A stretch of 64,000 bases of DNA, taken from the NCBI GenBank assembly GCA_963851445.1, contig CAWKPH010000001.1:553363-617362 (forward strand), read 5' to 3'. How positions within the stretch are numbered: position 1 is the first letter of the stretch; every line of letters begins with the position of its first letter. The translations under genes were made by a program, and so were the position numbers. The notes beneath the pieces are model-generated. The model was not told the DNA's origin, ran no database searches, and was given only the letters and a program-made list of their open reading frames with translations. Source of the stretch: an uncultured bacterium. Lineage in GTDB: Bacteria; Patescibacteriota; Minisyncoccia; Phycocordibacterales; Phycocordibacteraceae. This document shows positions 1 through 64,000 of this stretch, in pieces.

Positions 1-1535
1 TTGATTTCAAAGGTGCATTGAAGATGCTTGCTGAGAAAGCAGGAGTCGAGATTGTATATGAGAAAGGCGGGGAAAATCGAGACCGCTCAGAGCGATTACG
101 TGAGGCGATGTCGCAAGCGGTGGCTTTTTTTTCCGCTCAGCTTGCCGAGGGCACTGCAGCATATGAATATGCGAAAAAACGCGGATTAAGTCCAGAAACT
201 ATTGCTGCATGGGAGCTCGGATTCAGTCCCGATGCGTGGCGCGCTTTGCTGGAGCATCTTTCGGGTCTCGGTTTCACTCAGGCAGAACTTCTTGCAGCAG
301 GACTAATTAAGGAAGCAGATGGGAGGCCGGGAACTTTTTATGATCGCTTTCGTAATCGTCTCATGTTTCCAATTCGTGACACGGCCGGGCGAACTGTTGC
401 ATTCACAGGTCGAACAATGAAGGACGATGAGCAAGCAAAATATCTGAATAGCCCTGAGACTGATCTTTTTAAAAAATCGGAAGTACTCTTTGGGATGGAT
501 CGTGCAAAGGATGCAATACGGACTCGTGGGTTTCTAATTCTCGTAGAAGGGCAGTTCGACCTTATCTTGCTCCATCAAATCGGTTTTACAAACACAGTTG
601 CTCTCTCAGGCACCGCACTTTCCCCACAGCATCTTTCGCTCATAAAACGTTATGCCGACAACCTGATGCTGTGTCTTGACGCAGATCGCGCTGGTCTTGC
701 GGCGAGCGCGAAAAACGCCCATGCAGCGCTTGCCGCAGGCATGCGCGTAAAGGCTGTACGACTTCCCGAAGGAAAAGATCCGGCTGATCTTGCACTTGAA
801 GATCCTAAAGATTTTGTGAGACGAATAAGTGAAGCGCAGCCCATCATAAGATTCTTTCTCTCAGTTCTCATTAAATCTGAGCCAGATCAAAATAAAGCTT
901 TTGCGGCGGCTGAGAGTATTGTGTTACCACTAATTTCTTCAATCCCAAGTTCTATAGAGCGGGAACGCTTTATAGAAGATACGTCACGAATGCTTGGAAT
1001 GCCGCCTGACGCGATTAGAGTTTCACTGCCACACTCGTTGACCCAGTCCTCCGGTTACTCTAATCGCCTCCCAAATTACAACCATAATTCAGCCAGGAGC
1101 CCTGTTGGCCCTGAATTTCCAGGTCAGCCAGGACGCACTGGTAGGGTTAATTCGGACGAATTATCTAACGAGGGAGTGCCGTCGATGCCCCAAAAGTATG
1201 CGGTCCGCATCCGTGCCATTAGAGCCAATTATCCGGGAACCGACCTTGCACAAAAATTGAAAAACGAGTACGCTCGTATTATTGGCGCAGAGGACTCCGA
1301 GGAGCCTCTCGATGAACGCGCCCTGTTTGAGGCTGGACTCGCCTACGGGGAGTCGCCTTCCGAATCTGATGCAGATGAGCTCGTGCGCGCATTCGAGCAC
1401 GCTGTTCTGTCCGAAAAACTGAAGAAGACGACCGAAGAACTCCGCCGTGCCGAAGCGACCGAGGATATGTCGGTCATATCCACTCTCATTGCCACGTGCA
1501 GAGAGATTTCAATCCAACTCGCGAAACTATCCTAA
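1..1535 (+). CDS. dnaG: DNA primase DnaG, 5'-truncated by the window edge (RNA-polymerase core, TOPRIM and C-terminal region present; the zinc-finger N-terminus lies upstream)
   Basis: The ORF at 18..1535 stays open back to position 3. Motifs RNRLMFPIRD and TOPRIM EGQFDLI...LDADRAG are present. It is followed by rpoD, as in the classical dnaG-rpoD arrangement. Confidence 0.85.
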   Translation, partial: DFKGALKMLAEKAGVEIVYEKGGENRDRSERLREAMSQAVAFFSAQLAEGTAAYEYAKKRGLSPETIAAWELGFSPDAWRALLEHLSGLGFTQAELLAAGLIKEADGRPGTFYDRFRNRLMFPIRDTAGRTVAFTGRTMKDDEQAKYLNSPETDLFKKSEVLFGMDRAKDAIRTRGFLILVEGQFDLILLHQIGFTNTVALSGTALSPQHLSLIKRYADNLMLCLDADRAGLAASAKNAHAALAAGMRVKAVRLPEGKDPADLALEDPKDFVRRISEAQPIIRFFLSVLIKSEPDQNKAFAAAESIVLPLISSIPSSIERERFIEDTSRMLGMPPDAIRVSLPHSLTQSSGYSNRLPNYNHNSARSPVGPEFPGQPGRTGRVNSDELSNEGVPSMPQKYAVRIRAIRANYPGTDLAQKLKNEYARIIGAEDSEEPLDERALFEAGLAYGESPSESDADELVRAFEHAVLSEKLKKTTEELRRAEATEDMSVISTLIATCREISIQLAKLS

Positions 1536-1614
1536 ATCCAGTTGTTTGCATTTCCAAATCACATCGTCTCAATAGAATTTTCATTACAATTATTAATTTC
1601 TAAATACTTTTTCT

Positions 1615-2952
1615 ATGCCTATCACTAAAAAGAAAGCTCTCAAGAAGAAAGCACCCTCAAGTAAGAAGAAGTTCACAAAGAAAACACCAAAAAAGACTCC
1701 TAAGAAAGCTCTACGCAAAGGTGGGCCCAAAAAGCAATCTAAGAGCAAAGGAAGGAAAGTGTCGAAAAAGTCAGTAAAAAAGACAAGCTCGAAAACAAAA
1801 ACGGTAAACAAGACTGCTTTTAATCGATCAAAAGTCACAGCAGTTGTACGTAGTGCTGCAAAAGGTGCTAAGGCAAAAGCAATGAGTGAGCGTGATCAGA
1901 AAGCTGAACACCTCATAAAGAAAGGTCGTGAGCGTGGATACATAACGTACAGCGAGATTTTGAAAGAATTTCCGCACATTGAGAATGATGTGTCATTCCT
2001 CGATGACTTATATGAGCGGTTCACCATCACAGGCATTGACATACTCGAAGGCGGCATGCTTGAAGACAATGCTGACGAATACCTCGCAAGTCGCAATATT
2101 AAGGGCCGCGAGTCTGCTGGCTACGACTCTATTCAGATTTATCTGCGTGAAATTGGTCAGTACCCGCTTCTCACTGCTGCTGAAGAGCGTAACCTCGCCC
2201 AGCGTATCGAGTCGGGTGACGACGAAGCGCGTGGACTACTTATGCGCGCGAACCTTCGCCTCGTTGTCTCTATCGCCAAGAAGTATGTTGGGCGCTCGCC
2301 CGATCTTACACTTCTCGACCTCATTCAAGAGGGGAATTTAGGTCTTCATAAGGCTGTCGACAAATTCGACTGGAAAAAGGGATATAAATTCTCAACCTAC
2401 GCAACATGGTGGATTCGCCAGGCGATTACTCGTGCGCTCGCTGATCAGTCTCGAACGATCCGTATCCCAGTTCATATGGTGGAAACCATAGCAAAATACA
2501 AGCAAGTATCGCGTCGACTTGCACAAGCGCTCGGACGAGATGCTCAGCCCGAGGAGATCGCTGTAGAAATGGGAGTTGAAGTCGACAAGATTTATCAAAT
2601 CGAGAAAATTAATCAAGATACGCTTTCGCTTGAGAACCCCATCGGTTCTGAAGAGGACGATGGGCGCTCAACGCTGGGCGATTTTATTGCTGACGACAAG
2701 ATTCCATCGCCCGTGCAAGAATCTTCAGAGCGCATTCTAACTGAACAAGTCCGTGACATACTTGACGACCTCTCACCTAAGGAACGCAAAATTCTCGAGA
2801 TGCGCCACGGCCTCCTTGATGGTATTTACCACACGCTTGAAGAAGTGGGCAAGGAATTCGGCGTCACTCGCGAACGTATTCGTCAAATCGAAGCTAAAGC
2901 TCTGGAAAAAATCAGAACACACGAGAAGTCTCGTAGGCTCAAAAGTTACTAA
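1615..2952 (+). CDS. rpoD: RNA polymerase primary sigma factor (sigma-70) with a ~90-aa lysine-rich N-terminal extension
   Basis: Region 2 ([45 protein letters not shown]), region 3 and region 4 ([15 protein letters not shown]...[22 protein letters not shown]) are all present. The N-terminus is KKxxPKK repeats. Confidence 0.92.
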
Positions 2953-3016
2953 TTAAGAGAAGGAGAGACAAAGGACATAAGGATACTTCCAGAAGTGTTT
3001 GCGATAAACTATATAA

Positions 3017-6000
3017 ATGCCAAATACTCCCGAATTTGACTCCGCATACAAGGCTCTAAATGTGGAGCAGCGTATTGCGGTCGACGCAATCGACGGGCCA
3101 GTATTTGTTATTGCAGGGCCGGGAACTGGCAAGACGCAGGTTTTAACACTCCGAATCGCGCAGATACTGTTGAAAACCGATACGTCACCAGAGAATATTC
3201 TTGCGCTCACGTTCACAGAGAGTGGCGTCGCAGAGATGAAAGAGCGTCTTACGAAACTCATCGGCAGTCGAGCCTCGAAGGTCCGTTTCCATACTTTCCA
3301 CAGCTTTGCGGAATCTCTCGTAAACCGCTATCCAGATTATTTTCCACGCATTATCGGTGCCCAGGTGGCAACAGATGCTGAGCGCGCGGAGATCCTTGAT
3401 GCGGCGCTTCTTACAGCAGATGTAGAATATCTCCGACCATACGGCGATACTCTCTACTACCACGCAATTGCGAAGAGTGCGATACAAACGCTGAAGCGAG
3501 AAAACGTCACCCCCGAAATCCTTGAAGAAAAAATAGCTGCTTCTGAAAAAGAATTTGAAAAAATTCCAAATAAACGTCATGCGAAAGGAAAATACGAAGG
3601 GAAACTAAAGGGTGAATTTGAAGGATTGCAGAAAAAAATCGCGAAGACACGTGACCTCCTCGCCGTATACAAACTGTATGAGAAGGGACTTGCCGATATA
3701 CACCGATATGATTACGACGACCTGATCCTCGAATCGGTTCGCGCGCTGACTGAGGACGAGGGATTCCGGCGCGAAGTACAGGAAGGATTCTTCTACATCC
3801 TCGCCGATGAGCATCAGGATGCGAATCGAGCGCAGAACGCCATACTTGAGCTTCTCGTAGAATATAGTGATCGTCCGAATTTGTTCATTGTTGGTGACGA
3901 AAAGCAGGCCATTTATCGCTTTCAGGGAGCAGATCTCGACAACGTACAGTATTTTCGGGGACGGTTCGAAGGCACCCGGGTAATCGTACTCAAAGAGAAT
4001 TATCGCTCGACGCAGAATATCTTAGACAACGCACTCGCCCTGATTACGGCCTCCCCAGATGAACGGCTCTCAAGACTGCCTCTTTCCTCGCAAAGGAAAG
4101 AGCAAACTCCACCCATTACCATTGCAAGTTTTAGTACACCAAATGAAGAGGTTGCATACATTGCCGAAAGGATTGAAAAATTACACAAAAAAAGGGAACC
4201 TGATAACGGCGTGTCTTATGAGAACATTGCCATTCTCGTGCGCCGCAATCGTGATGTTCTCTGGTTTGGTGAGCAATTGTCACGCCGAAATATTCCTGTC
4301 TCAGTTGGAGGGGAGGATGCTCTCAATAACCGATTTGTGCGTTCGCTCGTCAGGTTTCTCGAACTTATTAACGAGCCACGTGATGAGCGCCTCGCGGGCG
4401 TATTGTCGCTGCCAGGATTCGATATTTCTGCTGCAGATTCCTGGCGGATTATTCAAAAGGCTCGGAGTGAGAAGATTCCAGTACTCGAGGTGTTGGCGTC
4501 CGAGGGACTTCTCGCTGAGATAAAAGTTGTGGATAAGAAAGCGGTCCGGACGCTTTTTGCAGTTATCACTCACCTCGCTAAGCAAGCCTCCATAGAGCGT
4601 CCTGCTGTTGTCGCGGAGCTTGCTCTAGGCGCCTCTGGGCTCTTGGGAGAGGTTCTTAATGCGACAGACAGAGTCGAGTCTCTCGCTGCTGTACGAGCCT
4701 TTTTAACACTCCTAGAAGAGCTCTCCGAGCGTGAGCATGATGCTCTTTTGCCGCGTGCACTAGAATTAGCGACACTATATGAAGAACGGAATCTCTCCCT
4801 TCCATCTGCTTCACATGAGGTATCTGGTTACGTAAAACTTATGACTGTTCACAAAGCCAAGGGACGAGAGTTTAACTACGTATTCATGCCACATCTCTCC
4901 GAGCAAGTGTGGTCTACACGTGCACATGTGGAGCATTTCCATGTGCCGGATGTGTTGAGTGGGGCAAACGAACTCGAAGATGAGCGCAGACTTTTATACG
5001 TTGGTCTCACTCGAGCAAAAGAACATGCAACTCTTTCCTATGCAAGCACTCGCAATGATGGAAGACTCGTAGAACCCATGCCGCTCCTGGAAGACCTCGA
5101 TCCAAAACTCGTTGAGAAGGTTGTTTATATAAATCAAGAAGTCGATCCGCTCTTGCTACCAAAAAAAGTAGATCACATGAATAGCAAATTAAACAAAATA
5201 GAAAAGAAAAACGATTCGCTAGAACGGTCCAAAGAAAATTTGCCGACGAAAGACGATCTTGCAACACTCCGTGAAGCATTCAACACCCAAGGACTTTCTC
5301 CGACCGCACTCAATAACTATCTTCAATGCCCTTGGAAATATTTCTATGTAAGCTTACTGCGACTTCCAGAAGTGGAGAACAAATACATGCTCTACGGAAC
5401 CGCTATTCATGAGGCCCTTAAGGCATATGCTGATCGTCGCGCTCGCGGTGAAGAAATGGGAGCTGCGTATCTAATTACGACTTTCTCACGCAAACTCTCA
5501 CGTTCACCACTTGCAACCAAAGACATTAAAGAACTCGAAATTAAGGGCGAAAAGGCATTGAATATATGGTGGAAGGAACGCTCATTCACGTGGCCAGAAA
5601 AAGTTGAAGCTGAATTGGCAATTGAAGTCATGTTACTGATTGGAAAGGAAGAATTAAAGTTGCGGGGGAATCTTGATCGCGTTGACACGCTTCCAGGAGG
5701 TCTAGTTCGCGTCATCGACTATAAAACGGGCAAGATACGAAGCCGCAACGAACTTATGGGTAAGACGGTAAGTAGCGATGGAAATTATTACCGGCAGTTG
5801 CAATTCTATAAGCTACTCTTGGCTCGTGCGGCACGACCACGCATAATGCATGATGCTGTAATCGAATTTGTTGAGCCGGACGACTCTGGTCATATTCGCT
5901 CCGAGACATTTGATATTAGTGATGGGGAAGTGAAGGAACTCGAATTGCTCATTGCGAAATCAGTTTCAGAAATCCTCTCGCTCGCATTCTGGAATACGCC

Positions 6001-6061
6001 ATGTGGAGAGAAGAACTGTATTTGGTGCGAGTACCGCTTTGGCCTCGCAAAGCTGGTTTAA
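3017..6061 (+). CDS. UvrD/PcrA-like superfamily-1 helicase fused to a C-terminal PD-(D/E)XK nuclease domain with a Cys4 cluster (AddA/AdnB-like single polypeptide)
   Basis: Walker A AGPGTGKT and motif II LADEHQDAN are present. The C-terminal nuclease core spans ~VIDYKTGK. The sequence ends with a four-cysteine motif, CPWKYFY ... CGEKNCIWCEY. Confidence 0.7.
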   Translation: MPNTPEFDSAYKALNVEQRIAVDAIDGPVFVIAGPGTGKTQVLTLRIAQILLKTDTSPENILALTFTESGVAEMKERLTKLIGSRASKVRFHTFHSFAESLVNRYPDYFPRIIGAQVATDAERAEILDAALLTADVEYLRPYGDTLYYHAIAKSAIQTLKRENVTPEILEEKIAASEKEFEKIPNKRHAKGKYEGKLKGEFEGLQKKIAKTRDLLAVYKLYEKGLADIHRYDYDDLILESVRALTEDEGFRREVQEGFFYILADEHQDANRAQNAILELLVEYSDRPNLFIVGDEKQAIYRFQGADLDNVQYFRGRFEGTRVIVLKENYRSTQNILDNALALITASPDERLSRLPLSSQRKEQTPPITIASFSTPNEEVAYIAERIEKLHKKREPDNGVSYENIAILVRRNRDVLWFGEQLSRRNIPVSVGGEDALNNRFVRSLVRFLELINEPRDERLAGVLSLPGFDISAADSWRIIQKARSEKIPVLEVLASEGLLAEIKVVDKKAVRTLFAVITHLAKQASIERPAVVAELALGASGLLGEVLNATDRVESLAAVRAFLTLLEELSEREHDALLPRALELATLYEERNLSLPSASHEVSGYVKLMTVHKAKGREFNYVFMPHLSEQVWSTRAHVEHFHVPDVLSGANELEDERRLLYVGLTRAKEHATLSYASTRNDGRLVEPMPLLEDLDPKLVEKVVYINQEVDPLLLPKKVDHMNSKLNKIEKKNDSLERSKENLPTKDDLATLREAFNTQGLSPTALNNYLQCPWKYFYVSLLRLPEVENKYMLYGTAIHEALKAYADRRARGEEMGAAYLITTFSRKLSRSPLATKDIKELEIKGEKALNIWWKERSFTWPEKVEAELAIEVMLLIGKEELKLRGNLDRVDTLPGGLVRVIDYKTGKIRSRNELMGKTVSSDGNYYRQLQFYKLLLARAARPRIMHDAVIEFVEPDDSGHIRSETFDISDGEVKELELLIAKSVSEILSLAFWNTPCGEKNCIWCEYRFGLAKLV

Positions 6062-6085
6062 TTCATTTGGACACAATTAACTCCT

Positions 6086-6805
6086 CTAGGTTCCCGAATT
6101 GCCCGACGTATCGAGCACCTTCGCGATTGATTGATCCAGGACTTCTTTCATTGTGTCGTAGGGAACTGAACCAGAAATAACAATAGGTTTCTGGTCTCTC
6201 ACTTCGAGAATATTGTACGGCGAACCTGTTGCGCCCACCGCAACAGCGTTATTGTAATCTTCGGCAACCACTTTTTGATATGTATGTGCACTAAGACAAC
6301 TATTGAATGATCCTGTCGAAATGCCAAGACCTGAAACGATCGTATCGTAACCACTTGGATCGAAAATATTGTCACCCGGAGCGGCTGCTTGTATTGCGTC
6401 AATAAACTTGAAGAAGTCGGGCGTACCACCAAGCGCAGCAACACACTCTGCGGCTTCAGCATGTTCGCCGTCGTTTGGATCAGCACCACTTAGTGGGAAA
6501 TGTCGGTAAACCCATGCCACATTTCCGCTCGGACCGTAGTTTGCCATGACTTCCTCCATCACTTGCTGAAAATCTTTAGAATAGGAAGAATCGATGTCTG
6601 CATATTCGATGATAACAATGGGCGCTGCAGGATTTCCATATACATGATCGGACAGCGAGACAGGATTGGCAGCTTCAGGGTCACCAACTGTTGGCAGTGG
6701 AGCATGATGTCGGGTTATATAAATCGCACCCGCAAGAATGATGCCCGCCAGTACGATTGCGCCAGGAAGGAACCACTCATTCTGACTAGAGACTTTTGAA
6801 TGCAT
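6086..6805 (-). CDS. Membrane-anchored DsbA-like thioredoxin-fold protein lacking the CxxC active site
   Basis: An N-terminal TM helix is followed by a DsbA-family fold. At the position where DsbA proteins carry the active-site CxxC (e.g. S-D-F-Q-C-P-F-C), this protein reads IEYADIDSSYS. Confidence 0.5.
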   Translation of the reverse strand: MHSKVSSQNEWFLPGAIVLAGIILAGAIYITRHHAPLPTVGDPEAANPVSLSDHVYGNPAAPIVIIEYADIDSSYSKDFQQVMEEVMANYGPSGNVAWVYRHFPLSGADPNDGEHAEAAECVAALGGTPDFFKFIDAIQAAAPGDNIFDPSGYDTIVSGLGISTGSFNSCLSAHTYQKVVAEDYNNAVAVGATGSPYNILEVRDQKPIVISGSVPYDTMKEVLDQSIAKVLDTSGNSGT

Positions 6806-6858
6806 GTACGAAAATCATAACATGATGCACATGCACTGCGGATAAAACAACATGTTCA

Positions 6859-7437
6859 TCAAAAAGGCAATGTATGAGTGAGTGATGGTGGAGTTGCAGG
6901 TTCAAGCCACGTCTTTATATCGAGTCGTATGTCATGAATATCACGAAGGTCTTTGAATTTGAGAATACCTTTCTTAAGTGCGTAGTCGAAAAGCTCGCGC
7001 GTGATGCGAACATCCTCGATGCAGTATTCTCGAACCTTGTCTTCGAGTCCCTGTGCCCACCACTCAACAGCCTTGAGTCCATCTCCGCTCTTAGCGCGTC
7101 CAAGTGTTGCTTCAGCAAGCGATTGAAGTCTAATCCGACGCCCAAGTACTTTCTGAACTTCAACCATGAGATCAAGTGATTTAATTGCTGCAAGATTCCC
7201 TGGGTAATAACGGTTGAGTATGGGAATATCGAACATGTCCGAATTGAAACCTACAAGCATTTCAGCGTGTTCTATGATTGACCATAACACTGGAAACTCT
7301 TCCTTCGTATATGAGCTATATTCGTTTGTCTCCGAATCATGAATTGCGACAACTGAGATATCAAGGCGCGAGAGATCTGATCGTGATAGTGCAGGCAATA
7401 TGTTTGAAGTCTCGATATCAAAAGTGATGACACGCAT
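6859..7437 (-). CDS. RNase H-like 3'-5' exonuclease family protein (YprB/PF13482-like)
   Basis: The N-terminal MRVITFDIETSN acidic motif is typical of DEDD/RNase-H-fold exonucleases. Confidence 0.5.
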   Translation of the reverse strand: MRVITFDIETSNILPALSRSDLSRLDISVVAIHDSETNEYSSYTKEEFPVLWSIIEHAEMLVGFNSDMFDIPILNRYYPGNLAAIKSLDLMVEVQKVLGRRIRLQSLAEATLGRAKSGDGLKAVEWWAQGLEDKVREYCIEDVRITRELFDYALKKGILKFKDLRDIHDIRLDIKTWLEPATPPSLTHTLPF

Positions 7438-7446
7438 ATATAAAAG

Positions 7447-8712
7447 CTACTTAAAATATTCGGCAACTTTTGTCCGAGATATCTCCTTTTCATCTCCACT
7501 TTCGAGTATCTTAATGCGGATCATACTTGATGCATCGGCTGCTTCTTGTTCTCCATAAGCAATGAAGAAGGGTATGCTCCGGCGCGATGCATCACGGATT
7601 TGATCTCCAAGGGCTTTATTCGTTGAATTCACAATTGTGCGAATTCCAGCTTTTCGGAGCTCTTGTGCAAATTCTTGAGCATGAAACAAATCGTTTTCTG
7701 AAGGCGTTCCAATGTATACTTCGGGCGACGATGTGGCTTTTGGTAAAATGTTATGCGTCTTAAGAAAGTCGAGCAGCGTTACATCACCAATTGCGAAACC
7801 AATGCAAGGAAGAGGTTCACCCCCAAAAAGTGAAATAAGATCGTCATATCGACCACCCCCACCAATTGCTCGAGGATTCTCAATACTTGTGTCATATATC
7901 TCGAAAACAACTCCAGTATAATAGTCGAAGCCACGCACAATTTCAGGATCAAAGACAGCATTCGTCACTCCACGTTCATGAAGTAGCTTGATGAGTCGAG
8001 TCAATTTCTCTTTTTCCTCCGAGACTCTCCGATCTTCGCCCGACTCGATTGCTTTCAAAGGATCTGATTTTCCAGGGCCGAGCGCAGTTTCGAATTCTTC
8101 TAAGTCCATTTTGCTCTTCTTATCGAGAAGTCGACTGTAGATTCGAACTGCTTCTTCAGTGGCAAAGCCAGTTGCTATACACGCTGCGGAAAGCAATGTG
8201 CGTGAGCTTATGCGAATAACAAAATCCTTTTCCGTCGCACCGAGAGCTTTTAGAATTTCATATGCCAATACTATAATCTCGCAATCAGCTTTTGTATCTG
8301 CAGTTCCCGCCAAGTCGACATTTAACTGATAGTGCTCACGCAAGCGGCCACGCTGAGGACGCTCGTATCTAAAAACATTCGGGATCGAATACCAACGAAG
8401 CGGCAGTGGAATCTCTCGGCGTTTAGCAGCAACCATGCGCGCAAATGTTGGAGTCATCTCGGGGCGCAGCGTCACGCGCCTCTCGCCGCGATCGAGAAAT
8501 GTATATGTCTGCTCGGTTACGATCTCTTCAGAGGTCTTAGATTCGAAGAGTTCAGCGCGCTCAAGAGGAGACGCATTATACTCCTCATAGCCCCACAATC
8601 CGAGCGTTTTGCGGATGACCTGAAAAACGGCACCAAAAGTGCTCCAATCTTCAGGATAGAAATCGCGTACGCCCTTATATGGTTCTGTTCCGATCTGGTC
8701 GCCCTTATTCAT
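7447..8712 (-). CDS. hisS: Histidine--tRNA ligase
   Basis: Class II aaRS motifs are present (YKGVRDFYPED, RYERPQRGRLREHYQLNVD, GGGGRYDDLISLFGG) plus a C-terminal anticodon-binding domain. Confidence 0.92.
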   Translation of the reverse strand: MNKGDQIGTEPYKGVRDFYPEDWSTFGAVFQVIRKTLGLWGYEEYNASPLERAELFESKTSEEIVTEQTYTFLDRGERRVTLRPEMTPTFARMVAAKRREIPLPLRWYSIPNVFRYERPQRGRLREHYQLNVDLAGTADTKADCEIIVLAYEILKALGATEKDFVIRISSRTLLSAACIATGFATEEAVRIYSRLLDKKSKMDLEEFETALGPGKSDPLKAIESGEDRRVSEEKEKLTRLIKLLHERGVTNAVFDPEIVRGFDYYTGVVFEIYDTSIENPRAIGGGGRYDDLISLFGGEPLPCIGFAIGDVTLLDFLKTHNILPKATSSPEVYIGTPSENDLFHAQEFAQELRKAGIRTIVNSTNKALGDQIRDASRRSIPFFIAYGEQEAADASSMIRIKILESGDEKEISRTKVAEYFK

Positions 8713-8808
8713 TCTTCTAGTGTACCAGAGATACTACGAGCTCAAAAAGAACCCGTTCTCTGTTAGCTCAGCTCTTGAAATTTTCTCGCAGAATATGAAG
8801 TTCACTAA

Positions 8809-9372
8809 TCAAACGCCGCTTGCAGAAGGCTGACCGTTACTATTAAGAGCCGCGACTTCACGCATGATAAGATCGCGTATCTCTTGCGGACGTGAGATGT
8901 CATACATGCCGAATTGCTCGCTTCGTCCTGCGGTCTCGACATCAAGTGAACCAAAACTAAAAAGAGTCGGTATGAATCCCTCTACGTCAGTGGTCACGTC
9001 CTGAACGCGGTTCAGGAGGAAACTCGAGACCTTACGGCTAAAAAACCCGTATTGATGAATCTCAACGATACGAGTCGTCGTTATAATCCACACGGTAAGG
9101 TAATAACAGAGGAAGGCGCTGTACGCGCCCATCCACAACAGGAGCCACCAAAGCGCAAGACCAAAGCGGATATAGGAACTGGCTTCCGCAATATCCTTTG
9201 TAAGTGAGGTTCCTATTGTAGGGATGTTGTCTATAAGAGGAAGTAAAAACAGGAGGACGATCGGTAACAGGGCGAACATAATTGTCAGGAATATGTGGCC
9301 AAAGAAAATGATCCAGTGCTTGCGTACAAGGAGGGTAATCTTTTCTCCCGGTTCAAGTTCGAATTCCTCCAT
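8809..9372 (-). CDS. Membrane protein with bacterial PH-like (YdbS/YdbT-type) domain
   Basis: Two central TM helices are flanked by soluble regions. The overall resemblance to bPH_2 proteins is weak. Confidence 0.35.
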   Translation of the reverse strand: MEEFELEPGEKITLLVRKHWIIFFGHIFLTIMFALLPIVLLFLLPLIDNIPTIGTSLTKDIAEASSYIRFGLALWWLLLWMGAYSAFLCYYLTVWIITTTRIVEIHQYGFFSRKVSSFLLNRVQDVTTDVEGFIPTLFSFGSLDVETAGRSEQFGMYDISRPQEIRDLIMREVAALNSNGQPSASGV

Positions 9373-9386
9373 ATACTATATTAATA

Positions 9387-9671
9387 TTATGCAAAAGAAC
9401 TGAGTGCGAGCAGAAATAATCCTGCTGAAACGAATAAATGAAGGGTGAGTGAGGGTATGGCAACCCGTGAAGTATGGCCATACTTGAACCAATGATAGAC
9501 GAAGACAAAAGTGAATATGACCCAGACGAGGAAAATGAGTATTAATACAATGGTGAGCACAGATGCGGGTTGAAGACCCGAGGTAAAAGACTGTGCTGGG
9601 AAAGGAACTTCTTGGACGGGAGATAAAGGACTTCTAGTTACCCCCGTTGAGAGAGAAAGTAGTGAACTCAT
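9387..9671 (-). CDS. Small integral membrane protein (hypothetical)
   Basis: 94 aa with two hydrophobic segments. It is co-oriented with prmC, and its stop is only 14 nt upstream of the 8809..9372 start. Confidence 0.4.
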   Translation of the reverse strand: MSSLLSLSTGVTRSPLSPVQEVPFPAQSFTSGLQPASVLTIVLILIFLVWVIFTFVFVYHWFKYGHTSRVAIPSLTLHLFVSAGLFLLALSSFA

Positions 9672-10471
9672 CAGTCGAATTGTCCCACGATAAGCCTCCG
9701 GCGACCATAGAGGTCTTCGTGGATAGCGACGTCTTTGGCTCCACGAGCTTCAATGAGTTTCGCCGCTTCGCCTATATTACTCACATCACACTCCACCCAC
9801 AGTTCTCCATGGGAACCAAGGAAGTTATGCGCCTCCATCACGATGCGTTTGATAATCTCGAGTCCATCGCTTCCCGCAAAAAGTGCTTCATGTTGCTCGT
9901 ATGCAGATATACTTTCGGGGAGTTTACGGCCTACAGGGATATATGGAGGGTTGCAAACAATAATATTAAATCTAGTATTTGAAATATCTTCAGTATTTTG
10001 TTCGGTGAGGAAATGATTTTCTATAAACGATTCAAACAGGTCGCTCTGACGGATATCAGCTCGACTTTCGTCTAACGCATTAACACGAAGATTGGTCCAA
10101 ATTTGCTGAATGTGTTCTGCAAAAAGTTCGCCAAATGATACTTGCGCATTTGGAAGCTTTGCGAGCACCGAAAGTCCAATCGCTCCTGATCCCGCGCAAA
10201 GATCAAGGAGTCTGAATGAATTTTCACCAAAACGTTCCCGGAGATGAGTAATGAGCATGTCGGTCCACCATTCGGTTTCAGGACGTGGAATGAGGGGTTT
10301 GGAATCGAGCCCAATCTTAAGCCCAAGAAAGGGGATCCATCCGATTACGTAGGCGAGCGGCTCGCCTTTGGCAAGTCGCTCCAAATCTTTTGACAAGTCA
10401 GTTTCAAAATTGCCACTGTATTTTTCACGCAGCAAAAGCTCGGTATTTTGAGTCTTAGAGGGTATTGACAT
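9671..10471 (-). CDS. prmC: Release factor glutamine N5-methyltransferase PrmC/HemK
   Basis: NPPY catalytic motif (VCNPPYIPVG) and a SAM-binding LDLCAGSGAIG motif are present. Confidence 0.85.
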   Translation of the reverse strand: MSIPSKTQNTELLLREKYSGNFETDLSKDLERLAKGEPLAYVIGWIPFLGLKIGLDSKPLIPRPETEWWTDMLITHLRERFGENSFRLLDLCAGSGAIGLSVLAKLPNAQVSFGELFAEHIQQIWTNLRVNALDESRADIRQSDLFESFIENHFLTEQNTEDISNTRFNIIVCNPPYIPVGRKLPESISAYEQHEALFAGSDGLEIIKRIVMEAHNFLGSHGELWVECDVSNIGEAAKLIEARGAKDVAIHEDLYGRRRLIVGQFD

Positions 10472-10483
10472 ATATCTATATAT

Positions 10484-10846
10484 GTGTATAATATTGGCAT
10501 GAATACGCCTACATCAAATACTACCCTAAAGCAGCAACTTGAGCCGCATGTCGTTCGCGACCGCCTTGCTAAGGACATTCGTCGCATCCTCTCAGATTCA
10601 CTTCATCATTTTGATGAAGTTGATCAGGAAATCGAAGATAAATCATTCGACGTCGACGGAGTCGTATCAGGTCGTCCATCACGTGAGCAGCATGCAAGCG
10701 TTCGACGTAGTCTCCCTCAAGCAAACGTACGCCCATACACCAGTGGCCAACAAGCCCCAGTGAACGCGTACACTCTCACAGTCCCTTCACGCGGTAATTT
10801 TATTCCGAGCACCCACTTCTCGAATCCTCGTCCTCAGTCCGCATAA
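10484..10846 (+). CDS. Hypothetical protein
   Basis: 120-aa ORF divergent from prmC and ending at a bidirectional terminator. There are no recognisable motifs. Confidence 0.4.
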   Translation: MYNIGMNTPTSNTTLKQQLEPHVVRDRLAKDIRRILSDSLHHFDEVDQEIEDKSFDVDGVVSGRPSREQHASVRRSLPQANVRPYTSGQQAPVNAYTLTVPSRGNFIPSTHFSNPRPQSA

Positions 10847-10866
10847 GGAGATCGACCATAAACAAG

Positions 10867-10900
10867 AAAATACCCCGGCTTGCACCGGGGTATTTTCTTG
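10867..10900. terminator. Bidirectional rho-independent terminator between convergent genes
   Basis: Stem ATACCCCGG / CCGGGGTAT with loop CTTGCA. It is flanked by an A-run on one side and a T-run on the other. Confidence 0.6.
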
Positions 10901-10909
10901 TAGGTAGGG

Positions 10910-11269
10910 TTAGTAGCTATTGTTGTAGCCGCCGCGATCGCCACCGCCGAAGCCGCCGCGATTACCGCCGCCAAAACCACCTCCACCACGACCATTGTTG
11001 TCGCGAGGAGGACGGTCGCCTTGTGGGCGAGCGAAAGAAACGGAGAGCATACGCCCATCCATTTCCTTGCCATCCCAGCGATCAATGGCTGCTTGGGCTT
11101 GTGTCTCGTCAGCCATTTCGACGAAACCGAATCCGCGTGAGCGGCCGGTCATGCGGTCACTAATAATACTTACCGACGTCACCTCGCCTGCTTCCGAAAA
11201 AGCAGTCTTGAGGTCGTCCTCAGTCGTGCGGTAGGGTATACCACCGACATAGAGCTTGTTTGTTGCCAT
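10910..11269 (-). CDS. RNA-binding protein with RRM domain and Gly/Arg-rich C-terminal tail
   Basis: RNP-2 LYVGGIP and RNP-1 RGFGFVEM motifs, followed by GGFGGGNRGG repeats. Confidence 0.8.
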   Translation of the reverse strand: MATNKLYVGGIPYRTTEDDLKTAFSEAGEVTSVSIISDRMTGRSRGFGFVEMADETQAQAAIDRWDGKEMDGRMLSVSFARPQGDRPPRDNNGRGGGGFGGGNRGGFGGGDRGGYNNSY

Positions 11270-11487
11270 GTGGGCTGTTCTGTAACTTAATAACTCTCGC
11301 TGATCCGAACCTAATCTGGCTTACGCCGCAAAAGCTAGGAGACTGGCGAGTTAGGCCCACTATGCAACAAACCCAGCTAAAACGCAAAGGTCTTAAGAAT
11401 TAACTGTGGATTACTCTACTATTGGAAATTTAAATAAGATTTGAGGATAGAACACTTTTACTCTTACCGAACAGTGAACGAAAAACT

Positions 11488-12708
11488 TTATTCGTAGCGG
11501 AGCGCGTCGATAGGGTTCATTTTTGCTGCTCGACGCGCTGGATACCACCCAAATCCTACACCAATCAACCCCGAAACCCCAAAAGCAAGCAGCACCGAAG
11601 AAAGTGACACGACAGGTGTAATGACACCAGTAAGCGCGACAACGAACGATACAATCCATCCAAGCGCAATCCCGACGACACCCCCGATAAGTGTGAGCAT
11701 AACTGATTCCATAAGAAACTGATTGCTGATATCGCCTTCAGATGCGCCAATAGCCTTTCTAAGTCCGATTTCCTTGGTGCGTTCCGTGACACTTGTGAGC
11801 ATCATGTTCATAATGCCAATTCCCCCCACAAGAAGTGAGATACCTGCAATGGCCCCAAGAAATACGGTGAATGTACCTGTAATTGTAGAAACAGTTGAAA
11901 GGATAGTAGCCTGATTAATAACGCTAAAATCAGCGTTGGCCGGGTCAGAAATACCATGACGTTGTAGAAGCAGAGTGGTAATATCGTTCTCAACTTGTGT
12001 TGTTGCATTGGAGGTTGCTGCCTGAACTCCGATGGAAGTTATATACTGTGCCCCGGTTAGATATTGTTGTGCGGTCGAAATTGGGACAAATACTTCATCA
12101 TCGGTGCTGCCAAATCCAGTTCCACCTGATGCCTGTGTGATGCCGATAACTGTGTACAAAGAGCCATTGATACGGACAGTCTGACCAAGCGAATTGGTAG
12201 TATCACTTCCAAAAAGAGTATCGTTAACAGCAGCCCCAAGTATGGCAACCTGTGCCTCCGTTACCACTTGCTCTTGGCTGAAAAATGAACCTTGTGCGAT
12301 CGTAAGATTGTGTATCGTAGGATAGGTTGGCTGTGTACCGTCGACGGTCGCGTTTATGTTCGTACCAGGCGCCGTAATCTGAAAACCTCGAGCATCTTCG
12401 GCTGCGACCCCAGATACATTGGCTACTTGTGCACTTATTGCTGTAGCATCTGCGAGCGTGAGCGTCTGTGCCGATCCCACTGAACTCCGTACACCGCTCG
12501 TACTAACGGCGCCCGGTCGGACCGTAAGAAGATTCGAACCAAGCGAATCAATACTTGAAGTAATTGACGCTTTCGCTCCGTTACCAATTGCGACGAGTGC
12601 AATTACCGATGCAATCCCGATAACGATACCAAGCATGGTCAGACTCGAACGAATCTTATTGCCTGAAAGCGCAGTAATGGTTTCCGAAAAGAGATCGCCT
12701 GTGGTCAT
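11488..12708 (-). CDS. ABC transporter permease, FtsX/MacB-like
   Basis: An N-terminal TM helix, a large periplasmic domain and a C-terminal 3-TM FtsX-like bundle. It is co-operonic with the ATPase and HlyD adaptor. Confidence 0.75.
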   Translation of the reverse strand: MTTGDLFSETITALSGNKIRSSLTMLGIVIGIASVIALVAIGNGAKASITSSIDSLGSNLLTVRPGAVSTSGVRSSVGSAQTLTLADATAISAQVANVSGVAAEDARGFQITAPGTNINATVDGTQPTYPTIHNLTIAQGSFFSQEQVVTEAQVAILGAAVNDTLFGSDTTNSLGQTVRINGSLYTVIGITQASGGTGFGSTDDEVFVPISTAQQYLTGAQYITSIGVQAATSNATTQVENDITTLLLQRHGISDPANADFSVINQATILSTVSTITGTFTVFLGAIAGISLLVGGIGIMNMMLTSVTERTKEIGLRKAIGASEGDISNQFLMESVMLTLIGGVVGIALGWIVSFVVALTGVITPVVSLSSVLLAFGVSGLIGVGFGWYPARRAAKMNPIDALRYE

Positions 12709-12747
12709 AATATTTATAAAAAGAATGGCATAAAAAGGTAAAGAGAT

Positions 12748-13473
12748 TTAAGTCAAAACATTTTCTTCATCGATCACTGCTTTACGTCGTTCGAAATCGA
12801 TACCGTCACTTACAATTACACCATCCTTAAGACGGATGATGCGCTTAGCGTGCTGTGCAACTTCTAATTCGTGTGTGATGAGGACAATCGTACGTCCATG
12901 TTCTTCGTTAAGCTTCGCGAACGTGTGGAGAACAATCTCCGTCGTACGTGAATCGAGGTTTCCGGTAGGCTCGTCTGCCAGAACGAGTGCAGGGTCGTTC
13001 ACGAGTGCACGCGCAATGGCGACGCGCTGAATTTGTCCTCCTGATAGCTGATTCGAACTATTGTTGAAAAGTGCAGCAGGGAATCCAGCTGCCAAAAGCG
13101 CTTCTTTTGAGCGTGTTTCACGCTCTTCGACCGGTACATCTGCATAAGTAAGGGGCAACATGACATTCTTCAGCACGTTCGTACGGGGCAGAAGATTGAA
13201 TGATTGAAATACAAAACCGATACGGCGTTTACGTACATCTGCAAGCTCGTTGCTCGTCATAGTTGAAACATCTTCGCCATCGAGATCATAAGTCCCTGAG
13301 GTGGGTGTATCGAGACAGCCGAGGATATGCATCAAAGTCGATTTTCCCGACCCCGAAGGACCCATGATTGCTACGAATTCGCCATCAGCAATTTTGAACG
13401 ATACTCCGCGAAGGGCAAACACTTCATTATCTGCGACTTTGTAAATCTTACTAATATCCTTTATCTCAATCAT
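12748..13473 (-). CDS. ABC transporter ATP-binding protein (MacB/LolD-type)
   Basis: Walker A GPSGSGKST, signature LSGGQIQRVAIARAL and Walker B LVLADEPTGNLD. Confidence 0.9.
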   Translation of the reverse strand: MIEIKDISKIYKVADNEVFALRGVSFKIADGEFVAIMGPSGSGKSTLMHILGCLDTPTSGTYDLDGEDVSTMTSNELADVRKRRIGFVFQSFNLLPRTNVLKNVMLPLTYADVPVEERETRSKEALLAAGFPAALFNNSSNQLSGGQIQRVAIARALVNDPALVLADEPTGNLDSRTTEIVLHTFAKLNEEHGRTIVLITHELEVAQHAKRIIRLKDGVIVSDGIDFERRKAVIDEENVLT

Positions 13474-13497
13474 ATGATGCTGACCTCAGACGGCACG

Positions 13498-15540
13498 TTA
13501 ACCACCCCGGCCCGCAAAACCTCCTGCAGCCGCACCTCCTCCACCCCCAGCAGTGGTAGCACCTCCGCTAAATCCACCACCACCCGCTGCACCAGTACCT
13601 CTTGCTGCTCCAGTGCCGCGTAGACCGCCAAAGAGGCTGAATCCGCCTGTACTCGAAGGTGCTGCCTTTGCTGCTGCACCTGAAAGTGTCGAGGTAACGA
13701 CGAATTGTCCGGGGCGAAGTCCGCTCAAAACCTGTACCGTGGTATCGTTCGAAATGCCCACAACGATAGGAACTTCAGTGATGGTCACGTCGCTTTCAGG
13801 AACTGTAATCGAGTGCGAGAATCCGCTTCCGGATAAAACTGTCGATGTCCCTGTGCTGTTTGGGCTGAATCCGCTCGCGTAACTTACAGTTGATGACGCT
13901 GATGTACCTCTGGTAAATCCGGCATAAGGTGCCGTTGACGATGCACCTCGCGTGGGATGTCTCCCTCCCGCACCACCTCTTATTGCCGCGAGAGTCGAAC
14001 TCGCATTCTTAAGGGTCGCCACCTCCACATATGTGGAACCATTCGCGTTGGTTTGAACCGCAGAACTCGAGACTTGTATCGCATCGGAAAGCGAGGACGT
14101 GATGATAGTCGCATCGGCGGTCATACCCGGTTTTATGCGGCTATCGGCAGTGTTGAGTCCGATCTTTACATCGTAGGTGACAACACCGTTACTTACAGTG
14201 CCCACGGGATCAATTTCAGCGACTGTGCCAGTTGCGGTAAGACCATTAATGGCATCAAATGTAATCGTGACCGGTTGGCCAATTTGGATCTTCGTGATAT
14301 CAGCTTCGTTCAGTGAAAGATCGACATAATTTCCGGTTGTGATTAGTGTCGCGACGACAGTTCCGGATCCTGCCTGGTCATACTTATTCACTGGCACGGT
14401 CCCGATGATCCCATTAAAAGGAGCAGTTACAATATAGTCTGATTCATCGGTCTCTGCTTGCGTGACTTCTTCTTGAGCTTTCTCTACCGCAACTTGTGCT
14501 GATTGTACGGTGAGTGGTGTATTACCTGAAGGGGTCAAGGATTGTGTATCCTTTTCTAAATTCTGTTCGGCAGCCGTGAGTGCTGTGTCTGCGCTTGTAA
14601 CACTCGCGCTATCATTGCTGATCGTTGTTTGGTACGAACTGACACTAGAGATCTGACTTGCAAGCTGCGAAGGAACAATGAGCTGTCCTTGCACTACTTG
14701 TGTGTTGATGTAATTCAAGTATATAAGCTCATCGCGAAGCGCTACATCGACGGTTTCGGTCAAGCGGATTGTCGTTTGTGCAAGCTGGTCGACAGCGGTA
14801 GGCGAAATGTTACTTGTATTGAGAGAAGCATATTGAGCTTGGGCTTGTTGATAGGCACTCACGGCGTTCGCATAGTCTTCGGCCACTTGCCGGCTATCCT
14901 CTTGAGATTCCGTCGTATTGATGTAATTCGCATAGGCATCGATGTTTTCTTCGGCTGTGTAGCCAGAAATCGTTGAAAGATTGTGTAGCACGCCGTTCAA
15001 CCCGTTCATCGCGATAGGAAGATCGGTGTATGCTGTCGTTATAGCCCCGGTAGTATTTGCTTGAGCGGTAGTGAGTGCCGTCTGATCGCTCGAGACGCCG
15101 GTTTGAGAGGACGTAAGAGCCTGTTCGTACGTGATCTGGGCACTCTCAAGATCCTGCTGCGCGCTCGCAACTGCCTCAGCGGCATTGGTTGTATCGAGTT
15201 CAGCGACAACGGTACCCGCCTTTACTTGTTCTCCAGGTGTCACATTGAGCTCAGTAATCTCACCGGACGCGGAACCTTGGGGAGTCAGACTTAGCGTATC
15301 GTTGGACGTGACCTGCCCGCTGCCCGTAACCGTTACCTGGAGTGGACCTTGTGTTGTTGCAGCAAGTACGTATTCGCTGCCGGTGCTTCCTGCAGCAAGC
15401 ACGCTGTATCCCCAATACCCCGCAGCAAGTATAACTAACAGAATAACAACACTCGCGACTTTATGCTTGCGCGCGAAAGTGCCAATACGTCGGGTTCCGA
15501 TCTTGATGGAAATCCATAACTTGCTGAAGAAGGTCCTCAT
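13498..15540 (-). CDS. HlyD/MacA-family periplasmic adaptor with a long coiled coil and a Gly/Ala/Thr-rich low-complexity C-terminal tail
   Basis: N-terminal TM anchor, biotinyl-lipoyl-like and beta-barrel segments, and a long Q/A/T-rich coiled coil. The last ~150 aa are dominated by G/A/S/T, ending GGGGFSGGATTAGGGGGAAAGGFAGRGG. Confidence 0.6.
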   Translation of the reverse strand: MRTFFSKLWISIKIGTRRIGTFARKHKVASVVILLVILAAGYWGYSVLAAGSTGSEYVLAATTQGPLQVTVTGSGQVTSNDTLSLTPQGSASGEITELNVTPGEQVKAGTVVAELDTTNAAEAVASAQQDLESAQITYEQALTSSQTGVSSDQTALTTAQANTTGAITTAYTDLPIAMNGLNGVLHNLSTISGYTAEENIDAYANYINTTESQEDSRQVAEDYANAVSAYQQAQAQYASLNTSNISPTAVDQLAQTTIRLTETVDVALRDELIYLNYINTQVVQGQLIVPSQLASQISSVSSYQTTISNDSASVTSADTALTAAEQNLEKDTQSLTPSGNTPLTVQSAQVAVEKAQEEVTQAETDESDYIVTAPFNGIIGTVPVNKYDQAGSGTVVATLITTGNYVDLSLNEADITKIQIGQPVTITFDAINGLTATGTVAEIDPVGTVSNGVVTYDVKIGLNTADSRIKPGMTADATIITSSLSDAIQVSSSAVQTNANGSTYVEVATLKNASSTLAAIRGGAGGRHPTRGASSTAPYAGFTRGTSASSTVSYASGFSPNSTGTSTVLSGSGFSHSITVPESDVTITEVPIVVGISNDTTVQVLSGLRPGQFVVTSTLSGAAAKAAPSSTGGFSLFGGLRGTGAARGTGAAGGGGFSGGATTAGGGGGAAAGGFAGRGG

Positions 15541-15557
15541 ATTTTAAGTACTAAAAA

Positions 15558-16055
15558 TTAATCCGAGGATGTTGTAGGAGTACTCGATCCATTTCCGAGA
15601 ACTGGGGAAAGGATGCGAATCAATTTTGCATCAATCTCACCACCACTCGTTGGTGTGCCAAGCACTACGACCTCGGACCCAATGGCAAGGACATCACTTG
15701 TTACATTGCTGTGCTGATAGCGAATAACTGTATCGCTTCCGAGAACGATTTGTTGTTCCGGCATCTGATTGCTTTCTATTGTAATGCTTGACGATGACAT
15801 GCTCACAATTGTGCCAAAAGCGCCATCAGAGTTAGGCTGATGATCATCGAGGCCAAGCATACCGAGTCCTTGTGATGGATCAACGAAGTTGCGCGCATAA
15901 TTCTCACCCCAATGAGATGGCGACATTCCTTCGTGGTGCCCAACAGCAACCCCGGCTTCAAAAATACATAAAACAATGCATGCAATACTGAAGCCTGCGA
16001 TAATGCCGGCAAAAAGGCGGGAGCGCACGAATCTATTAAGCGAGTCGCGATTCAT
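15558..16055 (-). CDS. Membrane-anchored hypothetical protein
   Basis: N-terminal TM helix and a soluble domain. It sits between the anti-sigma candidate and the efflux operon. Confidence 0.4.
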   Translation of the reverse strand: MNRDSLNRFVRSRLFAGIIAGFSIACIVLCIFEAGVAVGHHEGMSPSHWGENYARNFVDPSQGLGMLGLDDHQPNSDGAFGTIVSMSSSSITIESNQMPEQQIVLGSDTVIRYQHSNVTSDVLAIGSEVVVLGTPTSGGEIDAKLIRILSPVLGNGSSTPTTSSD

Positions 16056-16067
16056 AAATACTTAATT

Positions 16068-16631
16068 TTAGATGCGGAAATGAATTACTGAGGCGCGAAA
16101 TGAGAGGTGCGCAAGAACGATTCCTTGTACAAAATTTTTAATGGAAACGAGTAGCACCGCAATGAGGAAGAGAGTTACTGTTACTTCGACACCAGGAAAT
16201 GCCTGAAGGAGCGACAATGCAAAAACACCAAGATGTGAAGAGATAAGATCAGTATCGGAAATCAAGAGTGGCGCATAGCTCGTAAATCCTGTAGCGCTCG
16301 CTGCACGAACAAGTGCTGGTATAGCGAACATAAGCCCCGCTATGGAGCTTATGCCGGAAAGGGAAGACAGTACAAGTCGCGTACGCGCGTGGCGTTCACG
16401 TTCCCGCTCGAGCGCCAGACATATCCGCTCGCAAAGATACGTAGGTAGTTGCTCTTGCGGCAAAGCTCTAAAAAGCTCCTCATAATTCCTTCCCATATGC
16501 TGTATACGCAGTATAGCTCGGAAATGGTGCATTTTTAGAGAGTAATAGTCCCCATATCGATCTTGCTCAGAGACCCTAAAAAGGGTCCAGAACTTCGACT
16601 CCAGGACACTGCCTAGGTTGTAAGACGCCAA
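16068..16631 (-). CDS. Putative membrane anti-sigma factor
   Basis: It lies immediately downstream of the ECF sigma gene with a 5-nt gap. It has a soluble N-terminus and C-terminal TM helices. Confidence 0.4.
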   Translation of the reverse strand: MASYNLGSVLESKFWTLFRVSEQDRYGDYYSLKMHHFRAILRIQHMGRNYEELFRALPQEQLPTYLCERICLALERERERHARTRLVLSSLSGISSIAGLMFAIPALVRAASATGFTSYAPLLISDTDLISSHLGVFALSLLQAFPGVEVTVTLFLIAVLLVSIKNFVQGIVLAHLSFRASVIHFRI

Positions 16632-16636
16632 AAGCT

Positions 16637-17230
16637 TCAGGCCTCTGCTTCTCTTTTTCTGTATTTCTTTTCAAATTCCTTGCGTAGCGTTATAAGCGCA
16701 CGGCGATGAAGGCTCCGCACAGTATTCGCGGACATTTTGAGAATTTTTGCGATTTCTTCAAACGAAAGTTCTTGCTCGTAGCGCAGATTCAGTATCATCC
16801 GATCGCGCGGCCTAACTTCCTTCAAGGCCTCTTGAACTTCTCCTGCTTGTAGTGCGCGCTCGAAAAGTTCTTCAGGGAGTGGCTCAGGATCGGCGAGCGT
16901 ATCCATAAGTACATTACTGTCATCATCAGCATCGAACCGTGAGAAAGTAACCGATCTGCGCCTGCGCATAATGTCAGTTGCTGTATTTTTTGCGATTGCG
17001 AAGAGCCACGTACGCAGTGAACGTTTAGAATCAAAGCGATTCAAATTACGCCATGCTTTAAGGAATGTTTCCTGAACCGCATCCTGTGCGTCTTCGGTAT
17101 TTCCCATATACCGCACACAGAATGTATATAGTGCTTGAAGATGTCGATTAACAAGCTCTTGAAGTGCTTCGTCATTGCCACTCCGAGCCTTTTCTATGAG
17201 TTCCTGGTCGCTCTGTTGCTCGTCGGGCAT
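16637..17230 (-). CDS. ECF-subfamily RNA polymerase sigma factor
   Basis: Sigma-70 region 2 (DAQDAVQETFLKAWRNLNRFD) and region 4 (LSFEEIAKILKMSANTVRSLHRRAL) are present. Confidence 0.8.
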   Translation of the reverse strand: MPDEQQSDQELIEKARSGNDEALQELVNRHLQALYTFCVRYMGNTEDAQDAVQETFLKAWRNLNRFDSKRSLRTWLFAIAKNTATDIMRRRRSVTFSRFDADDDSNVLMDTLADPEPLPEELFERALQAGEVQEALKEVRPRDRMILNLRYEQELSFEEIAKILKMSANTVRSLHRRALITLRKEFEKKYRKREAEA

Positions 17231-17352
17231 ACGGATTCAGCATACCGTGCCTAGGCTCATTCGTCCCCGCACCTAAGCCCAACACTAAGAAATTATGCTT
17301 TAAAGTGATCATATCTTGTCTCAAATGCAAGATAAATAAGGTACCCCTTAAC

Positions 17353-19887
17353 TCAAACTGTTTTTAGCATGTCGTGTTTAATATCACTAAATGTTCCGTG
17401 TACCTTCTTGCCTGGGTTGAATATGCCCGATGGATCAAAAATACTTTTCGTCTCTTCAAAAAGCGCGACCATTTTGTCACCAAAAAGCATCGGGAGATAT
17501 GGAGTGCGAATAATGCCATCGTTATGTTCGCCAGTGGTCGTTCCCCCATATTTTATGACGAGCGCGTAAACTTTTGGGGCGAGGTCGATGACGACTTGAC
17601 GTACACTAGGCTTCGTAAGATCCATGAGTGGGATAATGTGGAAATTTCCGTTTCCAATGTGACCAGCGACTGTATAAATAAACCTATCTGAATATTCCGC
17701 AAGCAGCATGTCGAGTTCCGGAAGGAATTGTGGGTAGGTATCAGGGGGTACCACGAAATCATCGATAAAAGGCGATGCATAGAGACCATGTACATTCTTA
17801 CGAAGAAGGGCAAAGCTCTCGCGACGTACGATCCAGTATTTCTCCGACTCGCGTTCGTTTTTTTTGATACTCATCTGTAAACCCATGTCTCGAAGGGCAT
17901 CATGTGCTTCTTGTGCCCGTTGAAGCGCTTCTGTGGGGGTATCGGCAGAGAATTCTGCCATCAAAATAAGTTTGGGAACACCTCCGGAAATAACCATGGC
18001 AGTCTCCGGAATGAATGAAAGTCCTAGGCGAAGTGCGCGATTGAAGCCCATTTGCGAGAGCATTTGCGGCATGAATCTAATGGCAAGTTTAAAAGTCTGA
18101 TCATCATACGACTCAAATGATTCAGGATTGAAGGGAAGTACCCTGTGCACTATTTCTGGAAGTATCCTGAGATCTTTCAAGAAAATAACTAACATCGCAC
18201 GGTGACTTTCTTCTTTCACGAGTCGTAATTTTGCTTTGGTCATGAGAGCAAGCGTGCCCTGTGCCCCGCATATTAGACGCGCGAGATTAAAGGTACCTTT
18301 TCCGCTATGAATTACATTCCAAAGTGCGTATCCGGCAGAATTTTTCGATACTTTTGGTCTTGCATTTTGGATCACTTCGGCATTCTCCGTAATAAGTGCA
18401 TGCATCTTACGATAAATTTCGCCCTCGAAGTCCCGCTGGCGCTTCTTTTCTTCCAGTCCTGCCGGGTCAAGATCTTTAAAAGTCGTAAGTGTGCCATCTG
18501 AAAGCACCACCTCAATCTCTTCAATATAATCCTCAGTTTTACCATATTCAAGGGTGCGTTCGCCTCCTGAATTATTGTTCACGATACCTCCTATCGCACA
18601 GAGCTCGCGAGACGCAGGGTAGGAAGGAAGCACAAGATTCCCTCGAGCAAGTGTCTGTTTCTCAAAATCGCGATAGAAGACTCCTGGCTCGGCAACAGCA
18701 GAGCCGTGAGTTATGACGTGAGGTACCGTATCAGATTTTCTATCTGTTTCTTTGTTAATACTTATAATCCTGTTCATATATTTCAAAAAGACAGTGACGA
18801 TGGAATTCGTGAGTGGGCCTCCGCTCATGTCAGTTCCTGCCGATCGGCCAGTCAGGGAAACACTCTGGCCTGCATCTTTGGCAGCTCGTACGGTTTTTAC
18901 TAGCGCAACTACATCCTGTGTATCTTTGGGATATACAACGAGCGATGGCTTGATCTTGAAGAGACTTGTATCGCGACTATATTTTTCGATTTCAGACTCC
19001 GCATCGGTAACGTCACCTTTAATTGCCGACCGTATCTTTTCTTCAAGCTCGTTTGAGATATTTGATTGGGTGTCAGTTGTTGTAATGTCCTTCGTGATGA
19101 CCTTATCGTCACGGATCTCGAGCACTGTACTTACAGGTATCTCATCAAGCAAAGTCTTGATAAACGATGCAGTATCCAGTGGACCTTTTACTGCGTGGGT
19201 TGGAATATCTATTTTCGTAATTACTTCGTCATTACCTCCTTGTGTCAATCGATCTCCGACGTACAGCATTGCCGAAAGAGGCACATGTAATTCCTTTGCT
19301 AGTTGTTGTACGCCATAAGCTTTATCAATGCCTGGCTTTGTTACGTCAATCGAGGTCGCGCCCCCTATTTTCACATCAAAATCGGGCAAGAGCACCTTGA
19401 TCGCTTCCTGAAGTTTCCTTTTCTTTTCGCTGGTGGGGTCCCATCGACGCTTCTCGGCAATGGGTGCCTCCTGGCCGAGTGCGGAGATGGTAACTTGGGT
19501 TCCGCGAGTCTCAATTCGTTCACCATATGAAGGGAGAGAGAAATCGATGACTCCAGAATCTATCGCACCTTGTTCAATCGCTGTTTCTATCCGATCAATC
19601 TCTTTGGGATCAAGATCTTCTTCATATACCTTCGCCCAAGCCTGGTCATGATAAGCGAACATTTCCGCACCTGAAGTTGGGAAGAGGTAAAGATTGCGGA
19701 GTTCAGCAGAGGGCGGCAGTTCCTCGGTGACTTGATGGTGAAGCTGCTCCAATTTTTCACCCGTTATTACGGCAAGAATTGTTTTATTCAAAAGCTCTGC
19801 AATAAGTTTTGCCATATCGGAAGTTATTGGCACCTTACTTTCTGAAAGGGTATCGTCGAGATCAAATATGATAGCTTTCGGGATCAT
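17353..19887 (-). CDS. Fusion protein: N-terminal HAD-IIB (phosphomannomutase-like) phosphatase domain + C-terminal FAD-linked oxidase (GlcD/PCMH-type FAD-binding)
   Basis: HAD motif I IFDLDDTL and motif IV GDRLTQGGNDEV. The FAD-binding PCMH motif is GRSAGTDMSGGPL...AIGGIVNNNSGG. A C-terminal GGTTTGEHNDG motif is also present. Confidence 0.6.
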   Translation of the reverse strand: MIPKAIIFDLDDTLSESKVPITSDMAKLIAELLNKTILAVITGEKLEQLHHQVTEELPPSAELRNLYLFPTSGAEMFAYHDQAWAKVYEEDLDPKEIDRIETAIEQGAIDSGVIDFSLPSYGERIETRGTQVTISALGQEAPIAEKRRWDPTSEKKRKLQEAIKVLLPDFDVKIGGATSIDVTKPGIDKAYGVQQLAKELHVPLSAMLYVGDRLTQGGNDEVITKIDIPTHAVKGPLDTASFIKTLLDEIPVSTVLEIRDDKVITKDITTTDTQSNISNELEEKIRSAIKGDVTDAESEIEKYSRDTSLFKIKPSLVVYPKDTQDVVALVKTVRAAKDAGQSVSLTGRSAGTDMSGGPLTNSIVTVFLKYMNRIISINKETDRKSDTVPHVITHGSAVAEPGVFYRDFEKQTLARGNLVLPSYPASRELCAIGGIVNNNSGGERTLEYGKTEDYIEEIEVVLSDGTLTTFKDLDPAGLEEKKRQRDFEGEIYRKMHALITENAEVIQNARPKVSKNSAGYALWNVIHSGKGTFNLARLICGAQGTLALMTKAKLRLVKEESHRAMLVIFLKDLRILPEIVHRVLPFNPESFESYDDQTFKLAIRFMPQMLSQMGFNRALRLGLSFIPETAMVISGGVPKLILMAEFSADTPTEALQRAQEAHDALRDMGLQMSIKKNERESEKYWIVRRESFALLRKNVHGLYASPFIDDFVVPPDTYPQFLPELDMLLAEYSDRFIYTVAGHIGNGNFHIIPLMDLTKPSVRQVVIDLAPKVYALVIKYGGTTTGEHNDGIIRTPYLPMLFGDKMVALFEETKSIFDPSGIFNPGKKVHGTFSDIKHDMLKTV

Positions 19888-21812
19888 AGAGGAATATGTA
19901 GCGATGGAAGAAGCCGTTTGATAATTTCCTTTTTCGAGAGTGTTGCGACCCCCGTCGCGCAGTCGCCCCCGCCGTAATACACATAGAGCGTATCGTCACG
20001 CAACACAGCACCACACGAAAAGACGACGTTATGGACCTGTCCCTTACGCTCCCATTCAAGTATAGGTTCCAGGATTGGCATTGCCGTTCGAGAAATCACA
20101 CTTATACCGGCTTCCGCATCGAGAAGTGCCGCACCAAGTCGATATGCAAAATCGGGCCCCACCGCGTGGTATAGATAGAGCCACCCTTCTTCAACCCGTA
20201 TCGGTGGAGCAGCGCTTCCCACTTTTATGCCATCCCACATACCAAGCCTTGGAACCATAAGATCGATGCTGCGTTTTATCTTGGCAGTATCCATGGCATG
20301 TGGTGGAGGAAATTCATCAAGGAAATCGACACATATATTCGGATCAATCCGATGGATAAGCATAGTCTTTCCGCCAATTGGTTCAGGAAATATACAGAAG
20401 TCCTTGTCGTTTATGCCCACAGGGCTCAAAAATTGTGGTGACGACCAGTTGAAGTTCCTGGCAAGGAAATCATCGACAGAAATCGTTGAGAGCGCGCCAT
20501 GCGCGAGAACACCATCAAATGCAGTATAGGTGAGATAGAGTACATCACCGATGCGGGTAAGACGAGGATCTTCGGTACCACGTGCTTCTAAAACTTCGCG
20601 TGGTTTATATACTGGGTCAGGTAAACGTTCATCTATGTGGATGCCGTCCTTCGATTGTGCATATCCAAGGCGTGAAATCCCATCCTCTCCCATAGCACGG
20701 TAAAGGAGATGTATCGACCCTTCGAGTTCGATCGCGGCGGCATTGAACGTGGATAGTGATTCCCATGGATGCGAAGGATCTGGAGAAAGTATTGGTTGCT
20801 CGCTGACTCGGTTCATAAATTGAGCACGCTTATCCGCATACATGCAAGAAAGAAGGTCACTAAGAGAAAGCGCAGCTTCAGCCGCTACGGTATCCGCAGC
20901 TCCGTAAAATATGCGCAGAGTATCGCCATTCACGAGCGCGCCGGAAGGAAATACTACATTGGAGACGACGCCATACTTTTCATAAGGTTCTTCGGGTACC
21001 AAGAAGGGAAACTCGGTCTTTGCGAGTATCTGTTGTGGATCGTCAGAATCTAGTAGCAGCGCTTCGATTCCAAAGATCCGATTTCGTTCATCATAATAAT
21101 TTTGAATATGCGAATAGACAAGAAGCCATCCTTCTTTGGTCAAGATGGGAGTGGCGCCAATCTCTACGTGCTCAGTATCAGCACGCCTTACATCTGGAAA
21201 GGCATGATTCTCGAGATGCTCGTGCCATACATTCCAAAATTCGGGATTCCAAAAATCTTCAATATTCGATGCGTGTGCAAGACCAATGGTGGGACGTGGG
21301 TGTTCCTCGGTAAAATCAGTGTGGGCGGTTACCAGCATCACTACTTGGCCGTTGATGCGTTCGGGGAAAAGCGTAGCTGCCTTCGCATTGAAAGGTGTGA
21401 CGAGATGTCTTTCAGTCAGCTCGTCAGGGCGATCGCCTATGGCGACCGCCGCTTTGATGTTATCTGGACCGAACGGATATCCACCTAGCGCAGTGTAGAA
21501 AACATACCACTTACCCTCAAAGAACGTCGCGCGCGGATCTTCGCATCCGTATGTCTCCCAATCTTCTTTAGGGGCAATGACCTGTTTTCGATTTTCGAAC
21601 CCCCCGTCTTTATGCAAACATGTATAACCAATTGTTGAAAAGCCGCGTCCTGGGGTACGAATTTGATCTGGCTCAGCCATCGCTCGATAAAAAAGATGTG
21701 TGTCGCTTTCATGCACAACCGCTGAGGGATTAAAAGTGCCAATCGCTTCAAATGCATTCGCTCGCACAGGCGAGAGAAGTGGATTCCTTGGTGAACGGAA
21801 GACCGATAACAT
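19884..21812 (-). CDS. Tandem double GH130 (glycoside hydrolase family 130, beta-mannoside phosphorylase-like) protein
   Basis: Two GH130-like repeats are present. Each carries the G-x-EDPR motif (YGCEDPRATFF and RGTEDPRLTRIG) and a LFYRAM... N-terminal motif. Confidence 0.7.
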   Translation of the reverse strand: MLSVFRSPRNPLLSPVRANAFEAIGTFNPSAVVHESDTHLFYRAMAEPDQIRTPGRGFSTIGYTCLHKDGGFENRKQVIAPKEDWETYGCEDPRATFFEGKWYVFYTALGGYPFGPDNIKAAVAIGDRPDELTERHLVTPFNAKAATLFPERINGQVVMLVTAHTDFTEEHPRPTIGLAHASNIEDFWNPEFWNVWHEHLENHAFPDVRRADTEHVEIGATPILTKEGWLLVYSHIQNYYDERNRIFGIEALLLDSDDPQQILAKTEFPFLVPEEPYEKYGVVSNVVFPSGALVNGDTLRIFYGAADTVAAEAALSLSDLLSCMYADKRAQFMNRVSEQPILSPDPSHPWESLSTFNAAAIELEGSIHLLYRAMGEDGISRLGYAQSKDGIHIDERLPDPVYKPREVLEARGTEDPRLTRIGDVLYLTYTAFDGVLAHGALSTISVDDFLARNFNWSSPQFLSPVGINDKDFCIFPEPIGGKTMLIHRIDPNICVDFLDEFPPPHAMDTAKIKRSIDLMVPRLGMWDGIKVGSAAPPIRVEEGWLYLYHAVGPDFAYRLGAALLDAEAGISVISRTAMPILEPILEWERKGQVHNVVFSCGAVLRDDTLYVYYGGGDCATGVATLSKKEIIKRLLPSLHIPL

Positions 21813-21814
21813 AG

Positions 21815-22987
21815 TTATACGCCTATTGGCATACTGAGCACAGTGGGGGAAAGAGCCTGAGGCTCATGCTTGAGAAGCTTGTTCACAAATTGCGAAAGAG
21901 AGGTTGTGGCGCTGCAAACGAAATTGTCTGCGGCCCCGTAATACACGGTGAGCCGGTCATTCTCTTTGGCTGTGCCACAGGCATACACAACGCCTGGTTT
22001 TGCACCACCCATCTCATATTCTGTATTGGGTGTAAGCACGGGTATAGGACTGCGTACAATTACCTTTGTAGGGTCATTCTTTTCAAGAAGCATCGCTCCA
22101 ATTTGATAGAGATACTCGCTGCTGGTCGCATGGTAAAAGAGCAGCCACCCCTTATCAGTTTTAACTGGTGCTGGTCCTGCGCCACGCACCCAACTATCCC
22201 AGTGATTCGCGCGCCCTTCGGTCCTGGCTCCTCGTGGACTTTCAATATAAGGTTCTGACGTACCGACTGAGCCAAGATCTTTTCGATAGGCGACCTGAAC
22301 ATTTGGTGAAATGCTATGAAGTATGGCAAACATGCCATTTATTTTCTCGGGGAAAAGCACCCAATTCTTGTGGACTTCATTTTGCCGCGAAAGGAATACC
22401 GGCTTTGACCAATTCCAACGCTTCTTTTTCAGATCGGAAAGCGCAATTGAGGTAGTTGTGATACGCACCGAATCCCAGTTATGAAAGGCCGAAAATGTGA
22501 GATAGACACGATCACCCATGAGTACTGCACGTGGATCTTCTGCGCCACCCCATGACCCACCTGATGCGATTAGTTCAGGATAATGTGCATGGGCATATGC
22601 GCGACGCATCGCATCCAAATGTGGATCAGGCCCTTCAAATGCAAAGACAGGATAGGGAAGACGTTCATCGATATGTATACCGTCCTTTGAAGATGCGTAG
22701 CCAATGCGTGAGACGCCATCGCTGCCAATTGCTCGGTAAAAGAGATGAGTTTTTTCGCCATCACTTATCGCAGCAGGATTCATTACCGCCTCCTTCTCAA
22801 AATCATAACCACTCGGATGAAGAAGGGGATTGCCTTCGTTGCGCTTGAGCGAAAAATCTGCCGTGTCTATGGCATGCTGTTTCTCCATCCGCTTTGGCTG
22901 ACGGAATAATTCCCAAGCACCCCATAAGAAAAGAAATGTGGTCCCCAGCGCGAGCATAATTGCGAGGAATAAGATGATGATACTCAT
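21815..22987 (-). CDS. GH130-family glycoside phosphorylase/hydrolase with N-terminal TM anchor
   Basis: Motifs HLFYRAIGSDGVSRIGYASSKDGIHIDERL and GGAEDPRAVLMGDRVYLTFSAF, after an N-terminal hydrophobic helix. Confidence 0.7.
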   Translation of the reverse strand: MSIIILFLAIMLALGTTFLFLWGAWELFRQPKRMEKQHAIDTADFSLKRNEGNPLLHPSGYDFEKEAVMNPAAISDGEKTHLFYRAIGSDGVSRIGYASSKDGIHIDERLPYPVFAFEGPDPHLDAMRRAYAHAHYPELIASGGSWGGAEDPRAVLMGDRVYLTFSAFHNWDSVRITTTSIALSDLKKKRWNWSKPVFLSRQNEVHKNWVLFPEKINGMFAILHSISPNVQVAYRKDLGSVGTSEPYIESPRGARTEGRANHWDSWVRGAGPAPVKTDKGWLLFYHATSSEYLYQIGAMLLEKNDPTKVIVRSPIPVLTPNTEYEMGGAKPGVVYACGTAKENDRLTVYYGAADNFVCSATTSLSQFVNKLLKHEPQALSPTVLSMPIGV

Positions 22988-23002
22988 AATATTCTTATAA
23001 AT

Positions 23003-23356
23003 TTATACACGTCCGAAATCATCCTCGACACGTTCAATGTCGTTCTCATCAAAGTTTCCGATTGAAATCTCGAGTACCGCTACGCCCTGCTCACCGCCCC
23101 TCAGTCTATGGAGTGTTTCTGGGGGAATTTCAATTTCGTCGTTCATACTGATCTGCCATTCCTTATCACCAACATGAGCAACTCCGTCTCCTCCAATGAC
23201 CTTCCACCATTCTGAGCGGTGCGTATGCTTTTGGAGAGATAGTTCCTTGTTAGCGTCAATGTGCAGAATCTTTACAGTCGAAGGTTCATTTTCAGTAAAT
23301 CGTTCAAACGATCCCCAGGGGCGATGCTCCTCATACCGATTAGACAAAAGGGACAT
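23003..23356 (-). CDS. Cupin-type mannose-6-phosphate isomerase (type II PMI C-terminal cupin domain-like)
   Basis: RPWGSFERF...HRSEWWKVIGG...GD cupin motifs. It is the first gene of the mannoside operon. Confidence 0.65.
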   Translation of the reverse strand: MSLLSNRYEEHRPWGSFERFTENEPSTVKILHIDANKELSLQKHTHRSEWWKVIGGDGVAHVGDKEWQISMNDEIEIPPETLHRLRGGEQGVAVLEISIGNFDENDIERVEDDFGRV

Positions 23357-23483
23357 AAGATATATACAGAATACCTTATAATCGCTCGGTTTACTCTGGG
23401 GAATAAGTGCATAGCAGAATTCATCTTCTCAAGTCAATTCGCCATATAAACTTATGCAAGTATACTAAGCACACCTGTCACTT

Positions 23484-24236
23484 ATGGAACGGATACCTTT
23501 TTTCTCGATTGTAGTTCCTGCCCATAATGAGGAAGCATACATAGGACAGACGCTTGAAAAGCTCTGTGCGCTCGAGTACCCGAAGGATTTCTATGAGGTA
23601 ATTGTCGTCGAGAACGGTTCTGACGATGCTACTCTTATGAAAGCAAGAGAATTTGAGCACGGAAGGGATACCCCTATCAAAGTATTTACCTGTAAGGAAC
23701 CAGGCGTTTCAAGAGCGCGAAATATGGGTAGCACGAAGGTTCGTAGCGATGCGGACTGGGTATTTTTTCTTGACGCCGATACCTTTCCTGACCCACCCTT
23801 TTTGCGATCGTTCCTACGATACCTTGACGCGAATGCATCTAAAAAATTTGTCGTCGGCACAGTATCCCTTGGGCCTTATCCCTCAACCATAGTCATGCGT
23901 GTGATATACGCGGTTACGAATGTATTCTTTTCATTCTCCGGTGCCGCTTACGGCGGCGCACTCCTCATCCGCCGTGAACTACTCGAGTCGATTTCGTTTG
24001 AAGAAGATATTCATGTTGGTGAGGAGGCATCACTCATCACATGCGCAAAACGAAAGGGACGATATTTTTTCTTTTACACTGCATACGCTCACACATCAAC
24101 ACGCAGATTTCAGAATGGTGGCTGGAAAAAAATCCCAATTTGGATAGGAATGTGGATATTTGCTATGATAGTTCCAAACCATGCCTCCATTTCATCCTCA
24201 ATCCATCGTCGCTTCAAGTACAAAGCAGTTCGCTAA
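23484..24236 (+). CDS. Family 2 glycosyltransferase
   Basis: FSIVVPAHNEE...VVENGSDD...FFLDAD (GT-A DxD). Confidence 0.75.
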   Translation: MERIPFFSIVVPAHNEEAYIGQTLEKLCALEYPKDFYEVIVVENGSDDATLMKAREFEHGRDTPIKVFTCKEPGVSRARNMGSTKVRSDADWVFFLDADTFPDPPFLRSFLRYLDANASKKFVVGTVSLGPYPSTIVMRVIYAVTNVFFSFSGAAYGGALLIRRELLESISFEEDIHVGEEASLITCAKRKGRYFFFYTAYAHTSTRRFQNGGWKKIPIWIGMWIFAMIVPNHASISSSIHRRFKYKAVR

Positions 24237-24972
24237 ATTGCATCAAGCAACAACGCATTTTGCATCTCGATTCATCACGACCCCAGTCGCCGCATTCATT
24301 GCTTGGCTCAGTGTTCATACACACATTGCATATCTAGCACTTTTTATCGGTGCCTATCTTGATGCACTTATTGGTCCTTCACTTTTAATACCCGGTGAAG
24401 TCGTGTTCCTTTCGGGTTCGATTCTTGCGGGAAGACACGTTCTTCTTATTTGGCTCGTAGCTCTTTATGTATATCTGGGAGGCATTTTGGGGGATACAAC
24501 AAGCTATTGGATTGGGCGCGCGCTCGGCATTTCTCTTTTTCACGAACGTAAGAAGTTTCTGAACATAAGGCACTATCACAATGCGCGGAAGTTTGTCGAC
24601 AAGTACGGTCCGAAAGCAATTTTTTTTGCTCGACTCGTAGGCCCATTCTCAAAGATCGCACCAACCCTTGCCGGTATTCTCGAAATCCCTTTCGGGACTT
24701 TTCTCCTATATAACATCCCAGGCGTATTGGTTGGTATCGGGGAGTTCCTTCTCATCGGATATATTTTTGGGAATCGCTATGAGCTTGTCCTGTGGCTCTT
24801 TGAGCGATATACGATTCTATTTTTTATTGCGCTTTTTGCAGCACTCCTTATCCATTGGCAATATAAAAAACACCGCGCTCGCAAGAAGCGAAATGGGCTG
24901 AGATACCAAGGATGGGGAAGACAAAACAAAAGATTCCTAAGGAGTAATGGAATTCAGCAGGAAGTGGGGTAG
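24181..24972 (+). CDS. DedA/SNARE-associated family membrane protein (start may be downstream of the annotated overlap)
   Basis: The GEVVFLSGSILAG motif and a multi-TM topology. Confidence 0.7.
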   Translation: MPPFHPQSIVASSTKQFAKLHQATTHFASRFITTPVAAFIAWLSVHTHIAYLALFIGAYLDALIGPSLLIPGEVVFLSGSILAGRHVLLIWLVALYVYLGGILGDTTSYWIGRALGISLFHERKKFLNIRHYHNARKFVDKYGPKAIFFARLVGPFSKIAPTLAGILEIPFGTFLLYNIPGVLVGIGEFLLIGYIFGNRYELVLWLFERYTILFFIALFAALLIHWQYKKHRARKKRNGLRYQGWGRQNKRFLRSNGIQQEVG

Positions 24973-24984
24973 TATAGGTAGCGT

Positions 24985-25845
24985 ATGCTCACATACACGC
25001 AAGCATTCATTCTAGGACTCGTGCAGGGTGTGACTGAACTTTTTCCGGTTTCGAGCCTCGGCCACAGTGTACTTCTTCCCACACTTCTGGGCTGGCAGAT
25101 ATCGCAAAGTGCCCCTATGTTTGTCGAATTTCTAGTCATCACGCACGTTGCGACCGCACTTACCCTACTCGCATACTTTTGGCAGGACTGGATACGCCTT
25201 GCTAAGGGTTTTATTCGGTTGATTTTTACACAAAGTACTAGTCCGACAGATCCGTATAGCCGGCTTGCATGGCTTCTTGTGGTCGCCACCATTCCAGCAG
25301 GTCTTCTGGGCCTTCTCTTCCAGAATTCGATTGAGAACTTATTTTCTGCACCACGTATCGTTGCTGGAATGCTGATTTTGAACGGATTACTGCTCTATAT
25401 AGCTGAAAGCTTAAAACGCCGTCGCACACGTCTCGAAAACACGCGTATCTCGGGTGATGTTGCGATAGTAACTAAACTTTCGTGGCTTTCTGCGTTCGGC
25501 ACGGGACTCATGCAAGCACTCGCACTTATTCCAGGATTCTCTCGTACCGGGGCTTCGCTCACAGGAGGTCTCCTTTCTGGACTTGATCGCGAAAGCGCAG
25601 CACGTTTCTCGTTCCTTCTTGCAACGCCCCTCATACTTGCCGCTGGAGCACTTAAATTGCCACAACTCTTCCATGCTCAGTATCCTGTTATGCCGCTTCT
25701 TTTTGGCGCGCTTATTGCCGCGTGCGCCTCATACCTTTCTGTAGCATTTCTTACGCGGTACTTTAGAACGAACACACTCATACCATTTGCATGGTACTGT
25801 ATCGTACTAGGCGGGCTATCTCTTATCGCTCTTGTCTATTTTTAA
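24985..25845 (+). CDS. uppP: Undecaprenyl-diphosphatase
   Basis: BacA/UppP motifs GLVQGVTELFPVSSLGHS and GFSRTGASLTGG, with 8 TM helices. Confidence 0.85.
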   Translation: MLTYTQAFILGLVQGVTELFPVSSLGHSVLLPTLLGWQISQSAPMFVEFLVITHVATALTLLAYFWQDWIRLAKGFIRLIFTQSTSPTDPYSRLAWLLVVATIPAGLLGLLFQNSIENLFSAPRIVAGMLILNGLLLYIAESLKRRRTRLENTRISGDVAIVTKLSWLSAFGTGLMQALALIPGFSRTGASLTGGLLSGLDRESAARFSFLLATPLILAAGALKLPQLFHAQYPVMPLLFGALIAACASYLSVAFLTRYFRTNTLIPFAWYCIVLGGLSLIALVYF

Positions 25846-25944
25846 TTCTGAGTATCCTTATAGTCACAAGGATCGTATTTATGTTTTCGACCTATACAAA
25901 ATCATGCTAGCGTATAAGAGAAAATGTGACACAGTGAAAAAATC

Positions 25945-26886
25945 ATGAAATTTTCATGCATTTCTGCGGTTATCCCAGTTCATAATGAGGCAGGGAACCT
26001 GAAAAGACTCCACGAGGAGCTCGTCCAGGTACTTTCGACTTGTAGCTCAGAGTACGAAATTATTTATGTAAACGATGCAAGTACTGATGGATCGCTCGCT
26101 GAGCTCCAAACATTGAAGGATTGTACGATTATTAATTTGCGTCGCAAATACGGTCAGGCGACTGCACTCGATGCCGGTTTCAAGGCAGCGAAAGGAGATT
26201 TGATCGTCTCGCTTGACGGCGACGGTCAGAATGACCCCGCAGATATTCCAAAACTACTCCGTGAGCTTGAGGACAAGAATTTCGATGTCGTTACTGGCTG
26301 GCGCAAGCAACGCGCTGACAATCATGGTATTCGAGTCCTTACGCGTATTGGTCGTGCATTCCGGCGGTTTCTCATCCAGGATCCAGCTCATGACACCGGG
26401 TGTACCCTCCGAGTGTATCGCGCCGAAGCTATAAAGAGCCTTGAACTCGGGGGTGAAATGCATCGCTACATACTCGCACTCTTGCGCTGGAAGGGATTCA
26501 CTGTTGGAGAAGTCGTCGTGAGGGACCGTCCACGCTTACATGGCAAGAGCAAATACGGCTATGGCAAGGCTGTACGAGGGCTTATTGATCTCATATACAT
26601 TTGGTTCATTTACAAATATTCACAGCGCCCGCTCCACCTCTTTGGCTATATGAGCTTTGCTGCGCTTGCGGCCGGCGCCATATCCCTTGTTCTCACTATT
26701 TATGACCGCACGGTACTGGGTATCCACCTGAATGACGATGGCTGGTTTTATATCACATTCTTTCTTTTAATCGCGGCAATAATGCTATTCTCATTTGGCA
26801 TCATCATTGATCTATTGCTGCGCATCTACCTCAGTACCTCGTCCGTGCAAAAACCATACTACGTTAAGGATATTCAAAAGATATAG
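25945..26886 (+). CDS. Polyprenyl-phosphate glycosyltransferase (GT2, DPM1/GtrB/ArnC-like) with C-terminal TM helices
   Basis: ISAVIPVHNEAGN...YVNDASTDGS...LDGDGQND, with two C-terminal TM segments. Confidence 0.75.
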   Translation: MKFSCISAVIPVHNEAGNLKRLHEELVQVLSTCSSEYEIIYVNDASTDGSLAELQTLKDCTIINLRRKYGQATALDAGFKAAKGDLIVSLDGDGQNDPADIPKLLRELEDKNFDVVTGWRKQRADNHGIRVLTRIGRAFRRFLIQDPAHDTGCTLRVYRAEAIKSLELGGEMHRYILALLRWKGFTVGEVVVRDRPRLHGKSKYGYGKAVRGLIDLIYIWFIYKYSQRPLHLFGYMSFAALAAGAISLVLTIYDRTVLGIHLNDDGWFYITFFLLIAAIMLFSFGIIIDLLLRIYLSTSSVQKPYYVKDIQKI

Positions 26887-26898
26887 TTTTAGATAACT

Positions 26899-27264
26899 CT
26901 ACTTTTTCTCATTCCAACGCCATGCCGCGTGCTCACCAGTTTTGTAACAAACCCAAAGGACAATGATGGTAATAAGGATGATCCATATAAAGAAACCAGC
27001 GACCACAAGAGCTGAAGCGGGAGTAGAGCCAAGTGCAATAGGATCGTTCGAGAATTGAAGAGTGAAGAGAAGGACCGAGCCCGCAATTATAAGGGCATAG
27101 CCGAGGGTCACAAACCATCCCTCAATGGAGATGGGTACCCACCCAAGGCCATATCTTTTTGCCCTAAACCAGGGCCGTTTTTGATATCTTTTCATGGGTA
27201 GCAAGTGTAGTCCGTGCAAAGAGAAAAAGCAAGTCTTTAGGCCATATTTTCTCGCTTTGTCCAT
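26899..27264 (-). CDS. Small membrane protein (hypothetical)
   Basis: 121 aa with two TM helices. Confidence 0.4.
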   Translation of the reverse strand: MDKARKYGLKTCFFSLHGLHLLPMKRYQKRPWFRAKRYGLGWVPISIEGWFVTLGYALIIAGSVLLFTLQFSNDPIALGSTPASALVVAGFFIWIILITIIVLWVCYKTGEHAAWRWNEKK

Positions 27265-27380
27265 TCAAAGTTCCATAGAAATTGCTTGACAAAAAGGGTC
27301 CCTAGATGATAGGATAGCCCTATGGGTTAGATAGGTCAGGAGGCTCTATTCGTAGAGCCTTTCGCCTTTCTACCTCACTT

Positions 27381-28016
27381 ATGCATAAGATCCTGCCCCT
27401 CATGGGGCTACTTCTTCTAGCAAATAGTGTCTTAGCGCCAACAATGGCCAATGCCCAGACAGCGCCCGGCTCGTTTACCCCGAGTTCGACTAGCGCCCCA
27501 ACAGGCATGACGACCAACCAAGCGGTTCAGGAATCCACAGCGACACCACTCAGTCTCTCGGTGACGCTTACCTCGTATAATGCGGTTCCTGCTCAAACTA
27601 GCCCGACGCCGTGGATCACGGCGAGCGGTGCCCCCTCTGACTCGCAGGTAATCGCAGCACGATCTCACGATCTTGCGGGCGAGCTACCATACGGGACGAT
27701 TATCGCCATTGAGGGTCCGACCTCTTCTGGTGGGTATACCTGTGGCTATAGCGACGTTCAGGGTCTTATCGGGTATCGCGTAATTGCCGACGAGATGAAT
27801 ATCCGAATGAAAAACAAGGTCGACGTGATGCTTAATCAATACGATACAGTTCCTGTGGGAGACCGATATATAAATCCTGCAGTAGCCCTCGGTGCCTGCG
27901 CTGGAACACACATTCAAATAGTGGGGTACGTTAACCCCCAACATATTCCGAGCACCCAGGCAGGACTTGCAGCTCTCGTAACAGGTGGTCAAGATCTCGC
28001 ATTTGCAAAGTTCTAA
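27381..28016 (+). CDS. Secreted protein, possible 3D (MltA/RlpA-like) domain
   Basis: Signal peptide MHKILPLMGLLLLANSVLA. VIAARSHDLAGELPYGTIIAIEG and the later D/N-rich segment weakly resemble a 3D domain. Confidence 0.35.
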   Translation: MHKILPLMGLLLLANSVLAPTMANAQTAPGSFTPSSTSAPTGMTTNQAVQESTATPLSLSVTLTSYNAVPAQTSPTPWITASGAPSDSQVIAARSHDLAGELPYGTIIAIEGPTSSGGYTCGYSDVQGLIGYRVIADEMNIRMKNKVDVMLNQYDTVPVGDRYINPAVALGACAGTHIQIVGYVNPQHIPSTQAGLAALVTGGQDLAFAKF

Positions 28017-28061
28017 TAGTTTCGATCACTCTCCCAAGATAATCTGCTACACTATTCGGAC

Positions 28062-29537
28062 GTGGAAAGGTGGTTTTCGGTAATGAAGAACCAGCGCGCC
28101 CTAGGCGCAACGATCCTTATTGTTGCCATACTTATAAGTGCTTCGGTGATCTTACTCTATCGACTTGGCGCTGAACCACTTCAGGACTACGATGAAGCAA
28201 CCTATGCGGAAATAACATCTGAAAGCCTCGCTTCACACCACTTCTTCTCTTTTACCTTCCTTGATAATCCTTATTTTAATAAACCGCCTCTTCTTTTTTG
28301 GTTAACCGATGCAAGTAAGTCGATCATTTCGAGTCCTGAACTAGCTGACCGTCTACCTTCAGCGCTCTCAGCCTTGGCGCTTATCGCGTTAATGATACTC
28401 ATTACATACGAGGCAACAGGAAACCCATTCGCTGCAGCCTGGGGCGGCGCCATATTACTGACTACGAGCGCATTTATCGAGCCCGCGCGGCAGGTCCGAT
28501 TCGATCTCCTCGTCACATTTTTCGATCTCCTCGCAGTATATGCCTTTTGGAAAGCTTTCGATCCTCTAAACTCTAGAAATTCTTTTCGTGGTAGGTGGTT
28601 TTTAATCTTTGGAATCTCAGTCGGGCTTGCCGTGCTTGCCAAAGGTCCTATTGCGCTCTATGCGGTCACGCCCATTTTTGGGATCGCCACTGTATATCAG
28701 AATTTCAAATGGATTCGAAACCCCTCATTTTGGTGGGGCATATTGCTATCGCTTTTGATCATTCTTCCCTGGCATCTCTATGAAACATATCGATTTGGGT
28801 TAACCTTTTGGAAGACCTATCTTGTTGATCAGCTTCTTAATCGTGTTGATGAAGTATTTTTTACTATACATCCTACTAATATGGATTATATTTCGTATGC
28901 ATTCGGTTTTGGCGCACCTTGGCTTGCAATTTTTTGCGTAAGTATTATCGTCGCAATCTTCATATGGAACCGCATATCTCCTTCTGTTCGGGCACTTTTT
29001 GCTGCCTCTGTTATTGGAGTCTTTTCGGTCTTTTCGGTTGATTTTATAACTAAAACAAAGGCATTTAATTATCTGATCCCTTTATACCCCTTTGTAGCGC
29101 TTTGCGTCTCACTCATGGGATATGAAATTGGGCGCCTGCGATTCCCTAGGATCCGGACTTTGCTCAGTTTGATTGCAATAGTACTTACGGGAATGGGTCT
29201 TTGGCTCACGATTTTCAATGCATTTCATATCAATTCTTATTACGCGAGTGAGGTATCGCTCGCTGATCAGGAGAAAGCGATCGGGACGCTTCTCAAAGAA
29301 GATCATGCTCCTACCTTCTACGTATACGACACGACCACCCTGGGTTCAATAATGTTCTATAGTGGACTCGTAAAACCAATCTTCATGGGAAGCGCGACAG
29401 CAGCGGTGTCGCAGGGATCATTTGTTCTCTACGAAACTATGCAGCACGATGCGCTCATTGCAAAATACCCCAATTTGTCAGGCATGCCGGTGTATAACGG
29501 AGCCTCCCTCAGCCTAGTTCAAGCCCAGCATGTTTAG
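28062..29537 (+). CDS. GT39/ArnT-like (PMT family) polyprenyl-phosphate-sugar-dependent glycosyltransferase
   Basis: About 11 TM helices, an N-terminal acidic DE motif (DYDEATYAE) in the first loop, and a periplasmic C-terminal domain. Confidence 0.65.
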   Translation: MERWFSVMKNQRALGATILIVAILISASVILLYRLGAEPLQDYDEATYAEITSESLASHHFFSFTFLDNPYFNKPPLLFWLTDASKSIISSPELADRLPSALSALALIALMILITYEATGNPFAAAWGGAILLTTSAFIEPARQVRFDLLVTFFDLLAVYAFWKAFDPLNSRNSFRGRWFLIFGISVGLAVLAKGPIALYAVTPIFGIATVYQNFKWIRNPSFWWGILLSLLIILPWHLYETYRFGLTFWKTYLVDQLLNRVDEVFFTIHPTNMDYISYAFGFGAPWLAIFCVSIIVAIFIWNRISPSVRALFAASVIGVFSVFSVDFITKTKAFNYLIPLYPFVALCVSLMGYEIGRLRFPRIRTLLSLIAIVLTGMGLWLTIFNAFHINSYYASEVSLADQEKAIGTLLKEDHAPTFYVYDTTTLGSIMFYSGLVKPIFMGSATAAVSQGSFVLYETMQHDALIAKYPNLSGMPVYNGASLSLVQAQHV

Positions 29538-29856
29538 TTGAGCGTATCTGAAGCATCATGTTCCGGACGTAGATGAAAAGCGAGGCAATCTGTGCCGTTG
29601 TGAAGACAATATCTCGTATGTGGATGGAATAAATGAGGATAAGCACCGAGCCACCAAGGGATAGATACCAGAAGGACATTGGAATCACTACTGCCTTTTC
29701 TTTTTCGGATTTAATCCACTGTATGATGAATCGAAGAAAAAAGACGAATTGGCCGAAAAAACCAAAAACAACCCAAGGATTAAGTAGCTCGGCACTAAGC
29801 GTTGCAATGGAAGTCATGAAAATAAACGTAAGGTACAGTATACTCTGTAAATGCAA
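29509..29856 (-). CDS. Lipid-A-disaccharide-synthase N-terminal-like (LAB_N) membrane protein
   Basis: FFGQFVFFLRFIIQWIKSEKEKAVVIPMSFWYLSLGGSVLILIYSIHIRD matches the LAB_N signature. Confidence 0.6.
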   Translation of the reverse strand: MHLQSILYLTFIFMTSIATLSAELLNPWVVFGFFGQFVFFLRFIIQWIKSEKEKAVVIPMSFWYLSLGGSVLILIYSIHIRDIVFTTAQIASLFIYVRNMMLQIRSTKHAGLELG

Positions 29857-30294
29857 AAAAGTATTGATAAACAGAAACGTAAGAAAAATAGTAAATTCAC
29901 ACCCGGAAATTTCGAATTAAAAGTCAAAAGATCAAGTGCTGGGCTAGGACTCTTTGCGGGTCAAGATATTCCAAAGGGGAAGTGTGTAATCGAATATTTT
30001 GGTAGGATTGTTAGCAAAAAGGAGGAAGAGACAAGTCGCAGCAAATATCTCTTTGAGATACGCAAAGGAAAGACTATAGACGGTGCGGCGAGAGTTAATA
30101 TTGCTCGTTACGTAAATTATTCACATCGTCCCAATTGTGAATCGGAAATCTACAAAGATAAGGTTTACTATTTTTCGATACGACCTATCAAAACAGGCCA
30201 GGAACTTACGGTCGACTACGGGAAGGAATATTATGATGAACACATAAAGCCTTATGGCTGTCGCTGTGAGATATGCGTACAAAAAGCTCGGTAA
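29851..30294 (+). CDS. SET-domain protein (lysine methyltransferase-like) with post-SET Cys cluster
   Basis: NIARYVNYSHRPNCE and ELTVDYGKEYY motifs, with C-terminal CRCEIC. Confidence 0.6.
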   Translation: MQKSIDKQKRKKNSKFTPGNFELKVKRSSAGLGLFAGQDIPKGKCVIEYFGRIVSKKEEETSRSKYLFEIRKGKTIDGAARVNIARYVNYSHRPNCESEIYKDKVYYFSIRPIKTGQELTVDYGKEYYDEHIKPYGCRCEICVQKAR

Positions 30295-30322
30295 TTAAAT
30301 ATCTAGAGGAACAAAAAAGAAT

Positions 30323-30592
30323 TTACGAAGTCACTGTGTGTGCCGGAAGCCAGTCCATGACCTTTTTACGATGAAGATCTATCGACCACAGATCACCCTG
30401 TTTGAAGAGAGATTCATGAGAACCTTTGAACTCGCGTAGTAGTCCTGAGGTGGCACGAGGAAAACCAATCGGAAGGTTTTGATTATATGCCTTAAGGAAG
30501 TCGGGGAGTGAGACAGGGACTTCGCTTATGCGAGACTTTTCAGCGTATTTGCTCATGCAAACTATAATAACACAAATTGACGCATATATCAA
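30323..30592 (-). CDS. Hypothetical protein
   Basis: 89-aa ORF with no recognisable motifs. Confidence 0.3.
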   Translation of the reverse strand: MIYASICVIIVCMSKYAEKSRISEVPVSLPDFLKAYNQNLPIGFPRATSGLLREFKGSHESLFKQGDLWSIDLHRKKVMDWLPAHTVTS

Positions 30593-30690
30593 ATTCTCCC
30601 AAAGACAGTAGTCTAAATAATTCCTAAGGATACTTAGAGCAAAATGCCGCCCATAATCAGAACTTGTTGCTTCGTATAGTGGTGCATAGA

Positions 30691-31074
30691 TTATTTTTGA
30701 TCATAATCATAGAAAACAGCCTCGATGTTGTGACCATCCGCGTCGTACACGAATGCGCCGTAGTATCCAGGCCAATAGCCCTTACGGTATCCAGGAGCGC
30801 CATTATCCTTTGCGCCAGCTTCGATTGCTGCTTCGTAAAATTTCTCAACCTGCGCTCTGTCCTTTGCACTAAATGCTATATGAAGTGGAACGACTCCCTT
30901 CTCATTTACTCCGATCCAGAAGTCCGTGTTCTTACCATCATTAAAACCAGCTGCTTCGCCGAACTCCATGTTCTGGGTATATCCGAGCGTTGCGAGAACT
31001 TTTGTATAGAAATTTTTCGCTTTGTGATAATCGCTGACGGGAAGACTGGTGTGCGCTATCATGTAGTTTGGCAT
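30691..31074 (-). CDS. VOC/glyoxalase-bleomycin resistance family protein
   Basis: 127 aa with a betaalphabetabetabeta-type pattern. HTSLPVSDYHKAKNFY and later EAVFYDADGHNIEAV are present. Confidence 0.5.
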   Translation of the reverse strand: MPNYMIAHTSLPVSDYHKAKNFYTKVLATLGYTQNMEFGEAAGFNDGKNTDFWIGVNEKGVVPLHIAFSAKDRAQVEKFYEAAIEAGAKDNGAPGYRKGYWPGYYGAFVYDADGHNIEAVFYDYDQK

Positions 31075-31191
31075 TACGATTAGAATATTGTTGAATTATA
31101 TATCAGTATCCATCATGAAAGTGGCATGCTGAGAAATAGCATCAATATACCATTGGACAATTGCCCCCAAATGTACTATTTTTCATAGATA

Positions 31192-31932
31192 ATGAAAACA
31201 CTACAAGTCGTACTAGTTCTCATAGCGGTTATCGTTGTTGCTGGTGGCATGTACTACTTTTTTGTTCGAAGTATGCCAGCTGTTTCTCAGAGCAGCTTCG
31301 CATCCTCAACTTCACAAACGGCCTCAAGTACCGCCTCTTCTACGTCAGGTACTCCAAATCCTACTGTAAGCAGTACTGTTGCAGGTATGAGTGAATATAG
31401 CGATTTGACCTACGGTTTCACATTCTGGTATCCAAGCGCCCTTCAGGTGGTCCCATCTACTACCGATGACAGTGCTAGTTTCCCCGGCGGTACCGAAGTA
31501 GAAAAGCTACAGGTTGGTCCTGAAGGAGCCATTACTATTGCCGTTGTGAATTCTCCAGCGAGCACAATAACTGATGAACCATTTAATCATGCAAGCCCTA
31601 TACCCCAGACAAAATATTTCTACGATGAGATGACAGGGAAGTTGATGGTTACCTATCCCCAAGGCGCAGATGGTGGAAATTCCGCTACAACAACAGTAAA
31701 AGTCTCAAAAACCACTATTTCAGGCTTGCCGATGTTGCCAAGCGGACTCCGTTTTGATGCCACCATAATTCCTCTTAGCACAACCCGGTTTCTTGTAATC
31801 AATGATGGGGGAGGGAGCTCATTCACACCAGATCTTGCGGCAACAATTGCACAAACAGGCGCATCCATAAACTCTCTTGCTCTTATGACGGCCGTTCAGG
31901 CAGAAAGGACCGCTTACAATGTGAGTAAGTAA
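31192..31932 (+). CDS. Membrane-anchored Ser/Thr-rich extracellular protein (hypothetical)
   Basis: An N-terminal TM helix, then a S/T-rich linker (SSTSQTASSTASSTSGTPNPTVSST). Confidence 0.45.
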   Translation: MKTLQVVLVLIAVIVVAGGMYYFFVRSMPAVSQSSFASSTSQTASSTASSTSGTPNPTVSSTVAGMSEYSDLTYGFTFWYPSALQVVPSTTDDSASFPGGTEVEKLQVGPEGAITIAVVNSPASTITDEPFNHASPIPQTKYFYDEMTGKLMVTYPQGADGGNSATTTVKVSKTTISGLPMLPSGLRFDATIIPLSTTRFLVINDGGGSSFTPDLAATIAQTGASINSLALMTAVQAERTAYNVSK

Positions 31933-32016
31933 CGGGAATCACCTTAAGGGAATAGAAAAAACCAGCATCAAAACTGATGCTGGTTTTTTCTTTATCTACG
32001 TACAACAGAGGCTCAA

Positions 32017-32640
32017 TTACCAGTGGATCGAGTCCCACCAATGGCGTATGTAGGTTATTGGTTTAGTCCAGTAGGTGTAAGTTGGGGGAGCTGTGTAGTT
32101 ATAGGCCGGATATACTGCAGCTGGCTCGTAGTAGCTCTGAGGCTGTGGGTAATAGGTTACTGGCTGCTGATAATAGGTTGGATATTGTGCAGGATAGTAT
32201 TCAGTTTGGCATGTATTTGTGCCGCCAGGACCTGAAACTGACATTGTGAACGTCTCATAGGGATATGCAGTGACATACGCACTTCCTTCAGTGTTTACCT
32301 CACCAAGGCTTGAAATATAGCCTGAGTATGCGCCATATGAAGTCCACGAGAGCGTCCCTTGTACTTGCGATCCGTCATAGGTATTCGGCGTCGTGATGCT
32401 TATGGTACAGGTCGGGAGTTGATACGAATACTGTTGGGGGTAATATCCGTTCGAATATTGCTGTTGATACTCGGATGGATAGTATGTTTGCTCGTAATTA
32501 TAGTCAGGTGCCGTGGAAGAATAATAATCCTGATACCCATTGGGTCCCATGACCTGGGCGTGAGCAGCGAGTGAAGGCACTATAAGCACTGCGAGACTTA
32601 TAAATACTACGGAAATCTTACGTATGCTAAACATAAGCAT
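32017..32640 (-). CDS. Secreted Tyr/Gln/Pro-rich low-complexity protein
   Basis: Signal peptide. YYPQQYSYQ-type repeats flank a central folded segment, with more repeats at the C-terminus. Confidence 0.45.
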   Translation of the reverse strand: MLMFSIRKISVVFISLAVLIVPSLAAHAQVMGPNGYQDYYSSTAPDYNYEQTYYPSEYQQQYSNGYYPQQYSYQLPTCTISITTPNTYDGSQVQGTLSWTSYGAYSGYISSLGEVNTEGSAYVTAYPYETFTMSVSGPGGTNTCQTEYYPAQYPTYYQQPVTYYPQPQSYYEPAAVYPAYNYTAPPTYTYWTKPITYIRHWWDSIHW

Positions 32641-32720
32641 TGGTTTAAGGCTGATAATCCGAAGACCACCTCTGGCCCTATTTTATAAGAAATTAGCGAA
32701 GAGGCAAATGACATCCTGCA

Positions 32721-33413
32721 CTACATATGAGCCTCAGGTTCTTCAGATTCGATTTGGTTTACGACCTCCTTTGCAACCGCTTCGGGAGTATCTACCATCA
32801 TCCCGGGACGGCCAGCACCTGAGGAATAGGGGGTCCCGAGTGCATTTGCGCCAAAATCAGTTGCAGTCATCTTTGGATGAAAGACACTCACAACAATGCC
32901 ATCTTCAGCAAGTTCCGCTCGGGCGGTAAGTGAAAGTGCGTTAAGCGCATATTTGGTCGAGGAATAGGCTCCAAGACCAGGGTAATAATTCTTCGACACC
33001 ATCGAGCTAATATTCATGATCATCCCATGGCTCTGCTTACGCATAATCGGAATCACCTCTTGCATAGCGCGTAGCACGGCAAACACATTGAGCTCCATAA
33101 TTTCTTCGTACTCATGTAAATCTATTTTGTCGATTGCCGAACGCATGCCTTGCCCTGCATTGTTGACCAAAATATCGATTCGTCCGAATCTTTTTTCAGT
33201 CTCTTCAATGAGGTTATGAATATCTGCAGGTTTTCTCATATCGGTCTGAATTGCAAGCGAATTTGGGATTTCCGATGCGACTTTCTCGATTTTTTCGACA
33301 GAACGAGCTGCTAGCACAACTTTCGCTCCTCGACGTGCAAGTTCATGCGAGAGCGCAAGTCCGATACCACTGGATGCACCTGTTATTATCGCTACTTTGT
33401 CTTTTACTTCCAT
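32721..33413 (-). CDS. Short-chain dehydrogenase/reductase (likely true start at MEVKDK; the track ORF extends to 33542)
   Basis: TGASSGIG Rossmann motif and a NNAG motif. Confidence 0.8.
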   Translation of the reverse strand: MEVKDKVAIITGASSGIGLALSHELARRGAKVVLAARSVEKIEKVASEIPNSLAIQTDMRKPADIHNLIEETEKRFGRIDILVNNAGQGMRSAIDKIDLHEYEEIMELNVFAVLRAMQEVIPIMRKQSHGMIMNISSMVSKNYYPGLGAYSSTKYALNALSLTARAELAEDGIVVSVFHPKMTATDFGANALGTPYSSGAGRPGMMVDTPEAVAKEVVNQIESEEPEAHM

Positions 33414-33494
33414 GCCCCATTTTAACATGTTTACTATGTAGCTCGGGTTAAGACTTACGAGTTCAAGATCCACATAACTTAATTGTAAAAGAAT

Positions 33495-34010
33495 GTGCGC
33501 TATACTAACCGCGTGAAGAGACGAAAATTTAGATTCTGGCACTTATTGGTAGGAACACTCCTGCTTGTGGCTATTGAATTCCTCGTGCTTCATTTTCTCC
33601 CGGAGACTGCTGCAAGCATCACGCTAGTACTTGTTGTATCGGTTCTAGGTGCGTCTTTCACAATTTATGTTGCCACTGAAGTGATAGAGGAGGTTCGGGG
33701 AGCCTTTCACATGATCGTATTACTTTGCGGGGTCGTATGTGAGTTTGTCGTTTTCTTTGCATTCCAATATCTATTCCTTTTGGTGGTCCAGCCAGCGAGT
33801 TTTCCTACCTTACCTCAAGATCCCTCAAGCCTTTTGCTCCACAGTGTTATGGTTTTTGTCTTCAACCCACTTTATATTCCAGGAACTTCAACCGGGCGAG
33901 TACTCTTACTTATACAAACATTTGCTGCACTCGGACTTGCTTTATTTGTTCTCCAGAATATAAACGAATTTCGCCGTACGTCCCTAGACCACAAAGCACC
34001 TCATGTCTGA
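33495..34010 (+). CDS. Integral membrane protein (hypothetical)
   Basis: About 5 TM helices. Confidence 0.4.
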   Translation: MRYTNRVKRRKFRFWHLLVGTLLLVAIEFLVLHFLPETAASITLVLVVSVLGASFTIYVATEVIEEVRGAFHMIVLLCGVVCEFVVFFAFQYLFLLVVQPASFPTLPQDPSSLLLHSVMVFVFNPLYIPGTSTGRVLLLIQTFAALGLALFVLQNINEFRRTSLDHKAPHV

Positions 34011-34053
34011 AAGAGTGAATTTTGTTCCTCTTGGGTTACCTTTTGTAGCAATT

Positions 34054-34611
34054 TCAGTCTCGTAATTTCTTTGCAAAATGTTGCCAATCAGGCCACTCCC
34101 ATGTGCCACCCCAGTCCCAGCCTCGTGAGGTAAATAGAGAAACGACTGGTTCGTTAACGTGGAAGCTGCCCGGAACCTGTGGATCATGGGTAGCGTCACG
34201 CGGAAGAGTGGTGCCATCACGCAAAAACTGAGGGTTTAGTAAGGGGTTGATATCTATTGCTAGTCCATATGAATGATTTGAGAGTCTATCGGTGTTATAA
34301 ATCAGCCGGTAATTAAAGGCCGAAGTATTATTCTCTCGCATGGATGCATCATCATCCCAATCATAGTGAACTACCGGTATCGCGTGGGTAATAGGAAATC
34401 GAAGCGCACATATTTCTTTAAATATCTCCTGAACCTCTTGAGCAACTTCCTCGTGAAGGATAATCTGCCCTCGATGAAGCAAGTTGTCGAAGGATATATA
34501 TTCTACATCAATGATAGATAGAGTAGTTCTGATTTCAACGGGAATTGTAAGCTTTCCAAGCCCTTCCTCCAGATTTAATGAGCTGTCGATAATTAGTGGA
34601 GTGTTTTCCAT
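34054..34611 (-). CDS. Peptidase M15 (VanY-like D-Ala-D-Ala carboxypeptidase) family protein
   Basis: HSYGLAIDINP LAS-metallopeptidase motif. Confidence 0.6.
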   Translation of the reverse strand: MENTPLIIDSSLNLEEGLGKLTIPVEIRTTLSIIDVEYISFDNLLHRGQIILHEEVAQEVQEIFKEICALRFPITHAIPVVHYDWDDDASMRENNTSAFNYRLIYNTDRLSNHSYGLAIDINPLLNPQFLRDGTTLPRDATHDPQVPGSFHVNEPVVSLFTSRGWDWGGTWEWPDWQHFAKKLRD

Positions 34612-34707
34612 ATGGGATAGTATAGCCCCCTGTATTTATGAGCTTCGCCTGGTAGTTTGAAATTACTATTTCCCTATAGAGAAATTTTAAGATAGAGTAT
34701 CACAATC

Positions 34708-35682
34708 ATGGTGTCTTCAAAAGAAGAAACAAGCTCTCCAGCTCTCAAAATAGAACATTTACAGAAAGTATATGTTGGAGGTGGGGACGGAGGAATGACC
34801 AAGGGGACTACACATGAGGCCCTGAAGGATGTGTCGCTTACAGTTTCAAGTGGCGAATTTTTTGCGTTACTAGGTCCTAACGGCGCGGGTAAATCAACAC
34901 TCATTGGTATCCTTGCTGGCCTCGTGGTGAAAACAAGCGGGAGCGCCGAAGTTTGTGGTATTTCCATAGACTCCAATCCCGAGAAAGCGAAATCCTATAT
35001 TGGACTGGTGCCCCAGGAGTTTAATCTGAATTGGTTTGAGACATCCTTGGAGATCGTTGTAAATCAGGCAGGATATTACGGCATTCCTAGACACAAAGTA
35101 ATGCCAAGAGCAGAGGAGCTTCTAAAGAATCTAGGTCTTTGGGAGAAACGAAATGATCAATCACGCACACTCTCAGGGGGAATGAAGCGCAGGCTTATGA
35201 TTGCGCGCGCGCTCATTCATGAGCCGAGAGTACTCCTTCTTGATGAACCAACCGCAGGGGTTGATGTGGAGCTTCGACGAGAAATGTGGATTTTTTTGCG
35301 AGAGCTTAATAAAAATGGTACAACCATCATCCTTACGACGCACTATCTCGAGGAGGCAGAACAGCTTTGCCGAGAAGTAGCTATTATTCACCATGGAGAG
35401 ATTATCAAGAAGGGAACCGTAAAATCTCTTCTCACGAGTTTAAACTTTGTGACGCTTCTTCTTGACACTGCTGCGCCTGTGCAACCGTCCACGATGACCC
35501 TTCTCAGAGAGTTTCCTCTCACCAAGGTTGACGATATAACCCTTGAGCTGAAACTTATGCCAGGGCAAACGGTTAATGAAGCAATGCGCAAGCTCACGGC
35601 AGTCGGAGTACAGGTACTCAATATTCGAAACACAGGTAGCCGCCTCGAAGAGGTGTTCATTAATATGATAGGAGAAAAATAG
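34708..35682 (+). CDS. ABC-2 type transporter ATP-binding protein
   Basis: Walker A GPNGAGKST, signature LSGGMKRRLMIARAL and Walker B LLLDEPTAGVD. Confidence 0.9.
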   Translation: MVSSKEETSSPALKIEHLQKVYVGGGDGGMTKGTTHEALKDVSLTVSSGEFFALLGPNGAGKSTLIGILAGLVVKTSGSAEVCGISIDSNPEKAKSYIGLVPQEFNLNWFETSLEIVVNQAGYYGIPRHKVMPRAEELLKNLGLWEKRNDQSRTLSGGMKRRLMIARALIHEPRVLLLDEPTAGVDVELRREMWIFLRELNKNGTTIILTTHYLEEAEQLCREVAIIHHGEIIKKGTVKSLLTSLNFVTLLLDTAAPVQPSTMTLLREFPLTKVDDITLELKLMPGQTVNEAMRKLTAVGVQVLNIRNTGSRLEEVFINMIGEK

Positions 35683-35683
35683 T

Positions 35684-36487
35684 ATGGCTCTCCCAATTTT
35701 CTCAACAATGACCAAGCAACGTGCTCCCATTGTGGTGGGGTATCAGACGATGTTGCGGAAGGAAACGGGGCGCATCTTTCGTATTTGGTCTCAGACACTT
35801 CTACCACCCGTGGTAACAACATCGCTCTATTTCGCTATTTTTGGAACCTTTATTGGCTCTCAAGTGGCTCCCATTGAGGGTTTCTCGTATATTCATTTTA
35901 TTGTCCCTGGCCTAGTAATGATGGCCGTTATTACTAGCTCCTACAGTAATGTGGTTTCGACTTTCTTTGGAGCAAAGATGCAGCGATATTTGGAAGAGCT
36001 TCTCGTGTCACCCTTGCCCAACTGGGTCATTATTGCAGGATTTGTCAGTGGCGGAGTGGTACGCTCGCTACTGGTTGCGGTGTTGGTGCTCATCGTATCG
36101 CTTTTCTTCACTCACCTAATTATTTTTAATGCCCTTATTATTTTTACTGCGGCCTTTTTGACCTCGGTGCTCTTCTCCCTTGCTGGTCTCGTCAACGGTA
36201 TTTATGCAAGATCTTTTGATGGTATTAATATTGTACCTACCTTTGTGCTCACACCACTTACTTACCTTGGAGGTGTGTTTTACTCAGTAAATCGTCTACC
36301 TCCTCTCTTTCGCGACCTCTCGCTTATAAACCCCATTCTCTACATGGTGAATGCATTTCGGTACGGATTTTTGGGAATAACCGATGTATCGCTCGGAATA
36401 AGCTTTGCGGTAATGGGGGCTTTTATTGCCGCACTTCTTATGCTTTCCCTCTGGCTTTTTAAAAAGGGAAATGGTCTCAAAAGTTAG
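35684..36487 (+). CDS. ABC-2 type transporter permease
   Basis: 6 TM helices. It is translationally coupled to the ATPase. Confidence 0.75.
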   Translation: MALPIFSTMTKQRAPIVVGYQTMLRKETGRIFRIWSQTLLPPVVTTSLYFAIFGTFIGSQVAPIEGFSYIHFIVPGLVMMAVITSSYSNVVSTFFGAKMQRYLEELLVSPLPNWVIIAGFVSGGVVRSLLVAVLVLIVSLFFTHLIIFNALIIFTAAFLTSVLFSLAGLVNGIYARSFDGINIVPTFVLTPLTYLGGVFYSVNRLPPLFRDLSLINPILYMVNAFRYGFLGITDVSLGISFAVMGAFIAALLMLSLWLFKKGNGLKS

Positions 36488-36543
36488 TGGTATTTAGTCA
36501 AGCCACTAGATGAAGCTAGAGCCCCCTTTGGTATACTGATTCC

Positions 36544-36855
36544 ATGAAATACACACTCATCATGTACACCTTCAAAGGGGATTCGGAAGCAGATTGGCAT
36601 AACGAAATAGCTCAGTTTGTTGAAGCCTTGAACACTGACCCAGATCTTAGTGGAAAAATATCCTATCGTGCCATGAAAACCCGTGGAGGCTCAGACTACT
36701 ACCATCTTGCTATAGCAACAGATGACGAAGCTGCCAAACTTCTCCAGAGCAAAGAGTTCTTCTCACGCTATACGGCACAGAATAGAATCGCATCAGGTGG
36801 AGAAACGAAAGCCACCCCACTTGAGATTGTTGCTGAGACTTCATACCAACCTTAA
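36544..36855 (+). CDS. Hypothetical protein
   Basis: 103-aa ORF. Confidence 0.35.
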   Translation: MKYTLIMYTFKGDSEADWHNEIAQFVEALNTDPDLSGKISYRAMKTRGGSDYYHLAIATDDEAAKLLQSKEFFSRYTAQNRIASGGETKATPLEIVAETSYQP

Positions 36856-36900
36856 ACACACTCACCCATTTCTTAGGGAGGTTAGAATCTTTGAGATGCT

Positions 36901-37530
36901 ATGATTCAGACATATATGGATAAGCTCGCACTCAACGTTCTTGTTTTGAACGCATCCCTTAAGCACGGACCCGATATTTCAAGTACCGAAGAAGTTACGA
37001 ACCAAGTCCTAAAACATATGCGTGAGCACGCTGCGATAGAGGTGAAAGCAATTAGGCTTTCGGATTCGAATATCCCCGTTGGATTAAAATACAAAGAAAG
37101 CGAGGATGATGAATGGCCTCAAATAGTCGAAGAGATCAAGAAAGCGCATGTGGTTATATTCGCTACACCGATCTGGTGGGGTAATCGCTCAAGTCTTATG
37201 CAGCGCGTGATTGAGCGCATGGACGCCTTCGACGAAGATTATCTCAAGGACGGCCGAAGTGCTCTTTTGAATAAAGTCGCAGGAATTGTCATAACCGGAA
37301 GCGAAGATGGGGCACAGGCTGTCATGGCGGGTCTTATGGAGGCTCTTTCATTCTTTAATTTCACACTTCCCCCACAGTGCTGCACCTATTGGGTGGGAGA
37401 AGTCGGCATGGATCCAAAGACTGATAGCGAACGGCGTAAGAAAAACCTCGCAGTCGATAAGATGGCTGAAACCACAGCAAAGAACCTTTGCCAAGCTGCT
37501 CTTGCCATCAAGGCGAATCCTTTTTCCTAA
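36901..37530 (+). CDS. Flavodoxin-like NAD(P)H-dependent FMN reductase family protein
   Basis: VLNASLKHG...VVIFATPIWWGN pattern of FMN_red/flavodoxin_2. Confidence 0.5.
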   Translation: MIQTYMDKLALNVLVLNASLKHGPDISSTEEVTNQVLKHMREHAAIEVKAIRLSDSNIPVGLKYKESEDDEWPQIVEEIKKAHVVIFATPIWWGNRSSLMQRVIERMDAFDEDYLKDGRSALLNKVAGIVITGSEDGAQAVMAGLMEALSFFNFTLPPQCCTYWVGEVGMDPKTDSERRKKNLAVDKMAETTAKNLCQAALAIKANPFS

Positions 37531-38041
37531 AAAGAGTACGATATTCCTCAAGGAGCTTCAGGAAGCGCTCAATCTCAAGCGGGTTAAGTTTTTCGTGATC
37601 TTGAATTAGTATTTCGGGCACGATTACCGACGGAACGTTAAAGAAGGTAAGCAGTCCCTGTATAACGGCGCGAGTGTGTTGCGCCCCATAGTCTTGATTT
37701 TTTTGGTTACTACTTATGAATCCGATAGTCTTCTGGGTATAAATATCGGATGTCCGTACCATATCGAAGAAGTTCTTGAGTACGCCCGGCATACTTTTAT
37801 AGTAGGTGGGTACAATGAAAAGAAGGACCTCTGCTTCTCGCATTTTTGTTAATTCCGCGTGCTGCTCTGGTGTCGAAGATTCAAACGTAACATATTTTCC
37901 ACTGAAGAAAGTATCGAAAGGGATGAGGGATACAAGCGAGCAGGCCACGTGCTTTTCCTCCGCGACCTCAATACACTTCTTGGCCACTATCCGCGTTGTA
38001 TTCTCTTCACGGATCGAGCCAGAAACAATACAAACTTTCAT
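37508..38041 (-). CDS. NADPH-dependent FMN reductase
   Basis: MKVCIVSGSIREENTTR...LLFIVPTYYKSMPGVLKNFFD. Confidence 0.6.
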   Translation of the reverse strand: MKVCIVSGSIREENTTRIVAKKCIEVAEEKHVACSLVSLIPFDTFFSGKYVTFESSTPEQHAELTKMREAEVLLFIVPTYYKSMPGVLKNFFDMVRTSDIYTQKTIGFISSNQKNQDYGAQHTRAVIQGLLTFFNVPSVIVPEILIQDHEKLNPLEIERFLKLLEEYRTLFRKKDSP

Positions 38042-38129
38042 TTAACCAATTATAGTGACAAGTAAGGGAATTGTCTCTAAATCTTAAACGAGCTCCCAAC
38101 ATCACGTTACTATACCTCTGCTGTTTAAT

Positions 38130-38200
38130 GGGAAGTGAGTATAAAAAGAAAACCACCCCTCCGCAGAAACAAAGACATTATGTCTTCATTTTCGCAGAGA
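38130..38200 (+). repeat. Cassette-array repeat, short variant B1 (GGGAAGTGAGTATAAAAAGAAAACC + palindrome)
   Basis: It shares the GTATAAAAAGAAAAC segment with family A. About 40 nt are nearly identical to the copy at ~44591. Confidence 0.6.
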
Positions 38201-38221
38201 GGCGATCACTGTCGAGTTGGC

Positions 38222-38479
38222 TCAGGACCCTTCTTCGGTGAAAGATCCGCTGCCGAACCCGCCTGCCCGGACGAGCGTGTAACACATGAGGCCGCCGAGC
38301 ATGAGAATAATTCCTATAAGCATGATGCCGACGGGAACCCATTCAGACGGCGCCTTCATTTTAGGAAGGAACAGCACCAGGATGCCGATGACGTCCAAGA
38401 AAAGACCGATGCCGCCCGCCACGCCGTACGGAACAGAAGCCTTGAAGCGCTTAAGCTCAACAACTTCGGGATCAACCAT
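38222..38479 (-). CDS. Small membrane protein, 85 aa (cassette gene)
   Basis: Two TM helices. On the minus strand a TTGACA-N18-TATATA promoter lies between repeat A1 and the ATG. Confidence 0.5.
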   Translation of the reverse strand: MVDPEVVELKRFKASVPYGVAGGIGLFLDVIGILVLFLPKMKAPSEWVPVGIMLIGIILMLGGLMCYTLVRAGGFGSGSFTEEGS

Positions 38480-38512
38480 GATTAAATCTCCAGCTAAGGA
38501 TGGCAAATTCTT

Positions 38513-38546
38513 TGTTATATAATCATAATAATGAGTAATTGTCAAG
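38513..38546 (-). promoter_or_regulatory. Sigma70-like promoter (TTGACA N18 TATATA) immediately downstream of repeat A1
   Basis: Read on the minus strand: GCGGAGCCCAAATTAAAC TTGACA attactcattattatgat TATATAA. It precedes the 38222..38479 gene. Confidence 0.5.
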
Positions 38547-38556
38547 TTTAATTTGG

Positions 38557-38631
38557 GCTCCGCATGATAGAGGACGTTAGAACGTGTTTTGTATAAAAAA
38601 TCGCCGAGCCCCTTTCGGAACACGGCGACAC
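38557..38631 (+). repeat. Cassette-array repeat A1 (GCTCCGCATGATAGAGGACGTTAGAACGTGTTTTGTATAAAAAA + hairpin)
   Basis: Full-length family A copy. The following hairpin TCGCCG...CGGCGA plus T-run on the minus strand acts as the terminator of 38632..39132. Confidence 0.8.
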
Positions 38632-39132
38632 TTATTTCAATAGATCGATATGTTCAACTTTTATGTCGTAGAAGATTTTAAGTAACCCTCTGAAACACAA
38701 AATCATCAACTCCAACCAATCCGAACGCATTATGTAGAAATGCCAGCGTATTGTTAATCTCAACGTCTTATCATCGGTATCACGAGTGACTATACCGAGG
38801 AGATTGCGTTCGAGAGGAGGAAAATGAGTCGTAATACACACTTCCTTTTGTGTACTTGAGTAGGTGCTTTCATTCCGTGCTTCGCGTAAAGCAGCCATAG
38901 CTCGCAGTACCGCCGGATTTTCCTGATCCATGCACTGGAGCACTGTTAAACCCTGTTCTACGTTTCTCCGACATTTCTGCTGGATTCCTTCGAGTATGGC
39001 GTCATGCAAACGAGGCTTGAAGAGTGCCCTAAACGGAATGGCAAAATAGCACCAAATATAAAGAACGATGCCTCCTAACACTGACGTAACAAGAAGCAAT
39101 AGTGGCAACCCGTATTCCTGAATCGGATGCAT
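38632..39132 (-). CDS. Hypothetical protein with N-terminal TM helix (cassette gene)
   Basis: 166-aa ORF. The minus-strand promoter GCGGAGC TGACAA ... TATATT sits right after repeat A2. Confidence 0.5.
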   Translation of the reverse strand: MHPIQEYGLPLLLLVTSVLGGIVLYIWCYFAIPFRALFKPRLHDAILEGIQQKCRRNVEQGLTVLQCMDQENPAVLRAMAALREARNESTYSSTQKEVCITTHFPPLERNLLGIVTRDTDDKTLRLTIRWHFYIMRSDWLELMILCFRGLLKIFYDIKVEHIDLLK

Positions 39133-39188
39133 TCTGCACCTCTAAGGTTCAAATTCAAACTAAATATAACACAGTATTCAGAATTGTC

Positions 39189-39232
39189 AGCTCCGCCTCG
39201 TGTATGAGGTTAGAACCTGTTTGGTATAAAAT
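39189..39232 (+). repeat. Cassette-array repeat A2 (GCTCCGCCTCGTGTATGAGGTTAGAACCTGTTTGGTATAAAAT)
   Basis: Variant with a CCTC..GAGG mini-hairpin. It ends 6 nt before the ATG of the plus-strand gene. Confidence 0.8.
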
Positions 39233-39238
39233 ACACCA

Positions 39239-39697
39239 ATGACTCCTCCAAAGGTTACCCCTCTCAAACTCGAAACCTACCTGGCTGTCATTAAGAACAG
39301 TGTTGGTACCCGCATGTTCCGCACCTACTACGCCCTCGTCGACGGGAAGCGGAAAGACATCATGCGTCAGGGTGAACTCTCCTGTGCTTTCTTTGTTTCT
39401 TTCATTCTTTCTGGATTCTCTTTAATTGAAGGCATGCACGGAACCGTCGAAGGCACGGTGAAAGATCTCAAAGCCTCTGGTTGGAGACATACAAAAACTA
39501 TTCGAATTGGATGTGTGATTGTATGGGAACCTATAAAAGGAGATAGAGGGGAAGTACATAGGCATATCGGCTTCTATGTGGGAAATGGGAAAGCCATCAG
39601 CAACGACTACAAGAAGGGAATGCCACGTCTCCATCCCTACAAGACTCGGAAGATTACAGGACTCTATTGGAACTCTAAACTAAATAGCTCCGCATGA
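39239..39697 (+). CDS. NlpC/P60-like (papain-fold) hydrolase domain protein (cassette gene, inverted orientation)
   Basis: Candidate Cys in ELSCAFFV and the HIGFYVGNGKAISN His motif resemble C40 peptidases. The last codons SSA and the TGA stop are supplied by repeat A3 (AGCTCCGCATGA). Confidence 0.45.
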   Translation: MTPPKVTPLKLETYLAVIKNSVGTRMFRTYYALVDGKRKDIMRQGELSCAFFVSFILSGFSLIEGMHGTVEGTVKDLKASGWRHTKTIRIGCVIVWEPIKGDRGEVHRHIGFYVGNGKAISNDYKKGMPRLHPYKTRKITGLYWNSKLNSSA

Positions 39698-39714
39698 TAG
39701 AGGACGTTAGAACC
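39687..39714 (+). repeat. Cassette-array repeat A3 (truncated: GCTCCGCATGATAGAGGACGTTAGAACC)
   Basis: The left half of the family A box only. Confidence 0.7.
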
Positions 39715-39757
39715 TACGTCTCATGATTTTCTCACGAGAATAAGGTATACTCTGCAT

Positions 39758-39931
39758 ATGTTTATGTTTTCCAAGAAATCACAGAAAAAGAACCTCCAGG
39801 AAGTTACCAAGAAGCAGCTCAAGAAAACCATGCCTGTGATTGAATCACTTCGCGACTACGATGCCGGAAAAAAGGACATTTCAACCCGTACCGCCCAACA
39901 GCGTCTGCCAAACATACGAGTTGCTCCGTAG
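39758..39931 (+). CDS. Small ORF (57 aa) upstream of and overlapping doc; candidate antitoxin, not Phd/YefM-like
   Basis: ATG-initiated and lysine-rich. It ends with TAG 11 nt inside the probable TTG start of doc. It is absent from the ORF track because it is under 60 aa. Confidence 0.3.
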   Translation: MFMFSKKSQKKNLQEVTKKQLKKTMPVIESLRDYDAGKKDISTRTAQQRLPNIRVAP

Positions 39932-40277
39932 TCAGGGGCTTGTATCGTTTGCACTCACCACTCAAGCGAAAGATAAGGTGGAAGCAATTGTTGCGAACAT
40001 AACCAACACTTACTATGGGCGCGAAATCTACGTAACGGCCGAGGAGAAGTCCGTTGCTTATTTGTATTTCCTCATAAAAGACCATCCTTTTACAGATGGC
40101 AACAAGCGTACTGCCTCACTCGTTTTTAGTATCCTTTGCGAATTAAATGAACTGACTCCACACTTTGGAAACGAAAATCCAACTCTCGATGAGCTTGCTG
40201 TATTCATCGAAAAGATTCAAGAGGAGGATCACCAATCGGTGATTCGACAGATTGCCGTCTTGATATTTGAGACATAG
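39840..40277 (+). CDS. doc: Doc (death-on-curing)/Fic-family toxin
   Basis: HPFTDGNKRTA matches the Doc-type HxFx(D/N)GNKR motif. Alternative starts are ATG 39861 or TTG 39921. Confidence 0.7.
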   Translation: MNHFATTMPEKRTFQPVPPNSVCQTYELLRSQGLVSFALTTQAKDKVEAIVANITNTYYGREIYVTAEEKSVAYLYFLIKDHPFTDGNKRTASLVFSILCELNELTPHFGNENPTLDELAVFIEKIQEEDHQSVIRQIAVLIFET

Positions 40278-40289
40278 GTTATTCGTTTT

Positions 40290-40372
40290 GCACTATAGAG
40301 GACGTTAGAACTTGTGTATATAAAAAGAAAACCACCTTTCTTAAGGGCAGTTTGTCTGGCTAGGTGATGGAA
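40290..40372 (+). repeat. Cassette-array repeat A4 (GCACTATAGAGGACGTTAGAACTTGTGTATATAAAAAGAAAACC + hairpin)
   Basis: Family A copy lacking the GCTCCGC head. The hairpin CCACC..GGTGATGG precedes the stop of 40379..40891. Confidence 0.7.
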
Positions 40373-40378
40373 ACAAAC

Positions 40379-40891
40379 TCACAGGATAAATACCTCATAC
40401 TCGCAACCATCAACCAGTAAGCCTTCACCACGATTGGGGAAAAAACTCCGATGAGGAACATTTTGTGTCCAATCGACTCTTCCACCCTGCATTTCGATGA
40501 GACGCCAAGCAAGCAGTACGGGAACCTCGTCATGACCAACGACGACAACGTTTTCCTCCATCTGCGCGGTTTCCAGAAGAGTGTCTAGGGCTCGTGTCGC
40601 GTACCCCTGTCCAGATTCTTCCTCCTTAGAGCCTACATAGGGAATAGAAACTCCCACGTGCTTGAGATTGCCGAAGGCGAACAGTATTGGGTGCAGTGTC
40701 GGTCGCTGACCAGAAAGAAGAAGGCGAGCTGTAGTCACACAGGCTTCATCTTCAGAGGTTAGAGCAAAAGTTGCTATGAAGTCTCGTTCGAGCAGCCATG
40801 TACGGGCTCGCTTGATGTCGTTAATCCCATCTACACTTAGGTCACGTCCCTGGCCAAGCTCGCCATGGCGCTGAAAGAAAAAGCGAGCCAT
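40379..40891 (-). CDS. Histidine phosphatase superfamily (SixA/PGAM-like) protein (cassette gene)
   Basis: N-terminal RHGE motif (QRHGELGQG) and a second His in VVVVGHDEV. Confidence 0.55.
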   Translation of the reverse strand: MARFFFQRHGELGQGRDLSVDGINDIKRARTWLLERDFIATFALTSEDEACVTTARLLLSGQRPTLHPILFAFGNLKHVGVSIPYVGSKEEESGQGYATRALDTLLETAQMEENVVVVGHDEVPVLLAWRLIEMQGGRVDWTQNVPHRSFFPNRGEGLLVDGCEYEVFIL

Positions 40892-40984
40892 ATGTCAATC
40901 CTCAATGAAGTTTCTTGGTACGTTATAGCACAATTTGTAGATTTTCAGCTCCCAAACATTACCTTAATATACCTTCCTCATTGG

Positions 40985-41042
40985 AAGGGGAGTGAGTGTA
41001 AAAAAGAAAACAGTCCACCGAAGCAGACTGCTTCGGTGGACT
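40985..41042 (+). repeat. Cassette-array repeat B2 (GGGGAGTGAGTGTAAAAAAGAAAAC + perfect 14-bp hairpin)
   Basis: Short variant. The hairpin GTCCACCGAAGCAG/CTGCTTCGGTGGAC plus T-run on the minus strand is a strong terminator for 41064..41336. Confidence 0.7.
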
Positions 41043-41063
41043 GGATTGACCTCTCAGGCGAGG

Positions 41064-41336
41064 TTAAGGGGTTATGCGGGCGAGGCATCCCAGATCAGCT
41101 TCGACCCGGGCATACTCACCAGGGGAGATCTCGAACTCGACGTCGAGGCAGTCTTCCACGAACTTCGCAATGCCATGCACAAGGCCGATGGTTCCTCCGC
41201 GAATCGCGGTGGTTGCTGGTCTGCCATCGGTCAGAAGTGGCGGTGGCGTACGACGGCCGCAAAAGGTTTGGGTGGCCTGCACGAGGTCGGCATAACAGTA
41301 GCCGCCGATTAGCTTCTTTTCCCGTTTCTGATTCAT
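41064..41336 (-). CDS. Hypothetical 90-aa protein, GC-rich (~60% GC) (cassette gene)
   Basis: The promoter GCGGAGCACAG TTGACA N16 TGATATAGAT and the 5'UTR are nearly identical to those of the 44663..45085 cassette. Confidence 0.45.
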   Translation of the reverse strand: MNQKREKKLIGGYCYADLVQATQTFCGRRTPPPLLTDGRPATTAIRGGTIGLVHGIAKFVEDCLDVEFEISPGEYARVEADLGCLARITP

Positions 41337-41431
41337 CGAATGCTCTCCGCGCTAGAATGAAAGGGTACAAACGGATTTAGATCCGAAGGTTCTCTTTATC
41401 TATATCATATAAAGTATATTCTGTCAACTGT

Positions 41432-41515
41432 GCTCCGCACAGTGCACCAGGTTAGAACCTGTTTGGTATAAAAAGAAAAGGACAGCTTCACACAAATGTG
41501 CGAAACCGTCCTGGT
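41432..41515 (+). repeat. Cassette-array repeat A5 (GCTCCGCACAGTGCACCAGGTTAGAACCTGTTTGGTATAAAAAGAAAAGG)
   Basis: Family A copy with an alternative middle segment. Confidence 0.75.
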
Positions 41516-41527
41516 GTCTCCCAATGC

Positions 41528-41941
41528 TTACTTACGGTTGGACGCCTTGGATGCCGCAGCCGAGGCCAGAGGAAGTGGTGCGGGGATTTCTCCATTGCCG
41601 TAGATTAGCCCGTCGCCTTGGAGGATGTTCGCGATGTCGCGGGTTCCGGAGAGTTTGACGACTGCGTATGAGCCATTCACGGGAACGTCGGTGACGATGC
41701 CGTCGTACTGCTTGCTGTTGATCTGGAGTTTCACCTCTTTCGAGCAGAAGTCCGTGCCGATGCAGTGACAGTAGTCTACGCCTTCACGGCAGGAGTTGCT
41801 GAACTGCCTCGACTGCGCGTACGGGTCTACCTCGCCGCCCGGGAACGGAAAGAGGTTGACCTTGAACGACACCTGGACCGTGCAGTCCTTGCTGGGGTCA
41901 CAGTCGACGGCGTCGATAAACACAGCATGTTTATAGTCCAC
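41528..41941 (-). CDS. Lipoprotein-like protein (cassette gene); the N-terminal signal peptide is apparently separated by a 1-nt frameshift (41942..42050)
   Basis: In the track frame, upstream of the called start, the sequence reads SPLALGACSDNSSS (lipobox LALGAC). MKMILVTCAAISA is encoded in another frame 30 codons upstream. Confidence 0.45.
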   Translation of the reverse strand: MDYKHAVFIDAVDCDPSKDCTVQVSFKVNLFPFPGGEVDPYAQSRQFSNSCREGVDYCHCIGTDFCSKEVKLQINSKQYDGIVTDVPVNGSYAVVKLSGTRDIANILQGDGLIYGNGEIPAPLPLASAAASKASNRK

Positions 41942-42172
41942 TTCGGCATGACCTAGGCTAGTCGAGGCCTCTGCCTTGCTCGACGAATTGTCGCTGCAAG
42001 CGCCAAGTGCGAGCGGAGATTGCCGCGCAAGTAACTAGGATCATTTTCATCTCAGTCTCTTTCCGTGGGGGGTTTCAGATCGATAGGAACAAATTCACTT
42101 CGGAGTCTAGTATGACATGTTAAGATTTCATGTCAAGTTCACGTTATGTTTCAATACCTTGGAATCATCCTG

Positions 42173-42247
42173 GCTCCGCATGATAGAGAACCTTAGAACA
42201 TAGCTGGTATAAAAAGCCACCCAGTCCGCTTTCGCGAAAGGGTGGCA
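42173..42247 (+). repeat. Cassette-array repeat A6 (GCTCCGCATGATAGAGAACCTTAGAACATAGCTGGTATAAAAAG + hairpin)
   Basis: Family A copy. Hairpin GCCACCC..CTTTCGCGAAAG..GGTGGC. Confidence 0.75.
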
Positions 42248-42272
42248 GTTGATCAGTTTTGAGATGCTAAAC

Positions 42273-43322
42273 CTACTTATGGCCAAGCGCTCTCCAATTG
42301 TTCTTGGTCTTGGTGGCATAGATACGTCCCGTTGGTCGTGTAGACCCGAGATACGGGAGCCGTGCCTTGTCCCAAAGCCATTTCCTCCCCGCATCCCGCG
42401 CGAACGCCGGTTTGTTATGGGCCGTGGCAATGTATTCCACAAGATCCACATCGCTTGTACGCCAGACCCGCTCGAGAGTCTTCAGTTCGCGTTCGTTGAG
42501 ACTCGCAATCAGATCGGCCAGGTTAGAAACCGCAAAAAGATATGCAGCCTTAGCGTGGTCGTCTGAACGAAGCCGCATGACACTCCCCGGTATCCTAAGA
42601 TTTGAAGGAAGAGAATGGTTGGCTTTTGAGGCGCCGTTCTGGTGTCCGTGGGCGTCGTAGATGGCGAATGGAGTGAACTGGAACGGTCCAAAGCTAGTGA
42701 TCCCGTCATGTATCGCCGGGATACTTTCCACGAAACGACGACCCCCGTGCCGAAGCAGGAAGTCAAAGTAATCGCGATTGAAGGCACCGTTGTAGCGACC
42801 GGGCAAGAGCTCAGTCATGGCGTATGCCACAAGTGAACGTCCGCCAATATGACTGGAGATCTGCTTGAGCAGCTTGAGCTTGCGCTCAGTTAGACGGTAG
42901 TGCTGGCCGAGTTGTTGCCAATCGAGGTGCGTCTGTAGAAGATGCGCATCCTCGCTAGCATCTGTCTCATACTGGCGAATCGGCATCCTTCCCGGATCTT
43001 TCGTCCGGTATTCAGAAATTAACTGCCGAGCCGTTGCTATAACCGTGCGGCTGTCGCCGTGATTGTTTTCTTTTGCCGTCCACAGCGCGACAAGCCGCTT
43101 GTCCCAATCGACACAAAGTCGAGAGGGGATCACATCATTGCGGCTGCTCAGTCCGATGTAATCGGCGTATAAGTCTGAACCGCGATGTCCGGCAAGGCGA
43201 CCGGTACTGTAGCAACCAGCATGTGAGCTGGTCGTGCGATACGTGGTCACAGCCATTGTCCCGAGAGGGAAGATGGCCATGCCCAGAGCCGCAAGTGCGG
43301 CATATGGTTTCAATGATCTCAT
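42273..43322 (-). CDS. Secreted hypothetical protein, 349 aa (cassette gene)
   Basis: Signal peptide MRSLKPYAALAALGMAIFPLGTMA. The promoter TTGACA N17 ATTATA abuts repeat A7. Confidence 0.5.
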   Translation of the reverse strand: MRSLKPYAALAALGMAIFPLGTMAVTTYRTTSSHAGCYSTGRLAGHRGSDLYADYIGLSSRNDVIPSRLCVDWDKRLVALWTAKENNHGDSRTVIATARQLISEYRTKDPGRMPIRQYETDASEDAHLLQTHLDWQQLGQHYRLTERKLKLLKQISSHIGGRSLVAYAMTELLPGRYNGAFNRDYFDFLLRHGGRRFVESIPAIHDGITSFGPFQFTPFAIYDAHGHQNGASKANHSLPSNLRIPGSVMRLRSDDHAKAAYLFAVSNLADLIASLNERELKTLERVWRTSDVDLVEYIATAHNKPAFARDAGRKWLWDKARLPYLGSTRPTGRIYATKTKNNWRALGHK

Positions 43323-43429
43323 AATTCACCCTCTCCCAAGGGACAGATTGTATTAGGTGGGACAGGCAAAGCCTGCATGAATTAGCCATGTATATAATAC
43401 ATATGATATACATTTTGTCAATTTTAGAG

Positions 43430-43492
43430 GCTCCGCCTCGTGTATGAGGTTAGAACCTATGTATAAAAGAAAACCCGCTGAAGCAGGTTTAG
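43430..43492 (+). repeat. Cassette-array repeat A7 (GCTCCGCCTCGTGTATGAGGTTAGAACCTATGTATAAAAGAAAACC + hairpin)
   Basis: Family A copy with the CCTC..GAGG mini-hairpin. Confidence 0.8.
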
Positions 43493-43514
43493 AATAGTTG
43501 ATGAGTTTCACGCC

Positions 43515-43910
43515 TCAATTCATTGAATGAATTCTGGCATCGTCGTCTGGCACAACTTCTTCGATGCACACGATTGGTCCCTCCTCAGTCATGATTGGCT
43601 GAACTGAGATACCAATCACATCTGGATCGAATATCAAGTTTTCAGAACCGGAGCGAAGCAGAAACTCAACCATGCGAGCTTCTCCGTTAGTCTCATCAAG
43701 GTCGGCATGAAAGACGGTCCCTCGGATCGCACCGAACATGCCATTACCCTTGTTGGTCAAGAGACCATCGCAGCACGGATGAGTGAAATACAGCTTACTG
43801 TCTTTGCCTCCCGATTGAAGTGCCTTGACTGAAGCGCTATGCAGAACCATCCGTTCCATAGCGCTAGTGTTCCTACCTCTCCAATCAAGGAAGATAAGCC
43901 CATTTAGCAT
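43515..43910 (-). CDS. Hypothetical protein, 131 aa (cassette gene)
   Basis: The promoter TTTGACA N17 TATAAA follows the degenerate repeat A8. Confidence 0.45.
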   Translation of the reverse strand: MLNGLIFLDWRGRNTSAMERMVLHSASVKALQSGGKDSKLYFTHPCCDGLLTNKGNGMFGAIRGTVFHADLDETNGEARMVEFLLRSGSENLIFDPDVIGISVQPIMTEEGPIVCIEEVVPDDDARIHSMN

Positions 43911-43990
43911 TTCGAATCCTCTCTACGAACGTATGGTTTACCCAAAGAACAGAGGCTTTATATCTTTATGGCATAGAGTTGTCAAACTCT

Positions 43991-44060
43991 GCTCTGCCTC
44001 TGCTATGAGGTTAGTGGGTGGTATGAAAAGAAAAAGCCCCCATACCGAAGCAGGGAGGTG
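43991..44060 (+). repeat. Cassette-array repeat A8, degenerate (GCTCTGCCTCTGCTATGAGGTTAGTGGGTGGTATGAAAAGAAAAAGCC)
   Basis: It retains CCTCTGCTATGAGGTTAG and TATGAAAAGAAAA. Confidence 0.6.
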
Positions 44061-44088
44061 ATGGTTATCTCAACCTTATCTGTGAAGC

Positions 44089-44481
44089 TTAGGCTTCAGC
44101 TGGAGCTCGAGTGAGATGGAAATCCAGAATAGGGCCTTCGTATCCGCGGAAGAACTCCTCGAGATCGAAAGGCGGCGGCGGACCGGCGTTGGACTCGTGG
44201 TTGACATAGTAGCGGCCAAGCTTGAAGAGCAGGTCAGCAGTGGTAACGTGCGGGAACATTCGCTGGAAGATATTGGCAAAGTTGAATACGCCAATCATCC
44301 AGACATCCATGCTGAGTTTTCCTTCGCGGCTATGCCGCGTAAAGTGCTCCCACACATGCTCGCGGAAATGTTCAATGAGCGTTTCGGGCGTATGATGTTC
44401 AGCAATGCGCTGACACCATTCTTCGTAACCGGCACTAATCTCTTCATTAGTCATTTGGCACCTCCTGGCTTTGTGTGGCAT
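44089..44481 (-). CDS. Hypothetical protein, ~120-130 aa (cassette gene)
   Basis: Histidine-rich and acidic. Confidence 0.4.
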   Translation of the reverse strand: MPHKARRCQMTNEEISAGYEEWCQRIAEHHTPETLIEHFREHVWEHFTRHSREGKLSMDVWMIGVFNFANIFQRMFPHVTTADLLFKLGRYYVNHESNAGPPPPFDLEEFFRGYEGPILDFHLTRAPAEA

Positions 44482-44590
44482 GTACCTTGGTCATTCCAAG
44501 GTATTGAACCATGCGGAATCTGAGCAGAATCTAGCACAGTTGCACAAGGGTTCCAACATCACCCGAAAGAATATTCGGTTGGCAGTTGTA

Positions 44591-44660
44591 GAAGTGAGTA
44601 TAAAAAGAAAACCACCCCTCCGTCGAAACGAAGAAGTGATCTTCGAATCGCCGAGGTGGC
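44591..44660 (+). repeat. Cassette-array repeat B3 (GAAGTGAGTATAAAAAGAAAACCACCCCTCCG + hairpin)
   Basis: Near-identical to B1 over ~40 nt. The spurious plus-strand ORFs 38135..38485 and 44471..44959 both translate this segment as SIKRKPPLRRN. Confidence 0.65.
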
Positions 44661-44662
44661 GG

Positions 44663-45085
44663 TTAGCGGAAGGGATCGCCAGAAACAATCTCGCCCCGCG
44701 TCTCCCCGCTGATCTTGCCGTCGATGTAGTCCATCTCGGATTGCTCCGCGCGTTCGTTAGGGTCCTCCATAAGATAAATATGGATCTCCCGCCGCACCTG
44801 GTTTTTCAGCCAGAAGAAACTCGGAACGAAGCTCACGCCGGTGATGACCAATGTGAACGCATTGAGTACCCTCCAGCTGAAGTGACCGATATGACTCTCG
44901 AGCCACGGCGGTCCAGGCATGAGGGTGGAAGCGATGACCACCCCGAGCAATATCGCTGAGAGAGCGGTCACCCTCTCCCTGTCGCTGAACTTTAGATAGA
45001 TGAGGGCAAAGCCGTAGCCACCCAAAACACCAGCGACGAGGTACGAGTAGCCCCAGGGCCACAAGTCTTGCCAGTGGGCAAACAT
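44663..45085 (-). CDS. Membrane protein, 140 aa (cassette gene)
   Basis: 3-4 TM helices. The promoter GCGGAGCACAG TTGACA N16 TGATATAGAT abuts repeat A9. Confidence 0.5.
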   Translation of the reverse strand: MFAHWQDLWPWGYSYLVAGVLGGYGFALIYLKFSDRERVTALSAILLGVVIASTLMPGPPWLESHIGHFSWRVLNAFTLVITGVSFVPSFFWLKNQVRREIHIYLMEDPNERAEQSEMDYIDGKISGETRGEIVSGDPFR

Positions 45086-45189
45086 GGTTCATGCGTCCTT
45101 TTGGCGCACTATATAGTTGGTGGAAAGAACGGGCAATGAGCCCAAAGGTTCTCTTTATCTATATCATTTAAATTTATTTTGTCAACTGT

Positions 45190-45265
45190 GCTCCGCATGA
45201 TAGAGGACGTTAGAACGTGTTTGGTATGAAAAATCGCCGACGCATCGCTTATGAGCGATAGCAAG
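45190..45265 (+). repeat. Cassette-array repeat A9 (GCTCCGCATGATAGAGGACGTTAGAACGTGTTTGGTATGAAAAA + hairpin GCATCGCT..AGCGATAGC)
   Basis: Full-length family A copy. Confidence 0.8.
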
Positions 45266-45333
45266 ATGTACTTGACAGAGTAAGAATAATATATTATTGT
45301 ATTAACGAATTTTGTTCCTGATGGAGAAAACAG

Positions 45334-45561
45334 ATGTATGCTTTCCGCATTGTTGGAGATTTCGCCGGTCTTATCGGAGCCCTGTGCGGCATGGCCGGGG
45401 TGATACTTTTGCTTTATGGTTGGCACTGTCACAATCGTGCATACAAATCAGCAACTACTGTGGCTGAGTGGCGCCGCGTTGCCCTGGTTTGGTCATGGTC
45501 TGCGTGGCTTCTTGTCCTCTCAGTGGGACTCACAGGGGTGCCAAACCTGCTCATCAAGTAG
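45334..45561 (+). CDS. Small membrane protein, 75 aa (cassette gene, inverted orientation)
   Basis: Two TM helices. It has its own TTGACA-containing promoter region at ~45272. Confidence 0.4.
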   Translation: MYAFRIVGDFAGLIGALCGMAGVILLLYGWHCHNRAYKSATTVAEWRRVALVWSWSAWLLVLSVGLTGVPNLLIK

Positions 45562-45638
45562 AGAACTGGCGCATGCGGAGAAAATCCGTGTGCGCCAATT
45601 ATTTTTATTTCTTTACGACGTTCACGATTTTCACCCTA

Positions 45639-45716
45639 GCCTCGCATGATAGAGGACGTTAGAACATGTTTGGTATGAAAAAGCCCGCATTGCTGCGAGC
45701 TCAGAATGAGAAGGGT
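45639..45716 (+). repeat. Cassette-array repeat A10 (GCCTCGCATGATAGAGGACGTTAGAACATGTTTGGTATGAAAAAG)
   Basis: Family A copy. Confidence 0.8.
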
Positions 45717-46265
45717 TTATGCGTGAGCCAAGACCTTGTCTTCAGAGAACCGATACTCCCCATCAAAGGGTGCAGTCGCCTCTGCAAACTGACTCAAGAC
45801 TTCCGAGACGAGTGGCCAGAACTTGCCATAGCCGATAAATGAGAATTCCTGTTCCAGCAGTCCGAACTCTGCCGTCGCCGAAAGTCTCCACTCATGTTGG
45901 CTGTGTGAGTTTTGTGAGTCATAGATCTTCCCGACGCAAACTCTGAGAAGCCGTTTTGGCCGAGAGAAGTTGGACATGCTCAGATCTTCTTCGCACCTCG
46001 GGATGCCAGCAAGCACTTGCAGGTGAGCGCTGTATTCCTGAGAGTATATCCTCTCCAAAAAAACAAGAGAGGGAAGACCATAGTGGCCGATAAGTTCCGT
46101 CAGTTCTGTGAGAGGACGTACACGATACGGTGGTTGCTTGGGAGATATGATACCCGCGCATGGGAAGTTGATCTCTTCCACACCACCATGGTTCTCGCTC
46201 ACTCTGTCGAAGATCAGACGAGGGGCTGCAAGCAGACCTTCGACGTCGATACGCTCTTGGGACAT
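45717..46265 (-). CDS. Hypothetical protein, 182 aa (cassette gene)
   Basis: Read on the minus strand, promoter CTGACA N16 TATACT and SD AGGAGG lie between repeat A11 and the ATG. Confidence 0.5.
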   Translation of the reverse strand: MSQERIDVEGLLAAPRLIFDRVSENHGGVEEINFPCAGIISPKQPPYRVRPLTELTELIGHYGLPSLVFLERIYSQEYSAHLQVLAGIPRCEEDLSMSNFSRPKRLLRVCVGKIYDSQNSHSQHEWRLSATAEFGLLEQEFSFIGYGKFWPLVSEVLSQFAEATAPFDGEYRFSEDKVLAHA

Positions 46266-46325
46266 GATTGCCTCCTGTGTAATTCCCGATTTCAGTATAC
46301 GATCTGCCCTCGATTTGTCAGCCCC

Positions 46326-46418
46326 GTCACGTATGACGTAAGAACTTGTAGGGTATGAAAAGAAAAAGACCGCCTCCCCGAGACACCGGAAAGACAGTCT
46401 CTGCAGAGAAGCGGTCGT
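46326..46418 (+). repeat. Cassette-array repeat A11, divergent (CGTCACGTATGACGTAAGAACTTGTAGGGTATGAAAAGAAAAAG + long hairpin GACCGC...GCGGTC)
   Basis: The mini-hairpin is replaced by CGTCA..TGACG and TTAGAAC becomes TAAGAAC. The terminator hairpin lies just before the stop of 46429..46770. Confidence 0.6.
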
Positions 46419-46428
46419 GAAAGTGGTC

Positions 46429-46770
46429 TCAAGCCACTTCGGTCACAACACGGTCGATGAGGTTTGTCGGTTCCGACAGCTCCATCTCGAAGAGCTTCTT
46501 CAGGGCGGAGATGCCCATGAGTGTGGCGAGAGCAACCATCTGGTCGTGCTCTTCACGTTTGAAGAGCTTGGTCACCGTCCAGAGTTCACGAACTCGACCA
46601 GGCATGCGTTCGAACTTCAGGCCGACCACCGGTTGGTGCCTGTCACCGACCGATACAAGCTCGATCTTGCGACCGAACTGAGCCAACAAGAAAAGGCTGC
46701 GATCCATGATGTTATCCTTTTGTGAAAAGCCAGACGTCTGGCAACAAATTCGGTACGTATATGAAAACAT
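46429..46770 (-). CDS. Hypothetical protein (probable start MDRSLF... at ~46707) (cassette gene)
   Basis: I chose this over the overlapping plus ORF 46417..46725 because it has a terminator, a repeat and an upstream TTGACA. Confidence 0.4.
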   Translation of the reverse strand: MFSYTYRICCQTSGFSQKDNIMDRSLFLLAQFGRKIELVSVGDRHQPVVGLKFERMPGRVRELWTVTKLFKREEHDQMVALATLMGISALKKLFEMELSEPTNLIDRVVTEVA

Positions 46771-46790
46771 GCACAGGAGCGTTTGTCAAG

Positions 46791-46838
46791 GCTCCGCGCA
46801 GTGCATGAGGTTAGAACGTGTATGTAAAAGAAAAAACC
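46791..46838 (+). repeat. Cassette-array repeat A12 (GCTCCGCGCAGTGCATGAGGTTAGAACGTGTATGTAAAAGAAAAAACC)
   Basis: Family A copy. Confidence 0.75.
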
Positions 46839-46852
46839 TACTCGCGTCTACT

Positions 46853-47320
46853 CTACACGCTTTCGGTTTTCTTGACGGCAAATCTCCAGAAGGGAGCCCA
46901 GCCGGCATCGATGATGCGCACTCGTATTCCATGTCCAGCTCCTGCATGAATACAGGGTACGAATCGGTATCCTCGAGGATCTTCCCATGTATCCTTCGGA
47001 GCTGTGATCGGAGGAGCATGTTCAAGTTGCGGATTGCTTGCCCGAAGCTCAAGTAGCTCTGCGGCATTTACTGCTTCATAACCCTCATTCAGAAGCAACA
47101 TAGCCGTGTCTTCCTTATGGCTGATCCACCAATCGAAGGAAACGAGATCGATTGAAACCGACTGAAGCCCATAACACAGTTGTGGGAAGTGCTCGTCAGT
47201 GAGGCGCGCATCGATGTAGTCTGGCGGATTCTCTTTTAGTGTAATCCGTCTCAGAATGCGTCTGATAGTCTGAGACCCCAGATAGGGAACCTGCACTTCA
47301 AAGTGCTCTACAATTTTCAT
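46853..47320 (-). CDS. Hypothetical protein, 155 aa (cassette gene)
   Basis: Extended -10 TGATATAAC and SD AAGAGG lie upstream on the minus strand. Confidence 0.45.
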   Translation of the reverse strand: MKIVEHFEVQVPYLGSQTIRRILRRITLKENPPDYIDARLTDEHFPQLCYGLQSVSIDLVSFDWWISHKEDTAMLLLNEGYEAVNAAELLELRASNPQLEHAPPITAPKDTWEDPRGYRFVPCIHAGAGHGIRVRIIDAGWAPFWRFAVKKTESV

Positions 47321-47377
47321 TCGACTACCTCTTGTTGATCTAAGTGAGTTATATCACTTTTTTATTTTTTTCAGATC

Positions 47378-47442
47378 CACCTCTGTCATGAGGTTAGAAC
47401 CTATGTATAAAAGAAAACCGCCCAATTGCTTGGACGGCTTGG
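47378..47442 (+). repeat. Cassette-array repeat A13 (CCTCTGTCATGAGGTTAGAACCTATGTATAAAAGAAAACC + hairpin CCGCCCAA..TTGGACGG)
   Basis: Family A copy lacking the GCTCCGC head. Confidence 0.7.
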
Positions 47443-47463
47443 TTTCTTCGTTAAGCTGATCGA

Positions 47464-48018
47464 TTAGAAAATCTCATGAATGAAGCCGAGCTCTTTGGCT
47501 TCTTCGGCACTCATATCCCGATCTTCCGCAAGCAGCTTACGCATCCTGCGAATCGGCATGCCGGTTTTGTCAGAATACATGCGAACGATTGTTTCTTCTT
47601 GCTTAACTGCTTCATCGATGAGTTCCTGCATTCGAGCTTTGCTTTTGACTGAGCTCGTTGGAAGGTTCATCCATGAGTGCCGCCCTTCGTGAACAAGTAT
47701 TGTTGAACCTTCTTCACAAAGGCGACGATCACACATGAGAAGTATCGTTACCGCTGCAGATCTCGCAGCGCCATAGACACGAACGGTCTTGTGGCCCATG
47801 TAGTCTTGCAGAAGCCGAGCGATGAAAAGGCCAGCTCTTTCGTACCCGCCATGACTTGATAGACGTATTTGTATAGCGGGCGAGTCGCGCGCTGTGAGGA
47901 CGGTCATGGCCGCAAGCACATACTCGGCCATTTGTTGGTCGACCTCCCCTTGAAGGAAGAGAGTATTCTTATCCAGCAGCTCTCTTTCGAGACCTGTCAT
48001 GCAATTGTCTAGCGACAT
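47464..48018 (-). CDS. ClpP-like (S14 family) serine protease (cassette gene)
   Basis: GAARSAAVTILLMCD (Ser region) and VHEGRH (His region) line up with the ClpP catalytic motifs. Promoter GCGGAGC ATAAA TTGACG N16 TATTAT. Confidence 0.55.
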   Translation of the reverse strand: MSLDNCMTGLERELLDKNTLFLQGEVDQQMAEYVLAAMTVLTARDSPAIQIRLSSHGGYERAGLFIARLLQDYMGHKTVRVYGAARSAAVTILLMCDRRLCEEGSTILVHEGRHSWMNLPTSSVKSKARMQELIDEAVKQEETIVRMYSDKTGMPIRRMRKLLAEDRDMSAEEAKELGFIHEIF

Positions 48019-48090
48019 TTAACTAACATCTCCGATGCAGACGTAATTTCCTGAATGATAATAACACGAACCAATGATTCGTCAATTTAT

Positions 48091-48150
48091 GCTCCGCCTC
48101 ATAGAGGATGTTAGAACGCGGGTGGTATGAAAAACCGCCCTTTCTTGAGG
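48091..48150 (+). repeat. Cassette-array repeat A14 (GCTCCGCCTCATAGAGGATGTTAGAACGCGGGTGGTATGAAAAACC + hairpin CCGCCCT..AGGGACGG)
   Basis: Family A copy. Confidence 0.8.
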
Positions 48151-48173
48151 GACGGTCTTGAGTGTTATGCGGA

Positions 48174-48530
48174 TCAGAGTCCGTTTCGAGCGTAAAAGTC
48201 CTGAGAAGCTTTGGCGTATGCGGTCGGATCGCCATTGAGCTTTACGACACGGCTGATCATTCCCAACGACCCGCTCCCTTTGAGGCTTCTCAGAACATCA
48301 AGACTACCGTTTGCAAGGTCGATGCGTTCTGGAAAGCCATTCTTGTAGTAGATGTCGCCGCTGCAAGATACGGGATTCGACTCACAGCCCTCCACCCATG
48401 CAGAGACTTCTGCGGGGGGTGGGGAATTGGAGGACGATACGCTGTGATGCTTGCCAAGAACGGCGTGAAAATAGAGGATGGCAAACACGACGATTAGTCC
48501 AAGGAAAAGGTACCGACCACGCATATCCAA
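48174..48530 (-). CDS. Secreted hypothetical protein (likely start ATG at 48524) (cassette gene)
   Basis: Signal peptide MRGRYLFLGLIVVFAILYFHA. Promoter TTGACA N17 ATAATA and SD AGGAGG. Confidence 0.5.
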   Translation of the reverse strand: MDMRGRYLFLGLIVVFAILYFHAVLGKHHSVSSSNSPPPAEVSAWVEGCESNPVSCSGDIYYKNGFPERIDLANGSLDVLRSLKGSGSLGMISRVVKLNGDPTAYAKASQDFYARNGL

Positions 48531-48608
48531 AACCCCTCCTTAGGGCAGTAGCATGAACATTCTGACTGCATCTATTATGCAAAGGTCACAATGCATGTCA
48601 AGTATAAG

Positions 48609-48692
48609 TGCTCTGCTATGAGGTTAGAACGCGGGTATGAAAAAAGCCGCCCGGAGCACAACGAAGTAAACTCCGGGGGCTTCAGGCGGTCA
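48609..48692 (+). repeat. Cassette-array repeat A15 (GTGCTCTGCTATGAGGTTAGAACGCGGGTATGAAAAAAG + hairpin GCCGCCCGGAG..CTCCGGGGGC)
   Basis: Family A copy. The hairpin plus T-run on the minus strand terminates 48690..49529. Confidence 0.75.
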
Positions 48693-49529
48693 GTTGTAAA
48701 TGCGATCCAGATAGAGCACGGTGCCGTAACATTTTTCGCTCCAGAGGATGTGAACGTAGTCTCTCCAGTTCGCAAATGGCAGAATATAGCCGCCGAACTT
48801 CCTGGGCAGGTTATTCGGTAGATATCGCTGCATCTCGTGCCTTGCGCGGTCAGTAAGTGGAAAAAGAATCTTCTGGTCGCCGTACGAGAGAACGGCCATC
48901 GAATCTCCGGTTCTCTGCTGCTGCCGAATCTTCTCCGGAATGACCAGGAAGTCGAACCAGTGCTTTTGGAAGCGCGAGTTCAGGGGTGGTTCTTGCCCAA
49001 ACTCCTCATCGACAGGGCTTGAGTAGCTCGCAATTGCCGGTCGTCCAGGGATGGGCGTCGCGGTCTTGGTGTCGAAGTTGAAGTGCGCAAGGATCCGCAT
49101 GACGTGAGCGAGTGCACCAGCCGCATCCTCCTTGCGGAAGTTTCGAACCTCACTCGTCGGCCAGTTTTGTCCAGGGCACGGAATCTGGCATTGCATGATG
49201 CTGAAGTCGCCTTCGAAAGCGTAACGGACATAGGCGATGCAGTCGTCATTCTTGACGAAACCAACTCCCTCGAGGTGAGCCATGTCCTCGTCTGCTACTG
49301 CACCGGCGAGCAGATTGATCTGCCAGGAATCCTGTGGCGTCGCACCAACATTGCAGACACCGATATGTCCGGGATGGACGTCGGTGATGCGCATCTTGTC
49401 GCTCAGTCCGCAGAACTCGATGCATTCTTGAAGCAGCTTGGCGAACTGCTCGGCGCGTGGCAGAGAGGCTGTCTTGTCGATGTCTCTTTGACGCTCATAG
49501 GCTTCTCGTTCGAGCGATGTGTCGCTCAT
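48690..49529 (-). CDS. Hypothetical protein, 279 aa (cassette gene)
   Basis: Promoter GCGGAGCACAAT TTGACA N15-17 TATATAAA upstream on the minus strand. Confidence 0.5.
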   Translation of the reverse strand: MSDTSLEREAYERQRDIDKTASLPRAEQFAKLLQECIEFCGLSDKMRITDVHPGHIGVCNVGATPQDSWQINLLAGAVADEDMAHLEGVGFVKNDDCIAYVRYAFEGDFSIMQCQIPCPGQNWPTSEVRNFRKEDAAGALAHVMRILAHFNFDTKTATPIPGRPAIASYSSPVDEEFGQEPPLNSRFQKHWFDFLVIPEKIRQQQRTGDSMAVLSYGDQKILFPLTDRARHEMQRYLPNNLPRKFGGYILPFANWRDYVHILWSEKCYGTVLYLDRIYN

Positions 49530-49630
49530 GGTTTGAACCTTTCTTGCTGCTAGAATGAATAGAACGAACGGACTTCAGGAGCCCGTACTGTGGTGTTTTA
49601 TATAATGGAGTTCTGAACTTGTCAAATTGT

Positions 49631-49716
49631 GCTCCGCCTCTGCTATGAGGTTAGAACGTGGGTATGAAAAAACCGCAAGAGAGGGGATTGGACCCTCGTC
49701 CTGCGGCGTCAAAGGT
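49631..49716 (+). repeat. Cassette-array repeat A16 (GCTCCGCCTCTGCTATGAGGTTAGAACGTGGGTATGAAAAAACC + hairpin)
   Basis: Family A copy. Confidence 0.8.
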
Positions 49717-49731
49717 AGTTCTTGCTCGATC

Positions 49732-50406
49732 TCAAACGTACCCTTTGGTTCGTGCCCGTGCGTACATGCTCTCCGCATCAGCCTTTAGCTCCTCGAGGAG
49801 GTGACTGTTCACGGTGAGGGAACTAGGGGCGTCTAACGAGTCAGCTACCTGTCCAACCAGAGCGCCTTCCTGATTTATCATTGGGCTGCCCGACAATCCC
49901 GGATGGATTCCCGGAATCTCGAACAGTCGCACATCCCGAGCACGATCGCGGCTACCAATCCAAATTGCCGATTTGATGATGATGTCCGTGGCACAGCCTG
50001 TAAGGTGGGTATCAGCCAGCGTGCCTTTCCATGCCACCTCGAACCGGTCCTCGGACGACCCCACCACATATTCGGGAATTGCTATAGGCTCGCCCTCACT
50101 TAGAGAGATTGCCCATGGCAACGGCTCGGCGACAAGTGGCCTTTGCAGAATCGCGATGGCACAGTCAAGGTTCTTGGAGAAAGCGACGTTCGGTACAGCA
50201 CAGCGCATGTCGGTTGATACGTGCCGAGCAATTACTGTTTCCGGCACGGCACCAGTAAAATTATGTGCACAGGTAAGGGTGGCGCGGCGGTTGGGGAAGC
50301 AGGCAAAACCAGAACCCCATCCAACCGTCCCATCTTGCTTCCCGATGGTAAAAATGACCATCGCCTGCCGAAGCTGTTGAAGAACTTGTTGGCGGAATAG
50401 GCTCAC
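49732..50406 (-). CDS. Trypsin-like (S1 family) serine protease (cassette gene)
   Basis: His LTCAHNF, Asp DCAIAIL and Ser GLSGSPM motifs. Confidence 0.6.
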   Translation of the reverse strand: MSLFRQQVLQQLRQAMVIFTIGKQDGTVGWGSGFACFPNRRATLTCAHNFTGAVPETVIARHVSTDMRCAVPNVAFSKNLDCAIAILQRPLVAEPLPWAISLSEGEPIAIPEYVVGSSEDRFEVAWKGTLADTHLTGCATDIIIKSAIWIGSRDRARDVRLFEIPGIHPGLSGSPMINQEGALVGQVADSLDAPSSLTVNSHLLEELKADAESMYARARTKGYV

Positions 50407-50465
50407 CTTGCGACCCTTTCATGTCTGATTCCGAAGGGACTATAGCATGGAAATCGAAATTGTCT

Positions 50466-50540
50466 GCTCCGCATGATAGAGGACTTTAGAACGTGTTTGG
50501 TATAAAAAAGGCCACCGAAGGGGTTCCGGTGGGTGAGACT
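50466..50540 (+). repeat. Cassette-array repeat A17 (GCTCCGCATGATAGAGGACTTTAGAACGTGTTTGGTATAAAAAAGG + hairpin CCACCGAAGG..CCGGTGG)
   Basis: Full-length family A copy. Confidence 0.8.
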
Positions 50541-50552
50541 TAGCCTCGAGGA

Positions 50553-50894
50553 TTACTTGTTGCTGCTGATTTGTTTCAGCACACCTGGGCTGCAGGGAAC
50601 CCAGGTGATGGTCATGCTGTCGGCATTGGCCTTGCCCAGCTCTGCACTCATGGTGACGCCATAGCACTCGCCGGAGAGAGAGTCTTTCACGTAGGTGACC
50701 TTGGCCACCGCGGCGCTGGCTGTTTCTGGGTCTGGCTTGCGGGTCTGCACGCCGCACGCACTGAGCGCGAGAACGGAGGACAGAACAACACCGACTTTCA
50801 AGCTTGAGCGGATGCTCATGATATGTCTCCTAAATAGGAACAGTTGCCGAACTAATACTACAGTGACAGTAGGATAGGCACAGTATGTTGTCAA
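50553..50894 (-). CDS. Lipoprotein (likely start MSIRSS..., lipobox LSAC) (cassette gene)
   Basis: Signal peptide and LALSAC G lipobox. Confidence 0.5.
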   Translation of the reverse strand: MTTYCAYPTVTVVLVRQLFLFRRHIMSIRSSLKVGVVLSSVLALSACGVQTRKPDPETASAAVAKVTYVKDSLSGECYGVTMSAELGKANADSMTITWVPCSPGVLKQISSNK

Positions 50895-50963
50895 GATTTG
50901 CTCCCCGATGTGGGAATCTTTATAAAATGAAAAAGGTCGGCACTTGCATGCCGACCCACCAAC

Positions 50964-51701
50964 CTAGTCCCCCTCAACTAAGTATTTAGAAATCCAGCCC
51001 TCCTCACGCGCGATGTTGACGACTCGAGAGGACTCATTGTGCGTCAAGCCGTATTTGGTCTCAAGTCCGCGACGCAAGGCCTCTGTTCTACCGCCAAACA
51101 CCATGAACTCTCCATCAGAATCTTCGAAGCCGAGTTCGCGGAGTAGATCTCGGGTCTTCCACACCGTTTGCCAAAAACGAGTCCGCAGGTCATGTTCGAG
51201 AGACTCTGGTGCTCCGCGGTCTGTATGAAGTGCAAGCAGCTCGCTGACCGTTGGGCGCCTAAAGCGCAGGAACTCCTGATCATTAGGCGCAAAATCATCA
51301 ATGTAGCTCTCCATACACAGGATCAGCTCGAGTGAGACTGTGGGGAGGCCTATTGCCGGCTGCCTCAAGAGCTCTTCCTTTGAGAAAGCTCGTAGAATTT
51401 CTGGTGTCACAGTAGTTTGAGGCATGAAGGGCCAGTCAAAACGAGTCAATCCGAGATCGGTAAGTTTGCGCGTAAAAGTACGCATGGGCGAAGTTGCTTT
51501 GTAGTGACGGATATACTGACGAGAGCTATACAAGACTTGCTCAACCGTAATTACAGAGCAAAGCCATGCCTCGTTCCTTTTTCGTTCTTCAGTATCCTCG
51601 CCAAGAGGTCGACACGCTCTTCGAATCAATTCACTGGTGCTGGTGGAACGCAACCCCAACTGCTCAATAGTCATGTGAAAGATCTGTTCCTTGAGGCTCA
51701 T
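50964..51701 (-). CDS. Hypothetical protein, 245 aa (cassette gene)
   Basis: No recognisable motifs. It is the last minus-strand module before the degenerate repeat A18. Confidence 0.45.
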   Translation of the reverse strand: MSLKEQIFHMTIEQLGLRSTSTSELIRRACRPLGEDTEERKRNEAWLCSVITVEQVLYSSRQYIRHYKATSPMRTFTRKLTDLGLTRFDWPFMPQTTVTPEILRAFSKEELLRQPAIGLPTVSLELILCMESYIDDFAPNDQEFLRFRRPTVSELLALHTDRGAPESLEHDLRTRFWQTVWKTRDLLRELGFEDSDGEFMVFGGRTEALRRGLETKYGLTHNESSRVVNIAREEGWISKYLVEGD

Positions 51702-51795
51702 GGCCTTCTCCTGTCTAGTATCGCTTCCAGGGTCGGAATGCGATATAAAGCTTACCCTAGTGCATTTTGCGTACTAGTCAATAAATACCGACGAC

Positions 51796-51835
51796 TAGTG
51801 CTATGAGATTAGAACGTGTTTGATATAGAGGAAGG
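51796..51835 (+). repeat. Cassette-array repeat A18, degenerate (CTAGTGCTATGAGATTAGAACGTGTTTGATATAGAGGAAG)
   Basis: Retains TATGAG-TTAGAACGTGTTTG. Confidence 0.55.
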
Positions 51836-51846
51836 GCGTATTTGAG

Positions 51847-51879
51847 GGGTTTACAATGAGCCAAAAAGGGGTTTACAAT
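51847..51879 (+). promoter_or_regulatory. Direct repeat GGGGTTTACAAT x2 (22-bp periodicity) upstream of 51887 gene; possible -35/-10 (TTTACA N17 TACAAT) or operator
   Basis: Two identical 12-mers 10 nt apart. They end 8 nt before the ATG. Confidence 0.4.
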
Positions 51880-51886
51880 AACTTTA

Positions 51887-52903
51887 ATGGCAGATGACAA
51901 AGGGGCAGTCGTTGACTTTATATTCAAGAATGTTGAAGAGCATACAACAGATATTGCAGCTCTGCTTGTCCAAGAATTTGGATTTTCCAGACAAAGAGCC
52001 AATTTCTACCTGTCTAGAGAAGTAGAAAGAGGGACACTAATACCTTTTGGGAATACTCGAGCAAGACGTTATTTCCTTGCGGGAGGGAGCCATATTGAAT
52101 TTCAGTTGCCTTTAGAAGGGCTTTCAGAGGATAGGGTTTGGCTAAGATATATAAAACCAATGGTGCTTGCATATCCAAACAACATCTTGCGAATAGCGAA
52201 TTATGGTTTTACTGAGATATTGAACAATGCGATAGACCATTCAGGTGGAACGAGTGCATATGTGAGCCTACAGCGTACGCAGGGAAAGCTTCAATTCACA
52301 ATAATGGACAACGGTATTGGTATATACGAAAAAATAAAACAAGCCCTAAACTTAAGCTCTCCTCGTGAAGCGATACTTCATTTGTCAAAAGGGAAGTTCA
52401 CCACCGATCCATCAAACCATACGGGGCAAGGTATATTCTTCACCTCAAGGATTTTTGATAAGTTTTCAATCTCGTCGGACGACATGTATTATTCTTTTTC
52501 AGGTATGGAATGGTTTCTTTCTAACGAAAAACCAGAGAAGTTTGGTAATGGAACTTCTATACAAATGGAAGTGTCGCTAGATTCAAAAATAACACCAGAA
52601 GAAATAATGGATAAATACTCAGATTTGGAAATAGGGTTCACGAAAACGATAGTCGCAGTGGCTCTGAGTGAAGATCCTAACGACCCACACGTATCTAGAT
52701 CTCAAGCAAAGAGACTAATGATGGGGTTAGAGAAATTTCAAACCATTGTTCTTGATTTTAAGGGAGTAGGATCGGTCGGCCAGGCCTTTGTAGATGAGGT
52801 TTTTAGGGTATTTCAAAATGAATATCCTAATATTAGAATCCAATATATTAATGCAAATCCAGAAGTCGATTTGATGATTAAGAGAGGCCTAGCAACAGGT
52901 TAA
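51887..52903 (+). CDS. GHKL-type ATPase domain protein with C-terminal DUF4325/STAS-like domain
   Basis: ILNNAIDHSGG (N box) and IMDNGIGI (G1 box). C-terminal VVLDFKGVGSVGQAFVDEVFRVF. Confidence 0.5.
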   Translation: MADDKGAVVDFIFKNVEEHTTDIAALLVQEFGFSRQRANFYLSREVERGTLIPFGNTRARRYFLAGGSHIEFQLPLEGLSEDRVWLRYIKPMVLAYPNNILRIANYGFTEILNNAIDHSGGTSAYVSLQRTQGKLQFTIMDNGIGIYEKIKQALNLSSPREAILHLSKGKFTTDPSNHTGQGIFFTSRIFDKFSISSDDMYYSFSGMEWFLSNEKPEKFGNGTSIQMEVSLDSKITPEEIMDKYSDLEIGFTKTIVAVALSEDPNDPHVSRSQAKRLMMGLEKFQTIVLDFKGVGSVGQAFVDEVFRVFQNEYPNIRIQYINANPEVDLMIKRGLATG

Positions 52904-52909
52904 TTAGGA

Positions 52910-53164
52910 TTAAAATCGCAAAAGTTCCCAGCTCTCCATACGAAGGGCACGTGCAAGTCGCTCAATCGTGCCAAGAGTAAGATTTGCTTCTCCGCGCTCA
53001 ATCATTCCAATGTAGTTTCTGCTCAGTCCAGCGACTGAGGCTAGCGATTCTTGACTCAAACCTCGTCGGAGGCGTTCGTTTCTAAGCTTCTTGGCGAAAC
53101 GGGTAAGAACGGTTGACAACCTATCCATACCTGATGGTATTCGTAAACGGCCTACGTGAGGCAC
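52910..53164 (-). CDS. XRE-family helix-turn-helix transcriptional regulator
   Basis: LRRGLSQESLASVAGLSRNYIGMIERGEANLTLGTIERLARAL. Confidence 0.75.
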   Translation of the reverse strand: MPHVGRLRIPSGMDRLSTVLTRFAKKLRNERLRRGLSQESLASVAGLSRNYIGMIERGEANLTLGTIERLARALRMESWELLRF

Positions 53165-53249
53165 GGGAAATAAATCCAGCGTTCGAACCTAAAAATATCC
53201 TTGATTTGTCTGACGAAAATGAGGTTTTTGCCTCAATTCGTCCTAGAAT

Positions 53250-53290
53250 GCTCCGCATGTTGGTCGATGTCAGAACCTAAAAAATGAAAG
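53250..53290 (+). repeat. Cassette-array repeat, degenerate remnant (GCTCCGCATGTTGGTCGATGTCAGAACCTAAAAAATGAAAGG)
   Basis: Retains GCTCCGCATG, CAGAAC and an A-run. Confidence 0.45.
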
Positions 53291-53404
53291 GATTCTGGCA
53301 GCAACCGATCTGGGAGTGTGGTCACAGAATACCAAAGGGAACGATGTTGATAGTACTCCGTTACCAAAAGAGCGTCAAACGCAATATCGGTGTAAACTGT
53401 CTCC

Positions 53405-53953
53405 ATGTCCGATGGTAAAACCATAGAAGAACGTGCCAAGGAGTACGACGAGATTCGTAAGAATGCTGAAGAGCTCTACGCTACTTTCAAGCCTGTTAAA
53501 TGTCTCGCTCTTGGTGGCGAAATTGTGCATTTTACCTCAGAAGGCTTCAATCACCTTGTCTACGATAAGCCGAAGAAGATGCGAGATTTGCGTGCTCAGA
53601 TACTGAGATTCGATATGCTTGAAAGAGCGAAGTTTATTATCGAAACCTCAACGACCTATCAAGAGTATGATGAGGACATACGATACAAGAAGGTGAATAG
53701 GCACGGTAAGTATATTGAGATGCCTGTCATGGTACGTACCTGGGGACTGGTGGCAGTGGTCAGAAACTTTCGTGTAAAAGTCGTCATCAAGCAAGAAGGT
53801 AACGGCAAGAAAGAGTTCTATAGCGTCATACCTGCCTGGTTTACGAAGCAGTACCGAGATATAAAAATGATCCAGAGTTCGACTGGCAAAGGTCTGCTTT
53901 CAGAAGATGATGATGAGGTACTAAAAAACGCCACACAAGGTGGCGCTCTTTAG
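53405..53953 (+). CDS. Hypothetical protein, 182 aa
   Basis: ORF with a lysine-rich middle. No motifs. Confidence 0.4.
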   Translation: MSDGKTIEERAKEYDEIRKNAEELYATFKPVKCLALGGEIVHFTSEGFNHLVYDKPKKMRDLRAQILRFDMLERAKFIIETSTTYQEYDEDIRYKKVNRHGKYIEMPVMVRTWGLVAVVRNFRVKVVIKQEGNGKKEFYSVIPAWFTKQYRDIKMIQSSTGKGLLSEDDDEVLKNATQGGAL

Positions 53954-54235
53954 TATGTCTGTCTCCAGCTCAGAAATTGGCCAGATAGGACTGACGTCCC
54001 GCAGACACCTCACCAGTATACACTTTTGACGCAAGGAGACAAGGTTGTACACAGCCTGAAATATGCCCTACACAAAGCTTCACAGGAGCTTCATTTGGGC
54101 TGGCCGATTTTTAAGACAATTGCTCGAATAAACAAAAAACTCCCCCATAGGGAAGTTCTTTGGCAGAGTAGCGAGCAAACGAGATGCTCGTTCACTCCCG
54201 CAACGCGGCTCTCGGTATACCCGTAAGCGTGGGAG

Positions 54236-54287
54236 GGGAAGGGAGTATAAAAGAAAAAGCCTCGCAACCAGATGTTGCGAGGCTCCC
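54236..54287 (+). repeat. Cassette-array repeat B4 (GGGAAGGGAGTATAAAAGAAAAAG + hairpin GCCTCGCAAC..GTTGCGAGGCT)
   Basis: Short variant. The hairpin plus TTTTCTTTTATAC on the minus strand terminates 54314..54868. Confidence 0.65.
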
Positions 54288-54313
54288 GTGGCTAATCGGG
54301 CTAAGCCTGAATC

Positions 54314-54868
54314 TTAATGCCTCACTCGAAGGCGCTCGAAATCCCGTTTCAACATCCAGATCCTTGGATAGTGATTGTCGCAGGGATAGCCGAGCTTATC
54401 GATAGATTTATTAAGTGGCTCCGACGACCGTTTATAACGAACGGACACGCTCGTGCCATCCCTGCTTTGAGAGAGGCTGGTCAGGGTGCCCGGTTCCAAG
54501 AAACAGCCCTCACCATCGCCGCTCGGAACCCACTGCGGTTTACGGGAGGTATGCACGGTCTCTTTCTTGACCGGACATTCTCCCCGCATGGGACCAGACG
54601 TATAGCAGCGATTGGCAGCCCAAACGTCCGTCGAAGCGACAGTGAAAAGGGCTGCGAGAATGATAATCGAGCGCATGTGAGAGTATCCTTGTATTCGATT
54701 GTGAAGCCAGACAAACTGGCGGTGAACATTCTTGAATAAAGTAGCACGAGTATCGAAGTACGTCAAGGGTTCGTAATGTTTCAATACCTTGTACTCACCT
54801 TTAAAGTACAACCATGGCATACACCCAAAACCCCAGACTGTATTATCCGGGGTTCCCGTCGAAGGCAT
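54314..54868 (-). CDS. Secreted hypothetical protein, 184 aa
   Basis: Internal signal-like segment MRSIIILAALFTVASTDVWA. The true start is probably that Met. Confidence 0.4.
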   Translation of the reverse strand: MPSTGTPDNTVWGFGCMPWLYFKGEYKVLKHYEPLTYFDTRATLFKNVHRQFVWLHNRIQGYSHMRSIIILAALFTVASTDVWAANRCYTSGPMRGECPVKKETVHTSRKPQWVPSGDGEGCFLEPGTLTSLSQSRDGTSVSVRYKRSSEPLNKSIDKLGYPCDNHYPRIWMLKRDFERLRVRH

Positions 54869-55314
54869 GTCGGGTAAGCCTTAAAGAGCATTTCTGCAAA
54901 AGACCTATCTGATCCTGGCCTCTCAGTGTCGAGGGTGCCATTCCTCAACAACTGAGAGGTTATCCAGGATCTTCGTCATCCAGCTCACAGACCCTCGCCA
55001 TTGGTGTCATGCACCAACGCAGGCTTGGAATCCCTGGAATGACGTGGCCGGATAGGCGACCACCTCTGTTGCTTGTACATATCTTCCTGGGCGAGTGCTA
55101 CTCACCGCACTTGTGTGCTGCAGGAAAACAGTATTCATCAAGCATTTCGGACCCTGGTAAGGCTAGGTACTCACTGGCTAGTGAGTACTACATGCTCCAT
55201 TGGTCACCTGAGTGACATGAAGCACCTAGCAAAACCGCTCCGTGGCCCAAGAGAGGGCACATGTACTTGCATAGGGACTTTGCCCTATCAGCTCACGAAA
55301 CTTTCGCGAGCTGA

Positions 55315-55380
55315 ATAGAGGGGAGAAACGAGTTCTCCCAAGTGATAGTTTTGTTTCTGTTGCCAAGCGGGGTATCAGCC
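55315..55380 (+). repeat. Second repeat family, copy 1 (AATAGAGGGGAGAAACGAGTTCTCCCAAGTGATAGTTTTGTTTCTGTTGCCAAGCGGGGTATCAGCC)
   Basis: Near-identical to the copy at ~55732. It contains the hairpin GGGAGAA-cgag-TTCTCCC. Confidence 0.7.
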
Positions 55381-55725
55381 GGCTACTTTATGTCTAATTG
55401 ACTCTCTGTATACAGCGCCGTTGATGGTTACTTCATCTTTGGCGTAGGAAAGCAGTCGGCCATTTTCGAACCAACCAGTCCCGCCATCGCATTCGACTAA
55501 ATCGCCGACCTTGACCTCTGGGTACCACGTGTCGGTAAAATCAACATCTATGACACCAGCTGGAGTGAGTAGTTGCATAGGCGTGACTCGGGTATAACCA
55601 TCTTGTTCGGAGCCGTGATATTCGGCTTCCTTGATGATGGTGCCCTTGAATGCTGAGAGAAAGCAACCCATGGCGTAATCTCCGTGTTTGAAAGAACTAA
55701 TCTCGATAAGGACTCGATTTCTCAA
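55375..55725 (-). CDS. Hypothetical protein, 116 aa
   Basis: Flanked on both sides by the second repeat family. Confidence 0.4.
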   Translation of the reverse strand: MRNRVLIEISSFKHGDYAMGCFLSAFKGTIIKEAEYHGSEQDGYTRVTPMQLLTPAGVIDVDFTDTWYPEVKVGDLVECDGGTGWFENGRLLSYAKDEVTINGAVYRESIRHKVAG

Positions 55726-55731
55726 ATCCTT

Positions 55732-55830
55732 AATAGAGGGGAGAAACGAGTTCTCCCAAGTGATAGTTTTGTTTCCACATCCTTTCGGACTGAGAAACTT
55801 CTGTTGCCAAGCAGGATATCAACCCGCTCC
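55732..55830 (+). repeat. Second repeat family, copy 2 (same 45-bp core, with a 25-bp insertion before CTGTTGCCAAGCAGGATATCAACCCGCTCC)
   Basis: Identical over AATAGAGGGGAGAAACGAGTTCTCCCAAGTGATAGTTTTGTTTC. Confidence 0.7.
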
Positions 55831-55836
55831 GTTCCG

Positions 55837-56277
55837 CTAGTCCGACTCCTCAAGTCGCCTTGCAAGCACCTCCTGGAGAACCAGGGTTGGCAACTGCTCA
55901 GCTAACTTTTCGAAATCGGGAGCATCCTCCCTGTCTTCTTCCCAATCCGACGAACTCCACTCGTGCAGATAGGTAAGTGACAGGGCATGCCTCGTGTTCA
56001 GGATAGACAAGATGCCCTCAAGGCTTCTCGGCTCCTCCTCAACGCAAGGCGGATACTCGTCCCAAAGGTAGGTTTCATTATCACAGTCCGAGAACCGGAA
56101 TACCATGAAATGACCCGTAACCTCTGGCAGGCGGCCCCTTTCCTGAAGAAAGCCCCCGATGGCTTCAGCCTCCGAGGCCTCCACTTTCAGGAGATTGACC
56201 GTAGCTTCGTATTCGGTGATGAGGCTGCTCATAGTCAATCTCCTTTCAAGAGATGTGGGTGGTGCCCGTTGATTCAA
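55837..56277 (-). CDS. Acidic hypothetical protein (immunity-protein-like composition)
   Basis: 146-aa ORF rich in D/E and W. It ends at the repeat. Confidence 0.35.
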   Translation of the reverse strand: MNQRAPPTSLERRLTMSSLITEYEATVNLLKVEASEAEAIGGFLQERGRLPEVTGHFMVFRFSDCDNETYLWDEYPPCVEEEPRSLEGILSILNTRHALSLTYLHEWSSSDWEEDREDAPDFEKLAEQLPTLVLQEVLARRLEESD

Positions 56278-56454
56278 TGTCCATTGGACCTGCGAGTACT
56301 ATACGCTTTCTCTTACATTACGTCAAGTGTTATGACTAAAACAAACACCCTAATATCTCCTTTTAAGATAGTAAATAAAGCATATAATAGAGCTACCCAC
56401 CATTTATCATCAGAACTATTGACTATTTATAATAACTAGCATATACTCGTTTAT

Positions 56455-57186
56455 ATGGATATCTCAGAAGCAATTGCCACTCTCGGTCTCAACGACAAAC
56501 AAACAGCTGTATATATTACTCTCCTCCAACTTGGAAAGGGAAGCGCATACTCAATTGCAGACCACAGTGGCCTTAAACGACCAACAACCTATGTAATTCT
56601 GGAGGAACTGATCCAGAAGGGATTGGCAGAACGAATTCCGCGAGCACGGAAGCAACAGTATCGAGCTATTTCTCCAGAACAAGCGTTTACTGCATTGGAA
56701 GAAAAACTCGCTTTGGCAAAACAGAAATTGCCCGAACTGCTTGCGATGACTAAAAGCACAGACACTAAAGTGAGCGCTGTGTACTTTGAGGGATTAAAGG
56801 GAATTAAGCAGGTTATGGAATACAAGCAGAAAGAGAGTAAGGGAAAGGAGATAGTTGGCTTCTATGCTACGAGTAACGATCTCCCGAAAGAACTCACCGA
56901 ATACTTTACAGAGTGGAACGAAAAGAACCGCAAGCTCGGCATTACTATGCGTGGCATAGTTCCAGACCATGAATCGCTCTCTACATTCAGAAGCTCTGAC
57001 AAAGAGGCTGGCAGGGATATGAAAGTAGTACCTTTTTCTGAGTTCTCATCGGAAGTTGCTATAGATGTCTCTGGAGATGTGGTGCGAATCCAAGACTATA
57101 AAAATCTTCAAGGCGTAGCTATAGAAAATGCGGACGTGGCAAAGACTATGCGAGAGATATTCGAGATGGTGTGGAAGCGGGTTTAG
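56455..57186 (+). CDS. TrmB-family winged-helix transcriptional regulator
   Basis: N-terminal wHTH GLNDKQTAVYITLLQLGKGSAYSIADHSGLKRPTTYVILEELIQKGLAE and a coiled-coil linker. Confidence 0.65.
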   Translation: MDISEAIATLGLNDKQTAVYITLLQLGKGSAYSIADHSGLKRPTTYVILEELIQKGLAERIPRARKQQYRAISPEQAFTALEEKLALAKQKLPELLAMTKSTDTKVSAVYFEGLKGIKQVMEYKQKESKGKEIVGFYATSNDLPKELTEYFTEWNEKNRKLGITMRGIVPDHESLSTFRSSDKEAGRDMKVVPFSEFSSEVAIDVSGDVVRIQDYKNLQGVAIENADVAKTMREIFEMVWKRV

Positions 57187-57534
57187 CAGTGCAGAAATCC
57201 TACGGCCAGGGCTCAGCTTTACTCGTCTTCTGGAGGCGCGAGTTCAAGCTCCATGTCCATGATTCCTGGATGGCTCTTGCTTTGGGAGGAGGATACTCCT
57301 ATCGAGGATATAGATAACATCCTCAAGCATGAAAAGGAGATTTCGGCTCTCAAATTCTAGTCAAGACTGTTCGGATCTCGTTCCACACTTCCAGCACTCA
57401 ATGTTAGAATTGGCTGCTACCCAGTAGTCAAATAAAGCCGAGCATCGCCTCCTTGAATTAAAAGTTTCAATAATGTCCCAACCAGCACCAAAAGTTCAGG
57501 GCCACCGATGCGTTAGCAAAGGTGGCCCTAGGGT

Positions 57535-57873
57535 TTAGGCGGCGGCGAGTTCCGCGGTGAGCAGCTTCTTGACGCCGGTGTAGGAGTTCGAGACGAGCTC
57601 CTTCAGCGTCAGGGTGCGTTCGATCGCCCGGGTGTTGATGTCGGTGATCCGCCGCTCGGACTGCTCCGAATTGAGGAGGCCGAGCACGGCGCCGTCATCG
57701 GTGATCTCGAGAACGACCAGATGACGGTGCCAGTGGCTCTCCCCGACGGTGATCACCCACGGCGCATCGACGCCGGTCGTGTAGCGGGACATGGCAGTGC
57801 GAAAGTCGCAGTTGCCAATGGTTTCGGCCACGGCGAAGACATCAGCAGCAGTCGAAAGGAACTGGGTATTCAT
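57535..57873 (-). CDS. Hypothetical protein, GC-rich (~60% GC) isolated gene
   Basis: 112-aa ORF whose composition contrasts with its neighbours. Confidence 0.4.
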   Translation of the reverse strand: MNTQFLSTAADVFAVAETIGNCDFRTAMSRYTTGVDAPWVITVGESHWHRHLVVLEITDDGAVLGLLNSEQSERRITDINTRAIERTLTLKELVSNSYTGVKKLLTAELAAA

Positions 57874-58186
57874 GCGATATCTCCTTCTTTTAATCGCCCT
57901 TATATGTAAACATAGTATCTCTATATTGTCAAGTTTTTACTTGGCTGCTCTCAACCTTCAATTGCACCACCCAGGCCGGTTCCAAGCAAATTACCTGAAG
58001 TTGGATAACCAAAAATGGTTACACTATCGCCAACGTTGGCATCAGAATCCGTCATGGGGTGTCTCAGCGGCCGTGTGGGGAAACCTGCACGCTCGGCTTC
58101 GGCCGGGACCTGTGGCGGGTTTACTGTGTACCGCTATGGGATTACTCACCAGCCACAAGGCCGTGTGTGTACGTTAGAATATAAGT

Positions 58187-58426
58187 ATGAAGAAGAAAGT
58201 CGTAAAGAAACGAAAAGAGCGTGCGCCCCGTCTTCATCCAGAAGTAGTGAAGGAAATCAAAGAAATGCTCGAAGACCATCTCACTGAAAGAAACATCGCG
58301 AAATATTTAGGGGTGGAGCTGTATCGTGTGAAGTATCTCAAGTATATGAAGACGAGGAAAGCATACGATGCGAGAGTATACGCAGCAGGAGGAAATCGCA
58401 CACCCAAGAAAGCTAAAAATCGTTAG
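58187..58426 (+). CDS. Small basic protein (hypothetical)
   Basis: 79 aa, K/R-rich, directly upstream of the flippase gene. Confidence 0.35.
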   Translation: MKKKVVKKRKERAPRLHPEVVKEIKEMLEDHLTERNIAKYLGVELYRVKYLKYMKTRKAYDARVYAAGGNRTPKKAKNR

Positions 58427-58433
58427 ATAGGGA

Positions 58434-59771
58434 GTGTTATTGAAAACCCTAGCCAAAATAGGAGATATGTTGTACAATCCAAAACAAGCGCATATGCAAG
58501 CGAACACCGCCACAATCGCAAAACCCTTGTTTGATAGAGGGTTTTTCTCTGCAAGCTCGATCATCTTCGCTGGCGCGTTCGTCGTCAATATTCTCAACTA
58601 CATCTTCACACTCATTATGAGCCGCCTGCTTGGAGTGGCTGCATTCGGCGAGGTTGCTGCAATGATAAGTCTCCTGACTATCATCGCAGTGCCCGCAAGC
58701 GCCCTAGCCATGCTTATGACGCGTGAAGTCGCTTTCCGCAGTGCGTCTGGTGGAGATGAGGTGCGCAATCTCTTCCTCTTCCTACGCAAGCACATACTCA
58801 TCGCTGCCTTCGGCTTCTGGGTTCTCTTTTTGGCCGTCGCTCCACTGCTTTCATACTTCTTGCATATACCATACCTGCTCTTTGCAGTATTTAGTCTCAT
58901 ACTTCCATTCTCCATCGCGGGAGCTCTGCAATCTGGTACGCTTCAAGGGTTGCAGGAGTTTTTCACGCTCTCCAAGCAGAATGTTCTTGGCGCAATCATT
59001 AAGCTCGCCATCGCCATCCTTCTTGTGCTTGCTGGATTTTCGGTACTTGGCGTGGTCGTAGCGCTCGTCTGCGCACAGGGTGCTACATGGCTTTTTGGAT
59101 ATCTAGCAACGAAGAGCACGCTTGACCTCTCTCGGGATACCCCACGTCAGCCGATGGATGCGCGGCCCCTCCGTCTCTTCTTCTCCGTGACGCTTATCAC
59201 GACGTTCCTGCTTGCACTCCTGTCGAATACGGATCTACTCCTAGCTAAGCACTTTCTGCCGGAGACGCTTGCGGGGGAATATGGCGGCCTCTTCACGCTC
59301 GGCAACATTATCATCTACGGTATTGGTGCATTCACGACCGTACTTCTGCCTATGGCCTCTTCCGCACGCGCCAAAGGAAACGGAGGAGAGCGGCACATTC
59401 TGGGTCTCTCTATGGCGGTCATAGCGGTTGCTGCCTTTGCCGCGTGGGCGCTCTTCTCGCTGTTCCCAGGGATCATTATCGGTCTTCTCTTTGGAGCACG
59501 GTACCTATCAGTTGCTCCTGTGCTTGGCCGCTACGCCATTGCCGAGGGATGCATCTCGCTCTCGCTCGCGCTTATCAATTATTTCGTAGCTGTAGGCAAC
59601 AAGTCATTCCTTTATATGCTAGGGCTCGGTATTCTGGTGGAAGTGGGGCTTATTTGGTTCAATCACACTTCCATCCTCGCCATCACCACGATGCTGGTCG
59701 CATCTTCCGTGCTCCTGCTCGTACTGATGGCCTCGAATTATTTCTTTACCACTAAGCCACGCACCATATGA
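58434..59771 (+). CDS. Polysaccharide biosynthesis protein / Wzx-like flippase (MOP superfamily)
   Basis: 445 aa with ~12-14 TM helices. Confidence 0.6.
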   Translation: MLLKTLAKIGDMLYNPKQAHMQANTATIAKPLFDRGFFSASSIIFAGAFVVNILNYIFTLIMSRLLGVAAFGEVAAMISLLTIIAVPASALAMLMTREVAFRSASGGDEVRNLFLFLRKHILIAAFGFWVLFLAVAPLLSYFLHIPYLLFAVFSLILPFSIAGALQSGTLQGLQEFFTLSKQNVLGAIIKLAIAILLVLAGFSVLGVVVALVCAQGATWLFGYLATKSTLDLSRDTPRQPMDARPLRLFFSVTLITTFLLALLSNTDLLLAKHFLPETLAGEYGGLFTLGNIIIYGIGAFTTVLLPMASSARAKGNGGERHILGLSMAVIAVAAFAAWALFSLFPGIIIGLLFGARYLSVAPVLGRYAIAEGCISLSLALINYFVAVGNKSFLYMLGLGILVEVGLIWFNHTSILAITTMLVASSVLLLVLMASNYFFTTKPRTI

Positions 59772-60714
59772 AAAAGAAAGTGATCTCCATTGTCATACCG
59801 GTACATAACGAGGAAAAGAATATCCCGCTCGTGTATACAGAGCTGCGAAAGATAGTCGGGGGGGTCCAGCATTCCCCTATGCATACGAGATACTGTTCGT
59901 GAACGACGGGAGCACAGACGGGAGCCAGAAGGCGATTGACGCGCTCGCTGCTGAAGACGAAGCGGTGCGCGGCATCGAGTTCACACGCAATTTTGGCAAA
60001 GAAGCAGCGACCACCGCCGGTATTCGTGAGGCAGCAGGGGATGCGGTGATTTGTCTTGATGCCGACCTACAGCACCCGCCAGCGCTGATACCCGAGTTCA
60101 TCAAACGCTGGGAGAGCGGAGCGGAAGTAGTCGTCGGTGTGCGTTCGAGTAACAATGGGGAAGGCCTCGTGAAGCGCTACGGCTCTAAGCTTTTCTATGC
60201 GCTCATGTCGCGTATCTCGGATACTCCGCTTATCCCGGGAGAAACTGATTTTTGTCTTCTTGACCGTGAGGTGGCGGAAGCATTTAAGACGCTCCGCGAG
60301 CGTGGACGCATGACGCGCTCCCTTATCAGTTGGCTCGGGTATAGAAAGGAAACGATTCCTTTTGCCGCCCCCGCCCGCTTGCACGGGACAGCATCGTATT
60401 CGTTCACGAAGCTCGTGCGGCTTGCACTCAACTCTATTGCCTCTAACTCTCTTTTCCCGCTGCGTGCAGCCGCATATCTCGGCCTCTTCATTACCGTGGG
60501 TTCGTTTGTGCTCGGCGTCGTCGTTTTTGCTGAACGGTATCTCTTTGCCGACGCCCTGCATTGGCATGTCTCGGGCGCAGCACAGCTTTCCATCATTAAT
60601 GCGTTTCTGGTTGGCATCGTGATGATGATGCTTGGGCTCGTCTCCATCTATATCGGCCGCATCAACGAGGAGGTCTCGCATCGACCGCTCTATGTGGCTC
60701 GCAAGCAGAAGTAA
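59768..60714 (+). pseudogene. GT2 polyprenyl-phosphate glycosyltransferase (DPM1-like) interrupted by a -1 frameshift in a G7 homopolymer (59858..59864); the intact frame needs G8
   Basis: ATG 59768 encodes MKKKVISIVIPVHNEEKNIPLVYTELRKIVGG and then stops. Adding one G restores ...GGGPAFPYAYEILFVNDGSTDGS, which is continuous with track ORF 59899..60714. Confidence 0.6.
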
Positions 60715-60720
60715 TAAGTC

Positions 60721-61821
60721 ATGAAGGTACTCTGGCTCACATGGAAAGATAGAAAGAATCCTTTAGCGGGCGGAGCTGAAGTGGTGAATGAAGAACTTGC
60801 GAAGCGACTCGCAGCGGATGGTCATGAAGTGATTTTCCTGGTTGGCGGGTTCACTGGAGGTGAGGCTGAAGAGATGCGCGATGGATTTAAGATTGTCCGC
60901 GTAGGTAGTCGCTTTAGCGTATATTGGCACGCATATAAATACTATAAGAAGCATCTTTCAGCATGGCCAGATTTAGTCATAGACGAAGTAAACACGATTC
61001 CATTTTTCTCGAAGTTCTACGCCAAGCAAAAGAATCTACTGTTCGTACACCAGCTTTGCCGTGAAATCTGGTTCTATGAAATGTTCTTCCCGCTCAGTAT
61101 CATCGGCTACGTTATCGAGCCAATATACCTCTGGCTCCTACGCGACAGGGAAGTCATCACAGTCTCGGAAAGCACCAAAAAAGACCTTATACGTTTTGGA
61201 TTCAAAGCAGAAAAGATACATATAATAAGTGAAGGTATTGAGATTGAGCCATTAGCAGACTTGAATTTAGTGCAGAAGTTCCCACATCCTACTGTCCTCG
61301 CGCTTGGTACTATACGAGCGATGAAGCGTACGGATCATATAGTGAGGGCGTTTGAAATTGCGAAAGCGGCTATTCCAGATTTGGAATTGGTAGTGGCTGG
61401 AAAGGCTGAAGGGAAGTATGGCGAGAAGGTATTAAAGATGCTGAAGGATTCGTCTTATGCGAGTTCGATAAAGTACCTCGGTCCAGTGTCGAAAGAAAAG
61501 AAGATCGAGCTTCTACAGAAATCTCATGTACTTGCAGTCACTTCAATAAAGGAAGGATGGGGACTTGTTGTGACTGAAGCGGGAAGTCAGGGCACTCCAG
61601 CAGTCGTCTATGATGTAGATGGGCTTCGTGATAGTGTTAGGGATGAAAAGACAGGAATCGTTTGTCGAAAGAATACTCCACAGAAGCTTGCGGTAGGTAT
61701 TTCCAATGTGCTCAAAAGTGATACCTATAGTCAGTATTGCGAAAGAACATGGAATCTCAATAAGAAGATTACTTTTAGTAAGAGTTATGAAGATTTTTTA
61801 AATATTATTACTCATGTTTAA
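60721..61821 (+). CDS. GT4 (group 1) glycosyltransferase
   Basis: C-terminal GT-B motifs: EGWGLVVTEAGSQGTPAVVYDVDGL. Confidence 0.75.
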   Translation: MKVLWLTWKDRKNPLAGGAEVVNEELAKRLAADGHEVIFLVGGFTGGEAEEMRDGFKIVRVGSRFSVYWHAYKYYKKHLSAWPDLVIDEVNTIPFFSKFYAKQKNLLFVHQLCREIWFYEMFFPLSIIGYVIEPIYLWLLRDREVITVSESTKKDLIRFGFKAEKIHIISEGIEIEPLADLNLVQKFPHPTVLALGTIRAMKRTDHIVRAFEIAKAAIPDLELVVAGKAEGKYGEKVLKMLKDSSYASSIKYLGPVSKEKKIELLQKSHVLAVTSIKEGWGLVVTEAGSQGTPAVVYDVDGLRDSVRDEKTGIVCRKNTPQKLAVGISNVLKSDTYSQYCERTWNLNKKITFSKSYEDFLNIITHV

Positions 61822-62620
61822 TCCACTCGTATCAGTTATTGTTCCTACTAAAAATTCCTCTCAATTCATAGAGGCTTGCTTGAAATCTATTAAGGAACAA
61901 ACATATAAAAACATTGAGATAATCGTTGTCGATAACAGCTCAACTGATGATACGCAGATTATAGCTAAGAAATATACAGAGCTTGTTTTCACAAAAGGTC
62001 CCGAACGAAGTGCTCAAGTTAATTATGGCGTAGAGAAATCAAAGGGTGAATTTGTATACAAAGTTGATTCTGATTTTACCTTAGACCCTAAAGTTGTTGA
62101 AGAATGTGTATTAGAAGCAAATAAAGGTTTTGATGCGATTATAGTTCATAACTCTCCCGATGTAACTGTCAGCTGGATAGCAAAAATACGAAAATTTGAG
62201 GTAGATATGTATAAATATGACATTACACATTCCTCAGCACGATTTGTTAAAAAAGAAGTGTATCAAAAGATCGGTGGCTTCAATGAAAAGATTACTGCAG
62301 GAGAAGATTATGATTTTCAGAATAAATTAAATAGACAGGGTTACAAGACAGGTTTCATTGTAGCTGAAGCACTTCATCATGGAGAACCAAAATACTTTTG
62401 GCCTCACATGATGAAATATTTTGCTTACGGTAGAGACTTTGTTAATTACAAGGCAGAAAATGAAGAGGAGTCTAAGGAGCAATTAAGCCTTGGTAGATCC
62501 GTATACTTTAAAAATTGGAAGAATTTCCTCAAGCACCCCATTCTTGGAGGCGAATTTATAATTTATACGTTGTTTAAGTTTGGATTTGGAGGCGTTGGAT
62601 ATATTTTTGGAAAACTATGA
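61814..62620 (+). CDS. Family 2 glycosyltransferase
   Basis: VSVIVPTKNSSQ...IVVDNSSTDDT and DSD/GEDYD motifs. Confidence 0.7.
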   Translation: MFNPLVSVIVPTKNSSQFIEACLKSIKEQTYKNIEIIVVDNSSTDDTQIIAKKYTELVFTKGPERSAQVNYGVEKSKGEFVYKVDSDFTLDPKVVEECVLEANKGFDAIIVHNSPDVTVSWIAKIRKFEVDMYKYDITHSSARFVKKEVYQKIGGFNEKITAGEDYDFQNKLNRQGYKTGFIVAEALHHGEPKYFWPHMMKYFAYGRDFVNYKAENEEESKEQLSLGRSVYFKNWKNFLKHPILGGEFIIYTLFKFGFGGVGYIFGKL

Positions 62621-63819
62621 AGATTTTCCACATTGAGCTTGCAAAAACAGGAACCGGCTTAAGCGGCGGAGAAAAGTGCATGGTTGAGATAATTCGTTAT
62701 TTCACTCAAAAGAAGTTAGTAAATGTGATATTGACGACAGACAATGGAAAGGAGCTTTACGAGCGACTTGGTTTGAAGGAAGATGAATACATAAAGTATA
62801 TAACGATTGATTCATTCTGGACTGAGTCGAAATTTCATATATTCATTTCTTATATTCTACGCCTTTTCTACTTCGGCAAGATTAAGAAAAGCATCATCGC
62901 TTCAATAGATAGAGAGAGCGATGTTTTGATGTGCCACTCCGATTTCTTTCCAAACACCATTCCTTCATGGGAGCTTTCTAAGTATTTTAATAAGAAAACA
63001 TTTTACTGGTTCCACATGAAGGCACCAGATATTTGGCGTGGTTATATGGGAGAATTCACAGGTAAGTTTCATTTGCCGAACATACGAATTATTCACTATA
63101 AACTTAACCAAGTGCTATTTAATCTTATTTCTAAAAAAGGGATTATTATAAGTGTGAATCCATATTACAAGAGTCTATTTAAGAAAAAGGGTACCTATCT
63201 CTTAAAGAAATTCGGCGGGGAACAAGTATACACAATCAATAAGTACTCTGGAGTTAAGGCTGGATATACTCAGGAGACTGAAATCAAGTACGATCTAGCC
63301 TTTATGGGTAGGTTTCATCCACAAAAGGGTCTTGATGAAATACCAAAGATACTTAAAGAAATAAAATCCTATAAGCCAGACGTAAAGCTTGTTATTATAG
63401 GTGGTGGCGATGAAGCCCGTGAAAAGAAGTTGCTGAAGGAACTAAACGCACTGGGTCTTCAAGAGAACTTCTATTATGCAGGTTACATTTCGTCCGACGA
63501 GAAGTTTGATTACTTGAGAAGCGCAAAAGTGTTTGTGTTTCCGAGTTATTATGAAAGTTTTGGACAAGTTGCACTTGAGGCGATGGCAAATGGGTTGCCG
63601 GTAGTTGCATACAATCTACCTATATTTAATGTGTTTGAGGAAGGAATGATAAAAGTTCCAGTTTTGGATAATGTAGCTTTTGCAAAAGAAACATACAAAC
63701 TTCTCTCAGATCCAGATTACTATAATAAGATGAAGAGTGAAGCTAGTTCTTATGCTGCAACATTCTCATGGGATAAAACCGGTGAGGAGATATATAAGCT
63801 CATCATGGGTATTTCCTAG
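62617..63819 (+). CDS. GT4 (group 1) glycosyltransferase
   Basis: C-terminal ESFGQVALEAMANGLPVVAY motif. Confidence 0.7.
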   Translation: MKIFHIELAKTGTGLSGGEKCMVEIIRYFTQKKLVNVILTTDNGKELYERLGLKEDEYIKYITIDSFWTESKFHIFISYILRLFYFGKIKKSIIASIDRESDVLMCHSDFFPNTIPSWELSKYFNKKTFYWFHMKAPDIWRGYMGEFTGKFHLPNIRIIHYKLNQVLFNLISKKGIIISVNPYYKSLFKKKGTYLLKKFGGEQVYTINKYSGVKAGYTQETEIKYDLAFMGRFHPQKGLDEIPKILKEIKSYKPDVKLVIIGGGDEAREKKLLKELNALGLQENFYYAGYISSDEKFDYLRSAKVFVFPSYYESFGQVALEAMANGLPVVAYNLPIFNVFEEGMIKVPVLDNVAFAKETYKLLSDPDYYNKMKSEASSYAATFSWDKTGEEIYKLIMGIS

Positions 63820-63821
63820 AT

Positions 63822-64000
63822 ATGTTTAAAAAATTTAAGTTACCCGTTTTTCTGGAAAACATTCTTATAGAGCAGAATGTTTTGGCATTACTTCTATTTT
63901 TCGTGATATTTGTATTGCTCTTTATTCCTATTTGGCATGGGGAGGGTCAATATTGGGATAATAGTTTTCCATTTTTTTCAGATCAGCTTGGCAACTACTT
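63822..64000 (+). CDS. Membrane protein, 3'-truncated by the window edge
   Basis: ATG at 63822 encodes MFKKFKLPVFLENILIEQNVLALLLFFVIFVLLFIPIW... with no stop before the window end. Confidence 0.35.
   Translation, partial: MFKKFKLPVFLENILIEQNVLALLLFFVIFVLLFIPIWHGEGQYWDNSFPFFSDQLGNY

Follow-up and report, generated by a model that had tools for sequence, protein, structure and literature searches.

A conserved Parcubacteria cassette of GH130 modules, a HAD-IIB mutase domain and a cupin isomerase with a plausible role in β-1,2-mannoside turnover

The best characterised relatives of the three GH130 modules described here, which we call A, B and C, are the 1,2-β-oligomannan phosphorylase Teth514_1788 and the β-1,2-mannobiose phosphorylase Teth514_1789 of Thermoanaerobacter sp. 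X-514. Both are canonical phosphorylases of subfamily GH130_6 and separate soluble proteins, and their gene cluster also encodes a five-gene ABC importer, a GH5, ManC and a GT4 (PMC4264767). GH130_6 enzymes are obligate dimers (PMC12814180), and proteins with two GH130 domains are rare across CAZy (PMC7660257). The Bacteroides GH130_3 β-1,2-mannosidases BT3780 and BACOVA_03624 have carboxylates in place of the basic phosphate-binding residues and keep the catalytic Asp and the β-1,2 Lys; characterised GH130 hydrolases are secreted (PMC4599007). The GH130_4 β-1,2-mannoside phosphorylases Uhgb_MS and Lin0857, whose phosphate site is complete and which have a lid loop of 48 aa, display weak GDP-Man transferase activity, so that β-1,2 GH130 enzymes can use GDP-Man (PMC12814180). 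In Leishmania, the GT108 mannogen enzymes MTP1–7 are paralogous five-bladed propellers that act on a cytoplasmic β-1,2-mannan linked to the Man1P/Man6P/Fru6P pool. Some of them lack the phosphate-site Arg, and work on GT108 found this Arg insufficient as a predictor of phosphorylase activity (PMC10913872).

The locus that we analysed resembles the Thermoanaerobacter pair in having side-by-side paralogues of about 300 aa per propeller, without the GH130_4 lid and with the E/K determinants of β-1,2 specificity. It differs in that two of its three modules lack the phosphate site, two are fused and one is membrane-anchored, in that its partners are a phosphomannomutase (PMM)-like domain and a phosphomannose isomerase (PMI) instead of ManC, and in that no importer is linked to it. 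It probably shares paralogous propellers, a cytoplasmic β-1,2-mannan and the link to the Man1P/Man6P/Fru6P pool with the Leishmania system but has no linked GDP-mannose pyrophosphorylase.

Results

The window, a 64,000-nucleotide stretch of a contig from an uncultured member of the Patescibacteriota, which belongs to a Parcubacteria/Paceibacteria (CPR) genome, contains a putative minus-strand operon of four ORFs. In the direction of reading these encode a cupin PMI (23,003–23,356; 117 aa), a GH130 protein with a transmembrane anchor (module A; 21,815–22,987; 390 aa), a tandem GH130 protein (B::C; 19,884–21,812; 642 aa) and a HAD-IIB::FAD fusion (17,353–19,887; 844 aa). The ORF list and the sequence bear out the tight packing reported in a preliminary description of this DNA: the successive junctions are a 15-nt gap, which is the largest, a 2-nt gap and a 4-nt ATGA overlap. 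A scan for promoter and terminator consensus sequences returned nothing above shuffled expectation, so that co-transcription is argued from gene packing and conserved order only. The four domain assignments of that description also stood, with Pfam E-values far beyond chance, as did the motifs that it quoted in the cupin (RPWGSF and HRSEWW) and in the GH130 modules, all three of which contain G-x-EDPR (GAEDPR, GCEDPR and GTEDPR).

To assign the modules, diagnostic residues were taken from the literature (PMC7660257, PMC4599007 and PMC12814180), with Uhgb_MS and Lin0857 as the source of the residue map (K184, R202 and R242), and transferred through HMMER alignments. Identity to the Teth enzymes was 39% for C, 33–35% for A and 29–32% for B, and the two GH130_4 enzymes scored 81–107 bits against the three modules. 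The E-D and K positions that form the β-1,2 pair are kept by A, B and C alike. Within the 642-aa protein, PF04041 matched two stretches (2e-86). The second, module C (residues 329–642; 19,887–20,828, minus strand), carries a canonical β-1,2-mannoside phosphorylase signature: N357, R372, E414-D415, K470, H487-R488, K530 and H549 occur in 118 of 118 homologues and D617 in 116 of 118. Module C and Teth514_1788 share 39% identity (203 bits, E = 4e-59), and the NCBIfam model closest to C is NF052550, β-1,2-mannobiose phosphorylase. By residue pattern the full signature is kept only in this module, and among the three only C looks like a true phosphorylase. The earlier claim that each GH130 is a phosphorylase is thus not supported, as the diagnostic Arg is absent from B (118/118) and A (116/116) and the phosphate-binding Arg/His set is found only in C.

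Module B (residues 1–328; 20,829–21,812, minus strand) retains N28, R43, E91-D92, K144 and D307 and has a different set of residues around the phosphate site. The position of Arg202 is occupied by T165 in all 118 homologues, next to an invariant D166; that of Arg242 by E217 in 117 of 118; and that of the His by S234. Thr-Asp and Glu at the phosphate-binding Arg sites form a hydrolase-like pattern, judged by sequence, which recalls the carboxylates of BT3780 and BACOVA_03624. E217 falls on Glu268 of BT3780, a correspondence obtained by index arithmetic and spacing only (3qc2 residues 244–348 with B 212–311, 5a7v residues 70–371 with B 20–311, and Asp363 with D307), and the second carboxylate of B is an Asp beside the Arg position, so that its equivalence is putative. 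By score, B is nearer to the GH130_6 phosphorylases (131 bits; 32% identity to Teth514_1788) than to BT3780 (48 bits), and unlike BT3780 it has no signal peptide, is predicted to be cytoplasmic and is fused to a phosphorylase-type module. The structure model of B::C (pLDDT 92, pTM 0.90) fits a fixed two-propeller unit.

Module A (21,815–22,987, minus strand; PF04041, 6.3e-37) has Teth514_1789 and Teth514_1788 as its best solved relatives, and its AlphaFold2 model (pLDDT 85.4) superimposes on 9gph/9fj8 with TM-scores of 0.82–0.84. In Foldseek searches the model matched GH130_6 at E ~1e-28 and the distinct family GT108 at E ~1e-7 with 12–13% identity, and no GT108 sequence matched A, B or C at E ≤ 1e-5; as modelled, module A is structurally GH130_6, not GT108. 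It retains N70, R85, E150-D151, K207, R268, H286 and D354. Position 225, equivalent to R202 of Uhgb_MS, is S, N, G or A but never R in 116 of 116 homologues, of which 48 have an Arg two residues downstream that the window protein lacks. The residue that replaces this Arg in GT108 is His, whereas here it is Ser or Thr. With K207, R268 and H286 kept, the loss of a single Arg would be no proof of lost phosphorolysis.

The N-terminal transmembrane helix of module A (residues ~3–25; 22,913–22,981, minus strand), proposed earlier, is borne out by a hydrophobic 19-mer with a mean Kyte–Doolittle value of 2.78 and by an AlphaFold2 helix over residues 2–45. A 19-mer with a mean above 1.6 is present in 116 of 116 homologues, in which K and R average 0.06 ahead of the helix and 3.06 over the 15 residues that follow. 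Under the positive-inside rule this pattern indicates an N-out/C-in anchor, and the catalytic domain should therefore be cytoplasmic.

The cupin (23,003–23,356, minus strand) belongs to the type II PMI family (PF01050 MannoseP_isomer, 3.5e-21, 76 bits with a cut-off of 23.6) and aligns to positions 358–466 of the TIGR01479 GMP_PMI profile, the C-terminal part that represents PMI; it had no match among solved structures at E ≤ 1e-3. Its motifs, RPWGSF and QKHTHRSEWW, conform to the RPWG and QxHxxRxExW shared with the cupin domain of bifunctional ManC/AlgA-type GMP-PMI enzymes, from which it differs in standing alone, without a nucleotidyltransferase domain. On this evidence we predict PMI activity.

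The HAD-IIB domain (residues 1–250 of the 844-aa fusion; 19,138–19,887, minus strand) belongs to the PMM family PF03332 (2.7e-11) and to TIGR01484 (60.4 bits, cut-off 41.8), with the motifs FDLDDT, ITGEK and VGD...GGND intact. In family and motifs the domain is PMM-like, as had been suggested, but in sequence it is nearer to the α-phosphoglucomutase PgmH of L. lactis (4BND; E = 1.5e-42, end to end over residues 3–247 and 3–248, with the catalytic motifs in common) than to any solved eukaryotic-type PMM (1e-14 or weaker), so mannose specificity is suggested by context, not by sequence. Neves and colleagues reportedly described PgmH in 2006 as a glucose-phosphate mutase encoded by a stand-alone essential gene. 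By comparison, the HAD domain here is tied to GH130 genes in 68 of 80 loci and is fused to a flavoenzyme in the lineage of the window; in two other loci (L008 and L010) the mutase is a separate gene of about 250 aa.

The remainder of the fusion (residues ~290–844; 17,356–19,020, minus strand) is an FAD-linked oxidoreductase domain of the GlcD/D-lactate dehydrogenase/YdiJ-N type (PF01565, 1.7e-23; PF02913, 6.9e-38). Its best NCBIfam match is the N-terminal part of YdiJ (240.8 bits, below the cut-off), followed by GlcD, and its PDB matches are glycolate oxidase, LctD, D-LDH and D2HGDH. Homologues across the Patescibacteria, both stand-alone (~555 aa) and fused, are 62–74% identical to it. This domain corresponds to a gene of the 2-hydroxyacid-dehydrogenase type that is conserved in its own right and is fused to the mutase in only some lineages.

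The unit formed by PMI, A, B::C and mutase is a conserved cassette of the Parcubacteria/Paceibacteria (CPR). The B-type motif or the tandem protein is encoded by at least 596 species-level genomes. In 80 loci examined, B and C were always fused (80/80), A lay directly upstream of B::C in 70–73 (~90%), the HAD mutase lay within 3 kb of B::C in 68 (85%), and a PMI gene was found in the neighbourhood, upstream of A, in 43 (54%) and was absent in 46%. The tandem arrangement had been called unusual; although rare in CAZy overall, it is the rule in Parcubacteria. Gene order is identical in L002, L004, L006, L008 and L010, and unbiased clustering of neighbours across the 80 loci found no further widely shared partner. 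Single-chain A::B::C fusions occur as well (P0196, P0199 and P0361), and the gene after P0199 encodes a cupin PMI; in one locus (L011) such a fusion neighbours ManC and genes for the synthesis of an alginate-like polysaccharide.

ManC was linked to the cassette in 1 of 80 Parcubacteria loci, and the window ORFs scanned against Pfam and NCBIfam included neither an NTP-transferase nor an importer. Solute-binding-protein importers were likewise found near none of the 80 loci. Next to the cassette, in the window and in its nearest relatives, lie genes for GT2, DedA, UppP and an ABC-2 exporter. An ABC-2 gene lies within 3 kb in just 8 of 80 loci, and one locus (L009) has the envelope-gene neighbours without the cassette; this neighbourhood is lineage synteny.

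Discussion

From the observed genes, with their residue patterns, conservation and fusions, we infer enzyme activities, a substrate and a net direction of flux. With moderate confidence, and largely from sequence, we propose that the cassette is a cytoplasmic, membrane-associated module for β-1,2-mannoside turnover that feeds fructose-6-phosphate and acts at the cytoplasmic face of the membrane. Module C, as a GH130 β-1,2-mannoside phosphorylase, would interconvert β-1,2-mannosides plus phosphate and α-mannose-1-phosphate; the HAD-IIB domain, as a PgmH/PMM-type mutase, would turn Man1P into Man6P, and the cupin would turn Man6P into fructose-6-phosphate. Modules A and B may be ancient paralogues (27–35% identity) that retained the catalytic Asp and the β-1,2 subsites and gave up phosphate binding. 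As the carboxylate pair D166/E217 lies at or beside the Arg positions, a substitution of the GH130-hydrolase type, B would most likely hydrolyse a mannosyl linkage resistant to phosphorolysis by C. Module A would most likely tether the system to the membrane and act on a membrane-proximal or priming substrate, and all three modules probably operate as one unit, given the constant fusion of B to C and the existence of A::B::C fusions. The lack of a linked importer in the 80 loci and the near-universal presence of the cassette in a lineage with tiny genomes make a cell-made or cell-associated β-mannoside a more likely substrate than a free environmental oligosaccharide. To our knowledge, β-1,2-mannan has never been reported from CPR bacteria. 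Through this cassette, hundreds of ultra-small Parcubacteria would connect enzymes that cleave β-1,2-mannosides with their central sugar metabolism. Of the route from β-mannosides to fructose-6-phosphate in the preliminary description, the encoded steps stand (one phosphorylase-type module, a HAD-IIB domain with intact motifs and a type II PMI, conserved together), whereas three phosphorylases acting on external mannosides do not.

The same genes could be read as strictly catabolic, with A, B and C all phosphorylases of different chain-length or linkage preference that degrade imported environmental or host β-mannosides, and with Man1P passing through the mutase and the PMI into glycolysis. 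Scavenging from hosts is attributed to CPR bacteria, such a pathway would require PMM and PMI downstream, and the catalytic Asp and the −1/+1 subsites are kept in all three modules. Moreover, the nearest characterised enzymes are phosphorylases of catabolism or salvage that are distinguished by chain length (PMC4264767). We consider this reading unlikely: the Pi-binding Arg is missing from all 116 homologues of A and all 118 of B, and in B the His is gone as well and Glu takes the place of the second Arg; no importer accompanies the cassette in the 80 loci or among the scanned window ORFs, unlike the Thermoanaerobacter cluster with its five-gene importer and GH5; a membrane anchor has no obvious role in the catabolism of soluble oligosaccharides; and β-1,2-mannosides are rare in nature (PMC4264767), yet the cassette occurs in at least 596 species. 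The importer survey and the orientation of the anchor, which puts the enzyme inside the cell, also tell against the label of a catabolic operon for external mannosides that had been given to these genes. Were A and B instead degenerate, non-catalytic propellers that bind carbohydrate or serve as scaffold for C as the sole active module, B::C would be a fused pseudo-dimer and A an anchor. The obligate dimers of GH130_6 (PMC12814180), the confident inter-domain packing of the B::C model and the loss of phosphate-site residues from both modules agree with this. It nevertheless seems quite improbable, because the catalytic Asp, the −1 Asn/Asp and the +1 Arg/Glu/Lys are invariant or nearly so across 116–118 homologues, and the replacements in B (T165, D166 and E217) are themselves invariant, which argues for selected new chemistry over decay.

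Turnover as proposed here would run towards fructose-6-phosphate; a doubtful alternative runs the other way, with an endogenous β-1,2-mannan (a reserve like mannogen, or a mannan of the membrane or envelope) made from Fru6P through Man6P and Man1P and later remobilised. A transferase-like module (A, possibly with GDP-Man or Man1P) would build the polymer and C would recover it by phosphorolysis. Leishmania mannogen is cycled by transferase-only and phosphorylase paralogues of GT108, the former lacking the same Arg (PMC10913872, PMC12814180), and every characterised β-1,2 GH130 phosphorylase shows a degree of transferase activity with GDP-Man (PMC12814180). The tethering of A on the cytoplasmic side of the membrane, as in many glycosyltransferases, the lack of a linked importer, the L011 fusion beside ManC and alginate-like synthesis genes, and the GT2, DedA, UppP and ABC-2 neighbours point the same way. 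Against it, ManC is nearly absent from the 80 loci and no NTP-transferase is among the scanned window ORFs, the envelope neighbours reflect lineage synteny, A resembles GH130_6 rather than GT108, and a reserve cycle that included a hydrolase-like B would lose energy. At cellular phosphate levels, reverse phosphorolysis is also unfavourable. In the turnover reading that we favour, the FAD domain would be a separate, highly conserved enzyme, fused because it is the next gene. It is highly unlikely that the flavoenzyme instead oxidises a product of the mannoside pathway, a sugar or a derived hydroxy-acid, such that the four genes form one pathway ending in oxidation. The fusion is recurrent (48 of the 118 closest homologue clusters), and an FAD gene often follows the mutase. 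Yet L009 has the FAD gene but no cassette, and in L010 other genes stand between the FAD gene and the mutase. Of the 80 loci, only 11 have the FAD gene no more than 3 kb from the cassette (~19 have it anywhere), and only 2 of the 11 adjacent pairs are fused. Fused and unfused forms interleave by similarity and are equally close to the window's domain (62–73% and 66–74%), so the fusion as a functional unit, put forward earlier, is not upheld. Conservation is much higher in the FAD part than in the HAD part (medians 69% versus 48%), the FAD_binding_4 plus FAD-oxidase_C family acts on D-2-hydroxyacids, not sugars, and in L006 and L008 the FAD gene adjoins genes for cytochrome bd oxidase.

Four tightly packed genes encode two GH130 proteins

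ORF listing and translation recovered the four minus-strand genes that the preliminary description had proposed. Reading down from position 23356, they encode a 117-aa cupin phosphomannose isomerase (PMI; 23003-23356, PF01050), a 390-aa membrane-anchored GH130 protein (module A; 21815-22987, one PF04041 domain), a 642-aa protein with two PF04041 domains (B::C, after its N- and C-terminal modules; 19884-21812) and an 844-aa fusion of a PMM-type HAD-IIB domain with FAD_binding_4 and FAD-oxidase_C domains (HAD::FAD; 17353-19887). The junctions are as tight as claimed (gaps of 15 and 2 nt, then an ATGA overlap), and Pfam and NCBIfam scans returned every domain that had been named. Against the PF04041 cut-off of 26, the 390-aa protein scored 127.7 bits and the 642-aa protein 290.3 bits over two stretches, their AlphaFold2 models have pLDDT 85 and 92, and GH130 structures topped the Foldseek ranking. 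Neither protein reached the 450-bit cut-off of NF052550, the beta-1,2-mannobiose phosphorylase equivalog (B::C 407.1, module A 186.5); by these scores both are relatives of that enzyme, not equivalogs. The cupin scored 76 bits as a type II phosphomannose isomerase (PF01050, cut-off 23.6), conserved RPWG and HxH...E metal/substrate motifs are legible in its sequence and PMI activity is predicted; it matched no solved structure at E≤1e-3. Scans of 16900-23700 for sigma-70 promoters (7 sites, 11.1 expected from shuffles) and for intrinsic terminators (8 sites, 5.8 expected from shuffles) were uninformative.

One of three GH130 modules carries the phosphate-binding signature

Modules A, B and C are only 27-35% identical to one another, and the best solved relatives of all three are Teth514_1788 and Teth514_1789, GH130_6 beta-1,2-mannoside phosphorylases of Thermoanaerobacter. 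We aligned the modules of six cassettes first and then those of 118 tandem and 116 TM-type homologues; the two Teth514 sequences were rebuilt from printed HMMER alignments, over residues 5-295 and 15-311 rather than at full length. GH130 enzymes use an Asp as proton donor and bind phosphate through Arg168 and His231 (UhgbMP numbering), with beta-1,2-specific members recognizable by a Glu/Lys pair at the +1 subsite; in GH130 hydrolases the basic residues are absent and carboxylates are found instead, Glu227 and Glu268 in BT3780 (PMC7660257, PMC4599007). Uhgb_MS contacts phosphate through K184, R202 and R242 (PMC12814180), and counting along the printed alignments set these against the Lys of an NKD motif, the Arg of an HR motif and the Arg of an ARVG motif.

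The catalytic Asp, equivalent to UhgbMP D104, is invariant (D151 in A, D92 in B and D415 in C), and the −1 subsite Asn and the C-terminal Asp are retained in 115-118 of the 116-118 homologues of each module. The E/K pair, a Glu beside the catalytic Asp and a Lys at the UhgbMP R150 position, is likewise invariant in all three, which are therefore predicted by this rule to be beta-1,2-specific. At the phosphate site module C has K470, R488, K530 and H549, each in 118/118 homologues, at the positions of Uhgb_MS K184, R202 (UhgbMP R168) and R242 and of UhgbMP H231, respectively. Module A retains the first, third and fourth of these (K207, R268 and H286); its R202 position is never Arg, being Ser in 77, Asn in 22, Gly in 14 and Ala in 3 of 116 homologues. 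Module B keeps the Lys (K144, 118/118) and has T165 (118/118), E217 (117/118) and S234 at the other three positions. The preliminary description had taken each GH130 for a phosphorylase; the Arg/His signature was found in module C alone, with the key Arg lost from A, and both Arg and His lost from B. Judged by these residues, the three GH130 modules are not equivalent. In 48 of the 116 A-type homologues an Arg lies at +2 from the lost phosphate-binding Arg, where the protein studied here has Ser (residue 227), and this Arg may partly stand in for it structurally in some lineages.

In a search of 1.84 billion representatives with module B, proteins with the T/S–E–S/A/C signature formed a coherent subgroup, present in B::C tandems, in A::B::C triples and in stand-alone proteins of ~325 aa. 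D166, directly after T165, is also invariant. Residues 212-311 of B matched 244-348 of the GH130 structure 3qc2, and residues 20-311 matched 70-371 of 5a7v; by index arithmetic, not from a printed alignment, E217 would correspond to BT3780 Glu268, with Asp363 set against D307. The score against NF058598 was 143.8 bits with a cut-off of 550. Secretion is a trait of GH130_3 enzymes of the BT3780 type, and we found no signal peptide in B::C, which begins MLSVFRSPRNPLL and has no hydrophobic leader. Carboxylates of the Glu227/Glu268 kind are absent from module A.

Module A is predicted to face the cytoplasm

A strongly hydrophobic N-terminal helix was present in 116/116 A-type proteins, and AlphaFold2 placed a helix over residues 2-45 of module A. 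In these 116 homologues Lys plus Arg averaged 0.06 ahead of the helix, against 3.06 over the 15 residues that follow it. Under the positive-inside rule, this distribution places the propeller in the cytoplasm (N-out/C-in) and predicts that the helix is an anchor, not a secretion signal. A cytoplasmic propeller would suit enzymes working with phosphate or sugar phosphates; a role for module A as a surface mannosidase was ruled out by the predicted inward-facing orientation.

The cassette is shared across Patescibacteria

Close homologues bearing names all came from metagenome-assembled genomes of Patescibacteria, Parcubacteria, Paceibacterota or Minisyncoccia, and relatives at 55-65% identity showed the same gene order with different flanks. 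Scanning one genome per species, we found the motifs of module B in at least 596 genomes. The best 80 of these loci were scored with HMMs built for this analysis. Their labels are essentially all from Patescibacteria lineages, as names of Parcubacteria type (Kaiser-, Adler-, Taylor-, Nomura-, Zambryski- and Campbellbacteria, Paceibacterota), as 'bacterium' MAGs and, in many cases, as 'uncultured Candidatus Saccharibacteria'; three are labelled Omnitrophota or Planctomycetia. The B and C halves shared one ORF in 80/80 loci, and a TM-type GH130 lay directly upstream in 70-73 of 80. Within 3 kb we found a HAD mutase in 68 loci, a cupin in 43, an FAD gene in 11 and an ABC-2 transporter in 8, and unbiased clustering of all neighbours in the 80 loci revealed no further widely shared partner. 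From these counts and the clustering we define the functional unit as [PMI]–A–B::C–mutase. The double GH130 had been called unusual, which holds for CAZy, where GH130-GH130 proteins are only a handful (PMC7660257); within this class the tandem is the norm.

Modules A, B and C are proposed to act together. They occur in the same order, without the TM helix, as single A::B::C polypeptides in three homologues, P0196 (996 aa), P0199 (1110 aa, followed by a cupin PMI gene) and P0361 (971 aa), and true triple fusions were confined to these. Six further loci with tblastn matches of ~2.9 kb (L032, L051, L052, L071, L090 and L092) had been suspected of such fusions; an in-frame test found no A::B fusion in the 80 loci. 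The AlphaFold2 model of B::C (pLDDT 92, pTM 0.90) is compatible with a fixed two-propeller body. GH130_6 enzymes are dimers (PMC12814180), from which B::C may be a fused and diverged dimer.

Some loci depart from the common layout. In some Kaiserbacteria-type loci an extra ORF without a Pfam match lies between module A and B::C (L039, 6886-7995, 369 aa; L022, 7520-7996, 158 aa). In two loci labelled Omnitrophota and Planctomycetia (L087, 6132-7997; L074, 6122-7969), the A-like module measures 615-621 aa and has an additional N-terminal region of ~290 aa, also without a Pfam match. The L087 module retains the His-Arg phosphate motif (FHRVFP), and the loss of Arg thus appears specific to the TM-anchored Parcubacteria form. 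The triple-fusion protein P0196 lies in locus L011 (3929-14076) between a full bifunctional ManC and a polysaccharide operon encoding a YknX-like membrane-fusion protein, a UDP-Glc/GDP-Man dehydrogenase, an alginate-lyase-like protein and a large GT2; these surroundings resemble an alginate-type exopolysaccharide cluster.

A predicted sugar-phosphate mutase fused to an independent flavoenzyme

The HAD domain scored above the cut-offs of TIGR01484 (60.4; cut-off 41.8) and PF03332 (44.2; cut-off 22.4), and its motifs I-IV are intact, with FDLDDT, ITGEK and VGDRLTQGGND legible in the sequence. It matched the alpha-phosphoglucomutase PgmH of L. lactis (4BND) over its full length at E 1.5e-42, and phosphomannomutases at ~1e-14. 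These matches mark it as a putative sugar-phosphate mutase. Its closest solved relative is named a phosphoglucomutase; its proposed specificity for Man1P/Man6P is deduced from the association with GH130 genes in 68/80 loci.

In the FAD part both Pfam domains scored well above cut-off, and the equivalog cut-offs were not reached (YdiJ 240.8 of 1350; GlcD 169.3 of 567.9), which places it by score as a member of the GlcD/D-LDH/YdiJ-N family. Across Patescibacteria the FAD domain is 62-74% identical, fused or unfused, and the HAD part only 35-58%. In locus L008 the last gene exists as two, for HAD (257 aa) and FAD (556 aa), overlapping by 4 nt; in L010 two other genes separate HAD and FAD, and no cassette was found near the FAD gene of L009. 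The identities, together with L009 and L010, indicate that the FAD gene is an independent conserved gene, fused to the mutase because it lies downstream. In L006 (11156-13569) and L008 (8796-11200) the FAD oxidoreductase is followed directly downstream, on the opposite strand, by the genes for cytochrome bd oxidase subunits I and II, a hint that electrons from this conserved flavoenzyme may pass to a minimal oxidase chain.

Substrate source and relation to known systems

The preliminary description had read the cassette as a catabolic route from beta-mannosides to fructose-6-phosphate, and this is partly supported: its genes and domains stand, and catabolism of external mannosides is not supported. 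The mannoside transporter it had suggested looking for was found neither in the 80 loci, none of which had a solute-binding-protein importer within 8 kb, nor among the window ORFs scanned by Pfam and NCBIfam (~44 of the 74 with 90 aa or more), which held no sugar importer or NTP-transferase; ManC lay near the cassette in 1/80 loci. The closest known system, the Teth514_1788/Teth514_1789 pair, differs in this respect, as the Thermoanaerobacter cluster includes a five-gene ABC importer and a GH5. Because no importer is linked, the distribution is wide and the predicted tether faces inwards, we argue that turnover of a cell-made or cell-associated mannoside is more likely than catabolism of free environmental beta-1,2-mannosides.

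The nearest functional analogy is the mannogen of Leishmania, with its paralogous transferase-only and phosphorylase enzymes, which are GT108-based whereas the cassette is GH130-based. We considered whether module A might itself be a GT108 and rejected this: no GT108 chain was among the PDB sequence hits of A, B or C at 1e-5, and Foldseek matches to 6q50 and 6q4y (E 6e-8 to 1e-7, 12-13% identity) compare with 3e-28 for Teth514_1788. It is conceivable, if rather unlikely, that Paceibacteria have a GH130-based counterpart of this system, with which they would make and remobilize a beta-1,2-mannan of their own on the inner side of the membrane. The Arg-less, membrane-tethered module A would then act as primer or synthase, module C as an energy-conserving phosphorylase and module B as a hydrolase clearing the primer or linkages beyond the reach of C, and a PgmH-type phosphomannomutase and the cupin PMI would connect the polymer directly to fructose-6-phosphate. 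Such a pathway, if true, would be the first for a carbohydrate reserve or an envelope mannan to be defined in CPR bacteria and would give GH130 its first modules with a cytoplasmic chemistry that is new and non-phosphorolytic. The cassette raises endogenous beta-1,2-mannan in bacteria as a testable possibility.

For module C, the mutase and the PMI, the chemistry is already known. Searching the literature on GH130/PH1107/DUF377 together with Patescibacteria/Parcubacteria/CPR, we found no description of the cassette; new relative to that literature are the three-module organization, its near-universal presence in Paceibacteria and two large subgroups whose phosphate sites are altered, an Arg-less one tethered to the membrane and a cytoplasmic one with carboxylates. 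CPR/Patescibacteria have tiny genomes and little-known physiology, and a cassette of 4.5-6 kb that at least 596 species-level genomes retain probably has a central place in the carbohydrate handling of Paceibacteria. For enzymology, both subgroups are strongly conserved and without characterized members, and the adjoining canonical phosphorylase module C offers an internal control for A and B, which allows a direct test of what determines phosphorylase, hydrolase or transferase activity within GH130. Names currently assigned by automatic annotation ("GH43/DUF377 hydrolase", "beta-1,2-mannobiose phosphorylase" or, for the fusion, "phosphomannomutase") would mislead metabolic reconstruction.

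Genomic surroundings

Divergent from the cassette, a run of envelope-glycan and lipid-carrier genes occupies 23484-29537 (+). It comprises a GT2 (23484-24236, overlapping the next ORF by 56 nt), a DedA/UptA-like gene (24181-24972), the undecaprenyl-diphosphatase gene uppP (24985-25845), an ArnC/PgfS-like polyprenyl-phosphate sugar synthase GT2 (25945-26886), a 211-aa ORF of no family and a PMT/ArnT-like GT-C (28062-29537), all on the plus strand. An ABC-2 type transporter pair (ATPase and permease) follows at 34708-36487 (+), ~11 kb from the cassette, and the same pair lies immediately and divergently beside the cassette in its closest relatives (L013, L015-L019, L040 and L085). A functional link to these envelope genes (GT2, DedA, UppP, GT2, PMT-like GT-C and ABC-2) looked attractive in the window and the closest relatives. 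We rejected it, as within 3 kb ABC-2 was found in only 8/80 loci and UppP in 7/80, and L009 retains the GT2, VTT, BacA and FAD genes without the cassette; the envelope neighbours are treated here as lineage synteny, not as conserved partners.

No tRNA genes, and no Rfam families at gathering score, were detected in the whole 64-kb window (1-64000). SET domains belong to a lysine-methyltransferase family that is typically eukaryotic, and this CPR genome encodes a 147-aa SET-domain protein at 29851-30294 (+; PF00856, 2.5e-20). Between ~38000 and 51700, where GC is ~0.50 and slightly above the rest of the window, lie many short ORFs (~100-350 aa), with no Pfam match among those tested, and a trypsin-like peptidase at 49732-50406. 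A 338-aa protein with HATPase_c and DUF4325 STAS-like domains is encoded at 51887-52903 (+), in a local GC dip of 0.425. A second glycan cluster at 58434-63819 (+), with a Polysacc_synt flippase-like gene followed by GT2, GT4, GT2 and GT4 genes, enters a low-GC region (0.356 at 62-64 kb) with strong positive GC skew and may be an acquired polysaccharide island.

Follow-up and report, generated by a model that had tools for sequence, protein, structure and literature searches.

We present an 844-residue protein, encoded in a 64-kb stretch of patescibacterial DNA (hereafter the window), in which a HAD-IIB phosphohexomutase of the PgmH/PMM type is joined to an FAD-dependent dehydrogenase resembling LDHD. 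On balance, we favor the view that it is the bifunctional product of two adjacent, co-transcribed genes that merged, leaving two enzymes that would work autonomously while tethered to each other. This rare, uncharacterized architecture occurs only in Patescibacteria and probably does not represent new chemistry. The features of the gene and its neighborhood are collected in Table 1.

Table 1. Components of the fusion gene and of the operon that it closes, in window coordinates
Feature	Position	Strand	Extent	Basis
Whole fusion gene	17353..19887	-	844 codons + stop	ORF list and translation
PgmH/PMM-type HAD-IIB phosphohexomutase domain	19138..19887	-	residues 1-250	4BND match, Foldseek, Pfam/TIGR
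Flexible linker	19060..19137	-	residues 251-276	AF2 pLDDT, linker variability, unfused relatives
FAD-dependent D-2-hydroxyacid dehydrogenase-like domain	17353..19059	-	residues 277-844	Pfam, NCBIfam, Foldseek, residue alignment
Tandem double GH130, upstream operon gene	19884..21812	-	642 aa	Pfam GH130, two matched stretches
Single GH130, upstream operon gene	21815..22987	-	390 aa	Pfam/NCBIfam, related loci
Cupin, first operon gene	23003..23356	-	117 aa	Pfam MannoseP_isomer, 76 bits

The fusion is a genuine protein. Its reading frame runs uninterrupted from ATG to stop, and four Pfam domains (PMM, Hydrolase_3, FAD_binding_4 and FAD-oxidase_C) score above their curated cut-offs. An identical 844-aa ORF occurs in the separate Logan assembly of run ERR11630394 (L001), and samples from JGI, ENA and NCBI yielded 48 further full-length proteins of the same architecture, counted as clusters at 90% identity, which share 53-66% identity and have intact frames and both halves conserved; together with the window protein they form the alignment of 49 fusions used below. 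An earlier note made from the sequence alone had described a PMM-like HAD-IIB domain fused to a PCMH/GlcD-type FAD enzyme. That description stands, and all the motifs quoted in it occur in the translation: IFDLDDTL (residues 7-14), GDRLTQGGNDEV (211-222), GRSAGTDMSGGPL (347-359), AIGGIVNNNSGGERT (431-445) and GEHNDG (786-791). The note gave no strand for the ORF, which lies on the minus strand. Although the two genes are separate in most relatives, with stop and start overlapping or 9-60 nt apart, such that one indel could join them, the identical ORF in the Logan assembly, the intact frames of the 48 clusters from unrelated samples and the presence of the fusion in six species-representative genomes lead us to reject a missed stop, frameshift or misassembly as having negligible probability. 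The same note suspected that the combination is uncommon, and this is borne out by a single representative among 1.84 billion clusters at 50% identity and by fused genes in only 6 of the 80 best species-level loci. The contrary possibility, a widespread architecture of known function, fails on both counts, as none of its members has been characterized; our literature search found no paper mentioning either the fusion or the oxidase in Parcubacteria.

Judged by sequence and predicted fold, the N-terminal half is a full-length homolog of PgmH (APGM; PDB 4BND) of Lactococcus lactis, a characterized alpha-phosphoglucomutase (Neves et al. 2006, J Biol Chem 281:36864, as cited in PMC8576529), and not a generic phosphatase. 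A phmmer search aligned residues 3-247 with residues 3-248 of the 4BND chain (E 1.6e-42), Foldseek superposed the two at a TMt of 0.92 and an rmsd of 1.8, and the only other PDB matches were PMMs. The Pfam PMM model (PF03332) covers residues 25-247 with 44.2 bits against a cut-off of 22.4, and TIGR01484 scores 60.4 bits against 41.8; the similarity to the PMM/PgmH clade extends over the whole domain, C2B cap included. By contrast, the Cof-type HAD-IIB sugar phosphatase model TIGR00099 reaches 41.5 bits against a cut-off of 137, and over residues 152-213 only. Of the mutase and phosphatase options left side by side in the earlier note, these matches back the mutase and lead us to reject a generic HAD phosphatase.

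The residue-level evidence is of the same kind. Motif I (DxDxT, with the nucleophile Asp and the acid/base Asp two positions on) reads F8-D9-L10-D11-D12-T13 and is invariant in the 49 fusions, while motifs II-IV are represented by T42, K189, G211-D212 and G217-G218-N219-D220-E221, in alignment with APGM and the PMMs. The catalytic residues D9, D11, T13, T42, K189, D212 and N219-D220 are invariant throughout, as are those listed for the cap, namely R128, Q139 and K146 with K18 of the core. The latter occupy the positions of R123, R134, R141 and R21 in PMM2, the first three of which clasp the distal phosphate in the bisphosphate intermediate (PMC4263888). The mutase half and APGM share the DxDxT, Lys and GDx6GGNDxE motifs, and show the same distal-phosphate pattern with the same departures from eukaryotic PMM2 (Lys for Arg21, Gln for Arg134 and Lys for Arg141). 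They differ in that APGM is a stand-alone enzyme of 252 residues, whereas the domain described here bears a 590-residue C-terminal extension, and in that the surrounding GH130 and PMI cupin genes argue for mannose phosphates rather than, or besides, glucose phosphates. PMM1 and PMM2 belong to the same Pfam family and HAD-IIB fold and catalyze the reaction predicted for this operon, but their sequence similarity is distant (E 1e-14 to 1e-6) and two of their three phosphate-clasping arginines are substituted here. The substrate assignment draws on homology at 34-40% identity, with the operon context favoring mannose over glucose.

The earlier note had placed the gene at the end of a mannoside operon, and its upstream neighbors on the same strand (a cupin, a GH130 and a double GH130) agree with this; the stop of the double GH130 gene overlaps the ATG of the fusion gene by 4 nt. 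The cupin matches the C-terminal domain of mannose-6-phosphate isomerase and is kept at the cluster head in related loci, where the double GH130 likewise holds the same position. The latter scores 407 bits with the NCBIfam model for beta-1,2-mannobiose phosphorylase, below the cut-off of 450; the operon retains both GH130 paralogs, which are divergent and score below the equivalog cut-offs for known specificities. All seven fused genes that were examined directly follow a double GH130, and in two related loci (L028 and L074) genes for a PGI/PMI and a ROK kinase come after a cupin-GH130-HAD set. Elsewhere the association is looser: the HAD-oxidase pair has no GH130 gene within 10 kb in L008, L009, L040, L068, L029 and L046, in about half of the loci the oxidase stands by itself or beside just the HAD gene, and it can also be encoded well away from GH130 and HAD genes alike. 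Since a more distant oxidase homolog (P0241, 52% identity) has neither HAD nor GH130 neighbors, the linkage is limited to the Paceibacteria clade. Promoter and terminator predictions between positions 16400 and 23700 did not exceed shuffled expectation, so the operon boundaries cannot be set by them. No Rfam family reached its gathering score anywhere in the window, and hence no riboswitch is predicted ahead of the operon.

The C-terminal half unites a PCMH-type FAD-binding domain (FAD_binding_4, PF01565; residues 314-469, 83 bits against a cut-off of 26.4) with an FAD-oxidase_C cap domain (PF02913; residues 564-827, 131 bits against 21.2), as is typical of the GlcD/LDHD subgroup. The nearest structures found by Foldseek are all D-lactate or D-2-hydroxyacid dehydrogenases, the best being mouse LDHD (mLDHD; 8jdv, TMt 0.84), with D-LDH (9qgz), LctD (7qh2) and D2HGDH (6lpn) also matched; TMt values for the FAD- and metal-dependent group (8jdc-8jdy, 9qgz and 7qh2) are 0.80-0.85. 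Residues R688, H743, H750, E787 and H788, invariant in the 49 fusions, align with R347, H398, H405, E442 and H443 of mLDHD, each of which is essential there (see PMC10589216 for their roles), and provide the carboxylate-binding Arg, the His-His-Glu metal site and the catalytic His. F692, I708 and I752 align in turn with the hydrophobic subsite of mLDHD. As the LDHD-type site is complete and its second shell hydrophobic, we infer that the substrate is a small D-2-hydroxyacid and not a sugar or sugar phosphate; on homology at 20-26% identity it is probably D-lactate or a similar small acid. The FAD half differs from LDHD in an identity of only 20-22%, in about 100 extra residues (~470-560 and ~597-635) and in that no Etf partner was seen for it. 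A second invariant arginine, R689 of the RRESF stretch, has no equivalent in LDHD; a further anionic group could be bound there.

Two further families were considered for this half and rejected. The E. coli enzyme YdiJ is a D-2-hydroxyglutarate dehydrogenase (PMC9504171), and Dld-II type D-lactate dehydrogenases have also been described (PMC4117512). The FAD module, of 570 residues, aligns colinearly with the N-terminal half of YdiJ (residues 15-538, 26% identity, E 8e-49), long insert included, and its best NCBIfam match is the YdiJ/Dld-II model. However, that match scores 240.8 bits against an equivalog cut-off of 1350, the alignment ends at residue 538 of 1018, and Pfam detects no Fer4 or CCG domain in the fusion protein, which thus lacks the C-terminal 4Fe-4S/CCG half that defines the family; long homologs of the module, at 32-37% identity, do carry Fer4 and CCG domains. 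Similarly, the GlcD model TIGR00387 scores 169 bits against 567.9, and the scanned ORFs of the window include no GlcE/GlcF-like or CCG-domain gene, which speaks against a GlcDEF component.

The architecture most plausibly arose when co-transcribed neighbors merged. In most relatives, the halves are separate genes; in the unfused clusters of Paceibacteria, the order is cupin isomerase, GH130, double GH130, mutase and dehydrogenase, with the last two meeting at a 4-nt overlap or across the short spacer mentioned above. An AF2 model (pTM 0.65) predicts both domains confidently and the linker with pLDDT below 50, and across the 49 fusions the linker varies from 0 to ~45 residues and is unalignable. 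In its place, unfused relatives have a stop codon, a spacer of 9-60 nt and a start codon. From this synteny and from the disordered, variable linker we infer a merger, with no evidence for a fixed interface; a functional interface between the halves also sits poorly with the separate genes of most relatives and with oxidases encoded far from GH130 and HAD genes. In a neighbor-joining tree and by nearest-neighbor identities, the fused proteins fall into at least three groups, with unfused proteins placed in between. The window protein clusters with the unfused P0054, P0056 and P0082, beside a mostly fused clade, and the difference between 75.7% and 74.6% identity is too small to choose between independent fusion and later fission. 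The pairing of HAD and oxidase genes in loci without GH130, and the retention of the fusion across 53-66% identity, hint at a link beyond co-expression.

We accordingly picture the merged product as two enzymes on one chain. The mutase half would most likely take the alpha-mannose-1-phosphate that the two upstream GH130 beta-mannoside phosphorylases set free and convert it into mannose-6-phosphate, from which the cupin isomerase would then make fructose-6-phosphate; it may also serve as the glucose-1-phosphate/glucose-6-phosphate mutase of the cell. The FAD half, as a metal-dependent enzyme of the LDHD/Dld-II/YdiJ-N type, would convert a small D-2-hydroxyacid, D-lactate being the leading candidate, to the 2-ketoacid and pass the electrons to an acceptor outside the polypeptide, probably either a quinone feeding a terminal oxidase where the lineage has one or O2 directly. 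The disordered tether between autonomous domains would enforce co-expression and stoichiometry and not the passing of an intermediate.

The tether might, alternatively, be functional, a possibility that we consider unlikely. The fused protein would then belong to a still unrecognized patescibacterial pathway that physically links the entry of sugar to a minimal electron chain consuming oxygen. Two versions of this idea can be framed: one GH130 phosphorolysis of a beta-mannosyl-D-2-hydroxyacid could supply both halves with their substrates, or the mutase could be co-localized with a membrane-associated D-lactate:quinone dehydrogenase feeding an AOX-like or cytochrome bd oxidase. 

For the favored reading, neighboring genes hint at an electron sink: a gene for a terminal oxidase, AOX-like or cytochrome bd, adjoins the FAD oxidase in 18 of 83 related loci. 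In 12 of these the next gene downstream, on the same strand, encodes an AOX-like di-iron protein, and in six cydAB lies within 0.1-1.5 kb, one of the six (L011) carrying a fused gene; in another lineage a Pyr_redox_2 flavoprotein is fused to the same oxidase. The AOX-like assignment is based on Pfam scores for 12 of 12 members (best E 1.6e-9) and on inspection of motifs, and neither single-sequence nor profile searches matched these proteins to solved AOX sequences. Against such a sink, the 64-kb window itself contains no gene for a terminal oxidase, an Etf or an Fe-S partner, and quinone synthesis is not known from Patescibacteria.

A sequential pathway appears quite unlikely. In such a scheme the HAD half would dephosphorylate a phospho-2-hydroxyacid (2-phosphoglycolate, phospholactate or phosphoglycerate) and the FAD half oxidize the freed acid. 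HAD-IIB enzymes do include phosphatases, some of them acting on phosphoglycolate, and the scheme would fit the adjacency of HAD and oxidase genes in several loci without GH130 genes, the long life of the fusion and the invariant extra Arg beside the carboxylate-binding one. Nevertheless, the full-length match to a characterized mutase, the distal-phosphate residues kept in the cap and the low Cof-type score all speak for a mutase, and a mannose-1-phosphate/mannose-6-phosphate mutase is exactly what the operon needs between its GH130 enzymes and the cupin PMI.

We regard as very unlikely the related proposal that the fused protein handles both products of one phosphorolysis, with GH130 cleaving a beta-mannosyl-D-2-hydroxyacid of the mannosyl-glycerate or mannosyl-lactate type into mannose-1-phosphate and the D-2-hydroxyacid. 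It would account for the tethering of exactly a mutase and a dehydrogenase, and it is consistent with the unfailing position of the examined fused genes behind a double GH130 and with two conserved, divergent GH130 paralogs that score below the cut-offs for known specificities. Yet the best GH130 models are those of beta-1,2-mannobiose phosphorylases, in which the aglycone is mannose, and the oxidase stands alone or with only the HAD gene in so many loci; moreover, we know of no beta-mannosyl-D-2-hydroxyacid substrate for GH130.

Highly improbable, finally, is sugar oxidation as suggested in the earlier note, with the FAD half acting on mannose, mannonate or a sugar phosphate of the mannoside pathway. 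The operon position of the gene favors it, and the VAO/PCMH superfamily does include some sugar or alditol oxidases. However, the C-terminal domain is of the FAD-oxidase_C and not the BBE or ALO type, the nearest structures act on D-lactate or D-2-hydroxyacids, and many loci have no GH130 genes near the oxidase. The retained 2-hydroxy-carboxylate and metal site of LDHD, with its hydrophobic second subsite, likewise counts against the note's suggestion that two coupled steps act on a single substrate derived from sugar.

Thus, the fusion is a rare, uncharacterized architecture assembled from two well-known enzyme families and explained most simply by the merger of operon neighbors. As a Rosetta-stone pointer it ties together a PgmH-type mutase, a conserved beta-mannoside phosphorylase operon and an FAD-dependent D-2-hydroxyacid dehydrogenase, a link that spans hundreds of Paceibacteria species, in which the dehydrogenase is often found beside terminal oxidase genes; the protein also offers a compact candidate for biochemical characterization. 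Paceibacteria are uncultured members of the tiny-genome Patescibacteria with minimal metabolism, and are usually called obligate fermenters. If the mutase were indeed co-localized with a dehydrogenase feeding a terminal oxidase, these supposedly purely fermentative organisms would possess a route for respiration or oxygen scavenging that needs just two enzymes. Should the flavin dehydrogenase be connected to a terminal oxidase of the AOX-like or cytochrome bd kind, this would be relevant to how Paceibacteria handle oxygen and to what they obtain from their hosts.

The fusion ORF comprises 844 codons without interruption from an ATG start, and every motif that the earlier note had quoted from it was found (see table; residue numbering is 1-based throughout). 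Pfam models recover PMM (residues 25-247), Hydrolase_3, FAD_binding_4 (314-469) and FAD-oxidase_C (564-827), all above curated cut-offs, while NCBIfam yields a HAD-SF-IIB match at residues 6-221 and, over residues 271-829, scores best (241 bits, equivalog cut-off 1350) with the N-terminal half of the YdiJ model. The architecture is real: a Logan assembly of run ERR11630394, made with another assembler though possibly from the same sample, has an identical 844-aa ORF on a contig of 13.8 kb (L001); the four Pfam domains recur together, at 53-66% identity, in 48 more full-length proteins (796-871 aa) from JGI, ENA and NCBI data; and six species-representative genomes (L007, L010-L014) encode both halves in a single ORF. 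One member, KND51746.1 of Parcubacteria bacterium C7867-001, is a public entry of several years' standing that bears a generic name from automated annotation.

As the earlier note had also proposed, the domain combination is uncommon. It is rare and phylogenetically narrow, with one full-length fusion (P0016) among 1.84 billion representatives clustered at 50% identity, the remaining strong matches being the oxidase alone (~540-590 aa) or forms of 930-1000 aa, of which the two scanned (P0312 and P0320) bear a C-terminal Fer4 and CCG half. The oxidase is encoded in at least 556 stretches of GTDB species genomes, and all 80 of the oxidase loci retrieved from these are patescibacterial (labelled Parcubacteria, Paceibacteria or Kaiserbacteria). 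We describe an uncharacterised, Patescibacteria-restricted fusion of two known families. A different fusion in another lineage, the 950-aa P0278 (L089:698-3550), places a pyridine nucleotide-disulphide oxidoreductase domain (Pyr_redox_2) N-terminal to a homologous oxidase.

Features of the window and of related loci (motif positions are residues of the window protein)
Feature	Location	Strand	Remarks
Fusion ORF	17353-19887	minus	
IFDLDDTL	residues 7-14		
GDRLTQGGNDEV	residues 211-222		
GRSAGTDMSGGPL	residues 347-359		
AIGGIVNNNSGGERT	residues 431-445		
GEHNDG	residues 786-791		
Cupin/PMI-C	23003-23356	minus, as fusion	operon gene
GH130	21815-22987	minus	operon gene
Tandem double GH130, 642 aa	19884-21812	minus	operon gene
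Divergent cluster	23484-29537	plus	GT2, DedA/VTT protein, UppP/BacA, second GT2, ORF of no assigned family, PMT-family transferase
Intervening genes	11488-17230	minus	ECF sigma factor, two unassigned ORFs (one weakly DUF5666), HlyD-MacB type ABC exporter
NADPH-dependent FMN reductase / flavodoxin-like genes	36901-37530; 37508-38041	plus; minus	convergent, ends overlapping
Long ORF run	~38600-56000		mostly without Pfam matches
AOX-like loci	L008, L009 (e.g. 12448-13140), L023, L024, L026, L027, L031, L033, L037, L040, L068, L079		
cydAB loci	L005:9796-12200, L006, L011:13150-15500, L017, L020, L022, L058	convergent	six Paceibacteria lineages

The Lactococcus lactis alpha-phosphoglucomutase (4BND) aligns end to end with residues 3-247 (E 1.6e-42), all other PDB matches to the N-terminal half with E below 1e-5 are eukaryotic-type phosphomannomutases, and the AF2 model of this half superposes on 4BND with a TMt of 0.92 and an rmsd of 1.8 Å. 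The four HAD motifs (D9, D11, T13; T42; K189; D212, N219-D220) are intact and invariant in 49 fusions. In PMM2 the bisphosphate is held by the core Lys189 and the cap Arg134 and Arg141, with Arg21 as the clasp (PMC4263888); these positions are occupied in the window protein by K189, Q139, K146 and K18, with R128 equivalent to PMM2 R123, and the L. lactis enzyme displays exactly the same pattern. Together with a Cof-type phosphatase model scoring far below its cut-off, these matches and residues identify the N-terminal half as a predicted PgmH/PMM-type phosphohexomutase rather than a generic phosphatase. Stand-alone homologues (~249 aa) are abundant in Patescibacteria (3616 matches).

The closest solved structures to the C-terminal half are mouse LDHD (TMt 0.84), a Porcellio D-lactate dehydrogenase, RPA1076, LctD (from the Ldh-EtfAB complex of Acetobacterium) and human D2HGDH; a clear gap separates these from alkyl-DHAP synthase and oxidases of the vanillyl-alcohol type. 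Binding of Mn2+ and of the substrate's glycolate moiety in mouse LDHD falls to Arg347, His398, His405, Glu442 and His443, each of them essential (PMC10589216). A HMMER alignment, with the H405A mutant chain as its anchor, places them at R688, H743, H750, E787 and H788, all five invariant among the fusions. The hydrophobic subsite of mouse LDHD (Trp351, Ser365, Ile407) becomes F692, I708 and I752, which at ~20% identity in the alignment suggests that the substrate side chain is small or apolar, as opposed to that of a sugar acid or dicarboxylate. E. coli YdiJ, a strict D-2-hydroxyglutarate dehydrogenase (PMC9504171), is colinear with the module over 566 residues at 26% identity and shares a long insert after the FAD domain, and the module ends where the Fe-S/CCG half of YdiJ starts; the Dld-II enzymes, which are built alike, are lactate dehydrogenases (PMC4117512). 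The window oxidase is predicted to work like this group, even as the missing Fe-S/CCG half and the sub-cut-off YdiJ score rule out membership of YdiJ/Dld-II; nor is the protein a member of GlcD.

Unfused relatives (L003-L006, L015 and others) have precisely the gene order of the window operon but separate mutase (254-257 aa) and oxidase (556-560 aa) genes, with a 4-nt overlap or a 9-60 nt gap between the two. Among the 80 GTDB loci surveyed (L007-L086), six are fused; a HAD gene lies directly upstream of the oxidase in ~16, several without GH130 within 10 kb; a cupin-GH130-HAD set lies 1.5-7 kb upstream in ~23, the intervening genes being mostly on the opposite strand and including PIF1-like helicase, pyruvate kinase and LexA families; and ~34 have the oxidase alone. 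The linkers of the fusions are Pro/Ala/Ser/Thr-rich, unalignable and of ~0 to ~45 residues, and the AF2 model (pTM 0.65) gives pLDDT below 50 for residues 251-276 with both domains confident. In a neighbour-joining tree, of resolution too low for counting fusion events, fused and unfused proteins are intermixed, the fused ones in at least three groups, and the window protein clusters with relatives that are unfused and fully syntenic (P0082/L003), next to a clade of mostly fused proteins. Most likely, the fusion is a merger of neighbours; in the simplest reading, two co-transcribed genes would have become one by read-through of the short gap that separated them, possibly more than once, to give two autonomous domains on a tether. 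In two loci (L018:9389-10753 and L019:3807-5240) the upstream HAD homologue occupies a 455-478-codon stop-to-stop frame and may carry an N-terminal extension.

The fusion gene is the last of a same-strand cluster with the cupin/PMI-C, GH130 and double GH130 genes, the operon placement given in the earlier note, and the PMM-like mutase option of that note is supported by the full-length 4BND match and the mutase residue pattern. The note's proposal that the oxidase acts on a sugar-derived compound, in a step coupled to that of the HAD half, is not supported, as the C-terminal half has an LDHD-type site. The top GH130 models are beta-1,2-mannobiose phosphorylases, just below cut-off. We posit that the upstream phosphorylases would release alpha-Man-1-P, and that the mutase half would fill the missing step between them and the cupin isomerase, which would convert Man-6-P to Fru-6-P; the cupin-GH130-HAD set recurs in L028 and L074 with PGI/PMI and a ROK sugar kinase after it. 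The double GH130 form (~635-650 aa) is kept in at least 26 related loci; against the model for beta-1,2-mannobiose phosphorylase (cut-off 450) the C-terminal half of the window protein reaches 407 bits, and its N-terminal half has a weak likeness to the beta-1,2-mannosidase model.

The divergent cluster, whose PMT-like transferase is of the polyprenyl-phosphate-mannose type, looks like a polyprenyl-phosphate-sugar glycosylation module beside the mannose-phosphate genes, which suggests that mannose phosphates also serve envelope glycosylation. On the other side, the intervening genes separate the fusion from an RRM/methyltransferase/bPH/HisRS block that is nearer after the oxidase in many related loci; L003 shares this insertion. 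The long ORF run, a possible prophage or other integrated mobile element, has scattered in it a Clp protease, a trypsin-like peptidase, an LPD3 domain and a histidine-kinase-like ATPase with DUF4325; GC over 40-52 kb is ~50% against ~45% in the preceding stretch. At 62001-64000 GC falls to 35.6% (GC skew 0.17). Across the window (1-64000), neither tRNAs nor any other Rfam family reached the gathering score.

Mutase and dehydrogenase genes are adjacent even in several loci without GH130 genes. Directly downstream of the oxidase, on the same strand and often just 17-60 nt past it, 12 loci (five of them HAD-oxidase pairs without GH130) encode a 231-aa protein with an invariant E...NExxH...FExH...DExxH pattern of the di-iron Glu/His type; all 12 match Pfam AOX (best E 1.6e-9), an assignment not confirmed against solved AOX sequences. 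In six further loci, including the fused L011, cydAB lies 0.1-1.5 kb downstream. Neither AOX-like nor cydAB genes occur within the 64-kb window; across the related loci, these neighbouring genes suggest that the oxidase takes part in oxygen-linked disposal of electrons.

Follow-up and report, generated by a model that had tools for sequence, protein, structure and literature searches.

Two separately conserved envelope units, one placing a LAB_N protein in the usual flippase position, on a Parcubacteria-type CPR chromosome

Results and Discussion

The interval from 23484 to 29856 of the window (the whole 64,000-nucleotide stretch of DNA that was analyzed), from a Parcubacteria-type CPR chromosome, consists of two neighboring, separately conserved envelope units. 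Unit A (23484-25845) is made up of a short GT2, DedA, and UppP, while unit B combines a GtrB/ArnC-like polyprenyl-phosphate sugar synthase (also a GT2), a 102-aa LAB_N protein, and a GT-C transferase. The best explanation, to which we give a probability of roughly 0.65, is that unit B acts in sequence from GT2 through LAB_N to GT-C, and that unit A supplies the carrier pool. The GtrB/ArnC-like GT2 would synthesize a polyprenyl-phosphate monosaccharide at the cytoplasmic face; LAB_N, probably as a dimer, would carry the lipid-linked sugar outward or hand it over to the GT-C enzyme, filling the place of the GtrA- or Wzx-type flippases of known systems; and the ArnT-like GT-C enzyme would transfer the sugar to an extracytoplasmic acceptor other than lipid A (e.g., a surface glycopolymer, a glycolipid, or a Ser/Thr-rich secreted protein). 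Unit A would most likely return and dephosphorylate the polyprenyl carrier, or flip the lipid product of the short GT2, and would either way feed a carrier pool common to unit B and wall synthesis. The family assignments, active-site conservation, predicted folds, synteny, and gene fusions described below are observed; our statements on sugar and acceptor identity, on translocation, and on a working link between the two units are inferences. The position of LAB_N where a flippase usually stands in such gene sets gives the LAB_N family a testable job.

Gene Models and Organization

A preliminary description of this interval, partly supported as a whole, had listed six genes, all of which were found and belong by Pfam to the families it named, with the starts of two now revised (Table 1). 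The GT-C gene most likely begins at the ATG at 28083, which has a Shine-Dalgarno-like box (GGAAAGGTGG) upstream and agrees with database entry P0001. The LAB_N and GT-C genes are convergent, with a 3' overlap of 29 bp; the UppP gene starts 12 bp 3' of the DedA gene. Because there are at least four transcription units, the interval is not one operon, and the unit B trio alone occupies three transcription units here, interrupted by two unrelated genes.

Table 1. Coordinates of the genes in the interval, with first-listed and revised models.
Feature	Coordinates	Strand	Length (aa)	Pfam match or remark
Short GT2	23484-24236	+	250	GT2, 92 bits
VTT/DedA	24181-24972	+	263	VTT_dom, 57 bits
BacA/UppP	24985-25845	+	286	BacA, 252 bits
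GtrB/ArnC-like GT2	25945-26886	+	313	GT2, 105 bits
Small membrane protein	26899-27264	-	121	Missing from preliminary description
Secreted protein	27381-28016	+	211	Missing from preliminary description
GT-C, as first listed	28062-29537	+	491	PMT, 68 bits; PMT_2, 56 bits
GT-C, most likely model	28083-29537	+	484	
LAB_N, as first listed	29509-29856	-	115	LAB_N (PF07578), 96 bits
LAB_N, most likely model	29509-29817	-	102	Database entry P0097

The small membrane protein has two helices and is 98-121 aa long (it is called as a 98-aa gene in locus L005). It has no Pfam or NCBIfam match and no homolog in the other loci compared, and it is a doubtful member of the system.

Unit A and Its Relation to Unit B

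The interval had been described as one module, a view that the gene neighborhoods of relatives do not bear out. The short-GT2/DedA pair occurs in all five genomes examined, with UppP next to it only in close relatives. The short GT2 lies directly 5' of the DedA gene in L090, L091, L092, and L093, and the DedA-UppP adjacency is also present in L001 and L090. In L001, ∼9 kb of unrelated genes separate unit A from the GT-C/LAB_N unit; L003 has unit B alone, the two units being unlinked; in L090 they are likewise unlinked, and a different GT2/Wzx set follows unit A; and L091-L093 carry the pair without UppP and without any GT-C. This distribution favors the possibility that the grouping is partly coincidental, with DedA and UppP doing housekeeping work in peptidoglycan carrier recycling, the short GT2 serving an unrelated glycolipid, and only the GtrB-like GT2, LAB_N, and GT-C cooperating. 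We put the odds of this at about even. Against it, units A and B are adjacent in this interval, and DedA proteins may connect to the ArnC/ArnT pathway through polymyxin resistance, to which that pathway is tied. A DedA C55-P flippase of Pseudomonas aeruginosa is reported to be important for this resistance (PMC12893004).

For DedA proteins more generally, a C55-P flippase role is described in three sources (10.1101/2022.02.03.479048; PMC11474028; PMC12893004), and the DedA protein of unit A is a candidate polyprenyl-phosphate (UptA-like) or glycolipid scramblase. As in C55-P recycling by UptA (a DedA protein) and UppP/BacA, its gene adjoins that of an undecaprenyl-diphosphate phosphatase, an arrangement that fits dephosphorylation on the outside followed by return of C55-P. 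It differs from that system in scoring far under the UptA equivalog cutoff (46 bits against 250; 53 against 236 for the NCBIfam DedA model), and in having the short GT2, not UppP, as its conserved partner. The UppP protein matches NCBIfam models at 295 and 282 bits, under their equivalog cutoffs. DedA had been proposed as a flippase helper; because it belongs to the separately conserved unit A, a role as carrier recycler or as partner of the short GT2 is likelier than one as helper of the ArnT-like enzyme.

The short GT2 does not belong to the GtrB/ArnC type. Its nearest models are other GT2 types (TIGR04283/MftF-like, EpsD, HpnB, and CruG-type), all far under their cutoffs (91 bits against 182 for the best NCBIfam match, TIGR04283), and its PDB matches are limited to the N-terminal ∼120 residues.

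The GtrB/ArnC-Like Synthase

Residues 6-308 of the 313-aa GT2 align full-length to the structures of ArnC (9hwj, 9bhc, and 8vxh) and GtrB (5ekp), with E-values of 1e-28 to 1e-26. The metal/nucleotide motif (LDGDGQNDP) and the C-terminal membrane helices both fall within the aligned part, the latter in agreement with the preliminary description. The NCBIfam matches are to ArnC (124 bits) and PgfS (105 bits), both under cutoff, and from sequence the enzyme is predicted to be a cytoplasmic-face, membrane-anchored polyprenyl-phosphate monosaccharide synthase. The suggestion of a mannose-based system, drawn from a nearby mannoside operon, is not supported: in none of the four relatives inspected does the GH130/PMI operon lie beside the short-GT2/DedA unit, and the 313-aa GT2 scores 98-104 bits against ArnC/GtrB and only 47 bits, over the N-terminal part, against Dol-P-Man synthase.

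LAB_N as a Candidate Translocator

The LAB_N protein has three membrane helices and, in its AF2 model (pLDDT 75), a predicted SemiSWEET fold; the best 14 PDB matches of the model are all SemiSWEETs (target-normalized TM-scores 0.56-0.80), and the sugar-binding Trp and Asn of SemiSWEET are not conserved. No function is assigned to LAB_N in the literature searched. Among PQ-loop relatives, CLPTM1L scrambles glycolipids, and the use of Dol-P-Man and Dol-P-Glc requires MPDU1 (PMC9169118; PMC3281891).

Gene neighborhoods connect LAB_N to both glycosyltransferases. In loci from 80 species, a GtrB-like GT2 adjoins LAB_N in 31 and a GT-C does so in 17. In 28 of the 31, the GT2 gene lies immediately 5' in the same orientation, and the two genes frequently abut or overlap. 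Away from LAB_N in the same loci, there are 8 GT2 and 7 GT-C matches in ∼636 other ORFs, corresponding to odds ratios for adjacency of 19 and 11, respectively. About half of the loci have neither neighbor, including those from WWE3 and nine planctomycete loci in which LAB_N lies beside accD. The full triad of unit B was found in Parcubacteria, Planctomycetota, and an alphaproteobacterial MAG, and in another order (GT-C, GT2, LAB_N) in Gottesmanbacteria and Omnitrophota; the Saccharibacteria loci have LAB_N with only one of the two partners. A scan of 20 LAB_N matches further identified 12 fusion proteins of more than 500 aa, nine of which join a tandem LAB_N (LAB_Nx2) to a GT-C (five PMT_2-type and four GT87). 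We propose that LAB_N translocates the polyprenyl-phosphate sugar or is a subunit that delivers it as donor.

Other fusions, to LpxB (a lipid A enzyme of the cytoplasmic face), to an acyltransferase domain of LpxL type, and to a metallophosphatase, point to a need for a membrane anchor or lipid presenter and not for a flippase. They speak for a different role, in which LAB_N would be a GacJ-like accessory protein or membrane adaptor. It would tether or stimulate the GT2, or another enzyme acting on lipid-linked sugars, and would present the lipid substrate, with flipping left to another protein or to the GT2 itself. The LAB_N gene usually lies directly 3' of the GT2 gene, in many cases with translational coupling, as gacJ follows gacI in Streptococcus pyogenes; GacJ, which has three helices, stimulates GacI (10.1101/180810; PMC8035078), the final transfer in GacI/GacJ/GacK/GacL is likewise made by a GT-C, and a Dol-P-Man synthase is suggested in PMC12992685 as a possible flippase of its own product. 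We nevertheless consider such a role unlikely. GacJ is from another family, DUF2304, and in some species is fused to GT2s, whereas none of the 20 LAB_N proteins scanned is fused to a GT2 and the nine GT-C fusions have active sites facing outward. GacI lacks membrane helices, whereas the 313-aa GT2 already has its own; the flippase of the Gac system is the Wzx protein GacK; and SemiSWEET/PQ-loop is a transporter or scramblase fold.

The ArnT-Like GT-C Enzyme

The third component of unit B had been called a GT39/ArnT/PMT-like transferase. Sequence profile and predicted fold place it in the ArnT/GT83 branch and not with PMT/GT39. Its profile matches ArnT (5ezm) with E=5.4e-65 and PMTs with ∼1e-4, and the best Foldseek matches of its AF2 model (pLDDT 94) are ArnT structures 5ezm and 5f15 (E ∼5e-15, TM 0.71-0.73). 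All donor-phosphate and catalytic residues of ArnT are present (D55/E56, K85, D158, K203, R270, and Y345; roles described in PMC7801869), and the acidic first-loop motif, the absence of which would have spoken against the earlier reading, reads YDEATYAEI. Conservation does not extend to the Zn ligands of ArnT (E84, H265, and H267). The enzyme is predicted to move a sugar from the lipid carrier to an outer-face acceptor, which should differ from lipid A because CPR bacteria are reported to lack it (a Parcubacterium genome has no lipid A/LPS genes; PMC5220378).

The 211-aa secreted protein, whose gene immediately precedes the GT-C gene in the same orientation, is a speculative acceptor or partner. 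It has a signal peptide, a Ser/Thr/Pro-rich linker, and a conserved C-terminal domain, with no Pfam or PDB relative, and its counterparts in L011, L012, and L001 (57-75% identity) are likewise encoded directly before the GT-C gene. Together with a second surface protein with a Ser/Thr-rich linker (31192-31932) and a Pfam PMT score above gathering, it raises the possibility that the GT-C enzyme is a PMT-like protein O-glycosyltransferase acting on such secreted proteins. This seems quite improbable given the distance from PMTs in profile and fold, the lack of a MIR domain, and the absence of the 211-aa protein from the more distant triads L003 and L006; Ser/Thr-rich linkers are common and thus not specific evidence. 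That the enzyme is a genuine ArnT, adding aminoarabinose to lipid A, is very nearly dismissed: although its closest solved relative is ArnT and the key residues are kept, the Zn ligands are not, the NCBIfam ArnT equivalog score is 63.5 bits against a cutoff of 567, its homologs are from CPR bacteria, and no ArnA/ArnB/ArnD-like or Lpx family occurs among the 60 window ORFs scanned (a set that leaves out ∼19 ORFs of at least 150 aa in 37.5-55 kb).

Comparison With Known Systems

The three-component logic of the preliminary description is upheld by the full-length GtrB/ArnC-like GT2, the ArnT residues of the GT-C enzyme, and the synteny and fusions of LAB_N with GT2 and GT-C across phyla. This transmembrane glycosylation architecture is defined in PMC8035078, and is represented there by GtrA/GtrB/GtrC (enterobacterial O-antigen) and by CsbB/GtcA/YfhO and GtlA/GtcA/GtlB (Gram-positive teichoic acids). 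Unit B shares with these a membrane-anchored GT2 of the kind that produces C55-P monosaccharides, a small membrane protein with several helices, a GT-C with an acidic first-loop motif, and frequent gene clustering. It differs in its small protein, which has the LAB_N/SemiSWEET fold and is not a GtrA-family or Wzx flippase, in its GT-C, which is ArnT-like and not GtrC/YfhO-like, and in its CPR host.

The ArnC/ArnE-ArnF/ArnT pathway is the nearest by components, the GT2 being closest to ArnC and the GT-C closest to ArnT in sequence, fold, and catalytic and phosphate-binding residues. The differences are that genes for Ara4N synthesis are missing from the scanned window ORFs, lipid A is not expected, the Zn ligands are not kept, the scores are far under the equivalog cutoffs, and LAB_N stands in place of an ArnE/F-type (SMR) flippase. 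In the eukaryotic DPM1/MPDU1/PMT system (and the ALG and PIG enzymes), a polyprenyl-phosphate sugar is likewise made on the cytoplasmic side and used by GT-Cs on the far side, and Dol-P-Man use depends on MPDU1, a member of the same PQ-loop/SWEET superfamily as LAB_N. LAB_N differs from MPDU1 as a half-size, three-helix unit, and the GT2 of unit B resembles ArnC/GtrB more closely than it does Dol-P-Man synthase.

A Predicted Three-Component Glycosylation System

The core of this locus, comprising a glycosyltransferase of 313 amino acids (GT2), a small LAB_N protein, and a membrane glycosyltransferase of the GT-C fold class (together, unit B), is supported as a predicted lipid-linked three-component glycosylation system. 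Such a core was proposed in the preliminary description, and it is backed here by homology, conserved active-site residues, predicted structures, synteny, and gene fusions. The gene set is of a known kind, and its variant feature is a LAB_N partner of the SemiSWEET fold in a bacterium that apparently lacks lipid A. All six genes originally listed were recovered by Pfam where they had been placed, each in its named family. Two previously unmentioned genes in the interval, neither with a family match, encode one small membrane protein and one secreted protein of 211 aa.

Coordinates (window positions), strand, and basis of annotation for the features discussed
Feature	Position	Strand	Basis
Operon with ECF-type sigma factor and MacB-type ABC exporter	11488-17230	-	
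Phosphomannomutase/FAD-oxidase fusion (844 aa)	17353-19887	-	
Two GH130 proteins (642 and 390 aa)	19884-22987	-	
Stand-alone PMI-type cupin	23003-23356		
Short GT2 (unit A)	23484-24236	+	Pfam
DedA/VTT (unit A)	24181-24972	+	Pfam
BacA/UppP (unit A)	24985-25845	+	Pfam
Second GT2 (313 aa, unit B)	25945-26886	+	Pfam
Small membrane protein	26899-27264	-	no family match
Secreted 211-aa protein	27381-28016	+	no family match
PMT/PMT_2 GT-C protein (unit B)	28062-29537	+	Pfam
LAB_N (unit B)	29509-29856	-	Pfam
SET-domain protein (147 aa)	29851-30294	+	
Membrane-anchored protein with Ser/Thr-rich linker	31192-31932	+	no family match
Secreted Tyr/Gln/Pro-rich protein	32017-32640	-	no family match
HATPase_c + DUF4325 protein and LPD3-domain protein	51887-53953	+	
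Polysaccharide cluster	58434-63819	+	

The reading of the interval as a single module or operon was rejected: gene orientation divides it into at least four transcription units, and the short GT2, DedA, and UppP (unit A) are conserved separately from unit B. In L001 (L numbers denote homologous loci in other genomes), unit A lies ∼9 kb from the GT-C/LAB_N unit, with pilus and two-component genes between them; L003 carries the GT-C/LAB_N/GT2 triad alone; and in L090, unit A is found near a different GT2/Wzx set. These arrangements point to two conserved units that have come to adjoin each other in the lineage of the window. Sites located by a consensus promoter and terminator scan of the window were no more common than in shuffled sequence, and were therefore left out of the operon definition; no tRNA genes and no Rfam matches were detected in the window either. 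The surroundings are ordinary chromosome (DnaG, RpoD, HisRS, and a helicase-nuclease are encoded in the window), and the closest homologs of GT-C, LAB_N, and DedA are from Patescibacteria/CPR (Parcubacteria, Kaiserbacteria, Paceibacterota, Minisyncoccia).

The GT-C gene likely starts at 28083 (484 aa), with a Shine-Dalgarno-like box upstream and a product identical to the database entry P0001, and LAB_N likely starts at 29817 (102 aa, entry P0097). The two genes are convergent, with a 29-bp overlap (29509-29537) at their 3′ ends. An overlap of 20-76 bp is found in all close relatives (L001, L003, L010-L014, L041, L059, L073), and in L006/L023 the genes abut without overlap; expression of the two genes may be coupled through this conserved antisense arrangement. 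Divergent from LAB_N is the SET-domain gene, with start codons 33 bp apart, which is also its neighbor in three relatives (L001, L011, L012).

Enzymes of Donor Synthesis and Transfer

Residues 6-308 of the 313-aa GT2 align with the solved structures of ArnC (9hwj) and GtrB (5ekp) at E-values of 1e-28 to 1e-26, and both the LDGDGQNDP motif and the membrane segment at the C-terminus fall within the aligned range, whereas the match to Pyrococcus Dol-P-Man synthase is confined to the N-terminal 116 residues (47 bits). Because the former match is full-length and the latter partial, this protein is a predicted polyprenyl-phosphate glycosyltransferase of the GtrB/ArnC type, whose sugar is not readable from sequence. 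It has the membrane-anchored form, the DxD-type motif, and the C-terminal membrane helices of the GT2s in GtrABC and CsbB-GtcA-YfhO systems.

For the GT-C enzyme, the previous GT39 assignment gives way to one nearer ArnT/GT83, based on both profile and fold. A profile of 41 homologs searched against the PDB matched ArnT (5ezm) at E = 5.4e-65 and fungal PMTs only at ∼1e-4. With the AlphaFold (AF2) model (pLDDT 94), the best Foldseek matches in the PDB were two ArnT entries (E ∼5e-15, TM 0.71-0.73); ALG12, AglB, OST, and Pmt4 came far behind, the last of them ranking eighth. The protein does score above the cutoff of the Pfam PMT model PF02366 (68.2 vs. 22.7 bits), a model that captures ArnT-like proteins too; the loop-5 MIR domain, a feature of eukaryotic PMTs, had no Pfam match in its mere 484 aa. 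PMT/GT39 membership was rejected on these grounds, and the enzyme should be labeled ArnT/GT83-like.

The acidic motif that GT-C enzymes carry in their first extracytoplasmic loop is present as D37/E38, after TM1. In a pairwise alignment with ArnT (chain numbering is native + 3), the residues D55/E56, K85, D158, K203, R270 (which we take to be a phosphate ligand), and Y345 are identical, and their counterparts D37, E38, K67, D141, K187, R254, and Y330 (P0001 numbering) are invariant or nearly so across the family. In ArnT, D55/E56 form the active-site motif, D158 and K203 touch the substrate, K85 and Y345 touch the carrier phosphate, and R270 borders a loop that was not resolved (PMC7801869). 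With the acidic motif, the ArnT residues, and the ArnT fold all present, the enzyme does not group with unrelated membrane proteins, the outcome that had been named as grounds for discarding the proposal.

A genuine ArnT acting on lipid A was nevertheless rejected. The enzyme scores 63.5 bits against the NCBIfam ArnT equivalog NF009784 (cutoff 567), the residues that bind zinc in ArnT (E84, H265, and H267) are not retained in the pairwise alignment, and no Ara4N or lipid A families occur in the 60 window ORFs scanned, a set that leaves out ∼19 ORFs of at least 150 aa at 37.5-55 kb. Since a Parcubacterium genome has also been described as without lipid A genes, and CPR envelopes as unresolved (PMC5220378), the predicted acceptor is something other than lipid A.

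The LAB_N Protein and Its Genomic Associations

In GtrABC and CsbB-GtcA-YfhO systems, a flippase of the GtrA or Wzx family accompanies the transferases, whereas unit B has LAB_N instead. No GtrA or Wzx flippase domains were found by Pfam among the genes at 23.0-30.3 kb, where LAB_N (PF07578; 96 bits vs. a cutoff of 26.7, profile positions 2-71 of 71) is the sole small conserved membrane partner. The 102-aa protein is strongly conserved, with 22 invariant positions (n = 25 sequences).

Synteny was analyzed for 80 LAB_N loci, with one genome per species. A GtrB-like GT2 directly adjoins LAB_N in 31 of these, and 28 of the 31 immediately precede it on the same strand, in many cases with the two genes touching or sharing a few bases. 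In 17 loci LAB_N is immediately followed by an ArnT/PMT_2-like GT-C gene (convergent in 8, as in the window, and co-directional in 9); 38 loci have a GT2 or GT-C neighbor and 10 have both. Among the ∼636 other ORFs of the 80 loci there are 8 GT2 and 7 GT-C genes, giving adjacency odds ratios of 19 for GT2 and 11 for GT-C that are not corrected for phylogeny. In a separate Pfam scan of the flanking ORFs, the top families were GT2 upstream (28/75) and PMT_2 downstream (15/73). The contiguous GT2/LAB_N/GT-C triad occurs in Parcubacteria, Planctomycetota, and one alphaproteobacterial MAG, the order is GT-C, GT2, LAB_N in Gottesmanbacteria and Omnitrophota, and Saccharibacteria loci have one partner each (GT2 or GT-C). 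Neither gene is beside LAB_N in about half of the loci, including those of WWE3 and planctomycete loci adjoining accD.

An AccD-like (acetyl-CoA carboxylase carboxyltransferase) gene, and not a GT2, precedes LAB_N in 9 loci, mostly from Planctomycetota/Phycisphaerae (including L051, L053, L057, L060, L065, L074, L076, and L079), as a separate conserved context. CPR-like GT2/LAB_N pairs, in which LAB_N shares 52-70% identity with the CPR query, also occur in records titled "uncultured Gammaproteobacteria" (L016, L019, L034, L036, L038, L039, L046-L048); these MAGs may be taxonomically mislabeled.

The LAB_N family comprises ∼2,490 clusters at 50% identity, and most of its top matches are proteins of 200-240 aa in which LAB_N is duplicated in tandem, an arrangement like that of SWEETs. 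Domain scanning of 20 of the longer matches revealed 12 fusions of more than 500 aa, 9 of which have LAB_Nx2 N-terminal to a GT-C domain (5 PMT_2-type and 4 GT87). The remaining three join LAB_N to LpxB, a lipid A acyltransferase domain, and a metallophosphatase (calcineurin-like phosphoesterase), respectively. In addition, two proteins (457 and 475 aa) have an SdiA-regulated beta-propeller domain followed by a C-terminal LAB_N, and one of 288 aa joins LAB_N to a methyltransferase. The non-GT-C fusions include the representative library entries P0332, P0232, P0302, P0311, P0343, and P0329.

Fold and Possible Role of LAB_N

The LAB_N signature has been placed in the PQ-loop/SWEET/MPDU1 group (PMC3281891). 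The predicted structure, of moderate confidence (pLDDT 75), has three membrane helices in the 1-3-2 bundle of SemiSWEETs. The top 14 Foldseek matches in the PDB were all SemiSWEETs (target-normalized TM-score 0.56-0.80; rmsd 1.7-3.6 Å in 13 of the 14), followed by SWEETs. The best PDB matches of the family HMM were likewise the Escherichia coli and Leptospira SemiSWEETs, full length, at E-values of only 0.2-0.5. In these alignments (4x5m and 4qnc), the Gln of the PQ motif alone is matched by a conserved LAB_N residue (Q33); the Pro of the motif is replaced by V/I, and the sugar-binding Trp and Asn by I/L and Gln, respectively. From the positive-inside pattern, the N-terminus would be outside and the C-terminus inside, which is topologically compatible with all of the fusions seen.

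The passage of polyprenyl-phosphate monosaccharides across the membrane is still poorly understood, and bacterial GtrA-type "flippases" have been assigned mostly by inference. The most far-reaching interpretation, with a probability of about 0.4, is that in many bacteria LAB_N proteins are dedicated translocators or obligatory donor-delivery subunits for these monosaccharides, constituting a SemiSWEET-fold alternative to GtrA/Wzx/ArnE/F and a prokaryotic counterpart of MPDU1, and that in CPR bacteria LAB_N and the ArnT-like enzyme decorate a non-LPS envelope component. Within the PQ-loop group, glycolipid scrambling has been demonstrated for CLPTM1L, and MPDU1 is needed for the use of Dol-P-Man and Dol-P-Glc by a mechanism that is unknown (PMC9169118). 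Membership of LAB_N in the GT2/GT-C system is highly probable. The odds that it is itself the flippase are about even, given the non-GT-C fusions and the many loci without a GT2 or GT-C.

The main rival is that LAB_N serves as a helper of the GT2, as GacJ does, and not as a translocator. GacJ likewise has three helices, and its gene immediately follows that of a GT2 that it stimulates (10.1101/180810; PMC8035078), but it belongs to DUF2304, a family fused to GT2s, and its GT2 has no membrane helices (10.1101/180810). LAB_N may also be a more general module for glycolipid binding or presentation, in keeping with its fusions to LpxB, the acyltransferase, and the metallophosphatase.

In the literature library searched, no paper was found to assign a function to the family (LAB_N, PF07578, COG3952, IPR011499), and translocation or donor delivery would be a concrete, testable one. 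How MPDU1 contributes to human glycosylation disorders is still to be explained; LAB_N belongs to its fold superfamily, is small and widespread (∼2,500 clusters), and, because it is genetically tied to both a donor-making GT2 and a donor-using GT-C enzyme, it could provide a simple test system for the translocation step.

Proposed Carrier Recycling by Unit A

In each of five genomes, the window's and the four others inspected, a short GT2 (196-250 aa) directly precedes the member of this DedA subfamily; the locus of a sixth genome (L001) breaks off within DedA, with the upstream neighbor out of view. UppP follows DedA only in the window, L001, and L090, and a second short GT2 takes this position in L091-L093. 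The UppP protein matches PF02673 at 252 bits (profile positions 1-256 of 257) and falls just under the cutoffs of two NCBIfam equivalogs (295 and 282 bits vs. 363 and 394). It contains the UppP/BacA motifs VTELFPVSSLGH and PGFSRTG. UppP dephosphorylates undecaprenyl pyrophosphate (C55-PP). DedA exceeds the Pfam VTT_dom cutoff (57 vs. 33.9 bits) and is below that of the generic DedA NCBIfam model (53 vs. 236 bits). DedA proteins are established flippases of undecaprenyl phosphate, C55-P (10.1101/2022.02.03.479048; PMC11474028; PMC12893004), and, with UppP acting on the pyrophosphate, carrier recycling would be the most economical reading of unit A. A possible alternative is that DedA flips the product of the short GT2, given that its score is far under the cutoff of the UptA equivalog NF052604 (46 vs. 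250 bits), that its conserved partner is the short GT2, and that this GT2 looks more like lipid- or polymer-directed GT2s than like GtrB.

Sugar, Candidate Acceptors, and Neighboring Genes

The suggestion of mannose as the sugar, drawn from the neighboring GH130/PMI genes, is unsupported and was rejected as an assignment, although mannose may still be the sugar: in L090-L093 the short-GT2/DedA unit has no GH130/PMI/PMM operon beside it, this operon contains no GDP-mannose pyrophosphorylase domain, and the 313-aa GT2 is nearer ArnC/GtrB than Dol-P-Man synthase.

This operon, upstream of unit A and divergent from it, encodes the cupin PMI-C protein, which precedes the GH130 genes, three GH130 domains in two proteins (two in the 642-aa protein), and, at its end, the 844-aa fusion. 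In the 390-aa GH130 protein, an N-terminal membrane helix with a positively charged stretch after it points to a cytoplasmic mannoside phosphorylase or synthase anchored in the membrane. In the 844-aa protein, a eukaryotic-type phosphomannomutase/HAD domain is fused to FAD_binding_4 and FAD-oxidase_C, an unusual combination. Just beyond the mannoside genes is the sigma factor operon, which also encodes two small proteins, of which one matches DUF5666 weakly, and a 680-aa HlyD-like fusion protein.

The presence of ArnT-like enzymes in CPR bacteria, whose envelopes are essentially uncharacterized, implies a non-lipid-A acceptor. Candidates are a polymer from the cluster at 58.4-63.8 kb, a membrane glycolipid, and Ser/Thr-rich secreted proteins such as the one of 211 aa. 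The polysaccharide cluster encodes a Wzx-type flippase, GT2, GT4, GT2, and GT4, and its Wzx gene, 29 kb from unit B, belongs to this separate cluster. The GC content is ∼36% at 62-64 kb; the cluster may make the acceptor polymer or be a horizontally acquired glycan locus. In L001, L011, and L012, too, the GT-C gene has the gene for the 211-aa secreted protein just upstream; this protein has no Pfam match and no sequence relative in the PDB, and may resemble a 3D/DPBB cell-wall-binding domain. Downstream of unit B, the membrane-anchored protein with a long Ser/Thr-rich linker and the secreted Tyr/Gln/Pro-rich protein could be surface proteins and targets of glycosylation. Farther along, the GC content drops to 42.5% in the stretch encoding the HATPase_c + DUF4325 (STAS-like) and LPD3-domain proteins, which may be a mobile or defense-related island.
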